Notes: generated by a model not told the origin, from the sequence alone. Counted from the stretch's first letter, positions 1 through 64,000 are shown. The stretch: DNA of 64,000 nt from an uncultured Actinomycetes bacterium (GCA_963755025.1 CAVWIH010000013.1:32001-96000), one strand, 5' to 3'. Translations and numbers: made by a program.

Positions 1-67
1 ACTCGAGGCCATCATGAGCGTTCAGAATCCGGCCGGCTCAAATGCGAGACTACGTGGTGAGACTACC

Positions 68-613
68 GTGAGCCGACCCTGGACAAGCAAGGAGATCGCG
101 CGCCTGAGGCGTGAAGCTGAGCTCGGCGCCGCCGAGCTTGCCCGCCTTCTCGGGCGCTCGGTCAGCTCCGTGAAGACTGCCGCCTACCGCCAGCGCATCA
201 CGCTGCGCCGACCCGGTGAGCGCAGCGGTCACCTGCTAGGCCAGCCGCGCAAAGCCTCCCTGCCGGCCGAGGAGCGCGCGCGGGCCATCGCCGATCCCGC
301 GTTCCTTCACCGGGCCGCCGCGGCTCGCGCTGGCACGCTGTGCCCCGAGTGCGGACACCGACCAGTCGAGGTCGCCACGACCGGGTTCTGCGGCACCTGC
401 ACCACTCGCTTCATCGATCGCCTCGCCAGTGACCGCGGCTACGAGCTTGAGACCGCGCGCGCGGTCGTCGATCTGCTTGTCGACCTTCATGGCGCGACGC
501 TGGTCGCGACGCACGTCGATCGCGCGTTGGTCGCGGCGCGCCAGCGTCGACACCGCCAGCGCAGTCGCGGCCAAGGCGATCTCCGCCGACGTGGAGGCGG
601 TCGAGTACCATGA
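68..613 (+). CDS. Phage/ICE-type protein: N-terminal HTH-like segment plus CxxC...CxxC zinc finger
   Basis: ORF 14..613, GTG at 68; 'WTSKEIARL..AELARLLGRSVSSVK' HTH-like; CPEC..CGTC. Confidence 0.55.
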   Translation: MSRPWTSKEIARLRREAELGAAELARLLGRSVSSVKTAAYRQRITLRRPGERSGHLLGQPRKASLPAEERARAIADPAFLHRAAAARAGTLCPECGHRPVEVATTGFCGTCTTRFIDRLASDRGYELETARAVVDLLVDLHGATLVATHVDRALVAARQRRHRQRSRGQGDLRRRGGGRVP

Positions 614-766
614 CCTTGCTCCACGCCGTGGGCCTGCCCCGAACAATCGAGCGACGCACGCAAAGGCGCTACGGCTGTTCCTCGGGGCGACTGGTCGCGC
701 TCTTCGGTGGGCATGGGAGCTGATGGCTGCTCCTTAGGGCAGCCCGACACGAGACGGGAGGTCGCC

Positions 767-1117
767 ATGATCGGCGCAGCTCACGTAATCCTTTTTGCAA
801 CCGACGCCGAGGCGGCGCGCAGGTTCTTCTCAGAGACGCTCGCCTTAGACTCCGTTGATGCTGGCGACGGCTGGTTGATCTTCGCCCTGCCGCCGGCCGA
901 GCTTGCCACCCATCCCACCGACGGCGAAGTCCGTCATGAGCTCTATCTGATGTGCGACGAGATCGAGGTCACGGTCGCCGAGCTACGGGCCAAGGGCGTC
1001 GAGTTCGCCGGCGAGATCAGCGAGCACAACTGGGGACGGCTGATCACCATGCGCGTGCCGGGTGCCGGCGAGCTCGGTCTCTATCAGCCAAGTCATCCCA
1101 GCCCGCTCGTCGGCTGA
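767..1117 (+). CDS. VOC/glyoxalase family protein
   Basis: HVILFATD..ARRFF, 'ELYLMCD..TVAELRAKGVEF..WGR' pattern; GGAGG RBS before ATG 767. Confidence 0.85.
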   Translation: MIGAAHVILFATDAEAARRFFSETLALDSVDAGDGWLIFALPPAELATHPTDGEVRHELYLMCDEIEVTVAELRAKGVEFAGEISEHNWGRLITMRVPGAGELGLYQPSHPSPLVG

Positions 1118-1283
1118 GTGCGGACATCGTCACTCAGTCGATGGCGTTGCAGCCTTCAGACCGCTCAGTCGGCGTGGCTGAACGGTGCGCCCAGGGGGCA
1201 GTGTCTCCGGCACCGGTGAGGACGGCGCACTCTGGCCCGTTCGTGGGCTGGAACGAAACCCAGCCCGAACGTAGCATGACCTC

Positions 1284-2216
1284 ATGCCCTGGCCGCCACC
1301 ACACTCATCGTCGCACGCGGAGGCGAGAGACGCGCGGCGGCGTCGCCTCCTGCCGCTCGTCCTCGCCACCGTCGCGCTGATCGCCGTAATCGGCGTGGTA
1401 GTGGCCGTCGAAGCTTCACACAAGCCTGCCCACCCAGATACGGCGGTCCTGCCCTCAGACACACCCTCGGCACATCCCGCTCACAGCCACTCCCGTCGCC
1501 ACCACGGCCGTCCTGTCGCCGTTCCCGTCCTCATGTTCCACCATGTCGCGCCACGTGCTGAGGGCTCACCGCTGCTCTGGGTCACGCCTCGCCAGCTGGC
1601 CGCCGAACTGGCCTGGCTTGGTCACCACGGCTACCACACCGTCACGCTGGCTCAGGTCTACGCCCGCTGGACGACGGGCAGCCCGCTACCCGTACATCCC
1701 GTGGTGCTCAGTTTCGACGACGGCTATCTCGATCAGTACCGCTACGCCGCGCCTGTGTTGCGCCACTACCGTGACGTCGCCGTGCTCAACCTGATTGTCG
1801 ACAACCTCGGCCGCGCCCTGACCGTCGCCGACGTCTCACGCATGGCCGCCTGGGGCTGGGAGATCGACTCCCACACGATCACCCACCGCGACCTGGCCCT
1901 GCTGCCCGCGCGCGTCGTGCGCTACGAGCTGCTCGGCTCGCGCAACCTACTGCGCCGCTACCTGCATCTGCCGATCGACTTCTTCTGCTATCCGGGTGGC
2001 GCCTACGATGCCGCCGTCGTCCGACAGGTGCGCGAGGCGGGATACCTCGCCGCGACCTCGGTCATCTACGGTCTGGCCCGACCGGCAGAGCTCTTCACCC
2101 TGCCCCGCATCGTCGTCTTCGGCGGCGAGCGACTCCAGCTGTTCGGCGAGAGCCTCGGGGGTTCGGAAGAGGCTGGCGATGCGATCGACCGGGCCGTGAA
2201 CGGCGCGGGGCTCTAA
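1284..2216 (+). CDS. Membrane-anchored polysaccharide deacetylase (CE4/NodB family)
   Basis: N-terminal TM; VPVLMFHHV, SFDDGY, DSHTITH, FCYPGG motifs. Confidence 0.9.
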   Translation: MPWPPPHSSSHAEARDARRRRLLPLVLATVALIAVIGVVVAVEASHKPAHPDTAVLPSDTPSAHPAHSHSRRHHGRPVAVPVLMFHHVAPRAEGSPLLWVTPRQLAAELAWLGHHGYHTVTLAQVYARWTTGSPLPVHPVVLSFDDGYLDQYRYAAPVLRHYRDVAVLNLIVDNLGRALTVADVSRMAAWGWEIDSHTITHRDLALLPARVVRYELLGSRNLLRRYLHLPIDFFCYPGGAYDAAVVRQVREAGYLAATSVIYGLARPAELFTLPRIVVFGGERLQLFGESLGGSEEAGDAIDRAVNGAGL

Positions 2217-2234
2217 GCGGCCAGTGCCGGCATC

Positions 2235-2441
2235 CTAGAGCAGCTCGATGCGCTCGAGGTCGACCCCGCTGACCTCGATGAAGTGCGGGGCGAGGGTGCC
2301 CTCGACGCGGATCGTGACAGAGCGGCCGCGCGCGGCGGCCATCGCGTCACGACCACTCAGTGTCGGCTCGTTGCGACCGACGACGACGCCCGTCTCGCCG
2401 TCGTAGCGCACGCGCTTGCCGAGCAGATCGAGCGTGTTCAT
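2235..2441 (-). CDS. Small hypothetical protein (68 aa, SH3-like beta-rich)
   Basis: MNTLDLLGKRVRYDGETGVVVG... is the protein-like part of ORF 2235..2840. Confidence 0.5.
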   Translation of the reverse strand: MNTLDLLGKRVRYDGETGVVVGRNEPTLSGRDAMAAARGRSVTIRVEGTLAPHFIEVSGVDLERIELL

Positions 2442-2565
2442 GCACGCACTGTACGACAGGCACCCCCGACGACCCTTTCGGAGAAGGTCGCGGCGTCTGC
2501 TTGCCCGCCAGGGTGGTCGGAGACGCCCGAGGGGCGTCTCGCTCGTGCTGCTGTATGGGCGGGCC

Positions 2566-2698
2566 AGCGGCGGGCACAGATCCGCGAGGTTTGCTCGGCG
2601 GTTCGCCCTGGCCCGCCATGCCGCTACATTCTGAGTGCGACCAGCGCAGGGAGCTGGCGTGACACACCCAGACACCAATGAGCGGCACCAGCAGCTGC
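2566..2698 (+). repeat. Dispersed ~130 bp intergenic repeat, copy 1
   Basis: AGCGGCGGGCACAGATCCGCGAGGT..CTCGGCGGTTCGCCC..TACATTCTGAGTGC..CCAGACACC recurs at 5469. Confidence 0.9.
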
Positions 2699-2946
2699 TG
2701 TCCACGGACGGCGCGACGGTGCAGCGGGCCGACGCCGCCTGAGCGTCGCGGACTCTCTCGGCGGTCGGCGTCGAAGACTCGATCAGGCGCGCCCATGACT
2801 TCGCACCGGGTGCTCGCCGCAGCGCGAATGCGTGGGCCAATCACCGCTTACCAACCGAGGCGAGTCGGGTGGGTTGAGGGTCCGCAGTCGCAGGGTGCTC
2901 CCGCGACGCCGGCCGCGTCCGAAGCACCGTTGGGTCTGGTCCGAGG

Positions 2947-3855
2947 CTATCCGCCTCGCAAATCGGCCGCCAGGCCCGCCACGCCCTGGCCGCGCTCGAT
3001 CTCGAAGCGGTCAAGCTGGAAAGGATCACTCCTCGTGGCGTAACCTGCGTTCTCGGTCGTCGCGTTCGTGTAGCCGGCCGCGCTCACTGCCGCGATCACC
3101 GCAGCGTCGTACTTGCTCGACGGATAGCAGAAGCTGTTCACAGGGACGCCCAGTAGGCGCTGCAGGTAGCGGCGGCTTGCGACCACCTGGTAACGCAGCT
3201 GAGAGGGGCTCAGAGTGGTCAGGTCGGGGTGACTCACCGAGTGCGAGTCGACCTCCCAGCCGAGCGCGACGAGGCGGCGCAGCTGGGCCGGGTGGAGGTG
3301 ACCTGCGGTGATCTCGTTGAGCACCCCAGGCCAACCGTAATGACCCAGCACCTCAGGGGCGAAGGTCGCCTGCTCGGGGTAGCCGTTGTCGAAGGTGATG
3401 ACGATCGGCTTGGCGGGTAGCGTGCCTTCCGCAAACCAAGAGCGCATGACCTCGTCGAGGGTGACCGCCTGGTAGCCCTGGTCGGCAAGCCAGCGCATCT
3501 CAGCCAAGAATTCTGATTTCGCCACGTAGAGGCCGGGGTAGGGCTCGCTTGGCGGCGGCGTGCCCAAGGCGTGGTAGACGAGGATGGGGACAGGTCCCGT
3601 GTGGCGTCGCCAGTCGGGCTGCGGGCGGGCGTTGCGGACGAGGTGCGCGGTCGGTCGGCTTGCCGGCCGCGACGCCGCGACGTGCGTTGCGCTCGGCGAA
3701 GGTGAGGCCGCGGCGCTCGGCGTGGCTGACGGGTGGCTGTGAGCGCCGAGCGCGCCCGTCAGGGCGAGCGCGACGACGACCACCGCCGCCAGGAAGACGC
3801 CCAGGACGGCCAGGCGACGGGACAGGATGCGGCGGCGTTGTGCGCGACTAGGCAT
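2947..3855 (-). CDS. Membrane-anchored polysaccharide deacetylase (CE4), paralog of 1284..2216
   Basis: VPILVYH, TFDNGY, DSHSVSH, FCYPSS; N-terminal TM. Confidence 0.9.
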   Translation of the reverse strand: MPSRAQRRRILSRRLAVLGVFLAAVVVVALALTGALGAHSHPSATPSAAASPSPSATHVAASRPASRPTAHLVRNARPQPDWRRHTGPVPILVYHALGTPPPSEPYPGLYVAKSEFLAEMRWLADQGYQAVTLDEVMRSWFAEGTLPAKPIVITFDNGYPEQATFAPEVLGHYGWPGVLNEITAGHLHPAQLRRLVALGWEVDSHSVSHPDLTTLSPSQLRYQVVASRRYLQRLLGVPVNSFCYPSSKYDAAVIAAVSAAGYTNATTENAGYATRSDPFQLDRFEIERGQGVAGLAADLRGG

Positions 3856-4090
3856 GGTGAACGAACTCCCGCCCGCTCCAGACCCTCTTGCCCGCCACGA
3901 CCACCGGCACGGGAAGAGCGTCTCGGGCCACCCGGATGGTGCGCCCCGACCTCGTGGCCGGGAGGCTGCCGCGCATGATCTGTTGGTAGATTGCCTGTGG
4001 GCTCACCCCGGGGTAGGCGGCCACGACCTTGACGCTGATCTGCTCGGGCAGATCGGCGTAGGCGGGGGTGGTGTCAAGACGGTAGGGCAT
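3848..4090 (-). CDS. Excisionase-like (HTH_17) DNA-binding protein
   Basis: SVKVVAAYPGVSPQAIYQQIMRGSLPATRSGRTIRV; GGAGGTG RBS; overlaps deacetylase start. Confidence 0.65.
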   Translation of the reverse strand: MPYRLDTTPAYADLPEQISVKVVAAYPGVSPQAIYQQIMRGSLPATRSGRTIRVARDALPVPVVVAGKRVWSGREFVHHA

Positions 4091-4302
4091 CACACCTCCA
4101 TTGGGGCCGCGTGCCGCTTGTGCCGCCGAGGCGACCTCGCAACCACCGACCATACCGGACCGACCGACAACTCGCACATTGTGAAGTCGCATTAGGGGCT
4201 CGACGACTGTACCTCGCATTCGGCTATGATCAGCGCCGCCGGCACGACGGATCCCTGGGCCGTCGCGATGCAAGCTCTCAAACAGGACGTCTGACAGCCG
4301 AC

Positions 4303-5358
4303 ATGCACCACCACGTCTACCACATGAGCTTTCTCCAGGCGATCGTGATCGGCATCGTCCAGGGCATCGGCGAGCTGTTTCCGGTGTCGAGCCTCGGGCA
4401 CACGGTGCTGATCCCGTCCTGGTTCGGTGGCAGCTGGGCGAAGCTCGTCTCCCAGGAGTCGATGCCCGAGAGCCCCTACCTCGCCTTCGTCGTCGGCCTG
4501 CACCTGGCGACCGCTCTCGTGCTGGTCGGCTTCTACATCCGCGAGTGGGCTCGCATGGCGGTCGGATTCGCGCGTAGCCTGGGCCGGCGCCGCATCGCGA
4601 CCGACGCCGAGCGACTGGCCTGGCTGATCGTGGTGGCGACGATCCCGGTCGGCATTCTCGGGTTCGCCTTCGAGCACGAGTTCCGGGTGCTCTTCGCCAA
4701 GCCGCTCGCCGCCGCGCTGTTCCTCATGGCAAACGGGGTCATCCTGCTCGCCGGCGAGACCTACCGGCGACGCAACGCGGCGGCCGCAACGGCGCGGCAG
4801 ACCGCAACATCGGCGCTCTACGTCGAAGAGCGTCCGGGCTTCACAGCCGGGTCGCGGCCGGCAGGGGCGACGGTCGGCGGTGCGTCAGCCGGGGCGTCGG
4901 CAACCGCGACCATCTCGGCAGCGCGCTTTCGCGACCAGGCCATCGTGCCTATGGACGCCGCAGCCGAGCATGACCTAGCCCGGATCGGCTGGGCGAGCTC
5001 CGGCATTATCGGCGCCGCCCAGGCGCTGGCGCTGCTCGCGGGCATCAGTCGCGAGGGCGTCGCCATGGTCGGCGGTCTCTTCCGCGGGCTCGACAACGAG
5101 AACGCCCTGCGCTTCTCGTTCTTGCTGTCCACGCCGGTGATCTTTGCGGCCGGCATTCTCAAGGTGCCCGACCTCACAGGGCCGCTCGGTGCCGGCATCC
5201 GTGGACCGGTGCTGGCCGGCACGGTCGCCGCGGCCGGCGCGTCGCTCTTTGCGGTCGTCTTCCTGTCGCGCTACTTCAAGACGCGCACGCTGTTGCCGTT
5301 CGCCGTGTACTGCCTGGCCTTCGGCTCCATATCGGCGCTGCGCTTCGGCATCTTCTAG
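4303..5358 (+). CDS. uppP: Undecaprenyl-diphosphate phosphatase (BacA/UppP)
   Basis: QGIGELFPVSSLGH and ALLAGISREG, RFSFLLS motifs; Ala-rich internal insertion. Confidence 0.9.
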   Translation: MHHHVYHMSFLQAIVIGIVQGIGELFPVSSLGHTVLIPSWFGGSWAKLVSQESMPESPYLAFVVGLHLATALVLVGFYIREWARMAVGFARSLGRRRIATDAERLAWLIVVATIPVGILGFAFEHEFRVLFAKPLAAALFLMANGVILLAGETYRRRNAAAATARQTATSALYVEERPGFTAGSRPAGATVGGASAGASATATISAARFRDQAIVPMDAAAEHDLARIGWASSGIIGAAQALALLAGISREGVAMVGGLFRGLDNENALRFSFLLSTPVIFAAGILKVPDLTGPLGAGIRGPVLAGTVAAAGASLFAVVFLSRYFKTRTLLPFAVYCLAFGSISALRFGIF

Positions 5359-5468
5359 GCGGAGTAAGCCGGAATCTACCGGGACACTGTGGCGGCTGGC
5401 CTGGGCGCCTCTTCGCGCGGCCCTACCGACCGCAGACCAACGGCAACGCGGAGGCCATCACAACAACG

Positions 5469-5609
5469 AGCGGCGGGCACAGATCCGCGAGGTGTCCTCG
5501 GCGGTTCGCCCGGACTCGCCATGCTGGTACATTCTGAGTGCAACCAGCGCAAGGACCGGCGTGACGCGCCCAGACACCGAGACCAGCAGCGAGCGACACG
5601 AGCAGCTGC
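5469..5609 (+). repeat. Dispersed ~130 bp intergenic repeat, copy 2
   Basis: Aligns with 2566..2698 in the same orientation. Confidence 0.9.
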
Positions 5610-5632
5610 GCGCCTACCAGCTCGGCGACGGG

Positions 5633-6831
5633 GTGGTCGACTCGGTCGACTTGAAGACCCTGCTTGTGAGCAGAGGGCTGCGCGTGCCCGCCGAGGTCTA
5701 CCGGCGCCTGTCCGGCAGTGCCCGGCTCTCGCCGGACCCGCTTGCCTGCAACTGCCTGATCCTGCCCGACGGCACTATCGTGCAGCTCACGGACCTCGCC
5801 CTGCATATGGGCTACGTGCGCTCGGCGATCTCCTGGGACCTGCTGCGCCAGCTGCGCTACCTGCGCCAGCTTTCCACGCCGTTCAGCCTGAGCGTGACGC
5901 CCGCGGGCCGGGCGTGGCTACTGCACACGGACCGACCTGTGACCGAAGTCACGTTTCCGTCGCCGTCCGCCTTCTACGACCAGCACACGAGCAGCGGCCT
6001 GCCGTGTCGCGGCAACGCCGTGCTCCAGGGCCGCGAGTGGCTCTCGTTCCAATGCCTGTGGCCCTGCGCCTACGCCTGCGCCAGCAAGCCCTGTCAGTAC
6101 TGCTACTCCGGCGGCGTCTTTGCCAGCCTGGCCAAGAGGGGCAAGCCGCTGCCGTCGTTTCCTACGCCGCAGGACGCGGCCGAGATCGCAGCCTGGGCCT
6201 TCGCCCACGAGGAGAGCCTCAGCAGTATCCAGATAACCGGCGGCTCGACCTACGACAGCGACGCTGAGTGCGAGCTCATCACGAAGTACCTGCAGGCGAT
6301 TGATCATCGTGTCGGTCGCGAGAACATAGGCGGCGAGATCGTCGTCTGTGCGACGCCGCCCAAAAGGCCGCAGTCGCTGGACCGCGTCTTCGCCGCCGGC
6401 GCCGACCGTGTCTCGATGAGCTTCGAGATCTGGGACGAGAAGATCGCGCGCCGCAGTCATGCCGGGCAAGGCTGAGGCGATCGACCGAGCTCGTCACCTG
6501 GAGTGCCTTGAGTACATTGTTGCCACCCATGGCTCGAGTAGTGCCTGCAGCAACTTCATCATCGGGCTCGAGTCGGCGGAGAGCTGCCTCGAGGGCGCCG
6601 AACAACTCGCCGCCCGCGGCGTCGTGCCGATCGCCTCCGTGTGGATCCCCATTCGGACGTCCCGTGCTCGGCTCGATGCGAGCACCGGGCCTGTCCTACT
6701 TCCGGCGCATCAAGGCGGGCCTCGCCCGCATCTACGAGACCTGCGGTCTTGAGCCGCCGGGCGGCAGCGGCCTCAACGTCTGCATGTGCAAGGATGTGCA
6801 TCGGCACCGCCGGGGGATTCTCGTCGCCTGA
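5633..6831 (+). CDS. Radical SAM protein (two apparent frameshifts near 6460 and 6650)
   Basis: CAYACASKPCQYC motif, IQITGG, SFEIWD; continues in ORFs 6459..6752 (SNFIIGLES) and 6508..6831 (PFGRP..CMC). Confidence 0.75.
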
Positions 6832-6874
6832 GCAGCGTCCCGGTTCCCCCCTCGTCTATTCATCGCGACCGCCG

Positions 6875-6896
6875 CGGTTTGTACTCGGTTTGTACT
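6875..6896. repeat. Perfect 11-bp tandem repeat (CGGTTTGTACT)x2, putative integrase arm-type site
   Basis: Direct reading; ~120 bp upstream of a tRNA 3' fragment. Confidence 0.6.
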
Positions 6897-7015
6897 CCCT
6901 ATTGGCGCCGAATGCGCCGAAGCGAGCCCACTGCCGCCGACCCCGGCTCCGCATCTTCCCTGCAAAGAGCCGATATCCGCCGAGATGGGCCGACAGCCGC
7001 CGATGGCTCGATGAA

Positions 7016-7046
7016 ATCGCTGGTTCGATTCCAGCCGGGGGCGCCA
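7016..7046 (+). other. tRNA 3' fragment (T-arm, acceptor strand, CCA): att-site core; isotype uncertain
   Basis: GCTGG-TTCGATT-CCAGC CGGGGGC G CCA; no D-arm or matching 5' acceptor strand upstream. Confidence 0.75.
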
Positions 7047-7238
7047 GAAATACCTGCTCAGGGCTGTTTCCTATTGTGCGGTTCGCGCACGATACTTCCG
7101 AAGCGGCAGAACTGCCGACATTTTGCCGACGAGACTCCTAGTAATGCGTCGGCATGGCGCAGTATCCCTGAGCACGAATCGCTGATGCAGCCTCCGCATG
7201 TGACTCACCTGTTGTCCGAGGCGTAGGCTGACCGAGTC

Positions 7239-7583
7239 ATGGCCTTCAACGAACTTGAGCTGAAGCGCATCGACCACTCGGTCGGTGACCTGTGCCGGCG
7301 ATGCTCGCCTCCAGAGCACGCCGACGAGCTCCGCGTCGTCTGCCGTATCGACGGCCACGCTGTGAGCATCTACGAGGAACGGCCGCCATGGCGTGGCAGC
7401 GGCCCCTGGACAAGCCACGGCATCGCCCGCTTTCGCTTCTCCCGCGCCCAAGGCACCTGGTCGCTCTTCTGGATGCGCCAGGACCTGAAGTGGCACCGCT
7501 ATGAGCCCGAACCGCCGTCGCCAGATCTGGCCACGCTGGTCGCTGTCATCGAAGCCGAAGAGTTCGGCGCGTTCTTCGGGTAG
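7239..7583 (+). CDS. DUF3024-family protein
   Basis: IYEERPPW..IARFRF..WSLFWMRQDLKWHRYEP..FFG end. Confidence 0.8.
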   Translation: MAFNELELKRIDHSVGDLCRRCSPPEHADELRVVCRIDGHAVSIYEERPPWRGSGPWTSHGIARFRFSRAQGTWSLFWMRQDLKWHRYEPEPPSPDLATLVAVIEAEEFGAFFG

Positions 7584-7679
7584 TCTGGCGGCAAGCTCGG
7601 CGGGCGATCTCGATCGACGTGTTGGGCAGCGCCGCCGCCTGGCGATCGTCCACACGAGATCCCATGGAGAGAGGATGCT

Positions 7680-7892
7680 GTGAGTCCGGCTTGGTTTGGA
7701 CGAAGGCGCAACGGTTGGAACTTCCGGCCGGCCTCCTGGCAGGGGTGGGCGGTGACCGCGCTCTACGGTCTGCTTATCTACGTGGCTGCACGCGCCTTCA
7801 GAGTGCATCACACAGTGCTCTTCATCGCCGCGCTGCTCGTGCTTACGGTGGCGTTCGGCGTCGTTGCTGTGGCCACCAGCCGCAGCCGCTAG
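7680..7892 (+). CDS. Small membrane protein (WFxRRxxGWxxRPASWQGW family)
   Basis: 70 aa, two hydrophobic segments; paralog at 10499. Confidence 0.7.
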   Translation: MSPAWFGRRRNGWNFRPASWQGWAVTALYGLLIYVAARAFRVHHTVLFIAALLVLTVAFGVVAVATSRSR

Positions 7893-7987
7893 GAACCCAG
7901 GCGCCTGGACTGCGGCCTTCGGTATACAGCTTCACGGAACTTGCCGCCGGCTACCTTCGTGGCACTCTTAGACCACGGAGGGGGTAC

Positions 7988-8401
7988 ATGGCGTTCATCG
8001 ACAAGACCATCGCTGTGACGGCAGACGTGCGCGACGTCTACGATGCCTGGGCGGCCTTCGAGCACTATCCGAAGTTCATGAAGACTGTCGAGGCGGTGAC
8101 GCTCGTCGAGGAGGACCAGCTGCACTGGGTCGCCGTGATCGAAGAGGACACCGTTGAGTGGGACGCCGACTTAGTCGAGCATGTGGTCGACGAGAAGATC
8201 GCCTGGCGGGCCATCGACGGCCGTGAGACCGGTGAGGTGCGCTTCGAGAAGCTCGCCGCAGGCAAGACGATGGTCACCTACCAGCTTGAGTACGACCCGG
8301 CGGCCTGGGAAGGCGAACCCGACGCCGTGCGCCGCTGGATGAACCGCCGGGTCGACAGGGACCTCGATGCGTTCAAGAACATGGTAGAGGCCGCCGAATA
8401 G
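7988..8401 (+). CDS. SRPBCC/cyclase family protein
   Basis: VYDAWAAFEHYPKFM..WDA..IAWR..G.VRF..DLDAFK; GGAGGG RBS. Confidence 0.85.
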   Translation: MAFIDKTIAVTADVRDVYDAWAAFEHYPKFMKTVEAVTLVEEDQLHWVAVIEEDTVEWDADLVEHVVDEKIAWRAIDGRETGEVRFEKLAAGKTMVTYQLEYDPAAWEGEPDAVRRWMNRRVDRDLDAFKNMVEAAE

Positions 8402-8458
8402 GGAGCAGAAGCCCGTTCGCCGACCGAACGATTAAACGGGCAGTCGAGGAGCCACGAC

Positions 8459-8578
8459 ATGAGTCACACAGACCTTGCGGTAGCTGTGGCCGGGATCCTG
8501 ATCGCGGTCGGCTCCGTCGTGCTTGGCGCGTGGCTTGACCTGCGGCCATCAAGAGGCCGCGACAGGGAAGATCGCTAG
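8459..8578 (+). CDS. Putative 39-aa single-TM microprotein
   Basis: GAGGAG RBS, MSHTDLAVAVAGILIAVGSVVLGAWLDLRPSRGRDREDR*. Confidence 0.45.
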   Translation: MSHTDLAVAVAGILIAVGSVVLGAWLDLRPSRGRDREDR

Positions 8579-8951
8579 CTCGACCAGCGCCGGATCGTCG
8601 TCTGGGCGACTCGACCAACGGATGCCGTCAGGACGACGCTGGGCCACCATGGATCCGCACCCGGAGCTCCCCTCCTCGGTGCCACGCCCTCGGACCCGGC
8701 AACGATCGCGAGGGCATCTTCGCGCGCAGGGGGCCGCCAGCCAGAGCCGGGACGGCCTCTGTTCTTTTCGAGGGGGCAGCGCCCGTTGCACCGTCAAGTC
8801 GTTGCCAGCGCCGGTGATGCTTTCTGGCGGCCGCACCTTGTCACGGGCTCGCCAGCTGCCGAAAGCAAGTGCTGACGCGGTGCGCCGTGGCGCGCCGCGT
8901 CAGCCTCTCCCCGAGGCGCGGACTTGCGGCAGCGAAGCGATGGAGGTCTTC

Positions 8952-10260
8952 ATGAAACGGTCGATTGTCGTCCTGGCGGTGGCTCTGGCATGTCTGCTTT
9001 TGGCTCCCGTCGCGCTCGCCCAAAGCCGCGTCGGTTGCGACCCCGGCGGCAGCACCGGCTTCCACGCCTGCGGTACCGTATCGAGCGTCGACGTCGCAGA
9101 CAACCTGCTCACCCTCAACGTCACGGCCGGCTCCGCTGGCCTTCCCAGCCCCCTCACAGTGGCCATCACTCCCGACACGCAGATCAGCGGCGAAACACCC
9201 ATCGCCCCGCAGGCTTCGCCTGCACTGGGTTGCGGCGACAACACGGTCACCCTCGATCAGGTCGCAATCGGCGAGCAGATCCGCGTCGGCGGCACGATCG
9301 ATGCAAGCTCTGGCACGCCGGTCTACGATGCGCTGCGCATCAGCGTGCATCAGCCGCGCTTTTCCTGCCAGGGCACAGTGAGCGCCGTCGATGTCACCGA
9401 CGGCCTGCTGACAGTCGACTTCACCAATGGCTCAGACGATCTCGTCAGTCCCCTCATCGGTGACCATCACCGCCGACACGCAGATCACCGCCGATGCGGC
9501 GTCTGTCGCCCAGCCCTGCTCAGCCCTTGGCTGCGCCGACAACACGATCACCTTAGACCAAGTCATGGTCGGCGAGCAGGTCTCAGTCCGCGGTACGATC
9601 GACGCAAGCTCCGGCACGCCGGCCTACGACGCCCTGCGCGTCCGCGTGCATCAGCCGCGCTTCTTCTGCGAGGGTGCGGTCAGCGCCATCGACACCACGA
9701 ACAACATCCTCACAGTGGACGTGGCGCACGGCTCGGCCGGGCTTACCGGCACGATCGCGCTTACCATCACGCCCGACACGCGCCTGTTCTCGTTTGCCGA
9801 CTTCGCCTGCAGCCAGCTCGACCTGAGCCAGGTCGCCGTAGGCGACCAGGTGGCAGTCTGCGGCGTGATCGACGCAAGCTCCGGCACACCGGTCTACGAC
9901 GCGCGCGTGGTCTTCGACTGCGGCGCGATCACCTTGCCAGCTCCCGCCAGCCAGCCGACCGCGCTGTCGACGGGGGCAAAGAGCGTGACCCGGGGCAAGA
10001 GCCTCAAGGTCCACCTTCGCATCAGCGACGCCATGCCGGGCTCCTCGACGGCCAGCGTCTCGGTCGCCGTCGTCAATGCAAAAGGCGCGAAGGTCGCCGC
10101 AGGGACGGTCAGTGGCGTGGCGCTCAACAAAGCAGTCACCCTCTCCCTGAAGCTGCGCAAGAGCCTCATTCGCGGTACCTACCGCGTCGTCACCAAGGCG
10201 ACCGACGACGCCGGTAACCGTCAGCTGCGCGCCGGCAGCGCGGTACTGAGAGTGCACTGA
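8952..10260 (+). CDS. Secreted protein with three DUF5666-like (OB-fold-like) repeats and C-terminal Ig-like domain; frameshift ~9450
   Basis: Signal peptide MKRSIVVLAVAL..; repeats G.VS.VD..LT..IT.DT..V.G.IDASSGTP.YDA; joins ORFs 8523..10217 and 9427..10260. Confidence 0.75.
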
Positions 10261-10336
10261 TCACAGCCGCCTTGCGGCGGCAGGGCAGTAGCGTCATGTG
10301 GCGAGGGCGGTGTCAGGTTACTTGGCGCCGCCCTCG

Positions 10337-10401
10337 CTAGTTGCGAACAAGCCTCGCGATCAGCGCTGCCGTTTCTGCCTGCATCGCCGGGATGGCGTGC
10401 G
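10337..10401 (-). repeat. Degenerate copy of the integrase 3' tail (copy B)
   Basis: Minus strand reads HAIPAMQAETAALIARLVRN* versus integrase HAIPAMQEEAAALIAGLVFAR*. Confidence 0.85.
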
Positions 10402-10498
10402 CACGTCACAGTGGCACTCAGGCCATACGGCAGGAGACCGTTCGCGCCAGTGGAATAGACGCGGAGACGAGCATCACTCCTGTTCGGAGCGTTCCCGC

Positions 10499-10783
10499 AT
10501 GCCACACGATCAGCCTCACATAGCAGATTCCGCGGCCACGGACCGCCGCGAAGCGAAGGCTCCCGGCTGGCTCGGCACGCCCTGGTTCGCCCGCCGGAGG
10601 CTGGGCTGGGGCTACCGCCCGGCGAGCTGGCAGGGCTGGGCGCTGACCGTGCTGTTCGTCCTATTTGTCTTCTCGGCCAACGGCATGCTGCGGACCCATC
10701 ACGTCGATCTCTTCGCGGGCAGCCTGGTCGCGCTCTGCGTCGCCTACATTGGGGTGGCGGCGATGACGAGTCGCGCGTTGTAG
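10499..10783 (+). CDS. Small membrane protein, paralog of 7680..7892
   Basis: WFARRRLGWGYRPASWQGW plus two TMs. Confidence 0.7.
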   Translation: MPHDQPHIADSAATDRREAKAPGWLGTPWFARRRLGWGYRPASWQGWALTVLFVLFVFSANGMLRTHHVDLFAGSLVALCVAYIGVAAMTSRAL

Positions 10784-10796
10784 TTGCCCCGAGGCG

Positions 10797-11330
10797 ATGC
10801 GCAGGCCGTCGCTCATACTGGTTATCTCCGTCGTCGGGGGCTGGGCTTTCGGCCTGCTCGACTCGCGCATCCCAATGCCGAGCAGTTCGACTGTCTTCTG
10901 GACCGGCAACCTGGGCGCTCCCTGGCTCGTGCTGCCCTTTCTGGCCGGCTGGACCCAGCCCTCCAGACGGCGGGCTCTCCTGGGAGGGGCGCTCACCTGC
11001 GTCGCCGCTATGGTCGGCTTCTTCGGTCCGGGATCGGGCTGGGGACCGGCGTCCATCGCCTTCGTCGCCGGCTGGATTGCAGCCGGTGCGCTCGCCGGCG
11101 GGCTCTATGGTCGGTTCGGGTTCGCCTGGGGCCGCTCGCGGGCGCTGCCGGAAGGTCTGGCTCTGGCCGTGCCCTTCATTCTCGAGCCGCTGGCCTGGTC
11201 GTGGGGTTTCGGCTACTCGCAGGGCCGCCTGCCCATCTGGTATGCCGAACTGGCCTTCGGTCTGGCGCTCCTGGTCTGGGTGGTCGCGTCGAGCCGTGGT
11301 TCCTCGTCGAGCAAGACCGCGGAGCGCTGA
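10797..11330 (+). CDS. Multi-pass membrane protein (DUF6518-like)
   Basis: GNLGAPWLVLPFLAGW; about 5-6 hydrophobic segments. Confidence 0.65.
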   Translation: MRRPSLILVISVVGGWAFGLLDSRIPMPSSSTVFWTGNLGAPWLVLPFLAGWTQPSRRRALLGGALTCVAAMVGFFGPGSGWGPASIAFVAGWIAAGALAGGLYGRFGFAWGRSRALPEGLALAVPFILEPLAWSWGFGYSQGRLPIWYAELAFGLALLVWVVASSRGSSSSKTAER

Positions 11331-11529
11331 GTTCGCTTCTCGGGTTGCGGGTGCCGCTTGACCGGCGAACGCCGCCATGGCGACTGCGCTCTCCTCTTCC
11401 GACAACTCCCTGGAGCGCAACGTGTGCTGGCACGCGGCTTGGCCACGAGCGTATGCTTCGTGACGGCTTCGGCGTGCCTGGTTGCCTTCGCCGGACCACG
11501 GAAGGCGCCTGCGACCTGGGGGTTGTGTC

Positions 11530-13470
11530 ATGAGGAAGGTCCTGATCTGTCTCGCGCTCGTTTCCCTCTCCTTCCTTGCTTGGGCAGGAGCCGCCTCTGC
11601 CGCAACTTCCCGGCCGTCCGGCACCGTGGCCGTCGCTGCGCAACTGAGGAGCACGGTGCCGGTGACTTTCCTCTCTGACAACTTCGAGGGCGGGCAGAGG
11701 TGGGACCCCCGCTTCTCTGGCTGGATGATCACAACCGACCAGGCATACAGTCCAAGCCACTCGGTCCACGCTGCGGAGTACGGCTCGCCGATGCTGGTCT
11801 ACGGGCCGTTTGATCTCAGCCAGGCGACCGCCGCTACCCTTTCTTTCGAACTGTGGTACGACTCGCCCACGCTCACCAGCCCGCCGAGCTCGACGACCTG
11901 CGGCGCGTTTCTGACCGGCTACTCGACAGACGGTTCGCATTTCACCTTCCCGACACAATGGAGCGGCTCCACGGGGGGCACCTGGCAGGCGCAACGAGTC
12001 GACCTGGGCAGCTGGTACGACCAGGCAAACCAGGCCACGGTCAGCCTGCTCGGCGACGCCAAGGTCTGGATCGCCCTCTCAAGCTCGGTCACCTCGGACC
12101 TTGCCAGCTCCACCGAGGGGAGCTACGTCGACGACCTGACTCTGAGCGCCACCGTCGCCGACACAACGCCACCTACGACCAGCGTCGCCGGCTTGCCCGA
12201 CGGCTGGACGAACCAGCCGGTCACCCTCAGCTTCACGGCCACCGACAACGGCGGCGGCTCCGGTGTCGCCTACACCGAGTATTCGACCGACGCCGGAAAG
12301 GACTGGACCGAGGGCACCTCCCTCGTTGTCGCAGCGCCCGCCGACCACACGGGCGACGGCGTGCACGCCGTCCTCTATCGGTCCGTCGACAACGCCGGCA
12401 ACATAGAGACCGCCAAGAGCTGCTACGTGAGGATCGACACCCGGCGGCCGACTACGAAGGCGCCCGATCAGGCCTATGTCGCCCATGGCGAGACGGTCCG
12501 TCTGAAGTACACGGTCGCAGACCCGCGCCCGGGAAGCCCGACGGCCGACGTTGTGATCGCGGTCAAAAACAGCGCCGGCACGGTGGTCAAGACGCTCACG
12601 CGCAGTGCGATAGCGGTGAACAAGCCGCTCACGGTCAGCCTTGCGGTGCCGCACGCCTGGAAGCCGGGTGCCTACCGGTTCACGGTCTCGGCCACTGACC
12701 AGGCCGGCAACGGGCAGACCGTTCCTGCAGGCAAGAACAAGCTGACCGTCAGGCTGACCGACCAGGAGCTGGCGACGATCCTCGCAGGCAGGCTTGCCCG
12801 CCACACGGGCCATCTGGCCGTCGGCGTCCTTGACTGCACGAGCGGCGCCAGGGTCCTCTACAACGGCGGAGGCAGCTTCCACACGGCCAGCATCGTCAAG
12901 GCCGACATCCTGGCGACCCTCATGCTGCAGCATCAGACCGCCCGGCGCGCGCTCACCACAGCAGAGAAGGCGCTGGCCACGCGCATGATCGAAGACAGCG
13001 ACAACGCCGCCGCCACCGCGCTGTGGAACGACGTCGGTGGGGCGTCCGGCGTTGCCAGGGCAAACGTCCGCCTGGGCCTGCGCCATACCGTCATGAGTGT
13101 CGCTTGGGGTCTGACCGGCACGACGGCAAGCGATCAGCTGACGCTGCTGTCCGACCTCGTCTCAGTGCGCTCTCCCCTGAGTGCCGCCTCGCGGTCCTAT
13201 GAGCTCGGCCTGATGCGCCACGTCGAGCCCGGTCAGGCATGGGGTGTGACTGCGGCGGCGACGCCGGGAACGCCTTCTGCGGTCAAGAACGGCTGGCTCC
13301 CCGACCCGAACCTTTGGGTGATCAACAGCATCGGCGTGATCCACAACTCGGGACACGTGCTGCTCGTGGCCGTGCTTTCCAACGACCAGCCCGGCGAGGT
13401 CAGCGGCATCGCTCAGGATGAAGCAGCCGCGCTTAGCGCGGTACACGTGGCCACCGCGCTCGATCCCTGA
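11530..13470 (+). CDS. Secreted multidomain serine hydrolase (class A beta-lactamase-like C-terminal domain) with Ig-like modules
   Basis: Signal peptide; ASIVK (SxxK), SDN, KNGW motifs; central shared Ig-like module. Confidence 0.8.
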   Translation: MRKVLICLALVSLSFLAWAGAASAATSRPSGTVAVAAQLRSTVPVTFLSDNFEGGQRWDPRFSGWMITTDQAYSPSHSVHAAEYGSPMLVYGPFDLSQATAATLSFELWYDSPTLTSPPSSTTCGAFLTGYSTDGSHFTFPTQWSGSTGGTWQAQRVDLGSWYDQANQATVSLLGDAKVWIALSSSVTSDLASSTEGSYVDDLTLSATVADTTPPTTSVAGLPDGWTNQPVTLSFTATDNGGGSGVAYTEYSTDAGKDWTEGTSLVVAAPADHTGDGVHAVLYRSVDNAGNIETAKSCYVRIDTRRPTTKAPDQAYVAHGETVRLKYTVADPRPGSPTADVVIAVKNSAGTVVKTLTRSAIAVNKPLTVSLAVPHAWKPGAYRFTVSATDQAGNGQTVPAGKNKLTVRLTDQELATILAGRLARHTGHLAVGVLDCTSGARVLYNGGGSFHTASIVKADILATLMLQHQTARRALTTAEKALATRMIEDSDNAAATALWNDVGGASGVARANVRLGLRHTVMSVAWGLTGTTASDQLTLLSDLVSVRSPLSAASRSYELGLMRHVEPGQAWGVTAAATPGTPSAVKNGWLPDPNLWVINSIGVIHNSGHVLLVAVLSNDQPGEVSGIAQDEAAALSAVHVATALDP

Positions 13471-13530
13471 ACCGCATCAGTTTCACCGTCGATGGTGGGC
13501 GTTGGATGTCACCCTGCCGTCTCGTCTGCC

Positions 13531-13593
13531 CGCGAACACCGGCCCCGCGATTGCCTGAGCGGGCTCTTCCTGCATTCGCCGCGATGGTGTGAG
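13531..13593 (-). repeat. Degenerate copy of the integrase 3' tail (copy C)
   Basis: GCGAACACCGGCCCCGCGAT..CTCTTCCTGCAT..GATGGTGTG aligns with 16097-16157. Confidence 0.75.
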
Positions 13594-13658
13594 GTTGCCT
13601 ACGGTCGGTTGGTGAATGAAACTTGCGGCGCAAGGGTATGACTGCTACCATGCGTCAC

Positions 13659-14015
13659 ATGGCAGTCGACTCCCAACGACGAACAGAGCTCCTCCGCGGC
13701 GTCCTCGATCTCTGCCTGCTGGCTGTGGTGAACGAGGGGCCGGCCTACGGCTACGAGATGACCAAGCGGCTGCGCGAGCGCGGCCTGGCGATCGTCGGCG
13801 AGGGGTCCATCTACCCGTTGCTGGGACGGCTGGAGCGCGACGGCCTGGTCGAGACCTATCGGGCTCCAAGCAACGGAGGACCGATGCGCAAGTCCTACCG
13901 GCCCTCCGCCGCGGGTCGACTCGCGCTGGCGATGGGCGTGTCCGAATGGCGAGCCGCCCGCGACGCCGTCGACGGCGTGCTCGCCTCTGTCAAGGTCGAG
14001 GTGCTTCATGACTGA
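13659..14015 (+). CDS. PadR family transcriptional regulator
   Basis: LLRGVLDLCLL..YGYE..EGSIYPLLGRLE..RKSY. Confidence 0.9.
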   Translation: MAVDSQRRTELLRGVLDLCLLAVVNEGPAYGYEMTKRLRERGLAIVGEGSIYPLLGRLERDGLVETYRAPSNGGPMRKSYRPSAAGRLALAMGVSEWRAARDAVDGVLASVKVEVLHD

Positions 14016-14547
14016 CTACGTCGGGCGCTGCCGCGCCGAGTGGCGCCGTCTCGCTGTCCCCGATGCGCTCGCCGAGGAGATGGCGGCCGACCTGGCCTCC
14101 GACCTCTCAGAGGCCGAGGCCGACGGGATCTCGGCCGAGGAACTCTGGGGAAGCGATGCACGTTCGTTTGCGGCCTCCCTGGCCGCCGAGCGCGGCATCA
14201 TCCCGGCGCCGCTCAGCCCAGCGAAGACCCGCCGCAGGCCGCTCGTCTTGGTGGCCTTCACCGTCATCGCCGCGCTCGTGCTGATCTTCGCGGCACGGGC
14301 GCTCCTGACAGGGCAGCCCAAGGCGACACTCGTCGCCAACGTGTCCGGAACGCCGGGACATCACCTGCCATCAGCAACGCCGTTCCCCTTCGCACCACCC
14401 GGCGGGGCCCAGCGCGTCTTCGACCTCGGCAACCTGGCCGCCCCGATCGAGTGGATCCTGCTCGTCTTCGCGATCGTCGCGCTCGGCTTCGCCCTCTGGT
14501 TGTGGTCGAGTTGGGCCCGCTCGCGACCGCCCAGCATGCCAGTCTAG
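14008..14547 (+). CDS. PadR-associated membrane protein
   Basis: Overlaps PadR stop; EEMAADL..DL.EA..G N-terminus, two TMs. Confidence 0.7.
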   Translation: MTDYVGRCRAEWRRLAVPDALAEEMAADLASDLSEAEADGISAEELWGSDARSFAASLAAERGIIPAPLSPAKTRRRPLVLVAFTVIAALVLIFAARALLTGQPKATLVANVSGTPGHHLPSATPFPFAPPGGAQRVFDLGNLAAPIEWILLVFAIVALGFALWLWSSWARSRPPSMPV

Positions 14548-14587
14548 CCAGCTTTCGCGGCCGTTCGCTGCGGACCTGAGTTTGCGG

Positions 14588-14730
14588 CTACTTGGCAAAC
14601 ACGAGCCCCGCGATCAGCGCCGCCGCCTCCTCCTGCGTCGCGGGGACGGGGTGCAAGGAGGGGTCGAGGGTGATGCCAGTGTGACGTCCTGAGGCGCTCT
14701 CGCCACAAGGTGCAGACCGCCGTGCACGAG
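14588..14730 (-). repeat. Degenerate copy of the integrase 3' tail (copy D, longest)
   Basis: 52/58 nt identical to 16090-16147 by hand alignment; reads GITLDPSLHPVPATQEEAAALIAGLVFAK*. Confidence 0.9.
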
Positions 14731-14760
14731 GCTTCCACAGAGCGCTATCATGGGCAGCAG

Positions 14761-15726
14761 ATGGCTGTGCCAGAGCAAGACGACACGATCACTCCAGAAG
14801 ACTACGCGTGGAAGTGGGCCTGGCTGGACGGTCCGGCTCCTTTTGACGGCGATGTGGCAGTTCTCGAGGAGCTCTGCTTCGCCCTCGCCGAGCGACCCCA
14901 GGCCGTCTTGGCTTGCGGCGAGTGGCGCTGTCTGCTGCAGCGCAAGGAGAGTCCGACGCCAGCCGGGCTGCTGCGCCACTACGAGCTCGGCTTCTTCGTG
15001 CGCGCAAGGGCGCCTCACGCCGGCGAGAGCCTGACGGCGCCCGCCCCGCTCGTCACATCGGCCTCGCTTTTGGCGGACGGCTCCGATACCGCGCGGCGTG
15101 CCGCTCAGAGCGCCGTCGCCGTTCTCCTTCGGCAGGTCGCAGCGACCCTCGACTGCAAGGCTCCTGCGCCCGTCGCCATGAGGCCTCAAGGTGCGGTCGC
15201 AAACGAGCGCGTGGCCACGGCCAGAAGCCGAGGCCGACTGGTCCCCGTGCTCGTTGCCGCAGCGATCGTCGTCGCCTGTCTGTTCGGCCTGCGGGCCTTC
15301 GTTCTTGGCCCCTACCTAGTCCCGCCAAGCTCGCAGGCCAGCCCGCTGCAGCACAGTCGTCGCGTGCTCGTCGACCGCGCCGTCTACCATCTGCGGCCGG
15401 TGGGCCGCGGTAATCTGGTCGTGCTGCGCGACCCGGATGCTCACAACGAGCTTGAGATCCGCAAGGTGGTCGCCTTGCCGGACGACCTGATCGTGCTGCG
15501 CGCCGGTCGGCTGCTGGTCGACGGGGCAGCCATCGCCCGAGACCAAGCCCAGGGCGGGTCTGCGACGGGGGTGGCGCCGTTCGACTCTTGGCGGCTTTCC
15601 GCAGGTAGTTACGCTGTAGCCGTTCTGCACGACGGCGCGGCCACCTCGCTGGAGATCGTGCCACGCCGGGCGATCGTGGGCGAACTCCTTCTCACCTTCT
15701 GGCCTCCGCCGCACCTTCCGTTCTAG
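14761..15726 (+). CDS. Divergent signal peptidase I (S26)-like protein with N-terminal extension
   Basis: TM then PYLVPPSS..RVLVDRAVY..RGNLVV..IRKVVALPDD..VPRRAIVG..FWPP. Confidence 0.6.
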   Translation: MAVPEQDDTITPEDYAWKWAWLDGPAPFDGDVAVLEELCFALAERPQAVLACGEWRCLLQRKESPTPAGLLRHYELGFFVRARAPHAGESLTAPAPLVTSASLLADGSDTARRAAQSAVAVLLRQVAATLDCKAPAPVAMRPQGAVANERVATARSRGRLVPVLVAAAIVVACLFGLRAFVLGPYLVPPSSQASPLQHSRRVLVDRAVYHLRPVGRGNLVVLRDPDAHNELEIRKVVALPDDLIVLRAGRLLVDGAAIARDQAQGGSATGVAPFDSWRLSAGSYAVAVLHDGAATSLEIVPRRAIVGELLLTFWPPPHLPF

Positions 15727-15767
15727 GATGCCGAAGGCAGGCTGCCCGCCTTCCCCGGCATCTTGTC

Positions 15768-15827
15768 TGCAAAGATCGACCCCGCAATGAGCGACCCGCC
15801 TCCTCTTGCATCGCCGGGGTGGCGTGC
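15768..15827 (-). repeat. Degenerate copy of the integrase 3' tail (copy E)
   Basis: Minus strand reads HATPAMQEEA. Confidence 0.75.
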
Positions 15828-16089
15828 CGCGGCGACGTCTGCTGGTGCTGGCCGCGCCTCATCAAACTGCTCGACCGCAGGAAACGATGCTGGATGACCC
15901 TAGGGCGCAGTCGGCCGTCGATCGAGTGGCAGAAGCCCTGGCTGAAAGAAGGACGCTGAGCATGCTTGAGGTGCTCGGGCTGCCGGCGGTCGAGCATCTC
16001 GTCGGTTCCGAAACGATGTGCTCCATGTCGGCGAGCTGGCTGTACGGATGGCATGGGGCAGGATGAGGGGCCATCGCGAAGGCCAGGAG

Positions 16090-17328
16090 CTACCTTGCGA
16101 ACACGAGCCCCGCGATCAGCGCCGCCGCCTCTTCCTGCATCGCCGGGATGGCGTGCGAGTAGGTGTCGAGCGTTATCGACACGGTGGCGTGGCCAAGGGG
16201 CTCGGAGACGGCCTTGGGATGGACGCCGGCCTGCAGGGCGAGGGTGGCGTGGGTGTGGCGCAGGTCGTGCAGTCGGATCGTGGGCAGCATCGACTTCCTG
16301 ACGGCTTGGCGGAACCAGCGCGTCACGGCCTCGGGGTTGAGGTGCTGGCCGTCTTCGGCGGTGAAGACGTAACCAGAGTCGGTCCAGCCTTCCTGCCGCT
16401 GCGCCTGCTCGTCGAGCTGGCGGGCGGCTTGCCTTTCAGCACCGAGACGGTCTCGGCGTCGAGGGCGATCGAGCGCCGGCCCCGAGCCGTCTTGGGCTCG
16501 GAGACCACGACCTCGCGCCCCGAGGGGATGAGGGCGCGACGAACGGAGAGCCGTCCGGCCTCAAGGTCGAGGTCGTCCCAGCGCAGACCGAGAGCCTCGC
16601 CGCGGCGCATGCCGGTCATGGCGAGCACATGCCAGAGGTCGTGGAGCCTCTCGTCTGCGGTCGCCTTCAGGAACCCCCCGAGCTGCTCAGCCGTCCAGGT
16701 CTTCATCTCGCGGCGCTCGGTGCCGCGCTGATGAGGCGGGTCCGCTGCGTCGACGGGGTTGCGCTGCAGGTAGCCCCAGCGCGCGGCGTCGCGAAAGGCG
16801 CGGTGCAGGCAGGCGTGAACGTGGTGGATGGTGGCGGGGGAGAGGCCGCGGTTGCCGTTCTTGCGGCCCGACTCGGCGAGCTTCGCGTAAAGCCCGTTCA
16901 GGGTGGCGCCGGTGACTTTCTGCAACTTCACGGTGCCGATGAAGGGCACGACGTGGCAGACGACGTGCTGGACGTAGGAGTTGTAGGTCGAGTCCCGGAT
17001 CGTCGACTTGGCTGCCGGTAACCACTCGTTCTTGAGGTACTCTTTGACCGTGGCCTTGGTGGGCGCCACGTAGGTCTGCTCCTCGACCGCGACCATGAGC
17101 TTGTTCATGGCGGCGAGGCACTCCTTGCGGGTCGCGAAGCCGCCCTTGATGGCGCGCCGGCGCTCCTCGGTATCGTTGAGCTCGCCGGCGCACTTCGGAC
17201 AGGACTCCGCGCTGCTTGCGTTCCACCCAGAACCGTCCGTTGCAGGTCGTGCACCGCTGGGCGGCGGCCACGCCGACGTCGACGTTGTACTCCCAGCTCT
17301 CACCACGACGGCGGATGGAGCCCCTCAT
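16090..17328 (-). CDS. Tyrosine recombinase/phage integrase (frameshifts ~17215 and ~16430)
   Basis: TGMRRGE, PKT, HDLRH, LGH, TYSH catalytic motifs across ORFs 16687..17328, 16323..17306, 16090..16326. Confidence 0.92.
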
Positions 17329-18452
17329 GGTGTGGCCTCCTTCTCTCTGCCGCGTTCCTCTTGGCGTGAGGTGGCCTGTAGATAGCTCGAGCGAATCGCG
17401 CGCGGGTTGCCGTGGGGGTGCTGCGGGTACAGCTCGTTCCAGTGCGCGAGTAACTGGCCCCAGCTGGGCAAACGCGCTCCCGGCGCCGGCTGGCGACGCT
17501 CGCGGGCCACGAAGCGCACAAGCTCTGCCGACCAGATCGTCTGACGTGCGGAGGGATCGGTCGGAAGCCCGTAGTCGCGGTTGCGCGCCCGGCGGTAGAT
17601 GGAGGCCACTTCATCCGGTGATATCAGCCCTGAGCTCACCGTGATCACGTAGCGGCGCGATACGTCTGACGGGCACGTCGGCTCGCCTTCGGGATCTCGT
17701 GCGAACTCGACGAGCGAGGGGTAGGAGGTGACGAGCAGGGTCGAGGGCAGCTCGGGGCGGATGTCGGCAAGGAGCCATTCCACGGCCTCGCTCTCGCGGC
17801 ACCCCGATGCCCCTGCCAAGTGGCGCGCGAGATCGCGGAGATTGCGCAGCGGATAGCAACTCGCCGGGAAAGGCAGAGCGACGTCCTCGCCCGTGAGCCC
17901 GCGCCAGAGCAACACCTCCGCACCGCCCGAGTCGCCCTGAGCGGCGATGTATTCGGCGAGCCACCAGGATGCCGCTTCGCGGTCCATGAGCGGCTCAAGT
18001 TCCTCGTCGGTGCCGTCCGCCTCGAGGGCGCGCGTATCGCCGGTCAGCCATGCCCAGGCGGCTCGACGGGTCGACGGCGCGCCGGGGTTGATTGGCCGCA
18101 GCGCGAGCTTGAGACGGGCGTCGTCGCGCAGCCAGGTGAAGCCCAAAAGCACGCGTCCGAGGTGACCCTCTAGGTAGGCGCGCCACTGCGGCCCGGCAAG
18201 CGCCGAGTCCCCTGGCGGCTGCTCGGCGCGGGGCTCGTTGCGCAAGGTGCGGCGTTTCCTCGGGCTGAAGGTCGCACGTCCCTCCGCGACGTCACCAACG
18301 GCATCGACGAAATCCCGCGCATCGAGCTCCTCCAGGGGCTGCCCGTTCTTGTCCTCCAGCCAGGTGAGCTCCACGTCCGTGAGGCGGCCCTCACCTCGCG
18401 CGGCCAGGGCCTGATCGAAGCGGCTTCGCGCTGCCTTCTTCTCGTCTGCCAT
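17325..18452 (-). CDS. Hypothetical protein translationally coupled to the integrase; possible C-terminal HTH
   Basis: MADEKKAA.. start; ATGA overlap with int; C-terminal 'SWGQLLAHWN..YP..IRSSY'. Confidence 0.65.
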   Translation of the reverse strand: MADEKKAARSRFDQALAARGEGRLTDVELTWLEDKNGQPLEELDARDFVDAVGDVAEGRATFSPRKRRTLRNEPRAEQPPGDSALAGPQWRAYLEGHLGRVLLGFTWLRDDARLKLALRPINPGAPSTRRAAWAWLTGDTRALEADGTDEELEPLMDREAASWWLAEYIAAQGDSGGAEVLLWRGLTGEDVALPFPASCYPLRNLRDLARHLAGASGCRESEAVEWLLADIRPELPSTLLVTSYPSLVEFARDPEGEPTCPSDVSRRYVITVSSGLISPDEVASIYRRARNRDYGLPTDPSARQTIWSAELVRFVARERRQPAPGARLPSWGQLLAHWNELYPQHPHGNPRAIRSSYLQATSRQEERGREKEATP

Positions 18453-18464
18453 GACATAACTCCA

Positions 18465-18695
18465 GTGAGACAATGCGTAAGTATAGTGGCACCATACATT
18501 AAGGTCGATGACGACGAGTTGCGCTCCTACCTTCGCGCTCACCACGTCGTGTCGAAGTGGCCGTTCACAGGCAAGGCGCTGTCACTGAGTCGTTCCACAA
18601 CCTTTGCGTGCAGGGACATCCCGACGCTGCGCCTCGGCCACCTCCTGAAGGTGCGCTCTGCCTGGCTCGATCAGACGCTGTTCGGCGCCGAGTGA
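18465..18695 (+). CDS. Putative excisionase/recombination directionality factor
   Basis: GKALSLSRSTTF..DIPTLRLGHLLKV; divergent from the int operon; start uncertain. Confidence 0.6.
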   Translation: MRQCVSIVAPYIKVDDDELRSYLRAHHVVSKWPFTGKALSLSRSTTFACRDIPTLRLGHLLKVRSAWLDQTLFGAE

Positions 18696-19063
18696 TCGTG
18701 GACGAGGCAGTCCTTGACCCCTGCCAGTTTGCAGCGCGCTTTCGAGCGATTGTGCCGCTTACGCAGGAGCGCGAGCTCGACGTGCGCCATGCGGAGTTCC
18801 AACGGCAGATGTACCGACGCGTCGCCGAGAGCCTGCCCGACATGAGCATCACCGCCGCGATGGCGCGTTTGGCAGAGGAGATCGCGGTGCTGCCTCGAGC
18901 CGAACAGTTGCGCCTCCGCCTGCAAAAGGTAGCCGTGCTCGAAGGGCTCGGCTACGCAAACGCCGAGGAGCTAGTGGAGGCCGCTCTGACGCTTGCCGAC
19001 CAACTCGGCGAGCAGGCGGTCTCGATACTTTGCTCGGCGGGGGGCCATCGTCGTGGCCACTGA
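18692..19063 (+). CDS. Hypothetical protein
   Basis: GTGA overlap with the previous gene; helical ORF. Confidence 0.5.
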   Translation: MIVDEAVLDPCQFAARFRAIVPLTQERELDVRHAEFQRQMYRRVAESLPDMSITAAMARLAEEIAVLPRAEQLRLRLQKVAVLEGLGYANAEELVEAALTLADQLGEQAVSILCSAGGHRRGH

Positions 19064-20070
19064 ACCCACATCCGACAGACCGTGCCCGCACTCGTACTCT
19101 GGTCCCGAGATCGCCCTGATGGTGTTCCCCCCGTCGATCCTGTGGTCCATTACGCTAAGCGGGGCTCGATCTTCGATCTGGTCGGCCAATCCAAGAAGGG
19201 CAAGACCACCTTCACGCTGCTCGCCTGCCGGGCCGTGCTCGCCGGCGAGCCCTTCCTCGGCACGCAGACCACGCGCGTCCCGGTGCTGTACCTGACCGAG
19301 CAGACGCGACCCAGCTTCCACGACAAGCTCGAGAGCGTCGGGTCCCTCCTCGAGCAGTCCGATTTCCGCGTACTGTTCATCGCCGACGCCACGGGCCTGG
19401 CCTGGCCCGAGATCTGCGAGATCGTACGCGCGGAGGTGCGCCGCCACGGCGTCGGTCTGGTCTACATCGACACGCTTACCGACTGGGCCCGCATCGAGAA
19501 TGAAAACGATGCCGCCCAGGCGCTGGCCGTGATGCGCCCACTTCGCCAGATCGCCGAGGATGGCGTGGCCGTGGTCACCGTCCGCCACTCTGGTAAGGGC
19601 AACCACGACGAGCAGGACGTGATCGACGCGGGCCGCGGCTCCTCGGCCTTCGCCGGCGTCGTTGACACGCTCTGCGTGATGGGCGCCGTGAGGGGCCAGG
19701 GCCACGCTAACCGACGCCAGCTTCGCCTGGTGAGCCGCAAGGACGGCATCCCCGCCTCGCTCACTGTCGAGCTCGAGGCGGGCGAGTATCGCTGCCTCGG
19801 CGACCGTGCCGACGTCGAGTGTTACTTGGCCAAGGAGGTTGCCCTCGACAATCTTCCCGATCGCTAGAGCAGGCCTGGACCGAGCAGCAGATCCTCAAGG
19901 CGGCTGGCAAGGCGTTATCGCGCTCGACGCTCAAGCGCGCCCTCACTGACCTCATGCGCGAGGGCTGCGTCTTCGGCAAGAAGGGCGCCGGTGCCGCGAG
20001 CGCCAAGGCCATCGGCTACTGGCTCAGTGACGGCCCGGGAGAACAGATGGGGCTCGGTCGTAATGAATAG
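19053..20070 (+). CDS. AAA_25/RecA-like (RepA-type) helicase with C-terminal winged helix; frameshifts ~19085 and ~19860
   Basis: Walker A GQSKKGKT, VLYLTE, Walker B LVYIDT, RHSGK, RGSSAF; tail in ORF 19819..20070. Confidence 0.8.
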
Positions 20071-20277
20071 CCTCCCCGCGACGCCTCTGCCGGCGGCCGG
20101 CCGCCAACTGTCCATATATAGAGAACTAGTACTGGACAGTTGCCGGCCCGGTGTCTTCCTTGACTCTCGGTTGGCTGCCCGGCCCCCGGCCGAAGGCCTT
20201 GGGGGCCGGGACAGCAGACACTCGAAAGCAGTCAAGGCCCTCAATGAGCGGTGGGGCCGGGCAAGCAGAGCGTCGTC

Positions 20278-20478
20278 GTGAGCCAAGTCCCGCCGGGCCG
20301 CTGGCAGGCCTTCACCGCCGTCGCCGCATTCTCGAGGACTGAAAAGGTGCTTGTGGTCTGCGAGTCACAGACGGTGCGCCGCCAGTATGAGCGCGCCGTT
20401 CTCAGACTCGGCGGCAACCTCGACAACGTGATCTTCCGCGTCGTCCCGGGTGTGTCCGCAACCAGGACTACGTCCTGA
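20278..20478 (+). CDS. Small hypothetical protein
   Basis: Protein-like ORF SQVPPGRWQAF..GGNLDNVIF within the co-oriented operon. Confidence 0.45.
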   Translation: MSQVPPGRWQAFTAVAAFSRTEKVLVVCESQTVRRQYERAVLRLGGNLDNVIFRVVPGVSATRTTS

Positions 20479-20604
20479 GCGTCTTGCGCGAACGCGTCAT
20501 CGTCCAATCACGGCATCCACCGTCAGCCGATCGCGCCGAAACCAAGAGGCGTGCCGTCGATGCTCGTCGGATCACAGCTTTGCTCACTACCGAAAGGAGA
20601 TCTC

Positions 20605-21980
20605 ATGTCCGTTGAGTCCATCACCTTGGCGTCTATCGTCGTCGCCGGGCTTCACCGTAAGGAACTCGGCGACATCGAGGCGCTGGCCGCCTCGATCGAC
20701 GAGCTCGGCCTGCTGCAGCCGATCGGGGTGACGCCCGATCGACAGCTGCTCTTCGGCCGGCGCCGCCTCGAGGCTTGCCGACGGCTCGGCTGGGAGGAGC
20801 TTCTTGCGGTTGTGCTGCCCGATCTGGGCACGGCGGTAGATCGCCTGAAGGCCGAACGAGACGAGAACGTCTGTCGCAAGCAGATGACGCTGAGCGAGCT
20901 CATCGCTGTCGGCAGGCGGCTCGAGGAGATTGAAGAGCCGGAGGCACAGGCGAGGAAGCGGGCCGGCAAGGCCTTAGCGTCATTTGACGCCAAGGTCGGC
21001 AAGACCGACAACCTGGTGGCCGCCTGCCTCGGCATGAGTGAGCCGAACTACCGGCGGGCGAAGCGAGTCGTCGAGGCTGCCGAGAACGAGGCGGCCTCCG
21101 AGGACGTGCGCCGCGTCGCGCGGGAAGCCCGGGAGCGGATGGATGCGACCGGTCGAGTCTGGGGTTCCTTCCGCAAGGTGCGCGAGGCGAGCAGCGAGCC
21201 AACGGTGACCGGGCTAGCGATGAGACTTTCCCCCCGAACGGGGCTCAGCGCCACGGGCACAGTGACACGCCCGACCGCTTCGTAGCGCGCATCGTCAGGC
21301 AGCTGGGCCCCGTCCTTGACGCCGCCGGTGTCTCGAGTCTCGAACTTGGTGGTTACGAGGCGACAGAAGAGCAGCTGGCGACGATCGCAAAGGCGATCAC
21401 TCTGCTGCAGGCGCTGCGGCGGCGGTTGACAGGGGCGACCGGCACGCCCGAGGCCGAGACGGATGCCGATACCGAGCCCGATACCGAGCCCGATCTCGGG
21501 TCTTCGCCGAATCTAGACGCAGGCGCTGCTGCCACCGTTGCGACCACGTCTGCGACGCCGGTCAGCGACGTGCGGGCCGTGACCAGTGCCACGGGCGGCG
21601 AGATTGGCGCAACGACGCCCATCCAACCGACTGCCGAGGCCGCTCCTGCGCTCTACCCCCGCGATGAATTCGAGCGGTCGCTGCTGCAGTCCGCGGCCGA
21701 TCAAGCGGCCGAGAGGGCCGTCCTCGGTGCCGATGAACTGGCGGCCGCGCTCTTTATGCCCCGTGCTCGCGCGGAACGCTTGCTTGAGATGCTGAGCGGT
21801 GCCGGGATCTGTGAGAACGAGGGCCAACGCCGTCGGGTGATCGTCGACCCTGAAGCCGTGAACGCGAAGCTGACCGTGTATCTGGACCGGGCGAACAGCG
21901 AACTCGTCGCGAACGGCCCGCAGTCTACGGCCCTCGTGGAGGACCGCCAGCGCGGCACCGTCGAAGGACGGCAGCTATGA
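20605..21980 (+). CDS. ParB/Srx N-terminal domain protein, probably one gene with a frameshift ~21200-21260; C-terminal FtsK-gamma-like winged helix
   Basis: LAASIDELGLLQPI..GRRRLEA..EN..R; second frame is open from ~21260 to 21980; AAGGAG RBS. Confidence 0.7.
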
Positions 21981-23283
21981 AGGATCCGACTCCGGATCGC
22001 TGGCGGAGCCGCATCACCGGGAGCGGCGCCGTCAAGGTGGGCGAGGCCAGACCCCACGCCCTCAACTTTCGCATCCACCCGGCTCACCAGTCCGCCGCCC
22101 TTGCGGCCTCACTCGACCAGGTCGGCTGGGTCCAGCAGGTCGTGGTCAACACGACGACCGGCAACATGATCGACGGTCATCTGCGGCTCGAGCTTGCCCG
22201 CCAGCGCGGCGAGTTCGAGTTGCCCTGCCTGTTCGTCGAGCTCTCCGAAGACGAGGAGCGCCTCGTGCTGGCGAGCCTCGACCCGATCGCCGCCATGGCA
22301 GAGGCCGACCGCGCCAACTGCAAGAGCTGCTGACCTCGATCCAAGGCGAGGGCGAGCAGGTGCGCGGCCTGCTTGAGGCGATCGCACGGCAGGAACGCAT
22401 CGAGCTTCCAGGGGTTGGGGGTCTGGTCGACCCCGACGAGGTACCCGAGGTGCCTGAAGAGGCCGCGACCAAGCTGGGTGACCTCTGGCTGCTCGGCCCC
22501 CACCGGCTCCTTTGCGGCGATTCCACGACGGCCGAGGACGTGCGGCGTCTGATGGCCGGCGAGCGCGCCGCTCTGATGGCCACTGATCCACCGTACCTGG
22601 TCAACTACCAGGGCGGCGCCCATCCGACAAGCGAGGCCAACAGGGGCGCCGCCACCAAAGACAAGCTCTGGGACACCTACATCGACCACGAGCACTCGGT
22701 CGAGTTCTACGTCGAGTTCCTGCGTACCGCCCTGGATTGCGCCCTGACCGAGGACGCTGCCGTCTACCAGGCCTTCGGCATCATGCGCACCGAGGTCATC
22801 TGGCAAAGCTGGCGGGAGGTCGGCTTGCTGCCCCATCAGGTGCTCATCTGGCTAAAGAGCCGCAGCGTGCTCACCTACAGCCGCTACATGTGGAACTACG
22901 AGCCGCTGATGTACGGCTGGCGCGAGGGCCACATGCCGGCCACCAAGCCGCCGGCCGACGCCAAGGCCGTCTGGGAGATCGGCAGCGCGATCGAAGACGG
23001 CGCCGGCTCGATCCATCCCACGATGAAGCCGGTCGAGCTCATCCGTCGGCCGATCGGCTACCACACCACGCCCGGCGGGCTGATCTACGAGCCCTTCTCG
23101 GATCCGGCACCGCGATCGTCGCCGCCGAGACAGCGGCCGGCACTGCTACGCGCTCGAGCTCTCGCCCCGGCTTCGTCGATGTTGCCGTGTCCGTGCACGG
23201 TTCACGGTGGCCAGGCGACCCTCGAGGGCGACGGCCGCAACTTCGCAGAGATCGCCGCCGAGCGTCTCGCAGGCTCCAACTGA
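21977..23283 (+). CDS. Phage-type DNA methyltransferase (ParB-like N-terminus + N4/N6 MTase); frameshifts ~22320 and ~23100-23200
   Basis: IDGHLR, LGPHRLLCGDST, DPPY, HPTMKP, EPF.GSGT. Confidence 0.85.
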
Positions 23284-23299
23284 GGTCCGGTGAAGGTCC

Positions 23300-23683
23300 A
23301 TGACCGTGCGCACAGGACAGGGCCGCAAGCGCAGCCTGGCGATCGCCGCCCTGCTTAACTTCCCGACGATCGCCTACGCCGCCCAGAGTGCTGGCATCAG
23401 CGAGTCCACTTTGTCTCGCTGGCTGCGCGAGGAGAGCGTCGTTACCGAGTATCGCCTGGCGCAGCGCGAGGCCCTGCGCCAGGCGATCGCCACCCTGCAG
23501 GCCGCAGCCGGCTCGGCGGTCACCGTGCTGCGCGCCGCCATGCTTGACCAAAGCGCCACGTGCGCCTCGCGGGTGGCCGCGGCGCGCGTCGTGTTGGAGT
23601 TCTCCTTCCGCGGCGCCGAGATCACCGACCTCGAGGAACGTCTCGCCAGCGGCGCCGACGGCGATCTCGACCTGTCGGCCCAC
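23300..23683 (+). CDS. HTH protein resembling terminase-small-subunit-like proteins of satellite elements; 3' end abuts IS481
   Basis: AIAALL..TI..AA..AGISESTL.RW..RVAAAR..LE..DLEERL; frame reads on into the IS to 23797. Confidence 0.6.
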
Positions 23684-24397
23684 CTAGCTGTTCAGCTCCA
23701 TGACCTTGTTGACGGCTTCGAGCCGCGCCATCGGCGTCAGGCCACCCAAGCCGCCATGCGGACGATAGCCATTGTAGTAGGCGAGGAAGCCCGGTAGGGC
23801 TGCGATCCGTTCAGCCGTGGAGTCGTAGGGCCGCCGGTAGGCCCAGCCGTTCTGCACGATCTTCACGAAGGCCTCGGCCTTGCCGTTGGTCTGCGGATGA
23901 TAGGGCCGCGTGTAGAGCTGTCTCAGCCCGTGGCCGGCTGCAGCCGCGCGGAAGAGGTGCGAGTGGTACTGCATGCCGTTGTCGGTGAGCAGGCGCCGCA
24001 CCTCGATGCCGTGGGCCGCAAAGAAGGCCAGGGCGCGCTCCAGGAAGGCCGCCGTGCTTGTCGGGCGCTCGTCTGTGAGCTCCTCGGCGTAGGCCAGACG
24101 AGTGGTGTCGTCGACGGCCACGTGCACGAGGTCCCAGCCGATGCCGCGGTTCCTGCGGCTGCGCTCGGCAAAGCGCCAGCCGCCGCCCTCCCCGATGCGC
24201 CCCAGGCGCTTGGTGTCTATGTGCACGAGGTCGCCGGGGACCGGCCAGCAGTAGCGCACGGCGGTCGCCCTCGCGCACAGGTCGCGCAAGCGACCAAGCC
24301 CCAGGCGCCGCAGGGTGCGGTAGACGGTCGAACCGGCCAGTCCCAATCGCCAGGCGATCGGCGCTGGCCCGAAGAGGCGCAGGCGCAGCGAGATCAC
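23684..24397 (-). mobile_element. IS481-family transposase, 5'-truncated
   Basis: HIDTK, AVDD.TR, LTDNG, RPYHPQTNGKAE, YN..RPH, ends VNKVMELNS*; N-terminal HTH missing. Confidence 0.85.
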
Positions 24398-24422
24398 CGG
24401 TCGCAGCGAGGCGCCGCTCAGA

Positions 24423-25295
24423 CGTGGTCAAAGCTGGGCCAGAGTCGCCGGCGGCGACAGCAACGCCATCGCCGCAAGCGATGCCGACCACGTCTGGGCA
24501 TTCGGCGACGGCATCGTCTCCACGGTGAACGGCCCAAGCGGCGATACAGCGCCGCCCCAGACCCTCGATGATGCCGACGGGGATTGGCACCGTACGTCGG
24601 TGACGATCACCCTCTCTGCCAACGACACCGGTGGCTCCGGCGTCCAGACGACGCAGTACTCGCCAGACGGCGGTGCGACCTGGCAGACGGGCACGAGCAT
24701 CTCGGTGCCGGCCCCGGCCGATCACACAAACGACGGCCTGCACACCTTCCTCTACCACTCGACCGACAAGGCCGGCAACGTCGAGGCCACCGAGATCTGC
24801 GGGGTGGGCATCGACACCCTGGGGCCGGCTTGCGGCGCGCCCAAGGAGCCCGTGGCGGGCACCGACAAGTCGGCCATCATGCGCTTCAAGGCAAGCGATG
24901 CCACAAGCGGCGTGGCCGAGGCCACGATCAAGATCGAGAGGCGCAGTGGGCACGTCCTGAAGACTCTGGTCAGCCGCTCTGGCGATTGGGGCGGGGGTTC
25001 GATCCCTTACTACTGGCTGCGCTTCACCTGCAAACTGAAGCCCGGCCTCTATCGCGTCGTCGTGCAAGCCAAGGACTTCGCCGGCAACAGCCAGGTGACC
25101 ATCGGGCGCAGCTGGCTGCGGGTCAAAGCGAAGGCTCCCAAAGCCGAGGCGCCTGATTGGCCGGCGGGACTTCCCCAAACCGGTCAGGAGGGCGACACGC
25201 CCGCTGCGGCCGGGCTGCACTTTGCTCCCGGCACCCTCCAGCTACTCCGCCACGAGCCGTGGGAGGCATGGCGCGCGGCAGCCGCGAGACCGTGA
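24423..25295 (+). pseudogene. C-terminal part of a YCF48/BNR beta-propeller surface protein plus shared Ig-like module; no start of its own
   Basis: Frame reads GQSWARVAGG..DADHVWAFGDGIVST..DTAPPQT..APADHTNDG. Confidence 0.7.
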
Positions 25296-25551
25296 ACTTT
25301 GACAGAAGCCCCGGTCGCAAGTAAGGCGCCGCACGTCGACCGAACGTAATCGACGGGAGGCGACGCCCAGCTCATTAACGGCGTCGGCAACCCGGCCGGC
25401 TCAAGAAGGCGCACCGCGTCCGAAGGTGCCGACTCCGGCGCTCATCGGGTGACCGGTGATCCGGTAATGGACGCTGAACGGCGTTGCTTCTGGCTTCCGA
25501 TAAGCGCGACGTATCGAAGCCAGCGACGCCTCTTCGTCACGCTGGTGTGGT

Positions 25552-26319
25552 TCACTCGGACCGCTTGCTCGCGCTGACCAGGGGCGAATGATGGCCCGGC
25601 AGGCCGTACCAGGTCCGCCAGTCGAGCCTGCGTACAGAGACGTCTGTGCCTCCGGCGAGACGCAGCGTCTCGACGTAGCGCTCAGCGCCGGGGGGGTCGA
25701 CCAGGCGCAGCCGGCCACCGGGCCGCAGCACCCGGACCATCTCGCGCAGGGCTTGGTCGCGGCCCTCGCGGTCTGGGATGTTGTGAACCGTGAGGTTGCT
25801 CACCACGACATCGAAGGAGTCACATGGGAAGGGCAGGTCTCGCGCGTCTGCCTCGACGATCTCGACCTGCTGCTGCACACCCTCAAGAAGCGCATTGCGC
25901 TCGGCTGCGGCGCGGCTGTTGCCGTTCTGGTCGCGGCGCCGCCAAATGTCGGCACCGACGGCGCGGCCCTGCGGCAGGCGGTGGGCTGCGAGGATAAGGA
26001 CCGCGCCACGCCCGCAGCCGACGTCGAGAAGCTGCTCGTCGCCGCGCAGGCTAAGTTCGTCGAGCAGTTCGGCCCAGAGCGCGCGTTTGCCCGGGCCGGT
26101 CGAGTAGAGGAAGCTGGCGGCTGAACCGGCGACCACGCCGGTGGCGAGCCCGGACAGGGCGGCCGTGACGAACCGGCGGCGACGCAGGGCCCACAACGCG
26201 CAGCCCCCGAGCAACGTCCCGACGGTCGCAAACACCGAGACGCCGATGAATCCGCCTTCGATGCCGTACCCGGCGCGTTTGGTGCGACCCAGCGCCGCCC
26301 CTCTTACGAACTTCAGCAT
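25552..26319 (-). CDS. Class I SAM-dependent methyltransferase with N-terminal TMs
   Basis: LLDVGCGRG, DARDLPF..SFDVVVS, RVLRPGG. Confidence 0.9.
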   Translation of the reverse strand: MLKFVRGAALGRTKRAGYGIEGGFIGVSVFATVGTLLGGCALWALRRRRFVTAALSGLATGVVAGSAASFLYSTGPGKRALWAELLDELSLRGDEQLLDVGCGRGAVLILAAHRLPQGRAVGADIWRRRDQNGNSRAAAERNALLEGVQQQVEIVEADARDLPFPCDSFDVVVSNLTVHNIPDREGRDQALREMVRVLRPGGRLRLVDPPGAERYVETLRLAGGTDVSVRRLDWRTWYGLPGHHSPLVSASKRSE

Positions 26320-26642
26320 GAGGTCAGCCTAGCATCCGGTGGGGGCGAGGTCGACGGTACCGTGTAGCAGCGTCCGTGTATCAGAGCGTGGGTGTCCTGG
26401 TCAGCTCCCGGTGTCGGCCGTTGGTGGCCCGCGGCGAATGCGAGAGGCGAAGTCGGCCGGGCCCACTGACCCGATTGGGGAGCGGCCGCAGGCAGCGATT
26501 TCAGCGCTTAGGGGCCGCGAGGCTGTCGTAAATCCGCCCCACGCCGCGACGGCGCGCTGCTGGCCGCGTGGGGCGAGCGGGTCATCGGTGGAGTCGTCTC
26601 GCCCCGGCCGGCTGACGTTCACAAAAGGCGATTTGTCCGTCG

Positions 26643-27161
26643 TCAGAGTGTGGGCGTATCTGTCATCAGACGCACATCCTGCATCGGCATGAACAGGTGG
26701 AGAGGGTGCGTCGGCGACTCCTCAAAGCCGTAGCGCTCATAGAACCCACGAACGTGATCATCCTTGGCGTGAACCAGCACGGCTCGTGCTGCAATCGTGT
26801 CTGCTACTTGCGCGCAGCGTAACAAGGCGTTGACAAGCATCGCCTCTCCAGGCCGCTTACTTTGTTCCGACCGATCGACAGCCAGGCGCCCAATCAAGAA
26901 AACAGGGATAGTCGAGTAGCTCGGCGTTTCGGCCAAGCGGGGAGTGACCTCTGCCCGGTCGACCGACGATGCGGCAAGACTGTAGAAGGCAACGACTCGA
27001 CTGCCGCGGGGGGCGACGAACGTCCGCGCATTGTCGGCCTCCTGGTCAAGAACAGCTCGGCCCGTGAGGTAGCGGTTCAGGGCGTCGACACTGCAATCAA
27101 ACTCTCGGACGTCGTGACTGTTGTTTAGAGGCTCCGGTTCGAAAAGCGCTTCAGCGCTCAA
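26643..27161 (-). CDS. GNAT acetyltransferase toxin (TacT/AtaT type)
   Basis: HDVREFDC..LN.YL, IGRLAVD, LVHAKDD..FYERYGF. Confidence 0.8.
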   Translation of the reverse strand: MSAEALFEPEPLNNSHDVREFDCSVDALNRYLTGRAVLDQEADNARTFVAPRGSRVVAFYSLAASSVDRAEVTPRLAETPSYSTIPVFLIGRLAVDRSEQSKRPGEAMLVNALLRCAQVADTIAARAVLVHAKDDHVRGFYERYGFEESPTHPLHLFMPMQDVRLMTDTPTL

Positions 27162-27350
27162 CGAACGGGCTCGGCCTAGAGGCGGCTGCCCTCAGGGCGT
27201 CAGGGACGCGCGCCGGCCGTTCCAACAGCGCCGTGAACTCGCTCCACTTGTCGGGCGGAAGAACAAATCGCGTCTGGTCTGCCAGAACGTCCTCAGCCGA
27301 GCGAAGCGCAGCCTGCCGCATGAACTGGCTAACCGGCACCTGGCTCGCCT
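27151..27350 (-). pseudogene. DUF1778 (TacA) antitoxin, C-terminal part, fused in frame to the upstream propeller fragment
   Basis: VSQFMRQAALRSAEDVLADQTRFVL..WSEF..LLERP; overlaps the toxin start. Confidence 0.75.
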
Positions 27351-29178
27351 TGCTAGTCGCCCAGATGCCATCGCCGCCGACCCAGCCCTGGCTTGCGTCG
27401 AGGAAGTGCACACAGGTCGGGTAGGCGCCAGCAGGCAGTGAGGAAACGGTCTTCCAGGTCGAGCCGCCGTTGGTGGTTTGCAGCACGGCTGGCGTGCTGG
27501 AGCCTTGGGCCACGGCCCAACCGTCGCTTGCGTTAAGGAACTGCAGGGCGCTGACGTCCTGCACGCCGGCGGGCAGCGTCTCGGCGCTCCAGCTCTGGCC
27601 GCCGTCGGTGGTCCTGTAGATGGCCGCCACCTCGGCACCGGAGTTCGTGCTGTAGTTGCCGCCGACCCAGCCCGTCGTATCGTCTGAGAAGCTGATGGCC
27701 GTCAGGCTGGGGTTGTCGGGCACGTACCCGGCGGCCCAGGCAGCACCGCCGTCGGTCGTGCGCTCGATGGCAGCGTTGGCCCCCGAGCCGAAGCCGAAGG
27801 GCATGTCGCTGATCGCCCAGCCATCGTTTGCGTCGGCGAACTGCACGCCGGTGAGCTCGCCGGCCAGGACCGAGGGCTGTGGCGACCAGGTCGTGCCGCC
27901 GTCGCTTGTGTGGAAGATCACGCCACTGGGTGGCTCAGCGATAGAGTTGGTGGCGCCCACCAGCCAGCCGTCGTTAGCGTCGGGGAAGCTCAGCGCGCTG
28001 AGCTGCTGGGACCACCTCAGCGGGCTTGCCTGCTCTGACCAGGTGGCGCCGTCTGTGCTGTGCAGCAAGGCACCGTTTTGATCGGCGGCCCACAGATCGG
28101 AAGATGTGACGGCGACACCGTCTTGCAGCCAGTAGAGCTGACCGGAGCTTTGCGCCTGCCAGGTGGCGCCATCGTCTGCGGAGGTCAGGATGCCCCGGCC
28201 GACGGCGCACAGCGAGGCGCCACTGCCGGCGACCGCCACGGGCTCGACAGACACCCCGACGTGGGCCATCGTCCAGTGAGTGCCGCCGTCGGTCGTGGTG
28301 GCCAGGGTGGAGACATATTGGGCGTTCTCGGGCAGGGCGCCTGCACTGCCGGAGACGATGCCGATCAGTGCACAGGACGAGCGACTCTGGGCGTACAACG
28401 CTCCGAGCCCCTCGTTGGGAAAGCGGCGGACCACCTTCCACTGCCGGCCGCCGTCGCTGGTCGCAAGGACGCTGGCGACCGTCTCGTTGCCGCTACTGTT
28501 CGCGAAGGCCCAGCCATGGTCTGCGTCGACAAACCTGCAGCCGGCGCCTTCGGCGAAGTGGCGCGCGACGAGGCTCCAGCTTGCTCCGCCGTTGGTCGTG
28601 CGCCACAGATCCCCCGTCAGCAGGCCACTTGCCCAACCGTGACTGGCATCGACGAAGTCGACGACGAGGTAGTCCTTGGAGGTGCCGACGTGCACGGCGC
28701 TCCAGGAGCTGCCGCCGTCTGTCGTGCGATACACATAGCCGCCGCTGCTGCCCAGCCAGCCGTGGAGGTCATCGACGAAGGAGACGCTCATCAGGTAGCG
28801 GCTCAGCCCCGCCGGTGTGCAGCTGCTCCAGGTGGAGCCGCCGTCGCTCGTTGTAACGACGGCAGAGGGGCCGCAGGCCCAGCCGTGCTGGGTGTCGGCA
28901 AAGCTCACTGAAGCGAGATCGGCGAGCGTACCCGACTGCTGCGCGCTCCAGGTCACACCGGCGTCGGTGCTGTGCAGGATCTCGCCGCCGGACCCCACCG
29001 CCCAGACATCGCTCGGGCTTGCGAAGGTGACATCGTTGAGATCGCCTGCCGGCTGCGGCGTCTGCCAGAACCAGCCCTGGGTGCCATCGTGGACAGAGGC
29101 GTGGGCCGCAGGAGCGGCCACTGCCGCCAGGCAGACAACGAGAATCGCGACGCAGACCGCAGACCAGAACCGCTTCAT
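27351..29178 (-). pseudogene. YCF48/BNR-repeat secreted beta-propeller protein, C-terminally truncated
   Basis: Signal peptide MKRFWSAV..; many T.DGG.TW and F.D...GW repeats; breaks after GIWATS. Confidence 0.8.
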
Positions 29179-29505
29179 GGTGTCCCCCCCAACTGGCTCG
29201 AATGCTGATGTCGATAGTACAGCCTTGCCGCTGGAAAGACAGAGCGCAGCCCAATAGCCAGACAACCAGCCATGGTGAACGACTGTGATGTCGTCATCAG
29301 GGGCGCCAACACCCCGATCGGCGGCAGAAAGCCGATAGTCATGAGCGCCAGCCGCTTGAAGTCGAGATTGCCGACACGATGCCGACAAGACGCATCGTCA
29401 CAGCCCGGCACGGCTCGATGCCTGTGAGCACCAGGCCACGCCAGAACCCTGGACTATGCAGCACAATCGCGTCCAGCCAAATACCGCCGGGCACTGTGAA
29501 GTCAC

Positions 29506-29551
29506 GTCTGCAAAACCTTAATCGCCGGTTCGACTCCGGCCGCCGCCTCCA
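29506..29551 (+). other. tRNA-Cys(GCA) 3' fragment: att-site core
   Basis: CT-GCA-AA ACCTT AATC GCCGG-TTCGACT-CCGGC CGCCGCC T CCA; 5' half absent. Confidence 0.85.
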
Positions 29552-29746
29552 AGAAAACACCTGCTCAGGGCGTTTTCTCTGCTCCGTGACCTCCCTCCCG
29601 AAGCCGTGATCGGCACCGCCGGCCCTTCGTGCAGCGCGGGCTTGGCGTGGCGCACCCGGTTCCCACTTGTCCTGCCGGCAGAAGCGAGTATGGTGCGCCC
29701 AGGCGGGCCGTCTTCACCCGCGCCCCACTTTCCGTAAGGAGGCAAC

Positions 29747-30283
29747 GTGACAGGTGAGGCAGGGCGTGTCGTGATGGGCGGCAGCTCCGGCATCGGCGAA
29801 GCGACGGCCAAGCTCTTCGCCGCGCGCGGCGCCGAGGTGGTCATAGCGGGTCGCGACGAGAGCAAGCTGGCGCGCGCCCAGGCAGCGTGCGGCGCGAGCA
29901 GGGCCGAGGTCGTCGATGGCACCGTGCCGGCCGCCCTCAACGCGTTCTTCGCGAAGCTGGGATCCTTCGACCATCTGGTGCTTTCTCAGAGCGGCGGCAA
30001 GGGAGCGGGAGCGTTCGGTCGACTCGAGCTTGGTGGGCTGCGCGCGGCCTTCGAGGCCAAGTTCTGGGCCTACGTGCAGATCCTCCAGGCGGCGCTGCCG
30101 ACGCTGCGTGCCTCGGCCACGCTGGTGAGTGCGGGCTCGGCCCGCGCCGCCTTGGCCGGCACCAGCGGTCTGGCGGCCATCAACGGCGCCCTTGAGGCGA
30201 TGGTCGCTCCCCTGGCCGGCAACGGCTTCATGATCGCTACCGTGGTCGAGGTCGACGGTGGGGGGCACCTCGCCCGGGGCTAG
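29747..30283 (+). pseudogene. Short-chain dehydrogenase/reductase with internal deletion
   Basis: GGSSGIG; jumps from ALEAMVAPLA to NGFM..VDGG, lacking the RVNAVSPG segment. Confidence 0.7.
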
Positions 30284-30328
30284 TGACCGTCAAGCGGCGC
30301 CAGGCGGGGCAAGGCGTCGCTGCCTGAC

Positions 30329-30388
30329 TGCGAACACAGGCTCGGCGATCTGCACTGCCGCTTCGTCCTGAAGCCGTAACGTGTGGTG
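30329..30388 (-). repeat. Divergent integrase 3' tail remnant (copy F)
   Basis: Minus strand reads HHTLRLQDEAAVQIAEPVFA. Confidence 0.55.
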
Positions 30389-30538
30389 CAGCGCGGGCCC
30401 GCTCCGCACCAATTGAGCCTGGCTAGAGGTCGCTCCCGCTGCCGCAGCACCCTGCCTCGCGACCGGGACCGGTCGGCGTTCCCTTGTCCGGGGCAAAGAA
30501 ATGATCTACGGTACTATCGTCATGGTCTCGGAAGTCGA

Positions 30539-31438
30539 ATGGCAAGGCTGATCGGGATTGTCGAGCCCACCGCACAGCGGTCAGCGCCGCGCCTGCGGCT
30601 GCGCACCAAGCTGTTCGCCGGCCTGCTGGGCTTCGTCGCCGTGATCGTGCTCGTGCAGTTCGGCGCGTCGTTGCTGGCCGTGTCGCACAGCGTCCCCAGA
30701 GTCGATCGCGGGCCCACCGACCACCGCCTCGTGCTCGCCCTCTTCGTAGGTCTGGCGTTCGCGCTGCTCGCCGTCCTTGCGACGGGCGCCGTGTTCGGGC
30801 GGCCCGCGCAGCGCCTGCGCGCCGCGCTCGCAGGCCTGCTGAACGGCTGGTTCGCACGCCTGGCCCGACCGGCCCGGCTCACCGAGGTCCTCAACTGCAC
30901 GATCGAGCGCGCCGAGACCACTCACCAGCCGCTGTCCGAGGCCGTCATCTACGACACCGACACCGGCATCCTGGTGCACGCCAACGAGTTCGACCGGCGT
31001 CTCTCGCAAGAGTCCGCCCGTGCTGCGCGAGCGGGCCGGCCCCTTTCGCTCCTGCGCTTCGACATCGACCGCTTCGAGGCTCTCGTACGCGCGGTCGGCC
31101 ACCCCAGGGCCATGGACGCACTGCGTGAGGCGGCCCACATCTGGCGAGAGGGCGTGCGCGAGGGCGACGTCGTGTCGCTTTACGCAGGCGATGAGTTCGC
31201 CATCCTCCTGGCCGGCGTGACCTGCAGCCAGGCCGTCGCAGTCGCGGAGCGCCTGCGCGTTGCGGTCCATGCCGTGAACGCGACCCTCGCCTTGCCCACC
31301 GACCGGTCGTTCACCGTCTCCTTCGGCGTGAGCGCGCTCGACCCCGCAGGCTACGGCCCCGACGAAGCGACGCGGGCCTCTAAAGAGGCCCTGCGCCGCG
31401 CCAAGGCCGACGGTCGCGACCGCGTCTGCGTGGCCTGA
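30539..31438 (+). CDS. Membrane GGDEF-domain protein (degenerate AGDEF)
   Basis: Two TMs; DIDRF, GH...D, YAGDEF, TVSFGVS, AK..GRDRV. Confidence 0.8.
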   Translation: MARLIGIVEPTAQRSAPRLRLRTKLFAGLLGFVAVIVLVQFGASLLAVSHSVPRVDRGPTDHRLVLALFVGLAFALLAVLATGAVFGRPAQRLRAALAGLLNGWFARLARPARLTEVLNCTIERAETTHQPLSEAVIYDTDTGILVHANEFDRRLSQESARAARAGRPLSLLRFDIDRFEALVRAVGHPRAMDALREAAHIWREGVREGDVVSLYAGDEFAILLAGVTCSQAVAVAERLRVAVHAVNATLALPTDRSFTVSFGVSALDPAGYGPDEATRASKEALRRAKADGRDRVCVA

Positions 31439-31644
31439 TACCGACCGGTCCGGCGGCCCGGCAAGCGCGCCGCCTTGTCTCGCGGCGGCGTGGCGCGGCC
31501 GGCTCGGGCAGGGTTGGCGTGGCCGACACGGGCAGCGTAAGGCGCTGCGACGACGGTCTTGCGGCGGCGTTCTCCTGACGATGCGGGTTCGCGGTCGCCG
31601 TGCGCCGATACTTTTCGGCGAAAGTCCCGTCTAATCGAACGGCA

Positions 31645-32298
31645 ATGGCCAACCGATCGAGCCGGGACGGGACAGTGGCATCTGCGGAACAGGCTCTCGA
31701 GCCGGGCGCAACCCTCCCGCACAGCCGTCAGCTGTGGGAGACTGGCCTGGTGGCGGAGACCGCTGAGACCGACGCTCACCCGAAGGCCGCCAAAGGGGGA
31801 AACGGCGACGAGTTCGTCGACCTCTTCATGGCGCACGAGCGTCGCCTTCGACTGCTGGCGTTCGGTGTGCTGCGCGACCCCGACCTGGTCGACGATGCGC
31901 TCCAGGAGACCGCCTTGCGCGCCTTTCGCTCGCTGGGCAAGTTCCGTGGCGAAGCCCGCGTCGGCACCTGGCTGCACCGCATCGCTCTCCGCGTCTGCTT
32001 CGACATGATCGCCGACACCAAGCGCCAGCTCGCGCTGGCGGAGCGGGCCCGGCCCTGCGAGTTCGCTGCCGCCGACCCCGACACCGCGCTCGATGAGCAA
32101 AACCGGCTGGCAAAGGCGTTGGCGCAGCTCTCGCCGCAGCAGCGAGCGGTCGTGGTGGTGGTGCTGCAGCTCGGCTTCGACCTGCGCAGTGCGGCGACGA
32201 TCCTTGCCATCCCGCGCGGCACCGTCGCATCTCGCCTGCACGCCGCACGCCAGGAGCTGATGGCGGCGCTTCTTATCAAGGAGGAACTGCGTGTCTGA
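31645..32298 (+). CDS. ECF RNA polymerase sigma factor
   Basis: DDALQET..FRGEA..TWL.RI; region 4 IPRGTVASRL; start uncertain. Confidence 0.85.
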   Translation: MANRSSRDGTVASAEQALEPGATLPHSRQLWETGLVAETAETDAHPKAAKGGNGDEFVDLFMAHERRLRLLAFGVLRDPDLVDDALQETALRAFRSLGKFRGEARVGTWLHRIALRVCFDMIADTKRQLALAERARPCEFAAADPDTALDEQNRLAKALAQLSPQQRAVVVVVLQLGFDLRSAATILAIPRGTVASRLHAARQELMAALLIKEELRV

Positions 32299-32863
32299 CG
32301 ACTCCGACGTGCTGGCGGCTGGTCTGCGTGAACTTGCCGAGCACGAAGCCCCACCGGCCGGCGAGCGCTTCGAAGCCGGCCTTCGACAGGCGCTGCGCTG
32401 GGAGCAGCGCCGTCGTCGCGCCCAGAGGCGCCGGCTCGTGGCGCTCGGATGCCTGGCTGCCGTGTTCGTCGCGATCGTGGTGGCCTTGGCGATGCCGGGC
32501 AGCGCCCGACTCCTGCCATCGCCGGTGGGTGGCGAGTTGCGTCGCCTCGACGCGCAGACGAGCGACCTGCAGGCGCAGCTCTCGGCTCAGGCGGCCGTCC
32601 GGGCGCAACTTAGCCGCCGACTGGCAGCGCGAGCGGCAGTCGCCGAGAGGAGCCCGCTGGCCGCCCGGCGCCCGAAGGCGGCCAAACAGTCGGTCGGCCC
32701 TTCCGTGTCGGATCTCTGGTCGGGGGGCTGGGCCTACGTGCGTCCCGCGCCCTCGCCGAACCCCGCCGGCGCCCGCCCGGCCGAGGCCGCACCGCTCGCC
32801 ACGCCGCAGTCATCGAGTCCCACGCCAACGCCAGCGCCGACGCCGAGTCCGACGTCGCCGTGA
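32291..32863 (+). CDS. Single-TM putative anti-sigma factor with Pro/Thr-rich tail
   Basis: Overlaps sigma stop; TM, coiled coil, PTPTPAPTPSP. Confidence 0.6.
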   Translation: MSDDSDVLAAGLRELAEHEAPPAGERFEAGLRQALRWEQRRRRAQRRRLVALGCLAAVFVAIVVALAMPGSARLLPSPVGGELRRLDAQTSDLQAQLSAQAAVRAQLSRRLAARAAVAERSPLAARRPKAAKQSVGPSVSDLWSGGWAYVRPAPSPNPAGARPAEAAPLATPQSSSPTPTPAPTPSPTSP

Positions 32864-32911
32864 CCAGGACCGTGCGCAGCAGGGTCGCCTTGCCGGAGAA
32901 AGGACGTTGAG

Positions 32912-34993
32912 ATGAGAGCTTCGAGTCGCTCCTCGCGATGGTTCGTAGTGGCGCTATGTGTCGCAACGCTGTCGTTGCTTGTCCTGCCGGCCTCAGCCTT
33001 CGCACTGACCAGCACGGGCGACGGTGGCTGGCAGTGGCTCGACCCGCAGCCGCAAGGCAACAACCTGGAGGCGGTGGTCGCCTTTGACGCCCTGCACGCA
33101 GTGACCGGCGGCGACAACGGCGCGCTGCTGACGACAAGCGATGGGGGCGCAAGCTGGAGCGGCCACGACCTCGGCATCGCCTCCTCACACATCGCGGCCC
33201 TCAGTTTCGTCGGTGCGCTGGACGGCTGGGCGGCGATCTGGCAGCAGGACCACAATGGCGGCAGGAACAGGGCCTACCTCGCCCATACGACCGACGGCGG
33301 GGCGACGTGGACCTCTCAGCGCTTCGCCTGGTTTCCCACCGCGCTTGATTTTGTCGACGCGAGCCACGGCTGGGTAGGCACCGGCGGCGGCGTCTGGTCC
33401 ACGACCAACGGCGGCCGCACCTGGAAGTCGCACGCGCTGCGCGCGGGCTGGGCATTCTCCAGCATCGACTTCATCGACGCCAGCCACGGCTGGGCAGCCG
33501 GTGCGGTATCGATCCCGAGCGATCCCAATGCGGGTTCCACTGCCGCCGTCTTCGCGACCAGCGACGGCGGAGTGACGTGGCACAGGCAGTCCCTCGGCGT
33601 GGATTCAGACCAGATGAACACGGTCAGCTTCGTCAATGCAAACGACGGCTGGGCGGTAGGCGAAGGCAGCGACCTTGGGGGCGCCGGCACGATCGTCGCC
33701 ACCACCGACGGCGGCGTCACCTGGAGTCCGCAGAGCGCGGGCACCGACTCGACCCTGAGCGGCGTCACCTTCGTCGACGCCGAGCACGGCTGGTTGCCGG
33801 AAGGCGACAGTATCTACGCCACTTCGGACGGCGGCGCCACCTGGACGGCGCACGACGCAGGGATCCCGGTGACTGCCGTGTCGTTTGCCGACGATTCGTA
33901 CGGCGATGCAGTCGGGCCCGGCGGCGCCGTGGCGACTACCACCGACGGCGGCGTCACCTGGCAGGTGCGCAGCAGCACGACTCCCGCTGGGGGCATGCCG
34001 AACCCCGCCCCCGGCTTTCTCATCTCGATCAGACCGGTCACGGTCGGTCTGGCCTTCCCCGATGCGACCCACGGCTGGGCCGTGGCCGGCCGCACCATCC
34101 TGGCGACCAGCGACGGCGGGCTCACGTGGGCGAGCCAGACGACTACTGCCGACCTCACCAATGTGAGCTTCCCCGACGCGACCGACGGTTGGGCTGTGGG
34201 CGCAAGTGGCGTGGCCGATCAGTCCCCGGTGATCCTCCATACCGGCGATGCCGGGCAAAGCTGGCAGACCCAGCACAGCGGCGCTGCGCAGGCCCACGGC
34301 TTTCGCGGCTTTACCGCTGTGGACGCGATCGATGCCGACCACGCCTGGGTCACCGGTTCCAGCGGCGCCATTCCAACGGCCGCCGCCCGTCCGATCGTCG
34401 GGCTCACCACCGACGGCGGGACCGACTGGAAGTTCGTGAAGCTCGGCTACGCACACACCATCGCCGACGCCGTGAGCTTCGTCGACGCGCAGCAGGGCTG
34501 GGCGATCTGCGCGCCCTTCAACGACGACGCGACGGCGTCGGTCATTGTGCACACGACCGACGGTGGGCTCACCTGGAAGCTGCAGGACAGGACGAAGCTC
34601 CAGATCACGCTGCGCGACATCACCTTCGTCGACCGGCTCCACGGCTGGGCGGTCGGGCAATCGAGCGACCCGTCGGGCGCCTGCATCGTACTGTCCACGC
34701 GAAACGGCGGTCGCACCTGGAGCAGGCAGAACCTCTCCAGCCCATGGGCCTGGGCCGGCCAGCAGGTCCGGTTCATCGGTCACCTCCACGGCTGGGTCGT
34801 CTGCGGACCGCTCATCTGGGCCACGGTCGACGGCGGCCGTCACTGGCGGCTGCAGCGTCCCGGCGGCGAGGTCGGCGCCGTGGCCTTTGTCGATCGCGAC
34901 CGCGGTTGGGCGATCACCGATTCCGGCGAGTGGACGTACGGCTCGGCCGGGATCGTCGCGACGACGACGGGGGGGTTCCGCCCCGGACAGTAG
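32912..34993 (+). CDS. YCF48/BNR-repeat secreted beta-propeller protein
   Basis: Signal peptide; repeated T.DGG.TW and F.D..HGW. Confidence 0.85.
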   Translation: MRASSRSSRWFVVALCVATLSLLVLPASAFALTSTGDGGWQWLDPQPQGNNLEAVVAFDALHAVTGGDNGALLTTSDGGASWSGHDLGIASSHIAALSFVGALDGWAAIWQQDHNGGRNRAYLAHTTDGGATWTSQRFAWFPTALDFVDASHGWVGTGGGVWSTTNGGRTWKSHALRAGWAFSSIDFIDASHGWAAGAVSIPSDPNAGSTAAVFATSDGGVTWHRQSLGVDSDQMNTVSFVNANDGWAVGEGSDLGGAGTIVATTDGGVTWSPQSAGTDSTLSGVTFVDAEHGWLPEGDSIYATSDGGATWTAHDAGIPVTAVSFADDSYGDAVGPGGAVATTTDGGVTWQVRSSTTPAGGMPNPAPGFLISIRPVTVGLAFPDATHGWAVAGRTILATSDGGLTWASQTTTADLTNVSFPDATDGWAVGASGVADQSPVILHTGDAGQSWQTQHSGAAQAHGFRGFTAVDAIDADHAWVTGSSGAIPTAAARPIVGLTTDGGTDWKFVKLGYAHTIADAVSFVDAQQGWAICAPFNDDATASVIVHTTDGGLTWKLQDRTKLQITLRDITFVDRLHGWAVGQSSDPSGACIVLSTRNGGRTWSRQNLSSPWAWAGQQVRFIGHLHGWVVCGPLIWATVDGGRHWRLQRPGGEVGAVAFVDRDRGWAITDSGEWTYGSAGIVATTTGGFRPGQ

Positions 34994-35057
34994 TCGGGGC
35001 GGGTCGACAAGCGGTTCTGCGGGGGGCCGAAGATCGGAGGCGACGAAGGCTGCTCCT

Positions 35058-35447
35058 CTAGGAATCAGCCGCCAGGACCGTTGTCGGCGCGAACTCCTGC
35101 CCGGGCTCGGCGTAGTACTCCTCTACAGTGATGCGTCGCACCAGGATCAGGGTCTTCAGGTAGAGCGCCGGGCTCGGGTTGAGTCGATCGCGGGTCTCCG
35201 CATCGCCACGAAAGTAGAGATGCTCGCGCTCGACGACCCTGAACGGTGACACGGTCCCGCCCCAGCCGAACGCCTGTGCCTGAGTATCGCCGGTGCTGCT
35301 CCTCGGCAGGAGAAGAACGTCTCCGACCTCCGGCAGCGGCGCATCGGAGGGAAGATACTCAAGCACGCCCGGATCGAACGACGGACGGCCTTCGCCGGGC
35401 TCCATGAGGTAGGCTTCGACGGGCTCGCTGCTCCTGCGACTCGACAC
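35058..35447 (-). CDS. Hypothetical protein
   Basis: GGAGGAG RBS before GTG 35447; PLPEVGD..FRVVEREH. Confidence 0.6.
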   Translation of the reverse strand: MSSRRSSEPVEAYLMEPGEGRPSFDPGVLEYLPSDAPLPEVGDVLLLPRSSTGDTQAQAFGWGGTVSPFRVVEREHLYFRGDAETRDRLNPSPALYLKTLILVRRITVEEYYAEPGQEFAPTTVLAADS

Positions 35448-35796
35448 AGTGGTCTCCTCCTCGCATGCCGTGCGCGCCGTGTGACGGCCGGCTGGATCTC
35501 TTCCACTCGACGATAGTCCCACCACTGGTTCGCGGTCCACCCGCTTCCCTGCCCGACTGGGCCTGTCCCGGTACGGTGCGTCGGCCACTCTGAAGAGTCG
35601 ATGGCGAAGGCCGGCACATCGCGCCGGCTCGCCAACGTACACGACGAGAGTAGGATAGCCGGCGAGGGGGCGGGCTGTGCGAGTGCAGCCCGCTGAGCCC
35701 TTCGGCAACCGCCAAGCCAGTGCCAGGGCCGGTGTCATCACGGCGAGCTAGCGGGCCTCGCGCTCTGCGTGTGGCACGAACTTCAAAAGGAGCGCC

Positions 35797-36255
35797 ATGC
35801 ACTCTGGACCGCAGCCGACGCCACGCCCGACGAGCCTTGACCTGGTGGGCCAGTGGCGCGCCCTGATGTCGTTCGAGAGCGGGGAGTTCGCCGCCGTCGG
35901 GGGCCTCGAGTTCATGTACGTGTACAACCTCGGCGGCACCATGACCGAGTCGTCGAACTACGACGCGGCGCCGCCGGTGCCCCCCGCCTACGGTATCTGG
36001 CGCCAGACGGGTCCGGGGCGCTTCGAGGTGAAGTACGAGTTCTACCCGACCACACCGCCGCGCGCCGTCGACGAGCTCGCCCTGGGCGGCGGTTGGCTGC
36101 CTGCGGGTCGCGGCGTGTTCTTCGAGACCGTCACGATCGCCGACGACGGCGAGACGTACTCCTCAACCGTGGGCTACGAGGCGCTGGATGGCGCGGGCGC
36201 GTCGCTCCCGGGCAGTGGCCGGGGCACGGCCGCCGGGACCAGACTGCGCTTCTGA
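35797..36255 (+). CDS. Hypothetical beta-barrel (lipocalin-like) protein
   Basis: AAGGAG RBS; LVGQW..YGIWRQTG. Confidence 0.65.
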   Translation: MHSGPQPTPRPTSLDLVGQWRALMSFESGEFAAVGGLEFMYVYNLGGTMTESSNYDAAPPVPPAYGIWRQTGPGRFEVKYEFYPTTPPRAVDELALGGGWLPAGRGVFFETVTIADDGETYSSTVGYEALDGAGASLPGSGRGTAAGTRLRF

Positions 36256-36492
36256 CAGGGAGCGCCCGGCGCGTGCGGAGGAGCGCCCGGCGCGGGCCGA
36301 GCCATCCCCTGCGCGGGACCCCGGGCTGCTGCGCATGCGATTCCGAGGTAAAGTTGGCTACAGGGGCCTATCGCGTCGGGCAGACGGCCCTGCGCGGCAG
36401 CACAAGCGCGAGTGTCTCGGAAGGGGTCAGATGAGGGGAACGCCGCCGACACGGTCCTCGGCACATGGCTGGTACGCCCTGCGGCAGCAGTT

Positions 36493-38904
36493 GTGAGCCG
36501 GGACTTTTCGTATGTGGGCACGTATCTGCCCACCTCCGACGCGGCGGTCAAAGCCAGGGGAGCGCTGGTCTACGGCAGCGACATGAAGGTGCCGAACATG
36601 CTGCACGCCAGGCTGCTGCTCAGCGAGATACCCCACGGCATCGTCGCCGGCATCGACGCCTCGCAGGCCGAAGCGCTGCCCGGCGTGGTGGCCGTGTTCA
36701 CCTGCTTCAACACCCCCGATACTCCCTACAGCCGCTATCGGCTCATGCCGGGGCAGGAGTCGTGCCCCGAAGACGAGACGCTGTTCTCGCGACACGTGCG
36801 CTACGTCGGCGATCGCGTCGCCGCCGTGGTGGCGACGTCACAGGCCGTCGCCAACGCGGCCGTGCGCCTTATCAGGGTCGCCTACGAAGAGCTGCCCGCA
36901 CTGCTCACGCCAGACGAGTCGCTGTGCAGCGACGTGCGGCTGCACCCGCAGGGCAACCTGCTGCACGAGTACCGCTTCGAGCACGGAGAGCCGCAGGCGG
37001 CCGACCGTGAGACGCTCGGCCCCGCGGCGCTCGACCCCGCAGCGCTCGACCGCGTGGCGGCCGACCGCGAGACGCTCGTCACGACGACCTGTACGAACAC
37101 GCAGCGCATCCACCAGGCCGCCATGGAGCCGCACGTCTGTCTCGCCTCCTACGACGGGTCGGAGAACCTCACCATCTGGAGCCCGTCGCAAGGCGTGTTC
37201 GGCGTCCGGACGGTGGTCGCCGACCTTCTCGGGCTCAGTTACAACCAGGTCAGAGTGATCAAGGTCCCTACCGGCGGGTCGTTCGGCGCAAAGCAGGAGT
37301 TCATTCTCGAGCCCCTCACCGCTTATATGGCGATGCAGGTCGGCAAGCCCGTCAAGCTCGCGCTCGATCGCAGGCAGTGCATCAGGGCCACCACGAACCG
37401 GCCGCCGACGGCGTCGACCGTCCGCACGACGGTCTCCCCCGACGGAAGGCTGCGCGAGATGGCGATCGAGACGGTCTTCGACGCCGGCGCCTACGCGACG
37501 TGCTCGATCGACTACGCCGAAGCGATGGCTCACAAGGTGCCGCGGCTCTATCGGATACCGCGCTACGTGCACCACGGTCGGGTGGCCTACACGACCACGC
37601 CGATCACCGGCGGCGCACGGGGCTGGGGCGCTCCCGAGATCATCACCGCGGTCGAGATCCATCTCGACCTGGTGGCCAGGGAGCTCGGCATGGACCCCGT
37701 CGACGTGCGCCTCATGAACCTGGTGCATCCCTACGACATCGACGCAGGCTCGAAGCTGCCGCTGGGCGACGCCCGGGTGCGCGACTGTCTCGAGCAGGGC
37801 GCCGAGGCCTTTCGCTTTCGGGCGCGGCGCGCCAGGCCTGCGGGCGACGGGCCGCTGCGCCGCGGCGTAGGCGTAGCCTGCGGTGCCCACAAGAACAGCC
37901 AGACGAGCGGCGACTTCATCGACCACAGCACGATGACCCTCAAGATGAACGAAGACGGCAGCCTCGCCCTGAACGCCAGCCTGCACGAGATCGGCAGCGG
38001 CGTTCTTGCCTCGATGAAGGTGATCGTGGGCGAGGTCCTGCACGTGCCGCCCGACCGCGTGGCGGTGCGCGAAGCCGACACCGACGTCAGCCCCTACGAC
38101 TTCGGCACCTACGGCAGCCGGGTCACGTACGTCTGTGGCGCCTGTGCCCATGCCGTCGCCCAGCTCCTGAAGGAGCAGCTCCTGCAGATGGCCGCCGAGC
38201 TGCTCGAGGTGCCCGCCGCGAGCCTGGTCGCCGACCACGGGCGGGTCTACCCGGCCGCCGATGCATCCCGCGGCCTGACCTACGCCGACATCGCCACGAC
38301 CATCAAGACGAAGCGTGGGCGCGACCTCATCGCCACCTACACCCATTCGGCGGTGACCAACCCGGGCGCCTACTCGGTGCAGTTCGCCGAGGTCGAGGTC
38401 GACTGCGAGACCGGTGCCTGCAGCGTCACCGACTTTCTGGCCGTCGGCGACGTGGGGCAGGCCATCAACAAGGGCGTGGTCGAGGGTCAGTTCCGCGGCG
38501 GCGTGCAGATGGGAATCGGCTACGCCCTGTCCGAGGAGGTCATTCTCGACAGCTCCGGACGGCCCTGTCAGACGGGCTTCGAGGACTACCGTCTGGCCAC
38601 GATGCTCGACCTGCCCGACATAGGCGTGCTGCTCGTCGAGCACCAGGCGGATGCCGGGCCGTTTGGCGCGAAGAGCGTCGGCGAGATCGCTGCGGTGCCC
38701 GCGGCGGCGGCGGTCGTGAACGCCGTCAACCACGCCCTCGGCACGTCGCTCACGGACATACCCGTGACCCCCGCGAAGATCCTCGCCGCCCTGGCGGCAA
38801 GCGTCCCGCTCCTCGACGAAGCCGCGGCCTTGGCCGAGCTCGTGCCGGCGTTGGCCGAGCTTGCGCCGGCGTCCGACGGGGAGGCCGACAGTGTGCTTGT
38901 CTAG
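36493..38904 (+). CDS. Xanthine dehydrogenase family molybdopterin-binding subunit
   Basis: VRYVGDRVAAV, MEPH, GGSFGAK, RGWG, GTYGSR, GAKSVGE; start uncertain (36412/36493). Confidence 0.92.
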   Translation: MSRDFSYVGTYLPTSDAAVKARGALVYGSDMKVPNMLHARLLLSEIPHGIVAGIDASQAEALPGVVAVFTCFNTPDTPYSRYRLMPGQESCPEDETLFSRHVRYVGDRVAAVVATSQAVANAAVRLIRVAYEELPALLTPDESLCSDVRLHPQGNLLHEYRFEHGEPQAADRETLGPAALDPAALDRVAADRETLVTTTCTNTQRIHQAAMEPHVCLASYDGSENLTIWSPSQGVFGVRTVVADLLGLSYNQVRVIKVPTGGSFGAKQEFILEPLTAYMAMQVGKPVKLALDRRQCIRATTNRPPTASTVRTTVSPDGRLREMAIETVFDAGAYATCSIDYAEAMAHKVPRLYRIPRYVHHGRVAYTTTPITGGARGWGAPEIITAVEIHLDLVARELGMDPVDVRLMNLVHPYDIDAGSKLPLGDARVRDCLEQGAEAFRFRARRARPAGDGPLRRGVGVACGAHKNSQTSGDFIDHSTMTLKMNEDGSLALNASLHEIGSGVLASMKVIVGEVLHVPPDRVAVREADTDVSPYDFGTYGSRVTYVCGACAHAVAQLLKEQLLQMAAELLEVPAASLVADHGRVYPAADASRGLTYADIATTIKTKRGRDLIATYTHSAVTNPGAYSVQFAEVEVDCETGACSVTDFLAVGDVGQAINKGVVEGQFRGGVQMGIGYALSEEVILDSSGRPCQTGFEDYRLATMLDLPDIGVLLVEHQADAGPFGAKSVGEIAAVPAAAAVVNAVNHALGTSLTDIPVTPAKILAALAASVPLLDEAAALAELVPALAELAPASDGEADSVLV

Positions 38905-39568
38905 CGAGGCGCTCGAGCGGTCCGACGGGGCGCTGGAGCGGTCCGGCGAGGCGTTCGAGCGGTCCGACGGGGCCTATGAGCGGGCCGACGAGGGGCGCAG
39001 CGCCGAGCAGCCGCCGTCGTCGACGATCGCGCTGCGTGTCAACGGGCAGCGCCACGAGCTCGTCGTCGGCCGCGACTTCTGGCCGGGCGCTTCGCTTGCC
39101 GAGGTGCTGCGCGAGTGCCTGGGGCTCACCGGCGTCAAGATCGCCTGCGATCAGGGGGCGTGCGGCGCCTGCACCGTCATCATGGACAAACGGCCCGTGC
39201 TCTCCTGCATGGTGCTGGCCGCGCAGACCGACGGCGCCGACATCTTGACGGTCGAAGGGCTCGCCGCCGACGACCCGCTGATCGTCGCCTTCGCGACCGA
39301 GTCGCAGCCGGGCCACGGCACCGCCATCCAGTGCGGCTACTGCACGCCCGGCATGATCCTGGCGGCCAAGGCCCTGCTCCTGCGCGTCGCGCACCCCACA
39401 GCCGAGCAGGTCGTCGCGGCGCTCGCCGGCAACATCTGCCGCTGCGGCTGCTACGAGGGCATCGTCGACGCCGTCGTCAGGGCCGGCCGGGCAGGCGGAC
39501 CCATGCCCGCCGGCCGTTCGAGCGAGCCTGTGCCTGCGGGCGAGCCGTCGCGCGGCGCGGCGTCATGA
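38897..39568 (+). CDS. Xanthine dehydrogenase family (2Fe-2S) subunit
   Basis: CDQGACGACTV..SC; QCGYCTPG; GNICRC. Confidence 0.92.
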   Translation: MSSEALERSDGALERSGEAFERSDGAYERADEGRSAEQPPSSTIALRVNGQRHELVVGRDFWPGASLAEVLRECLGLTGVKIACDQGACGACTVIMDKRPVLSCMVLAAQTDGADILTVEGLAADDPLIVAFATESQPGHGTAIQCGYCTPGMILAAKALLLRVAHPTAEQVVAALAGNICRCGCYEGIVDAVVRAGRAGGPMPAGRSSEPVPAGEPSRGAAS

Positions 39569-42109
39569 GCGCTATCGATCAGATCAGCTACCGGGCGGCG
39601 GCCTCGCTGCGCGAGGCCGAGCAACTCCTGCGCAGCGGCTCCGGCGCGCGCCCGCTGGCGGGCGGCACCGACCTGTTCGGCTCCCTCAAGGACGCCATCC
39701 ACGGCGACGACGCGCCGGTCTTGCTCGTCGACCTGAAGACCGTGCCCGGGCTCGACGGCGTGACCCTCGAGGAGCGTGAGGTGGTGATCGGCGCCCTCAC
39801 CCGGCTGGCCGACCTGGCCTCGAGCGTGCTGGTCGGCGAGCGGCTGCCCATGCTCGCCGGCGCCGCGCGGGCGGTCGCGTCGCCGCAACTGCGCGAGATG
39901 GGCACGGTCGGCGGCAACCTCTGTCAGGAGCCGCGCTGCTGGTACTACCGCTCACCGGTCGACACGTTCCACTGCCATCGCAAGGGCGGCGAGCTCTGCG
40001 CCGCCGCGCTCGGCGACGACCGCTACCACTCCGTCTTTGGCGGCGTGCGCGTCGCAGACCCGCCCTGCACGCAGGCCTGCCCCAACGACACGAGCATCCC
40101 GGCCTACGTCGGCATGCTGCGCGATCTCGACATCGAGAGCGCCGCTCGCGCCCTGCTCGCCCAGAACCCCATGCCGTCGATCACCGGCCGCATCTGCCCG
40201 CACTTCTGCGAGGCGGGCTGCAGTCGCGCCGACCTGGACCAGTCGGTCTCGATCCACAGTCTCGAGCGCGAGGTCGGCGACTACATCCTCGAGGAGCCCT
40301 CGGTCTTTCTGCACCCGCAGAGCGTCGGTTCGCGGAGCGCCGATCCGCTGGTCGCCACGCCATCAGGCGTCGGCTCGGAAGGCGCGCTCAGCGGCAGCGC
40401 CGATCCGCTGGTCGCCGCGCCGCCGGTCGTCGACCCCTGGGCCGCGCCGAACGGCGGCACCATCACCATCGTCGGTTCCGGCCCGGCGGGGCTCACGGCC
40501 GCGTACTACCTGCGGCGCGCCGGCCACGCCGTGACCGTGCTCGAGCGCGAGGCGCGCGCCGGCGGGGCGCTCTCGTTCGGGATCCCGTCCTTCAGGCTGT
40601 CCCGCGGCGTCGTCGACCGCGTGACCGAGCTCTACGCGGCTCTCGGTGTGCGCTTCCGGTTGGGCGTCGAGGTGGGTCGCGACGTCACGCTCGAAGAGCT
40701 TCGCGCCACCTCCGACGCGGTGATCGTCGCCTCCGGCGCCTGCCTTGCCTCACGGATCGGGATCGAGAACGAGAGCGCGACGGTCGCCGGCCTCGACTAC
40801 CTGCGCCAGGCGGCCATCGATGAGCAGTGGCGCGAGTCGGGCGCAGTGGTGGTCGTCGGTGGCGGCAACGTCGCCATCGACAGCGCCATGACGGCGCTGG
40901 CGCGCGGCGCCGAGCGGGTCACCATGGTCTGCCTCGAGTCGCGCGAGGAGATGCCGGCGTTCGACGCGGAGGTCGGCCGACGCCCTGCAAAGCGGCGTGC
41001 GCCTGCAGAACGGCTGGGGACCGCGACGCGTCCGGCTCGAGGGCGGTGCGGTCGCCGGCGTCGAGCTCGTGCGCTGCGTCGCGTGTTCGACGCGGACGGC
41101 GCGTTCTGTCCCACGATGGACGAGGCGGCCACGGACTTCGTCGCCGCCGACAAGGTGATCCTCGCCGTCGGGCAGCGGGTGGACAGGGAGTGGTTCAAGG
41201 ACTTCGTCGCCCCGGAGTGCGGGGCGGGCGCGACCGGTGCGCCCGAGACCGGCGCCATCGAGCCCGCCCGGGCCGGCGACGTCTTCGTCTGCGGCGACGC
41301 GGAGTCGGGGCCGGCGACCGTCGTGGAGGCGATCGCCTCGGGCCGCCGCGCGGCGGCGAGCGTCCACCGCCTGCTTACCGGCGTGGAGCTCGCCGGGGCG
41401 GACGTCGAGGTCGATCCCGCCTACCAGGGCGGCGGCTGAGACCACCGGCGACTGCGCGGGGTCGGCAGAGGCCACCTGCGACTGCGTCGGGTCGGCCGAG
41501 GCCGCAGGCGATCGCGCGAGGTCGGCTGAGGCTACAGGCGACTGTGCAGGGCCGGGCGCGCTGTGTGGCGGCGAGATCACCGAAGAGGCGAAACGCTGTC
41601 TGAACTGCAGCTGCGTGGCTGTGTCGCCCTCTGACCTGGCGCCGGCGCTCGTGGCCCTCGATGCCAGCGTGGAGACCAGCAAGCGCCGGCTACCCGTCGA
41701 GGAGCTGTTCGCCGCCGCCGTGGGCGCCTCTACGGTGCTCGACGACGACGAGATCGTGCTGGCCGTGCGCGTGCCGCTGCCCGGCGCCGGCGACCGCAAC
41801 GTCTTTCAGAAGTTCAGGGAGCGCAAGTGCGTCGACTTCCCGGTCGTCAATCTGGCGGTTCACGTCGGCGTCGTCGACGGCACGGTCACCGACGCACGGC
41901 TGTGCGCCGGCGCCGTGGCGCCCGTGCCGCTCCGCCTGCGAGCGGCGGAGGACGCCCTGGTCGGCGCCCAAGCCGACCTCGCCGCCTGCGACCGGGCGGC
42001 GCGGGCGGCCGTCGCCTCGTGCCGCACGCTCGCCACGAACGCCTACAAACGCCAGATCCTCGAGGCGATGGTCCGCCGGTCGCTCGAAGAGGCCATGGGT
42101 CTGACCTGA
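39565..42109 (+). CDS. XDH FAD-binding subunit with inserted GltD-like Fe-S/pyridine-nucleotide oxidoreductase module; frameshifts ~40975-41080 and ~41420
   Basis: AGGTDL, GTVGGNLCQ; CTQACP, GRICPHFCE, GSGPAG, GGGNVAID; resumes EAKRCLNCSC..PSDLAP..VAPVP.R. Confidence 0.85.
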
Positions 42110-42205
42110 GAAGGTGCCCCTCCGGCCGCCGTCGCTGGCCTTGCGAGGCTCGTCGGCGGTAGGGGGGTCGTCCCCGTCACTGTCGCGACTGCCGAAGGAG
42201 CACGA

Positions 42206-42563
42206 ATGACCGAACCCGCAGGGCGCCTCACCGAAGAACAGCTGCAGCTCATGTTCCGGCACATGCCGGTCGGCCTGAGCGTGGCCGACGAGCACGACGT
42301 GGTGCGGTTCTGGGCGGGCGCCGGCTTTGAGGTCTGCAGCCCGAAGCTCATCGACCGCGACCTGCGGGACTGCCACCCCAAGCGCGCTCACGCTGCCATC
42401 GAGGCGCTGCTCGCCGATTCTCAAGTCCGGGGCGAAAGACGAGGTCGAGACGGTCGAGCACGGCGACCACGGCTCCGAGCGTATCGTCTACACCGCGCTG
42501 CGCGACGCCGACGGGACCTACCGCGGGGTGCTGGAGACGGTCGTGCCGCTGCCCGAGGAGTAG
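42206..42563 (+). CDS. Stand-alone PAS-domain protein (PAS_10-like); frameshift ~42420
   Basis: MPVGLSVADE.D.VRF, DCHP, Y.ALRD.DG.YRG.LE; AAGGAG RBS. Confidence 0.75.
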
Positions 42564-43072
42564 ACGCCGGCGGAGCGGAGGCCGGGGGAGTGTGCCCGGC
42601 GGTCTCGAGGAGCGGCGTCGGTCCTGCGCTGGCGGTACGTTCGTACGCGGCGCGACGTATACTCGTCGTGCGAGCCGGGCTGTCTGCGACCCGACTGCTC
42701 GGGGCGAAAGTCGTCACGTCTGGAGGGTGGGCCATGAAGCGTCAAGGGCCGCTACCGCTTGCAGGCGACGATCGTCAAGACGGCCACGCACCTGGCCGCG
42801 GCGACCACGTGGCGCGGCTTCAGCGTGAGGTAGCCCGCCGGACGACGCCGTTTGCCCTCAAGTCCCGCCGGGCTCGGACGATGGCGCCGGCCAAAGGGTC
42901 GCCCGCGGATCGCCGGTCGTAGCACGCTTACGCCTCGCCCGGTGGCGTTCCCGGCACGCCTGGGCGCTCACCGCCGTCGTGCACCCGCCCCGTTTCACCG
43001 GCCCCGTTTGCCGCGTGCTACCCTGCCATGAACGTCACCTTCGTCCCTGTCCGTGCGGACGCCGGGAGGGCA

Positions 43073-44440
43073 ATGAAGCGCTGGTTGACAGGGGTCGTCT
43101 GCGCCGCCGCGGCGGTCGTCGCGGCGGTCGTCGCGCCGACAACGGCGGCGGCTGCGGGGCGGCCCCAGGTCCACACCCACCCCCTGGTCGGCTCCTCGGC
43201 GCCGCTGCCCGTGCAGCCCCGCCTGGGCGGCCAGGCCGCCCGCGCGGCGCCGACCTCGTCGCTCAACTGGGCCGGCTACGACGTGACCGGCGGGCCCTTC
43301 ACGAGCGTCACGGCGACCTGGACCCAACCGCGCGTGCGGGTGTCCGCGACTGAGAACGACGCCGCGTTCTGGGTCGGACTCGACGGTGACACCTCGAACA
43401 CCGTCGAGCAGATCGGCACCGAGGGCTTCAACCAGCTCGATGTCGGCTACGACGCCTGGTACGAGATCTATCCGGCCGGTCCTGTCTCGGTCCCCCTGAC
43501 GATCCGCCCCGGCGACGTGCTGACCGGCACGGTGTCCAGTCCCGACGGGGTCACCTTCACGCTCTCGCTCGTCGACCACACGAGCAAGGAGTCGTTTCAG
43601 ACGGTGCAGACGGTGGATACCGCGGCGACGCTGTCCTCTGCCGAGGCGATCGCCGAGGCGCCGACCGACGACCACGGCAATGTCGTGCCGCTGGCGAACT
43701 TCGGCCTCGTGCCGTTCAGCTCCTACGACGTCGACGGCCAGCCGATCGGTGACTTCGCCTGGAACCAGATCGACATGATCGATGCCGGTGGCACGCTCAT
43801 CGCCCGGACGTCGGCACTGGGCGCCAACGGCACCGGCTTCACCGTCGTCACCGATCTGACGGCGCCGACCACGAAGGTCGCCGGCGCCGGCTCGGGCTGG
43901 CACGACCGGGCGGTGACCCTGCACCTTACGGCCACCGACAATCCCGGCGGCACCGGAGTGGCCTACACCGAGTCCTCGCTCGACCAGGGCGCCACCTGGA
44001 CGAAGGGCCGCGCGCTCACCGTGCCGGCCCTCAGCGATCACACGAACGACGGCGCGCACGCGATCCTCTACCGTTCGGCCGACAAGGCCGGCAACCTCGA
44101 GAAGAGCCGCAGCGTCACGGTCCGCATAGACACGCGCCGTCCGACCCCGGTGGCCGATCAGGCTGCCGCCGCCGTTCGTGGCGGCCGCGCCACCCTGCCC
44201 TTCTCGATCGGCGACCCGCGTCCCGGCAGCGCCACGGCGACCGTGACGATCCGCATCGTCGACTCGCGCGGCAAGCTCGCGCAGAAGGCGGTGCTCAGAG
44301 CCGTCAAGGTCGACAGCCCCAGAAGCTACAGCTTCATCTGCCGGCTCGCCAAGGGGCGCTACCGCTTCTTCGTCTACGCCACCGACGCGGCCGGTAACAC
44401 ACAAACGCAGGCGGCGGTCAATCAGCTGGTGGTGCGCTGA
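43073..44440 (+). CDS. Secreted G1-family glutamic peptidase (A4-like) with shared Ig-like C-terminal module
   Basis: SSLNWAGY, WVGLDG, EQIGT, AWYE.YP, SAEAIAEAP. Confidence 0.85.
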   Translation: MKRWLTGVVCAAAAVVAAVVAPTTAAAAGRPQVHTHPLVGSSAPLPVQPRLGGQAARAAPTSSLNWAGYDVTGGPFTSVTATWTQPRVRVSATENDAAFWVGLDGDTSNTVEQIGTEGFNQLDVGYDAWYEIYPAGPVSVPLTIRPGDVLTGTVSSPDGVTFTLSLVDHTSKESFQTVQTVDTAATLSSAEAIAEAPTDDHGNVVPLANFGLVPFSSYDVDGQPIGDFAWNQIDMIDAGGTLIARTSALGANGTGFTVVTDLTAPTTKVAGAGSGWHDRAVTLHLTATDNPGGTGVAYTESSLDQGATWTKGRALTVPALSDHTNDGAHAILYRSADKAGNLEKSRSVTVRIDTRRPTPVADQAAAAVRGGRATLPFSIGDPRPGSATATVTIRIVDSRGKLAQKAVLRAVKVDSPRSYSFICRLAKGRYRFFVYATDAAGNTQTQAAVNQLVVR

Positions 44441-44474
44441 TATGGCGCGCTGACCGTCAAGCAGGCACGCTGAC

Positions 44475-44498
44475 GCCGCCGACCTGCAGGTCGGCGGC
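44475..44498. terminator. 24-bp perfect palindrome between convergent genes
   Basis: GCCGCCGACCTGCAGGTCGGCGGC. Confidence 0.5.
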
Positions 44499-44562
44499 CC
44501 GGTTGATCGCTGGGCGGCGGCCGATCAGGCGGCGGCCGGTCGGCGGGTCGCCCCGAGGGCTT

Positions 44563-45120
44563 TCAGCCGCTGGTCGGAGCGCCCCGAAACGTCGCGTAGT
44601 CGGGTCGCGCGAGCCCCATGGCTAAGCCGAGGGTGTTCCAGAAGCCAGGCGAGCGCGCCAGCCAGCGCGTGGTCCCGAGGCCTCGTACGGTCTGGGCCCC
44701 CGTCGCGGCGATGCTGATCGCGGGCAAGGATCCGTTCGGCGTGGCGAAGGTCAGCCGGTAGGTGATCCCCAGGTCGATCGGCGCGTTGAGCGCGGTCGCC
44801 GGCATGGCGGGCAGGGCAAGGAGGGCGCGCGCCACCGTGCGGACCTCGACCGGGTCGCCGACCGTGACCTTCTCCGGAAAGCTGAAGCCCAGGTGGTTTT
44901 GCGGAAACGCGTCGCTGCGCACCACGACCAGACGATCGAGGTGGTCCAGCTCCCGTTCCAGGGCGGTCGCCGGCGACGCGCTCGGGGCAGGAGTCCGGCT
45001 GCCGCTCGAGGCCGCGCTTCCGCAGGCGGCCAGGCCGAGCGCGATCGCGAGCAGGGCCGCCGCGAGCAGGGCGACCGCGAACCTCGCGGCGGCGTGCGGC
45101 GCCGCGGCGCTGGGGCGCAC
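44563..45120 (-). CDS. Putative lipoprotein
   Basis: Hydrophobic signal with lipobox LAAC; start uncertain. Confidence 0.65.
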   Translation of the reverse strand: MRPSAAAPHAAARFAVALLAAALLAIALGLAACGSAASSGSRTPAPSASPATALERELDHLDRLVVVRSDAFPQNHLGFSFPEKVTVGDPVEVRTVARALLALPAMPATALNAPIDLGITYRLTFATPNGSLPAISIAATGAQTVRGLGTTRWLARSPGFWNTLGLAMGLARPDYATFRGAPTSG

Positions 45121-45268
45121 GTCGCCTGCGGCGCGGTCGCCTGCGGCGCGGTCGCCTGCGGCGCGGTCGCCCGTTTGCCGCGGAGTAGCCGGTGGTGAGC
45201 GTTCATGCGCCCTCCCTTTCGGTGGCCGGCGCGGTGTCGCTACCTCCGCGCCAGACTACTTCGGTCGG

Positions 45269-46015
45269 TCACAGGGAGTGACGTTCCACCAAGGCATCGG
45301 GTTCGTTCAGGCTCAGGCTCCGGTGATCGCTCGACAGGACACCGACGGTCGAGTCGCCTCCGCAGAAGTGCGCGATCATCGCCTGAAGCTCCTCGCAGAT
45401 GGCCAGAGCGTCGGCCTTTCCGAGCGGCGGCAGGCAATCGACATTGACGATCAGGGCGGTCGTTGTGGGCAGCAGGATGGTGTGGCGCGCCTGCCGCCAG
45501 ATCCAGCGGCGCGCCAGCACGACGTCTCCGTCGGCGAGAATGAACTCCCCCGCTGGGGGCGTCTCTTCATCGTCGGAGCCAAACGGCACGAACGTCTCGC
45601 GCCCAGTGGCGGGGCGCAGGTCCATGCCGTCGATCAGCACGTCGATCGCGTGGCCGCCGATGGGCACGAGGCGTCTCAGCGAGACCGTGTTGCCGATGTC
45701 CACGAGCGCGCCGATGGAGGGCAGCTGCTGGTCCTTGAGCGCCCTCCTGGCCATGGCGTCCACGGAGGGCCGATAGTCGCTGGGTCTCATGCCGAGCGCC
45801 TTGAACGCCTCGCGCCAGGCGGCGATGCGAGGGTCGAGGGCCAGCTCGTCGGGCGCGACGCTCTGCCGCACAGAGTCCTCGGCCTGCCGCAACAGCTTCA
45901 CCAGCTCCGGCGACGACGGGCCGTTGGCGACGCCGCGAGCGATGACGACGCCGCGCACGTAGTCGGGGAAGGCCTCGAACACCGCGTCGGCTACCGTGTA
46001 GCGCTTGTCATTCAT
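45269..46015 (-). CDS. B3/B4 domain protein (tRNA-editing/PheRS-like)
   Basis: WREAF..G..PS.YRPS.DA..RR, LVDIGN.VSL, G.E.F.P.G, RRW.WRQ. Confidence 0.88.
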   Translation of the reverse strand: MNDKRYTVADAVFEAFPDYVRGVVIARGVANGPSSPELVKLLRQAEDSVRQSVAPDELALDPRIAAWREAFKALGMRPSDYRPSVDAMARRALKDQQLPSIGALVDIGNTVSLRRLVPIGGHAIDVLIDGMDLRPATGRETFVPFGSDDEETPPAGEFILADGDVVLARRWIWRQARHTILLPTTTALIVNVDCLPPLGKADALAICEELQAMIAHFCGGDSTVGVLSSDHRSLSLNEPDALVERHSL

Positions 46016-46108
46016 CTGGGCTCCCCCCTGTTCACGATCGTCTCCTGCACGCCATCGTCCTCGGCCGGCCCTGCAGCGGTCGAGCGTTCGCGAGCCGGCG
46101 GCGACCGA

Positions 46109-46137
46109 TTTGACACACCCCGCCGAGTCGGTCAGCT
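46109..46137 (+). promoter_or_regulatory. Candidate sigma70-type promoter
   Basis: TTGACA-17 bp-CAGCTT, ~95 bp upstream of the SBP gene. Confidence 0.4.
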
Positions 46138-46230
46138 TACCAGGGAGTCTTGCCGATGCGGCGTGCCGGGGTGGGGTGCCCACGACGGCCGCCGCACCGC
46201 CGCCAACCAGAGACAAGAGGGGGAGCCGTC

Positions 46231-47901
46231 ATGCGACAGCGGGTCATGGTTCGGGTGTTGGTGGCCGTGCTGGGCGCCGGCCTGCTCGCGGCGCTCGGCG
46301 CCTGCGGCGGGGGCGCCTCGTCGGCGTCGGCGCCGTCGGGCTCGGCCTCTCCGACCAGGGGCGGCACGCTGGTCGTAACCTTCCAGGCCGAGCCGGTGAC
46401 ACTCGACCCGGCGATCGACTTCGAGGGCCCCGGTTGGGCCATCGAGCATTGCATCTTCGGCAACCTGCTCAACTACTCCAGCGGCCCCGGCTCGGCCGGC
46501 ACCAAGATCGTCCCTGACATGGCTACCGTGGTGCCGACCGTGGCCAACGGCGGCATCACCAACGGCGGCAAGACCTACATCTTCCACATCAGGCCGGGCA
46601 TCAAGTTCGCCCCTCCCGTGAACCGCGAGGTCACCGCCGCCGACTTCGTCTACAGCTTCCAGCGCATGATGAGCCTGCCCACGGCGCCGGCCAAGGGTTA
46701 CTACGCCGGCATCGTCGGCCTGCAGGCCTTCCTGAACGGCAAGGCCAAGACCATCGCCGGCTACAAGGCGACCGGCAAGTACACCCTCGAGGTCGACCTC
46801 GAGCAGCCCATCGCCACCTTCCTGAACATCATGGAGATGCCCTTCAGCGCACCGGTGGCCAAAGAGTGGGTCGCCAGGTGGGGCAAGCAGGTCGGTCGGC
46901 ACCCGCTGGGCACCGGCCCCTACGTCGCCGACTCACTGGACGGCCAGCCAGGACCTGCTGCTCACGCGCAACACGAACTACACGGGAACGGCGGGGTACG
47001 TCGACGCCATCGCAGTTCGAGTTCTCGATCACGCCGACCACCGCCGTGCTCAAGGTGCAGAGCGGCGACGCCGACCTGCTGGGCGACTACATCCCGCCGG
47101 CCAACTTCCCGAGCCTGAGCGTCAACCCGCACGTGGAAGAGCCAGGTGGTGGTCGAGCCGGCCGTGGCCCTCAACTGCCTGTTCTTCAACGACACGGTCA
47201 AGCCGTTCGACAACGTGGCCGTGCGCCAGGCGCTGTCGTGGGCCATCGACCGCGCCAAGATCGTCAAGCTGCTGTCGGGCACCGGTCTGCCGCTCAACCA
47301 GATCTACCCGGCCGGCCTGCCCGGCCACGTCGACGGAGCCGCCGGTGACTTCTACGGCTACGACGCCGCCAAGGCCAAACAACTGCTGGCCGCGGCCGGT
47401 TACCCGAACGGCTTCTCCACCACCCTCTACTCCAGCAACGTGGCGCCCTGGCCGACGCTGCTGCAGTCGATCCAGTACGACTTCGCGCAGATCGGCGTGA
47501 AGGCGAACATCAAGCTGCTCGACCAGTCGTCGTACTGGACGCTGATCGGCAAGAAGGGCGCCGCCGCGACGGGCCTGAACAACTGGTGGATGGACTACCC
47601 CGACCCGTTCGACTATATCAACGGCATGCTCAGCAAGAGCTCGGCGATCGACGAGGGCAGCAACCCGAGCTTCTGGTGGGACCCCAAGATCGAGAAGGGC
47701 CTGCTGCAGGCGCAGGCGATGCTCGACCCGGCCGCTCGCCTGGCGAAGTTCGACCAGATGCAGTCGTATATCATGAGCCAGGCCCCGCTGGTGCCGCTCT
47801 ACCAGTCCGTGGTCACCACGCTGCACTCCAAGCGCACCGGCGGCATCTACCTGCACCCGGTGTGGATCTTCGACTTCCAGCATTACTGGATCGACAAGTG
47901 A
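46231..47901 (+). CDS. ABC transporter substrate-binding lipoprotein (family 5, Opp/Dpp type); frameshifts ~46930-47130
   Basis: Lipobox LGAC, TLDPA, VTAADFVYS, GTGPY, PFDN..VRQAL, AK.LLA.AGYP.GF. Confidence 0.88.
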
Positions 47902-47953
47902 CGGCAGCGACCGGCGATGCGGCACCCTGAACCGACTACCGAATGAGGCGCTG

Positions 47954-48859
47954 ATGGACCTGCAGACGAGCTCGCCGGGCGCCGTGCGCTACCGCGCCAG
48001 CATCAACGGCCGGCTGTGCGACCTCGCCGACGCCGCCATTCCGGCGACCGACGACGGGCTGCTGCGCGGCGACGGCTGCTTCGAGTACTTCCGCGTCTAC
48101 CTGGGGCGGCCGTTCCTGCTGTCCGAGCACTTCGACCGCATGGCGCGCTCGTGCGACGTGCTGCGCCTCCCCTTTCCGCGAGCGGCGCTCGAGGCCGACA
48201 TCGACGCGCTCCTCGCGGCGATGGCCGCCGACGGCCAGGCCGGCGTGAGCTTCGACGTGCGCATCGTCCTCACCCGAGGGGGCAACCGCGTGGTCCTCGC
48301 CCACCCGCCCCTGACGGGTCTCGGCGCCGTGGCGCTCGCCCTGGTGACCGACCAGCCACGGCCCTGCCTGATCGGCGCCAAGACGATCTCGTATGCGGCG
48401 AACATGCTCGCCCAGCGTCTCGCGCGGGAGCGCGGCTTCGACGAAGCGCTGCTGGTGTCTCCCGACGGGCACGTCCTCGAGGCCCAGACCGGCGCCATCT
48501 TCTGGGTCGCCGCCGACGGCGCGCTCTGCACCCCGCCGCTCACCGAAGGCATCCTCGACTCGATCACTCGCCGGGTGCTGCGCCGACGCCTCAGCATCGC
48601 CGAACGCAGCTGCGAGACCAGCGACATCATGGCCGCCGCCGAGGTCTTCGTGGCGGCGAGCAGCTGGGAGGTCCGGCCGGTGGGGCGCGTCGACGACCAG
48701 GTGTACGGCGACGCGCCGGGGCCGGCCACTCGCGACGCGCTCAAGGCGCTGTGGTGCGCGGTCGAAGACGACACCGGCCTCGACCTCGCGCCCCATTTCG
48801 CGCAGGCCGCCAGCCCCGAGTTCGTGCTCGCCGCCTGGCGGGACCGCCACTCGAGCTAA
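47954..48859 (+). CDS. Class IV PLP-dependent aminotransferase
   Basis: GDG.FE, HFDR, AKTISY, DEALL, ILDSITR. Confidence 0.9.
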   Translation: MDLQTSSPGAVRYRASINGRLCDLADAAIPATDDGLLRGDGCFEYFRVYLGRPFLLSEHFDRMARSCDVLRLPFPRAALEADIDALLAAMAADGQAGVSFDVRIVLTRGGNRVVLAHPPLTGLGAVALALVTDQPRPCLIGAKTISYAANMLAQRLARERGFDEALLVSPDGHVLEAQTGAIFWVAADGALCTPPLTEGILDSITRRVLRRRLSIAERSCETSDIMAAAEVFVAASSWEVRPVGRVDDQVYGDAPGPATRDALKALWCAVEDDTGLDLAPHFAQAASPEFVLAAWRDRHSS

Positions 48860-48896
48860 CGCGCCGAGGGGCGGCTCGCGCGCCGGGGCGCGCCGG

Positions 48897-49835
48897 TCAG
48901 TGCACGTGCGGCAGGGTCGCCAGGAACACCCCCGTGAGGGTGATGGCGGCGCCCAGCACAAGGCGGGCGCCGAGGCGCTCTCGCAAGAAGACGATCCCGC
49001 CGACGATCGCGAAGATGGGCGACGTGGCCACGATCAGCGTAGTGAGCACCGGTCCAATCTGGTCGATCAGCACGTACCACATGACCGTGAACAACGCGTT
49101 CAGCACGCCGGCCGCCACGAGCAGGCCGACGACCCGGCGCCGCTCTCCGGCGCCCAGCGGCGCCACAAGGAGCGGCCGGCGGCGCGCGAGCATGAAGGGC
49201 GCCAGCAGCACCACGCCGAGGGCCTCGCCGAGCACCATCATGGTCGTGCTCGCGCCGTGCGTCGAGCGCTCGGCGAGCTCGATCATCACCGGGCTGAAGC
49301 CCCACCCCGCGGCGGTCACGAGCGACAGGACGACGACCGTGCGGGCCGATGCCGGCAACGGCGGGCCGGCGGCGCCTTCGAGCGCCGGCGCGTGAGGTTC
49401 GGGTTCGTCGTCCATCCAGCGCGAGATCAGGGCCACGCCGGCAAACGCCACCAGCAGCCCCACGATCGTCAGGCCCACGATGGCCGTGCCCACGATGAGC
49501 GCCGCAAACCCGGCCGTGAACAGCGGGTCGGTGCAGGTCAGCGGTCCGACGACGCCCACCCTGCCGGAGCGTAGCGCGGAGTAGTAGGCGGTGAAGGCGA
49601 TCAGCCAGGTGACCGACGAGCCGATGGCGATGTAGCCCACGGCCGTCCAGGTCATGGTGAAGCCGAGCGACCAGAGATGCAGCAGGCTGAGCGGCGCCGC
49701 GACCGCCACGAGGCTCACGGTCGAGACGACGAGCACGAAGAAGTTCACCGGGATCGGGCGCACGTGCTCGAGGACCTGCTTGTTGAGCACCACGATCAGG
49801 CCCCAGCAGGCGGCGGCCAGAAAGGCTACGCCCAC
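48897..49835 (-). CDS. DMT/EamA family transporter
   Basis: About 10 hydrophobic segments; P.F..FLRERL; start uncertain. Confidence 0.85.
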   Translation of the reverse strand: MGVAFLAAACWGLIVVLNKQVLEHVRPIPVNFFVLVVSTVSLVAVAAPLSLLHLWSLGFTMTWTAVGYIAIGSSVTWLIAFTAYYSALRSGRVGVVGPLTCTDPLFTAGFAALIVGTAIVGLTIVGLLVAFAGVALISRWMDDEPEPHAPALEGAAGPPLPASARTVVVLSLVTAAGWGFSPVMIELAERSTHGASTTMMVLGEALGVVLLAPFMLARRRPLLVAPLGAGERRRVVGLLVAAGVLNALFTVMWYVLIDQIGPVLTTLIVATSPIFAIVGGIVFLRERLGARLVLGAAITLTGVFLATLPHVH

Positions 49836-50124
49836 CCAGACAAGAAAGCCCCCCGAGATCTGCCACCTCCGCGCCGGTGCGCACTGGGCGCAAGCCCGCA
49901 GGTGCGGGACTGAGCGACAGTCTATCAACGACGCGTCGCGAAGATCGTGAGCCGCTTGCTCGCCGGGTGAAGGTTGGCCGCAGCGGCACAGTCGCGGGGC
50001 CGAGCTTCGGCACGACTGCGGTTCTCTACCTGTTCAAGGTCCTGGGGCCATGACCCGATGAAGAAGATAGTTGCTGCTACGCCGATCGAGTACATGATCG
50101 CCGTCCAGACCGACAACGCGGACC

Positions 50125-50253
50125 GCCGACGGCACCGGCGAGTTCACCTTCACGCAGAAGAACCTCGACAAGTCGACCCGTTTCACGGCGATCTGGAACG
50201 GCGACGACTCCGACCTCGGCGCCACCGCGACGGCCGTCGTCAGGGTGAAGTAA
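50125..50253 (+). pseudogene. Orphan C-terminal fragment of an Ig-like surface protein
   Basis: ADGTGEFTFT..TRFTAIWNGD..ATATAVVRVK* with no in-frame upstream gene. Confidence 0.45.
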
Positions 50254-50285
50254 GACAGCAGCCTGTGTTCCGCGCATGCGCGTCC

Positions 50286-50329
50286 GCGACGGGGGCGGGG
50301 TGGCTCGGCAGCCACCCCGCCCCCGTCGC
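50286..50329 (+). terminator. Strong hairpin (20-bp stem)
   Basis: GCGACGGGGGCGGGGTGGCT-CGGC-AGCCACCCCGCCCCCGTCGC. Confidence 0.7.
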
Positions 50330-50656
50330 TCGTTTGCGGTCGCACTCTGAGCGGGCAGGGCGACGGCGGCTGGTCGCGATGCTTCGACGCCGCCGTGTCT
50401 GGGCAGTTTCACAGCGTTCGCTCAGCGGTTCGCCAGCACCGGGGGTTACACTGCCAGAGTCGCCATCGGCCACGGAGGTGCGGAGACGACGATCGCCTTT
50501 GGACGGCCTTGCCATCGGCCGACCCGGGCGCGACACTGAGATCCAGTGAGCTGCTCCTTCTCGGGCAGCGCGCGATCCAATCCGGGCAGCGCGCGATCCT
50601 CGACGACCGATCGTCGCCGCCTTGCGGGACCGCTTTGACGGCGGAGATGCGTAGAC

Positions 50657-52605
50657 GTGCCGAGGACCAGGTTCAGACTCGACCACCCGGGGCTCTCCGG
50701 AAGGGCTGCCGGCGGCCGCCTGCCCCTGCGCCCGCCGTCGGTAGCGGTGCGCGTGGCGATCGTCGGCGGCCTCGTCGTCGTGCTGCTCGGGGTGCTCGTC
50801 TTTCGTTTGTGGTTCCTGCAGGTCCTCGACAGCCAGAACTACCTGGCTCAGGCTCAGAACAACAGCCTGCGCAGCATCGAGATCAAGGCGCCGCGCGGCG
50901 TCATAGAAGATCGCAACGGCACGATGCTCGTCGACAATCGCCCCGGCCTGGCGATCGGCATCCGCCCCATGGACGTGCCCAAAGGCGGCCTGAGCGAGCT
51001 GGCCCACCGTCTGTCGCCCCTGGTCCACGTGCCGACCAAGACGATCCTCGCCCTGGTCGCCAAACAGTCGTGGCTGCCCTACGACCTCGTCATCATCAGG
51101 CGCGACGCGCCCAGGGGGCTGGTCACCTATCTGCTGCAGCGCGACCAGTCCTTCCCGGGTGTCGAGGTGCAGGAGAGCTACCTGCGCGCCTACCCGCTGG
51201 GCGACCTGGCGGCGCCCATCCTGGGCTACCTCGGCCAGATCGATCCCCAGCAGCTCAAGCAGGCCAGGTTCAGGGGCTACCTGCCCGACGACGAGGTCGG
51301 CCAGAGCGGCGTCGAGGCCACCTACGACCGCTGGCTCCAGGGCAAGGACGGCGCCTCGATGGTCGAGGTCGACGCTGAGGGCAAGCCCGTGGCGCAGGCG
51401 GCCGGAGGCAGCCTGCCCGAGCCCGGCGACAACCTCGTGCTCACACTCGACGCCCGCGTGCAGAAGGCCGCCGAGAACGCGGTGCGTTCGGCATAGAGCT
51501 GGCGCACGTCGCCGGCTACCCGCAAGCCCGGGCGGGCGCCGCGGTCGTCCTCGACGCGAAGAGCGGCGCGGTCGTGGCCATGGCCAACTACCCCAGCTAC
51601 GACCCGAACTGGTTCTCCGGCGGCATCAGCGTCGCCCACCTCAAGCGCCTGCTGCGGCCGCAGGCCGACGATCCCCTGCTCGATCGCGCCATCGCCGGCG
51701 AGTACCCGACCGGCTCGACCTTCAAGGTGGTCGACACGATCGCCGGCCTCGAGACCGGTGTGCTCAGTCCGTCGACGACCCTGTACGCCGGCCCGACCTA
51801 CTCGAACCACGGCGCGGTGTGGCACGACTGGAACCCCAACGGCCACGGCACGATCGACCTGACCCAGGCCCTGGTGCAGTCGGCCGACACCTATTTCTAC
51901 CAGGTCGGCTACGACTTCTACCTGCGCTCCGGCACCGACCTCGAAGGCTGGGCGCAGAAGCTGGGCTACGGACACCTGGCCGGCATCGACCTGCCCGGCG
52001 AGTCGCCCGGCGTCGTGCCGACGCCCGCCTGGCTGCGCCGGACGTACTCGAAGAAGACCGACCCCACGGGCTGGCGCATCGACAGCATCTGGAAACCAGG
52101 CAACTCGATCAACCTGTCCATCGGCCAGGGCGACCTGCTGGCCACACCGCTGCAGGTGGCCGTCAACTACGCGGCGATCGCCAACGGCGGCTACCGGGTG
52201 ACGCCGCACCTCGGCATGAGCATCGACTCGCCACAGGGCGCCGTGCTGCGCAAGCTCCCCTACACTGCGCCGAGCAACCTGGGCATAGATCCCAGTTACC
52301 TCGCCTTCGTGCGCAGCGCTTTGCGCGAGGCCGCCTCGACCCCGGCCGGCACGTCGTACGGCACCTTCGGCAGCTACCCGGTGGCGGTGGCCGGCAAGAC
52401 CGGCACGGCGCAGGTCGCAGGTAAGGGCGACTACTCCTGGTATGCGAGCTTTGCGCCGGTCAATGACCCCAAGTACGTGGTGGTCGTCATGATTGAGCAG
52501 GGCGGCGAGGGCGCCGACGCCGCGGCGCCGGCGGCGCGGCTCATCTACAACGCCCTCTTCCACATAACGGCGGGCGGTGTCGGCGGGGCCCCGCACGGGG
52601 ACTGA
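50657..52605 (+). CDS. mrdA: Penicillin-binding protein 2 (class B); frameshift ~51490
   Basis: RLWFLQV, APRG.I.DRNG, GQSGVE, GSTFK, SAD, GKTGTAQ. Confidence 0.88.
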
Positions 52606-52663
52606 GAAGCGCAGGAACTGGGTCGTCGCGCCGAGGCGGCGCGTCACCGGGCGAAGGAGGGCC

Positions 52664-53581
52664 ATGGCGGAGAAGCGTCGGATCGGCACGCTCGAGGTCT
52701 CGCCGGCGGGCCTGGGCTGCAACAACTTCGGGCGGCGGCTCGACGCCGCCGGGGCGGCGAGCGTCGTCGAAGCCGCCCTCGCGGCCGGCGTCACGCACTT
52801 CGACACGGCCGACGTCTACGCCGACGGCGCCTCCGAGACGCTGCTCGGCTCGGCTCTCGGCGCGCGGCGCCGCGACGTCGTGGTCACCACCAAGTTCGGC
52901 ATGGGCGAGGTACCCGAAGGGTTGTCGGGCGGCGATCCGCGGTGGGTCAGGCGCGCCTGCGAGCAGAGCCTGGAGCGCCTGGGCGGCGAGTACATCGACC
53001 TCTACCTGCTGCACCGGCCCGACCCCGCGGTGCCCATCGCCGACACGCTGACCGCCATGAACGAGCTCGTGGCCGAGGGCAAGGTGCGCGAGATCGGCTG
53101 TTCGAACTTCTCCGCGGCGCAGCTCGCCGAGGCCCACGAGGCGGCCCGCGCCGGCGGCCTGCGCGGCTTCGCCTGCGTGCAGAACGAGTACAACCTTCTC
53201 GCACGCGAGGCCCAGCGTGAGGTGCTCGCCGCCTGCGACTCGCTCGGCATGGTCTTCGTGCCCTTCTTTCCGCTGGCCGTGGGGCTGCTGAGCGGCAAGT
53301 ACCGAGGCGGCCGGCCGACGCCTGCCCAGACGCGCCTCGCGGGACGCGAGGCGCTCGTCGAGGAGCGGCTGCCGCAGATCGAGCAGCTCGCCGCCTACGC
53401 CGAGCACCACGGTCACACGCTGCTCGAGCTCGCCTTGAGCTGGCTGGCCTCTCAGCGGCAGGTCGCCTCGGTGATCGCCGGCGCGATGACGCCCGAGCAG
53501 GTGCGCGCCGACGTGGCGGCCACCACGGCCTGGCGGCTGAGCGAGACGGACCTGGCTGCGGTCGAGCGCCTCTCCGGCTAG
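52664..53581 (+). CDS. Aldo/keto reductase
   Basis: GLGCNNFG, FDTADVY, IDLYLLH, IGCSNF, QNEYNLL. Confidence 0.93.
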   Translation: MAEKRRIGTLEVSPAGLGCNNFGRRLDAAGAASVVEAALAAGVTHFDTADVYADGASETLLGSALGARRRDVVVTTKFGMGEVPEGLSGGDPRWVRRACEQSLERLGGEYIDLYLLHRPDPAVPIADTLTAMNELVAEGKVREIGCSNFSAAQLAEAHEAARAGGLRGFACVQNEYNLLAREAQREVLAACDSLGMVFVPFFPLAVGLLSGKYRGGRPTPAQTRLAGREALVEERLPQIEQLAAYAEHHGHTLLELALSWLASQRQVASVIAGAMTPEQVRADVAATTAWRLSETDLAAVERLSG

Positions 53582-55998
53582 CGCCCCCGGCGCGACAGCC
53601 AGGTCTCTTTGGCCACGAGGCCGTCGCCGAAGGCGAGCACGCGGTTGCGGCCGGCGCGCTTGGCCGCGTACATGGCCCAGTCGGCCTTGTCGAGCAGCTC
53701 GTCGCGCGCCGAGGCGTCGGTCGGGCAGGTGGCAACGCCCACGCTGACCGTGAGCGGTTTGTCGGCCTTGATGCTCGAGGCCTCGACCTCGGCGCGGATC
53801 CGCTCGGCCACGCCGAGCGCGTCGGCGGCGTCGGTGTCGACCAGCACGAGCACGAACTCCTCGCCGCCGTAGCGCGCCGCCAGGTCGATGCGCCGGCTGC
53901 GCGCCTCGACGACGCGCGCGATGCGCGCCAGGGCGGCGTCGCCCGCCTTGTGGCCCCAGGCGTCGTTGAAGTCCTTGAAGCAGTCGCAGTCGCAGAACAG
54001 CAGGGACAGCGTGGTCTCGCGACGCGCCGCGCGCTCGAGCTCCTCTTCGAGGCGCTCGTGCAGGTAGCGGTGGTTGTAGAGGCCGGTGAGGCCGTCGGTG
54101 ATGGCCTCGACCTCGGCGCGGCTGAAGCGGATGGCCGCCGACTGCAGCATGGCCGCCAGGGTGTGAGAGCGGTCGCCCTGCAGCGAGCGGTCGAGCGACT
54201 CGACGATCGGCGCATCGACGCTGACGGCGCCGACCACGTCGCCCCGGCCGTCGCGCAGCGGAGCGATGCCCGACACCCAGACGCCGAAGTCGTCGGCGTT
54301 CAGGACGTTGGCCACGAGGCCCTCGCCGGCGAGCACGCGGGCGAGCTCGTCTTCGGGCAGCCACGGATCGCCGCAGCGGGAGAACTGGCTTTCGGTCTCG
54401 CCGGTGTCGAGCACCGTGATGCACTGGTCGCCCCGCAGGGCGAAGCTCGTGACGAAACGCACCGGCGGGTGCTCGTCGCGCAAGCGGCGCAGCGCGGCCA
54501 CCATCGTCAGGTAGGCGGGCGACGCTTCGTCGGCGCGGGCGTGCAGCAGGGCGTGAGCTTCGGGGTCGACGAGCGTCGCGGCCTGCTGGGCCAGGGCGGC
54601 GACGCGCGTGCGGCGCCGCCGCAGGCGTCGCAGCACGCGCAGGAACGCCTCGACCATCTTCGGGTCGAACTGCGTGCCCACGCAGCGCCGCAGCTCGGCG
54701 AGGCACTGGCTGTAGCTGAGCGCCGGGCGGTAGGGTCGCCGGCACGACATGGCGTCGTAACAGTCGACCACGCACATGGCGCGGGCGATCAGCGGGATCT
54801 CCTCGCCGGCGAGGCCGTCGGGGTAGCCGCCGCCGTCGAAGCGCTCGTGGTGGTGGCGCACGCCGGCCACCAGCTCCTTGTCGAACAGGGGCCGCACGAT
54901 CTCGGCGCTGATGCCGGGGTGCTGGCGCACGAGCTCCCACTCTTCGGAGGTGAGAGGACCGCCCTTGAGCAGCACGCGGTCGGACACGCCGATCTTGCCG
55001 ACGTCGTGCAGGAAGGCGGCGTTCTCGACCTCTTCGAGGCGCTCGTCGGGCCAGCCCAGTTCCTGGCTGAGCAACGCCATGTAGGCCGCCACACGGCTCG
55101 CGTGTCCCAGGGTGTAGTAGTCCTTGGCCGACAGCGCCGAGCTCAGCGCGCGCAGGTTGCCCAGGTGCAGGCTCTTGACCTCTTCGTACAGCCGGGCGCG
55201 TTCGAGGGCGAGGGCGACGAGCTGGCAGACCGCCTCGGCGGTGTCGATCTCTTCGGCGGTGAACCGCCGTTCGACGCGGTCGAGCAGCCCCACGAGGCCG
55301 ATCACCTTGTCGCGCGCCACCAGGGGCAGCGAGACGCAGCTGCCCTGCCCGTAGCCCCGCATGTTGTCGCGCTCGTCGCGGCTCAGCCGCGGGTCGTCGA
55401 GGTTGCTCACGCAGACGGCGCTGCCGGTCTCTACGGCGAGCCGTTTGCACGGCCAGTGCTCGAGCGCGACCGACTGGCCCACCCACGTGTCGTCGCGCGC
55501 GCCGAGCACGGTCGAGGCGATGCAGACGATGCGGCCATCGTCGTCGAGGCGGTAGATGTCGCAGTCGGGGATCTGCAGGGCGGCGCTCAGGCGCCGGGCC
55601 GCCGACTGCAGGACCTCGCCGATCTCAAGGCTCGAAGCCAGCTCGAGGCTCGTCTCAAAGAGGAGCTGATACCGTTCGCCGCCGTCGCTGCCGCCGTCGC
55701 TGCCGCCGTCGCTGCCGCCGTCGCTGCCGCCGCTATTGCCGCCGGCACTGCCGTGGCCACGAGCATCGGCCCGGTCGGCGCCGTCGGTCGTCGTTGAGCG
55801 GAGCGGTACGCGTGCCGCCGTCGTCGGCACGAGCGCGGCCAGCTCGTCGGCCAGGAAGCGGCGCTGACCGCCGGGCGTGAGACGGCAGGCCAGCCTGCCG
55901 TCGGCAGCCCAGCGACGCACTGTGCTTGGGCTGACGTCGAGCAGATCGGCGGCCTGCTGGACGCGCAACCAACGGGGACGCTCGGTCTTGGACTTCAC
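53578..55998 (-). CDS. HTH + GAF + HD-GYP + sensor-like + GGDEF multidomain c-di-GMP enzyme
   Basis: AADLLDVSPSTVRRWA; GAF; LHDVGK..HHERFDGGGYP; DGLTGLYN..RYGGEEF. Confidence 0.9.
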   Translation of the reverse strand: MKSKTERPRWLRVQQAADLLDVSPSTVRRWAADGRLACRLTPGGQRRFLADELAALVPTTAARVPLRSTTTDGADRADARGHGSAGGNSGGSDGGSDGGSDGGSDGGERYQLLFETSLELASSLEIGEVLQSAARRLSAALQIPDCDIYRLDDDGRIVCIASTVLGARDDTWVGQSVALEHWPCKRLAVETGSAVCVSNLDDPRLSRDERDNMRGYGQGSCVSLPLVARDKVIGLVGLLDRVERRFTAEEIDTAEAVCQLVALALERARLYEEVKSLHLGNLRALSSALSAKDYYTLGHASRVAAYMALLSQELGWPDERLEEVENAAFLHDVGKIGVSDRVLLKGGPLTSEEWELVRQHPGISAEIVRPLFDKELVAGVRHHHERFDGGGYPDGLAGEEIPLIARAMCVVDCYDAMSCRRPYRPALSYSQCLAELRRCVGTQFDPKMVEAFLRVLRRLRRRRTRVAALAQQAATLVDPEAHALLHARADEASPAYLTMVAALRRLRDEHPPVRFVTSFALRGDQCITVLDTGETESQFSRCGDPWLPEDELARVLAGEGLVANVLNADDFGVWVSGIAPLRDGRGDVVGAVSVDAPIVESLDRSLQGDRSHTLAAMLQSAAIRFSRAEVEAITDGLTGLYNHRYLHERLEEELERAARRETTLSLLFCDCDCFKDFNDAWGHKAGDAALARIARVVEARSRRIDLAARYGGEEFVLVLVDTDAADALGVAERIRAEVEASSIKADKPLTVSVGVATCPTDASARDELLDKADWAMYAAKRAGRNRVLAFGDGLVAKETWLSRRGR

Positions 55999-56112
55999 GG
56001 TAACGGTATCGGTCGTTGCGCGGCGGCCCTTGACTAGCCGCGTCGGGCGCCGCGGCGCGACCCTCTCGCGCCGTGTCGACGTCGCGCGGGCGGGGGCGCC
56101 GCGGGTGGCTCG

Positions 56113-56493
56113 TCAGGCCGCGCGTCGCGCGCCGGCGCGCGTGGCGCTCATGGCGCACAGCTCGCAGGCTTCGAGCAGCAGGTCGCCGCTCGATATCTGA
56201 CGACTGGTCTCGCCGGTGAGCAGCGTGCGTCCGCAGACCTCGCAGGCGGTGACCGGGCGGCGCCGCTGCCTCACGCGTACGACCGCCACGACGGAGCGCT
56301 GCGCCGCGGCCGGGCCCTGCGCCGCGGCCGGGCCCTGCGCCGCGGCCGGGGCCTGCGCCGCGGCCGGGGGCATGGCCGCGGCTGGAGGAGTCGCCGCGGC
56401 CGGGGCCGTCGTCTGGGCCGCGGTCGCGGGGTGAGTCGTCGTCGCGGGCCGCGCGATCGGGCGCGAGAGCCGCCTCAGATGACTGTGCTCCAT
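56113..56493 (-). CDS. Small protein with low-complexity repeats and C-terminal CxxC..CxxC zinc ribbon
   Basis: GGAGG RBS; CEVCGRTLLTGE..ACELC. Confidence 0.6.
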   Translation of the reverse strand: MEHSHLRRLSRPIARPATTTHPATAAQTTAPAAATPPAAAMPPAAAQAPAAAQGPAAAQGPAAAQRSVVAVVRVRQRRRPVTACEVCGRTLLTGETSRQISSGDLLLEACELCAMSATRAGARRAA

Positions 56494-56639
56494 GGTCTGC
56501 CTCCCATGCGCCTGACGCTCGTGGTCGCGCGGTCGCTTGCCCGGGGCGCTCACGACGTGCCGGCCGCCGTTCGACTGTCTTGCCGCCCCACACTCTTCCC
56601 GCGACGCGGGCACAGCCGGCCGTTTGCGCGGACGCGGGG

Positions 56640-57982
56640 CTAGGCAGAGACTCCGCTGCTCACGAGGGGCGCTGGCGCGCGCCAGCGGCAGCCCACGAAA
56701 ACGTCGACCAGGGCGGGGTCGAACTGCCGGCCGGCGCCGTTGCGCAGTTCGGCCAGGGCGATCTCGGGCGACAGCGCCGCGCGGTACGGGCGGTCGGAGG
56801 TCATGGCGTCGTAGGCGTCGGCCACGGTGATGATGCGCGCGCCGAGCGGGATGTGCGTGCCGGCCAGGCCGTCGGGGTACCCCGTGCCGTCCCACTGCTC
56901 GTGGTGGTGGCGTATGTAGTCGCGTCCCTTGCGGTACATGCTGAACTGACCGGCGAGCTCGCTGCCGTCGGCGGGGTGGGCCACGATCGCCTGGCGCTCC
57001 TCGTCGGTCAGGGCTTCCTTTTTGTAGAGGATGCGGTCGGCCGTGGCGATCTTGCCCAGGTCGTGCACGCGCGCGGCCGAGACGATCAGCTCGACCTCGT
57101 CGCGCGGCAGGGCCATGGCGCGGGCGATCTCGCCGGCGTAGCCGGCGACGCGTTGCGAGTGGGCGTAGGTGTACTCGTCGCGCTTGTCGATGGTGTCGGC
57201 AAGCAGCACGAGCGCGTGATCGGTCTCGGTCTGCAGGTTTGCGTAGAGCTTGAAGCCGTTGTAGATGACGAACACCAGGAACGGAAAGTAGAGGATGTCC
57301 CAGCGGCTCTCCTGGTAGGCGAAGGCCAGCAGCGCGCCGAGCGGCACCATCGAGATGTATGGCACGCCCATCTCGCCCAGCGTCGCCGCCAGCCGGTGCG
57401 GCATGGTGCGCCCGGAGATGCTGATGACCACGACGACAAGCGTGTCGTTGACCACCAGAAAGACGACCGCCGCGACCAGGATGGCGATGGCGTCGTTCTT
57501 GAGGCTGACCGGCCCCGGCACGGCGAGCCGCTCGTAGGCGAGCGCCGCGAGCCCCGCCGACAGGGCGAGCTGGCTGGCGTTGAACACCACGCGCGTCCAG
57601 TGCAACCGCGAGATGACGAAGTCGCTGAAGAAGACACCGGCGATGGCGACGATGCCGGCGAACGCCGGGCCGTAGAGGATGGCGGCGGCAAAGCTCACCG
57701 TGAGCGACGGCGACGTGGCGCCCTCGAGGCTCGACGCCACGGCCCAGTGCTCGCTGGCGATGGCGGCGAGGGCGAAGATCAGCAGGTCGATGCCGTGACC
57801 GTGCGGGAAGTCGTGGGCGGTGGCAGCCAGGAGCAGCACCGCGCCGGCGGTGACGATGGTGATATACGCTGCCAGGGCCGGCGAGAGCGAGGCTGTGCCG
57901 GCGCTTGCGGATGGCTGGCTGATGGTTCCGCGATCCCTTCGAGGCTGACCGGACCGAGACCAACGGCCGGGCGTCACGCTCA
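56640..57982 (-). CDS. Membrane-bound HD-GYP phosphodiesterase
   Basis: About 7 TMs; HSQRV, VHDLGK, HHEQWDGTGYP, DAMTSDRPYR; start uncertain. Confidence 0.88.
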
Positions 57983-58166
57983 CTCGTCTGGCGTACTGGC
58001 CTCGAGTGCGGGTATCGGCACGGGCGCCGTCTGACTGGAGCCCCCTCGCTCCCGGGGCCGGCCGGCGCACGGCGCAACTGCGTGGCAAGCGAAGCCGCGG
58101 GGCAGAGACCTTTCATGTGCAAGGCCGCAGTTCAGGCCGCAACCGTGACTCGCGGGGAGGGACCTC

Positions 58167-58598
58167 ATGTCCTCTGAAGACGACGTGCGCAACGCTTCAA
58201 CCAAGTTCTACGCCGGGCTGCAGCGCATGCTCGACGGCGACGGCTCGTCGCTCAACGACAGCTGGTCGCACGACGCGACCGTGACGACCATGCACCCCAT
58301 CGGCGGCCTGCAGACCGGCTGGGACGAGGTGCGCGGCTCGTTCGAGGGCGTGGCCCAGCTCGCCTCGGGCGGCCACGCCAAGCTGCTCGGCCGGCGCATT
58401 GAGGTCGTCGGCGACCTGGCCTACGAGATCGGCATCGAGAAGGGCGAGGCGACGCTCGCCGGCGAGCAGATCGCGATCGAGCAGCGGGTCACGAACATCT
58501 ATCGCCGCGAAGCCGACGGCTGGAAGATCGTCCATCACCACACCGACATCTCACCGGCGATGGTGGCCGTGCTCGCCCGCATGCAGAAGGCCGCCTGA
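58167..58598 (+). CDS. NTF2/SnoaL-like protein
   Basis: FYA..GD, HP.G..GW, R.TNIYRR...WKIVHHH. Confidence 0.88.
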   Translation: MSSEDDVRNASTKFYAGLQRMLDGDGSSLNDSWSHDATVTTMHPIGGLQTGWDEVRGSFEGVAQLASGGHAKLLGRRIEVVGDLAYEIGIEKGEATLAGEQIAIEQRVTNIYRREADGWKIVHHHTDISPAMVAVLARMQKAA

Positions 58599-58616
58599 CC
58601 CGCACACGTGCCCGAC

Positions 58617-58865
58617 ATGGACTGCCCTTGTGAGCTCGCGCGACTGAGCGATCCCGACAGGCTCTACGAGGTGCAGCGCGCGCTCGCCGCGCGCGGCGTC
58701 GAAGCCGAGGTGTGGGACGTAGAGGGCGGCGCCCGGCGGCGCAGGGGCGCCGCCGCTCCCGAGCTGCGCCTGATGGTGCGCCGCCAGGACGTCGTCTACG
58801 CGCGCTGGGTGGCGCACGCCGCCGGCCTCGACACCTGGCGCGACGAGCCCGAAGAAGCCGCATGA
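58617..58865 (+). CDS. Small hypothetical protein
   Basis: MDCPCELARL..L.ARGVE..LMVRRQD. Confidence 0.55.
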   Translation: MDCPCELARLSDPDRLYEVQRALAARGVEAEVWDVEGGARRRRGAAAPELRLMVRRQDVVYARWVAHAAGLDTWRDEPEEAA

Positions 58866-59144
58866 CGACGTAGGGCGCGTGCTCAGTAGTCTGTCCTACG
58901 GTCTTCTAGATACTTGGCAGGCGGCGTGCCGCCACCGGTGGGTCTGGACGGACGACCGTAGTCAACCGCGATGACGCGCCGCCACGAACGGGACTCCGGC
59001 ACGCGCCTCGGTTTGTCGGAAAATGGGGGGTGCACTTGATTTGCATCGATGTATCATTCAGAGGTCGTGTTGTAAAAATGCTCCAGCTAGATTGTGAGGC
59101 GCCGGGTGGGGCGTCGTCCTGCGGAGCGGACCTGGGGAGGTCAT

Positions 59145-60650
59145 ATGCCAGAAGTTGAGATGCGCACGGAGAAAGCCAAGCTTCGCAAAACCCTGCGACG
59201 CTGGGACTTGGCTCTGTTCGGTGCCTGCGCAATCATAGGGTTCGACTCGCTGGCCTACACAACGGCCTCCGGTTACGGCCAGGCCATCACCTGGCTGATC
59301 ATCACCTTCTTCATCTTCCTCATCCCGTTCGGTCTTATGACTGCCGAAGTGACCGCTGCATTCCCAGCCGAGGGCGGTCTCTACGCCTGGTGTCGCATGG
59401 CCTTCGGCAAGCTTTTCAGCGAAGTCGCGACCATGATGTACTGGCTCTCCAACGCCGTCTGGCTGGGCGGCACGCTGACGGCCGTGACGATCGGCGTCAT
59501 CGACGTCTTCTTCACGCCCAAGCATCCGCTCAACACGTGGGAGTCGATCGTCGTCGGGCTGGTCTTCACTTGGGTCACGATCCTTCTCTCCGTGATCAAC
59601 CTCAAGTACGGCAAGTGGACGGGCAATGTCGGGACCGGCCTCAAGGGTCTCACCATGGCGGTCCTCCTGATCCTGACCGTCGTCTTCCTCGCCCGGCACG
59701 GCCTGCCCAAAGGCATCGCGCCGGCCAGCTCTTACACGCCCAGCGTAACGGGCTTCCTCGCGATCATCGGGGTCATCGTCTTCCTCTGGGTCGGCTTCGA
59801 ACTCGCCGGCTCGGCTTCCGAAGAGATGGTCAACCCACAGAAGGACGTACCGAGGTCGATCTTCAGTGCTGGCCTGATCACCACCGGCATGTACATCGCC
59901 GTCATGCTGTGCATGCTGCTCCTGCTCACCGAGAAGCAGCTGGGCGCGGCTACCGGCATTCCGGCCGCCGTCAACGTCGTCCTGACCAGCGCAGCGGGCG
60001 GCGCAGCAAAGGGCCTGGGCTACTTCCTGGGAGCAGTGCTTATCCTCACGTACCTGAGCTCCGCCTCAGTGTGGACTCTCGGCTCGGCTCGCGTTCAGGC
60101 CGTCGCCGCCCTCGACGGTTCGGCGCCTCGGCTCCTCGGCAAGTTCAGCAAGCAGGGCACGCCGCTGCCCATGTGTATCCTCATGGGCGTCGTCGGCTCG
60201 GTGATGTGTGTGATCATCTTCCTCGTCACGAGCGGCAGCCTGAAGGCGTTCATCGGCGTGATGATCGCCCTCGATACCTCACTGACGGTCGTGGTGTATG
60301 TGTTCCTGATCCCGGCGATCGTTCGCCTGCGGACCACCCACCCGCACGTGCACCGTCCCTTCGTCGTGCCCGGCGGCAAGTTCGGGCTGTGGGCCTGCGC
60401 GATCGTGACGTGGGTCCTCTCCGTCGTCACGTGCATCACGCTGCTCTGGCCGGGCCTTATCAATAGCTGGTTCGGTCAGAGCTACTCGATGGAGGATAGC
60501 TGGGGCATGACGCGCGCTCGGTTCGAGGTCTTCACCCTCGGCACGTTCGTCGTGTTGATGCTGATCGGCGTGGCCTTCTGGGCCTACGGCCGCACACAGG
60601 GCAAGGTCTCCGACGACGCCGTCATCACCGGCGTGGTCGAAGAGGCGTGA
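59145..60650 (+). CDS. APC family amino acid permease
   Basis: FPAEGGLYAW, GFEL..SEEM.NPQKDVP, RPF.VPGG; about 12 TMs. Confidence 0.93.
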   Translation: MPEVEMRTEKAKLRKTLRRWDLALFGACAIIGFDSLAYTTASGYGQAITWLIITFFIFLIPFGLMTAEVTAAFPAEGGLYAWCRMAFGKLFSEVATMMYWLSNAVWLGGTLTAVTIGVIDVFFTPKHPLNTWESIVVGLVFTWVTILLSVINLKYGKWTGNVGTGLKGLTMAVLLILTVVFLARHGLPKGIAPASSYTPSVTGFLAIIGVIVFLWVGFELAGSASEEMVNPQKDVPRSIFSAGLITTGMYIAVMLCMLLLLTEKQLGAATGIPAAVNVVLTSAAGGAAKGLGYFLGAVLILTYLSSASVWTLGSARVQAVAALDGSAPRLLGKFSKQGTPLPMCILMGVVGSVMCVIIFLVTSGSLKAFIGVMIALDTSLTVVVYVFLIPAIVRLRTTHPHVHRPFVVPGGKFGLWACAIVTWVLSVVTCITLLWPGLINSWFGQSYSMEDSWGMTRARFEVFTLGTFVVLMLIGVAFWAYGRTQGKVSDDAVITGVVEEA

Positions 60651-60685
60651 TCTGCACCTGAACGGCCAGATGACCCCCTAGAACG

Positions 60686-60726
60686 CAAGGGGCGGAGGTG
60701 AGCGGTCGGCTCACCTCCGCCCCTTG
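60686..60726 (+). terminator. Hairpin (18-bp stem) downstream of the permease
   Basis: CAAGGGGCGGAGGTGAGC-GGTCG-GCTCACCTCCGCCCCTTG. Confidence 0.7.
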
Positions 60727-60925
60727 TCGTAGGGGCAGGCCCACGGAACGCACAAGGCCGGAGAGGACGAGCGAGACCCAGCGCCCGCTCCACGCGTGTT
60801 GCGGGCCATCGCGGTCGGTGTCCAAGCCGCCGGAGCGGCATTGCGGGGGGGCGTTGGTAACGCTGGGGAAGGCCCAACGCTTGTCGTATGATGACGATTT
60901 GTCCTCTTTCGTACGAGGGTGCGCG

Positions 60926-62551
60926 TTGAACATTGAGACTCGCGCCAAGGCAGGGATCACGCTGCGCGGCCGCCGTACGACCGTGCATCTGGTCGTGGCG
61001 CTTGTGGCAGGCGTCGCCCTGCTGGCCTTCTGGGGGCTCGCGGTCTGTACCGCGCCGGCGCCGGCCGCGCCGCTGCCGATCGCCTCCCTCTCCTCGCTGA
61101 CGCACCCCGACGAGGCCGTCTGGTACCCCGACCCCGATCCGAGCTTCGCGCGGAGCGCGATCGGGGCGGCGGGCTACTCGTATCTGCTCGATCAGACCGC
61201 CGACAGTGTGCCGGCGGCCTCGGTCATGGTCCCCGCCCTGCGCTTCTCGGCGGCGACGCTGAGAGCCGGCAGCGTGCCGTGGAGCGTCGGGTCGGGCGAC
61301 GTGACCGGCGACGGCAAGGCCGATCTCGTGGTCGCCGACTACGGCGCGGCGACGGTGAGCGTGCTGGCCGGCGACGGCGCGGGCGGCTTTGCCGCGCCGG
61401 TCGCCTACGGCACGGGCGCCGACCCGCACGGCGTGGCGGTGGCCGACCTGAACGGCGACGGCGTCGACGACGTGGTCGTCACGAACTGGGGCGACGCCAC
61501 GATCAGCGTCTTGCTGGCCAGGGGCGACGGTACGCTGGGCCCGGCGGTCACCTACGACGTCTCGGACCAGCCCAGCCAGATCGCCGGGGGCGACTTCAAC
61601 GGCGACGGCACGCCCGACCTGGCTGTGGCCGACTGGGGCGCGACCGACGACACGGTCGGCGTGCTGCTCGGCAAGGGCGACGGCGCCTTCGCCGCGCCGC
61701 AGACCTTCGCCGTGCCGACGAACCCGCACGGCCTTGCGGTCGGCGACTTCGACGGCGACGGCGCGCCCGACCTCGCCGTGGCCTGCAACGCGCCCGACGA
61801 GACCTCGGTGGCCGTGTTGCGCGACCTCACCCTTACGCCGCTCAGCGTTGCCTACAGCGGCAAGGCCGACGGGGTCTGGTACTTCCACGTGCTCGCCTTC
61901 GACGCGGCCGGCGACGCCGGGGCCACCGCGACGCGCGCGGTGCGCATCGACACCATGCCGCCCACGACCACCGTCTCCGGGGCCGACCGCCGCTGGCACC
62001 GCAAGCCCGTCACGCTGCGCTTCACGGCGGTCGACCCGGCCGCCGCCGGCGGTCAGGGCTCGGGAGTGCGGTCCACGCACTACTCGCTCGACGGCGGCAA
62101 GACGTGGACCAGGAAGGAGCTGGCGACGGTCTCGGCGACGGTCTCAGCCTCCGGCAACCACTCAGACGACGGCGTCCATACCGTCCTCTTTCGCGCTCGC
62201 GACCGTGCCGGGAACATCGAGGCCGCCCTGAGCTGCCGGGTGAAGATCGACACGCGCGGGCCGGTGACGGCCGCCCGTCCGGCAAGCGGCAGGGCGTGGC
62301 GCTCCCTCAGCCTGCGCTACCGTTTGAGCGACGCTCTGAGCCCACAGCTGACGAGCGTGACCGTGGTCATCAAGAACGCGGCCGGGCTGGTCGTGTCGCG
62401 GGTGTCGCGCGGCGTGCAGAGCACCGGGGTGTGGCAGAGGCTCACCTGGACTCCCAGGGCCCGAGGGGTTTACCACTTCGCGGTCTATGGCAAAGACTTG
62501 GCCGGCAACCCGCAATCACGCGCAGGCGAGGCGGCGATCACCATCCGATGA
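60926..62551 (+). CDS. Secreted FG-GAP/VCBS repeat protein with shared Ig-like C-terminal module
   Basis: Four D.(N/T/D)GDG..D repeats; C-terminal NHSDDGVH..D.AGN.E..IDT; start uncertain. Confidence 0.85.
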   Translation: MNIETRAKAGITLRGRRTTVHLVVALVAGVALLAFWGLAVCTAPAPAAPLPIASLSSLTHPDEAVWYPDPDPSFARSAIGAAGYSYLLDQTADSVPAASVMVPALRFSAATLRAGSVPWSVGSGDVTGDGKADLVVADYGAATVSVLAGDGAGGFAAPVAYGTGADPHGVAVADLNGDGVDDVVVTNWGDATISVLLARGDGTLGPAVTYDVSDQPSQIAGGDFNGDGTPDLAVADWGATDDTVGVLLGKGDGAFAAPQTFAVPTNPHGLAVGDFDGDGAPDLAVACNAPDETSVAVLRDLTLTPLSVAYSGKADGVWYFHVLAFDAAGDAGATATRAVRIDTMPPTTTVSGADRRWHRKPVTLRFTAVDPAAAGGQGSGVRSTHYSLDGGKTWTRKELATVSATVSASGNHSDDGVHTVLFRARDRAGNIEAALSCRVKIDTRGPVTAARPASGRAWRSLSLRYRLSDALSPQLTSVTVVIKNAAGLVVSRVSRGVQSTGVWQRLTWTPRARGVYHFAVYGKDLAGNPQSRAGEAAITIR

Positions 62552-62660
62552 TCGTGGACGAATGTCCCGTCGACGCGGGCGCGGGCGCAGGTCCATACTT
62601 CCCCTGGAGGGGCCGGCGGCAGCGCCGAGCTCACGAGGGCTCGCGGGGAGTTGGTGGTTC

Positions 62661-63896
62661 GTGGATGACGCGCAGACGATAATCGCCAGGGTCGGGGCAA
62701 CCATCGCCTCCAGCCTGACGATCGACGAGGTGCTCTCCGCCATCGCGCGCCAGGTCTGCGAGGCGTTCGGCGTCGCCTCCGCCGACATCCACCGCTACTC
62801 CGCCGACACCGACCTGCTCCACTACGTGGCGTCCTGGGGCGTGGCTGAGGGGTTCACCGAAGACGGCGCGGGCGTAGGCGAGTCGTACCCGCCCGAGATG
62901 CGCCTGAACTACGTACCCGTCGTGCGCGAGCGGCGCATCGTCGAGGTGCACCGCGACGATCCCGGACTGCCGGCCGCCGAGGCCGCCGAGATGGACCGCT
63001 GGGGCGAGATGTCCAACCTCGACGGGCCGCTCGAGTTCGGGGGGCAGGTGATCGGCGTGCTGGGCATCGTCGAGTCACGCTACTGCCGCCGTTTCACCGA
63101 GGCCGAGAAGCTGCTCTTCTCACAGCTCGCCGTGCTGGCCGCCATCGCCATCCACAACGCCGACGTCTTCAGCGTGCTCGAGCACCTCGTCATCACCGAC
63201 GGCCTCACCGACCTCTTCAATCACCGTCACTTCTACGACCGCCTCACGCAGGAGGCCGTGCGCGCGGCGCGCTACGAGCTGCCGCTCTCGCTGCTCATGA
63301 TCGACATCGACGATTTCAAGCGCTACAACGACCGGTTCGGGCACCGCGCCGGCGACGCCGTGCTGCGCGACCTCGCCGTGCTGCTCAAACAGCAGACTCG
63401 CCAGCAGATCGACGTCGTGGCGCGCTACGGCGGCGAGGAGTTCGCCGTCATCCTGCCGAGCACGGGCATGCAGAGCGCGGCGACGGTCGGCGAACGGCTG
63501 CGCAGCAGCGTCGCCGCCGGCGGCCTCCAAGGCGAGGCCGCCGCCCCCGATGGGGCCGGCGCTGCCCTTGGGGCTGACGCGGTCGGCGAGTCAGGCGCCG
63601 CCGATGAGCCGGGCGCCGCCGGCGACTCAGGCGCCGCCGGTGAGCCGGGCGCGGCCGACGGCGGCCCAGGAGCCGCCCTCAGCGCCGCCGAGCGCATACG
63701 CAGCGCGATTGCCGGAGAGGTCTTCGGTGGGCCCGACTCCCCGGCGAGGATCACGGTGAGCGTGGGGGTGGCGAGCTTTCCGTTGCACGCCGTGTCGATG
63801 GACGACCTGGTCGACGCCGCCGATCGCGCCGTTTACCAGGCCAAAGGGCGCGGCAAGAACCGCGTCGAGATGGCGGGCGAGCTCACCACGCCGTGA
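62661..63896 (+). CDS. GAF + GGDEF diguanylate cyclase
   Basis: GAF; DGLTDLFN, DIDDFK.YND.FGH, RYGGEEF; Gly/Ala-rich insertion. Confidence 0.9.
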   Translation: MDDAQTIIARVGATIASSLTIDEVLSAIARQVCEAFGVASADIHRYSADTDLLHYVASWGVAEGFTEDGAGVGESYPPEMRLNYVPVVRERRIVEVHRDDPGLPAAEAAEMDRWGEMSNLDGPLEFGGQVIGVLGIVESRYCRRFTEAEKLLFSQLAVLAAIAIHNADVFSVLEHLVITDGLTDLFNHRHFYDRLTQEAVRAARYELPLSLLMIDIDDFKRYNDRFGHRAGDAVLRDLAVLLKQQTRQQIDVVARYGGEEFAVILPSTGMQSAATVGERLRSSVAAGGLQGEAAAPDGAGAALGADAVGESGAADEPGAAGDSGAAGEPGAADGGPGAALSAAERIRSAIAGEVFGGPDSPARITVSVGVASFPLHAVSMDDLVDAADRAVYQAKGRGKNRVEMAGELTTP

Positions 63897-63911
63897 CCGC
63901 CGGCGCGGCGC

Positions 63912-64000
63912 TCACCACATGCCGGTGGCGAAGCACCAGAGCGGCGCCGCCACCGCGAGGACCGGTACCAGGACGACGATGAACAGGGCCAGGGGTTTGG
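63912..64000 (-). CDS. 3' end of a membrane protein (runs off the window)
   Basis: KPLALFIVVLVPVLAVAAPLWCFATGMW*. Confidence 0.5.
   Translation of the reverse strand, partial: KPLALFIVVLVPVLAVAAPLWCFATGMW

Follow-up and report, generated by a model that had tools for sequence, protein, structure and literature searches.

Why should the cargo genes in the genome of a soil Thermoleophilia be punctuated by short residual ends of an integrase gene? Within a window of 64 000 nucleotides (the whole stretch of DNA analysed), four fragments of 60–101 nt from the terminus of a tyrosine integrase gene (int), together with one faint fragment, lie between blocks of genes on the + strand, and two more are found past the next attachment (att) site. 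All of them share the orientation of int itself. With the integrase region (16081–17340) as the blastn query against the window, six additional matches were obtained, every one confined to the final 88 nt of int and on the same strand. Further matches with E ≥ 0.001 involve other parts of int, with both strands mixed. The extents of the fragments were refined by local alignment to int. An earlier note on this DNA had described int-tail copies between the cargo blocks, all oriented as int, and this description is borne out by both kinds of alignment.

The region would represent the cargo slot of a family of tRNA-targeting integrative islands in uncultured Thermoleophilia, in which an att end (a tRNA 3' copy followed by an arm of ~100 nt) would lie on one side of the cargo and a convergent tyrosine integrase gene on the other. 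In the window, the core at the left end is the 3' 30 nt of tRNA-Arg(CCU) (7017–7046, + strand). It contains a 25-mer identical to the intact tRNA-Arg at C14:616–691, and homology with the flank of that tRNA starts at 7017. A conserved island-end flank with TGCCGAC repeats follows, forming a putative P' arm (7047–7149, + strand; C13:39047–39149, E = 1e-30 against a flank profile), and the same flank is present after tRNA-Arg or fragments thereof in G004, G007, G010 and G003. The second core is the 3' 46 nt of tRNA-Cys(GCA) (29506–29551, + strand); L090 has an intact tRNA-Cys whose 3' half agrees with this sequence, and a like flank follows there. About 160 nt to the left of this core, a TGCCGAC-repeat motif that partially matches the flank profile is a putative P arm (29365–29402, + strand; C13:61365–61402); L034 and L013 display a like arrangement to the left of tRNA-Arg fragments. 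The att signature of the family is a tRNA-Arg or tRNA-Cys 3' end with arms of about 100 nt carrying TGCCGAC repeats. Since the left and right cores of the window segment derive from different tRNAs and do not match, the segment is read as a hybrid of two islands. The int gene is convergent with the tRNA and near the att end, as it is beside an intact tRNA-Arg in G004, G007, L024 and L077, and the 2.7 to ~9 kb from the int stop codon to the tRNA are occupied by cargo and stubs.

The Pfam-supported genes from att to int (DUF3024, SRPBCC, DUF6518, Ig plus β-lactamase-like hydrolase, PadR and S26-like peptidase) are all on the + strand, in agreement with what had been noted for the cargo before. 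A long − strand ORF (10221–11732) gave no match to Pfam. The first cargo gene, DUF3024 (7239–7583; PF11225, E = 9e-32), is also placed after the att flank at C14 and in G004 and G003. It is followed by an SRPBCC/polyketide-cyclase-like gene (7619–8401; PF03364, E = 1e-13) and by a gene for a repeat-rich Ig-like protein (8523–10260, + strand), assigned from internal direct repeats of ~300 nt and a weak Big_13 match; its start codon is uncertain, the frame supported by GC3 being 9412–10260. Tail A, a stub of the final 69 nt of an integrase gene, occupies 10336–10401 (− strand; 60 matches, six mismatches, two gaps; blastn 10341–10401, 89%, E = 4e-14) and has an orthologous copy in G004. Next is the DUF6518 gene (10797–11330; PF20128, E = 2e-8) with a faint, heavily decayed stub (11365–11449, − strand; a weak alignment of 59 matches and 26 mismatches in seven blocks). 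In G019 the DUF6518 homologue is flanked by tails on both sides, and the spot equivalent to the faint stub carries a clear 99-nt tail.

A 662-amino-acid protein with Ig-like and class A β-lactamase-like serine hydrolase domains is encoded at 11482–13470 (PF19077, PF13354) and its gene is tail-flanked in G010 too. Tail B (13532–13593, − strand; 48 matches, 13 mismatches, one gap; blastn 13532–13591, 78%, E = 2e-7) separates it from a PadR regulator gene with an overlapping partner gene (13623–14547; PF03551, E = 2e-20). This pair occurs at ten sites in seven of the 89 family genomes, and the module comes with an operator-like upstream region of its own, conserved also in tail-less contexts. Tail C, of 101 nt (14587–14687, − strand; 84 matches, 17 mismatches, one gap; blastn 14587–14674, 85%, E = 1e-22), precedes an S26 signal-peptidase-like gene (14710–15726; PF10502, E = 4e-14), and tail D (15768–15827, − strand; 51 matches; blastn 15780–15827, 86%, E = 5e-8) is the last before int. 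Tail D had been credited with differences at six of 58 nt; we find eight mismatched sites and three one-base indels, and a broken frame. Beyond the second att core, tail E (29591–29649, − strand; 45 matches, 14 mismatches; blastn 29604–29649, E = 1e-5) is ~40 nt from the tRNA-Cys fragment, and tail F (30319–30389, − strand; 51 matches, 15 mismatches; blastn 30329–30370, E = 1e-4) follows an SDR gene assigned by Pfam (29747–30283).

The integrase gene (16089–17328, − strand) has no single uninterrupted reading frame in the window. It is broken at two places in the assembly, with PF00589 and PF14659 matched in separate frames, and the match to an intact 417-amino-acid relative is split into three frame pieces. 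In public contigs a one-base difference in length occurs at or adjoining each break, so strain differences or errors of assembly may account for the breaks. The tyrosine recombinase catalytic domain is present, with PF00589 matches on two of the pieces, and the translations display the MRRGE, HDLRHT and LDTYSH sequences (the Arg, His-x-x-Arg and Tyr motifs), which are conserved in 20 relatives.

Interspersed tails in related islands had been named beforehand as the thing to look for, and the layout is indeed common among related uncultured Thermoleophilia. We surveyed two sets of loci, the second of which overlaps the first partly in genomes. Amongst 61 fragments in the first set, 53 are anchored at the stop codon, four are internal and none is N-terminal; the second set has 44 fragments, divided into 39, two and three, respectively. 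The 53 stop-anchored fragments range from 40 to 532 nt (median 102), their inner ends vary by hundreds of nucleotides and the stop codon is the only constant end. The lengths are far from uniform, with 45 of the 53 at or below 175 nt against 11% expected (P = 3e-35). All matches are on one strand in each of 19 multi-match loci, and likewise in 11 of 11 arrays. The minimal form of the layout is seen in public contigs where the end of DUF3024 is joined straight to an integrase tail.

Where did the tails come from? Of 783 mismatches between the 53 orphan tails and the majority sequence, 394 (50%) fall at third codon positions, compared with 63% in live genes, and tails and live genes are equally close to the family majority sequence. 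The bias towards synonymous changes noted earlier in tail D thus holds in this larger sample. This third-position bias, taken with the closeness, indicates that the tails come from distinct alleles; the earlier note had reached the same view, of distinct and once-functional alleles, from tail D. The orphan tails also carry more first- and second-position changes than live genes do, and 18 of the 53 contain indels.

We considered whether int might recognize its own last codons and thereby capture and excise tail-bounded cassettes downstream of itself, in a site-specific, integron-like manner. In favour of this, the tails have their sole constant boundary at the outer end, homology breaks within a few nucleotides of it and the arrays are widespread with uniform orientation. 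However, homology between full-length int alleles likewise ends at the stop codon, so any comparison sets a boundary there, and the inner ends of the tails range from 40 to 532 nt. Ten folds of five tail regions, on both strands, revealed no hairpin (z from −0.17 to +1.69). In live genes the tail region has no extra constraint at the DNA level, its synonymous codon identity being 0.69 against 0.49–0.81 in other parts of the gene. Those att sites that can be demonstrated in the family have TGCCGAC arm repeats and a tRNA-type core; both were looked for in the tails and are absent. The tails decay as pseudogenes do, with the indels and the excess of first- and second-position changes given above. 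An Rfam scan of the whole window returned one match at chance level (E = 0.18), although Rfam may hold no attC model. The stepwise integron-like accretion at the int 3' end proposed in the earlier note is not supported by folding, constraint, att signature or indels, and the tails are of the random-length kind, constant at the stop codon only, that the note itself had set against its proposal. We regard the site-specific mechanism as very unlikely, and give equally little credence to the last codons of int being a working recombination site, whether for the enzyme alone or with host recombination. Were the stubs recognized by the enzyme, they would constitute a new cassette system without attC, inside a tRNA-targeting island and across a family of soil Thermoleophilia.

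Integrons comprise IntI, attI and attC cassettes. As in integrons, small promoter-poor co-oriented modules lie beside a tyrosine recombinase gene with a short repeat at each boundary, but the boundary here is an unstructured piece of an integrase gene of variable length and there are no attC-type palindromes. Whereas integron cassettes are upstream at attI under a common promoter, the modules here are downstream of the int stop codon and convergent with int, which moreover has an ordinary tRNA att site with arms. In prophages and integrative conjugative elements, cargo ('moron') slots lie between int and attP. The present slot shares the variable accessory genes between integrase gene and att, with the backbone on the other side, and differs in being punctuated by the integrase stubs of other alleles.

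In archaeal integrases of the SSV type attP is within the int gene, and integration splits the gene into int(N) and int(C). The C-terminal integrase fragments bordering integrated DNA near tRNA genes resemble those described here. Unlike in the SSV case, matching N-terminal halves are lacking, the break point is variable and the inner end of the fragments has no tRNA-like core. The scarcity of N-terminal pieces (none of 61 and three of 44) also counts against the notion that integrase genes serve as insertion targets, with foreign DNA entering the 3' part of such a gene and splitting it and the 5' remainder being lost later. G077:C4 could be such a case, since ~2.4 kb with the PadR pair lie between an N-terminal integrase piece of 730 nt and, on the same strand, a tail of 47 nt, but the two pieces possibly derive from different genes. 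No inserting element, repeat or recombinase was seen at the inner ends. Of the explanations that we weighed, this is the least probable.

Stub-bounded modules recur beside different neighbours. The inner junction of tail B with PadR is common to the window, G007, G010 and G077, which represent two genera, and in these four genomes the unit has four different, unrelated left neighbours. The four copies have the junction in common, while the allele type encoded in the middle of tail B varies between them. DUF6518 followed by a tail at the same spot is found in the window, G004 and G019, with the left tail differing, and in three genomes a tail occupies the same position after the hydrolase gene. 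Homology between the window and G004, at 96.5%, ends inside the last two codons of a tail, that is, at its edge and not within it. The earlier expectation that compared block boundaries would coincide with tails is upheld by the PadR junction with its four left neighbours and by the break in G004.

These data invite the suggestion that modules are gained mainly by cassette exchange driven by homology. Stub-carrying modules would leave one array as circles or arrive on incoming DNA, and would enter another array by RecA-type recombination that pairs the stub with the 3' end of a live int or with another stub; stubs would seldom be founded anew by an illegitimate event, and reuse of existing ones would build most arrays. 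The shared PadR junction beside unrelated neighbours fits this, the varied allele types within tail B are as expected from exchange inside the tail, the G004 break is at a tail, and in the window tails C and A share exact runs of 32 and 24 nt, respectively, with int. Against this, the exact runs common to the remaining tail pairs in the window are just 6–12 nt long and the tails are only 78–89% identical to int (blastn). The G004 break is at the extreme outer edge of the tail, where one side has no remaining homology. The left-tail junctions of DUF6518 differ between G019 and the window. A second tail junction of independent origin accompanies the PadR pair in G077:C4, so the making of new junctions is not a rare event. 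Public contigs revealed no tail-to-tail joint, although short contigs would be unlikely to show one. As the main route we consider exchange doubtful, although it deserves more weight than the site-specific mechanism.

The observed stubs of variable length from distinct alleles, the true att sites, the tandem islands and the recurrent modules lead us to favour, with moderate confidence, serial accretion of islands followed by deletions that trimmed the absorbed integrases from the 5' side and left 3' stubs. An ordinary source of extra integrase genes exists in tandem whole islands with internal tRNA-Arg copies. In G010:C3, tRNA-Arg 3' copies lie at 43.5, 82, 113.6, 142.5 and 161.8 kb, all five oriented alike, with full integrase genes or stubs 5–9 kb to the right of the copies. 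In the island at 142.5–161.8 kb the integrase is reduced to 534 nt. It speaks against this reading that the DNA to the right of this stub has genes of ordinary appearance (for a solute-binding protein, a rhomboid, a DinB-like polymerase and glycosyltransferases) and no recognizable mobile backbone. The contig of the window, C13, bears a second tRNA-Arg fragment (2211–2260) and a full integrase gene (5000–6316), and the intact tRNA is at the end of C14.

According to this accretion account, islands of the family would accumulate in tandem at tRNA-Arg or tRNA-Cys. We infer that neighbours then fuse by a deletion that takes an integrase gene's 5' part together with the internal att copy and the backbone lying behind that gene, which would join the cargo of one island, with its 3' integrase stub, to the cargo of the next. 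A composite with one working integrase would stay mobile and spread, from which a preponderance of 3' stubs and a rarity of 5' fragments would follow. Long stubs may be lost faster through readier recombination with other copies, and we propose that such survivorship would skew those remaining towards ~100 nt. The varied left neighbours and the break at a tail edge imply that deletion alone is insufficient and that further exchange at stubs would be needed. In a second step the stubs, being short direct repeats akin to all live integrase genes, probably serve additionally as homology patches; we infer that homologous exchange in them swaps the neighbours of modules and creates the cassette-like look. 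Counting against fusion, no tRNA fragment or flank remnant was found adjoining the stubs inside any array, so every fusion would need to have removed the internal att completely, and a before-and-after pair of genomes displaying a fusion was not found. The uneven distribution of fragment lengths also weighs against it.

In the ICESt1/CIME model of Streptococcus thermophilus, integrative elements accrete in tandem at one att site and decay. The tycheposon islands of Prochlorococcus form a comparable system. Both resemble the present family in repeated integration at one tRNA gene, degeneration of older elements and partial internal tRNA copies between whole elements. They differ in that the arrays here are without internal att copies and retain the 3' integrase stubs alone, that the stubs form a regular co-oriented series in the cargo slot of one island and that a stub-plus-module unit recurs across islands. 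Internal att copies between accreted units, the mark of CIME-type structures, are present at the scale of whole islands (five in G010:C3, two in C13) and absent between stubs within arrays. A description of such an integrase-stub array was not found in the portions of the literature that our search reached.

Partial tRNA copies are usually used to infer how islands gather and reshuffle cargo. Here these copies are gone and the integrase stubs record the joins. The stubs could serve as markers for counting earlier fusions in uncultured soil Actinomycetota and placing them in sequence, and could be used to probe whether the scars of dead elements later act as homology patches that make cargo modular.

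A blastn search with the integrase region as the query and the window as the target gave six extra matches on the same strand, all to the last 88 nt of the resident tyrosine integrase gene and with E values from 1e-22 to 1e-4; matches ranking below these six are at chance level. The refined extents of the tails, labelled A to F, are 10336–10401, 13532–13593, 14587–14687, 15768–15827, 29591–29649 and 30319–30389, respectively. Translated in the integrase frame they encode the peptide beyond the catalytic tyrosine (HAIPAMQEEAAALIAGLVFA and variants). A faint copy at 11365–11449 gives a weak alignment alone; its place matches that of a clear 99-nt tail after the DUF6518 gene in a related genome, G019. 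Genes with Pfam support in 7239–16088 lie without exception on the plus strand. The observation in the earlier note that integrase-tail copies punctuate the cargo is confirmed. Its count of six differences over 58 nt for tail D was not reproduced, since we find eight mismatches and three indels.

The inner ends of tails A, B and D fall within about 4 nt of one another, just past the catalytic tyrosine codon. We do not claim a break hot spot at this codon, as independent cases are few and it is also the point where strong conservation begins and detection ends. The left junction of the hydrolase block (11482–13470) may be a longer, decayed integrase remnant, and was set aside as the alignment is too weak for use.

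The integrase gene itself (16089–17328, minus strand) matches PF00589 and PF14659 in separate frames, and its alignment with an intact 417-aa relative splits into three frame pieces. Public contigs from other samples show one-base length differences at or adjoining both frame breaks. The breaks could thus be particular to a strain or introduced during assembly, and judged from these sequences natural populations may carry an intact gene. The window (C13:32001–96000) belongs to an assembly of 3.37 Mb in 39 contigs, with a G+C content of about 68%; the relatives recovered by the integrase search are metagenome-assembled genomes of uncultured Thermoleophilia (Actinomycetota). Parts of the window are present in 20 public runs, labelled as soil, peat and wetland metagenomes. 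Upstream of the integrase, 19082–23283 encodes an AAA_25 ATPase, a ParB-N-like protein and a DNA methylase, likely the island backbone. A 406-aa ORF that overlaps the integrase start has no Pfam match and no homologue at the other loci searched. Within the cargo, the gene for an Ig-like protein (8523–10260, start putative) contains three tandem units of about 300 nt that are 73–79% alike.

In a non-redundant set of 33 full-length integrase genes and 61 fragments, 53 fragments are anchored at the stop codon, seven are unanchored (four true internal pieces and three partial alignments of distant paralogues), one lies at a locus edge and none is N-terminal. The anchored fragments are 40–532 nt long (median 102), and 45 of the 53 measure 175 nt or less, compared with 11% expected under a uniform break point (P = 3e-35). 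A second set, of 42 loci fetched independently by protein and sharing some genomes with the first, yielded 39 anchored, two internal and three N-terminal fragments. Homology among full-length alleles itself stops at the stop codon, so the constancy of the outer end simply reflects where the gene ends.

Such tails are common among the relatives. A tail-profile search of the source-genome contigs gave 12 matches with E < 1e-3, all on one strand of their contigs, among them orphan tails near contig ends on C15, C21 and C24. Orphan 3' fragments occur in at least 16 of 41 genomes (the source genome plus 40 relatives) among the matches listed. Among 27 loci with a full integrase, for which up to 3 kb downstream was compared, one or more anchored orphan tails are present there at 12, or at 14 if two internal pieces are counted. 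In the second set 20 of the 42 loci have a full integrase and at least 3 kb downstream, and half of these (10/20) carry one to four tails. Strand is uniform in all 19 multi-match loci of the 42 and in 11 of 11 arrays in another comparison.

Mismatches of orphan tails to the family majority number 212, 177 and 394 at codon positions 1, 2 and 3 (50% third position); over the same stretch live genes give 150, 93 and 422 (63%). An indel is present in 18 of the 53 orphan tails, and in every segment orphan tails have the same mean identity to the majority sequence as live genes. On these patterns the tails derive from different live alleles and decayed afterwards. The bias towards third positions and the equal identity to the majority support the view in the earlier note that the tails are not local duplications.

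We considered whether the tail is a site recognised by an enzyme. Folding of five tail regions on both strands gave z-scores from -0.17 to +1.69. Across 20 live alleles, synonymous codon identity in the tail is 0.69, which lies inside the span of 0.49–0.81 seen along the gene, and in orphan tails conservation at the outer end (0.83) is no better than at the inner end (0.80); on these two results we rejected the idea of a recombination site concealed in the coding sequence of the tail. The TGCCGAC repeats that mark the att regions are absent from the tails. These tests give no sign of an enzyme-recognised site; such a site is improbable, and nothing tested supports one. A resemblance of the tail end to a tRNA T-arm, over about 9 nt with an indel, inverted and seen by eye only, was rejected as chance. 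Among public contigs from the four runs compared, many tail contexts break at 16097–16100 and one variant fuses the DUF3024 gene to a tail. Tail-to-tail circles and clean module deletions were not seen in these runs, the Logan contigs of which, at 0.2–1.5 kb, cannot show absence.

The PadR pair (13623–14547) is found in ten places in seven of 89 family genomes. Tail B, with one shared inner junction, precedes the pair in the window and in three relatives' contigs (G007, G010:C3 and G077:C23), and the DNA to the left of tail B is unrelated in all four copies. To the right of the pair three of the four copies have another tail (114, 119 and 534 nt); in G077:C23 no right-hand tail is seen within the 378 nt available. 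In its middle part tail B codes for different allele types across the four copies, which suggests exchange inside the tail. Five further copies of the pair have no tail in the fetched flanks, which contig ends cut short in two of them. The remaining copy, in G077:C4, is preceded by a 47-nt tail that is not tail B and that joins the pair at another junction, and a 730-nt N-terminal integrase piece lies 1.4 kb past the pair. At the fetched locus from this contig, L087, the N-terminal piece (6977–7703) stops just short of the first catalytic arginine motif, and the tail (10166–10212) is on the same strand some 2.4 kb further downstream; the PadR pair lies between them. The two pieces represent either a split gene or two unrelated remnants.

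For DUF6518 the position of the right-hand tail is kept in the window, G004 and G019, and the left tail differs. G004 is 96.5% identical to the window over 7987–13551, the identity running out inside the last two codons of the tail that follows the hydrolase gene. Past this break G004 has a different 91-nt tail, a putative SnoaL-like ORF and an intact integrase that is 77% identical.

The left att core (7017–7046) is the 3' 30 nt of tRNA-Arg(CCU), of which an intact gene is found at C14:616–691. A further 50-nt fragment of tRNA-Arg at C13:2211–2260 is followed by a full integrase at 5000–6316 of the same contig. In the source genome and in G003, G004, G007 and G010 the tRNA-Arg gene or its fragments are followed by a flank, about 100 nt long, that contains TGCCGAC repeats, and the motif also occurs about 160 nt to the left of internal tRNA-Arg fragments. 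Repeats on both sides of the core correspond to the layout of a two-armed attP. The second core (29506–29551) is the 3' 46 nt of tRNA-Cys(GCA), with the TGCCGAC arm motif at 29365–29402; at L090 (10560–10745), a locus from a relative, an intact tRNA-Cys is followed by a flank of the same kind as at tRNA-Arg. Because the tRNA-Cys fragment has the motifs of the tRNA-Arg site, a single island family appears to use two tRNA targets, and the segment 7047–29505, Arg-type at its left end and Cys-type at its right, is a hybrid of the two island types. An Rfam scan of the whole window with E up to 1 gave one chance-level match and no tRNA or other RNA, and ARAGORN found no tRNA in the window. Immediately to the left of the tRNA-Cys fragment lies a gene (27151–29388, minus strand) for a 745-aa protein with BNR/Ycf48-like repeats and a C-terminal TacA-antitoxin-like domain; the gene has many internal direct repeats of 26–48 nt.

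Five tRNA-Arg 3' copies, all oriented alike, are spread over about 120 kb of contig C3 in G010, and contig C5 of that genome holds another two. There are three copies in G013, two in G024, one (with a mismatch) in G014 and none in G011. At 5–9 kb to the right of the copies there are full integrases or stubs, so that whole islands are arranged in tandem and each has a stub array of its own. The integrase of one such island (G010:C3, 142.5–161.8 kb) is cut down to 534 nt, and to the right of this stub are ordinary-looking protein genes with no evident backbone. In the arrays of the family loci examined no tRNA core or flank adjoins any tail. In the source genome the intact tRNA-Arg in C14:1–700, at the end of that contig, is followed by a second flank and DUF3024 copy, 77% identical to window positions 7017–7587 (61% for the DUF3024 protein). 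The assembly is probably broken within a tandem island array.

Integrons resemble the tail arrays solely in the appearance of an array. Matching N-terminal halves would be expected from SSV-type split integrases and are missing from the tail arrays. The modularity behind the integron-like cassette reading of the earlier note is real, but an integron-like mechanism is without support. Among known processes the nearest is tandem accretion and decay at a single att site, for which ICESt1 and the CIME elements are reportedly the model. Islands with fragmented integrases and partial tRNAs are mentioned in the tycheposon preprint. In the literature listings and text passages covered, tandem accretion is treated and a regular array of integrase 3' stubs in a cargo slot is not described.

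The simplest account is one of accretion and deletion. Islands of the same family would accrete at tRNA-Arg or tRNA-Cys and neighbours would then fuse, a deletion removing integrase sequence from the 5' side as well as the backbone and the internal att, so that the cargo of the absorbed island would retain an integrase 3' stub after it. Such a history accounts for variation at the inner ends, for the foreign alleles, for islands in tandem and for the hybrid ends. Two observations are left unexplained by accretion and deletion alone, namely the same stub-plus-module unit with new neighbours each time and one recent break at the very edge of a stub. Exact runs shared with the resident integrase are 32 nt for tail C and 24 nt for tail A, compared with 6–12 nt for other pairs, so homologous exchange is plausible for these two tails and not for the others. 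Later homologous exchange at the stubs would give the modules their new neighbours and produce the edge break.
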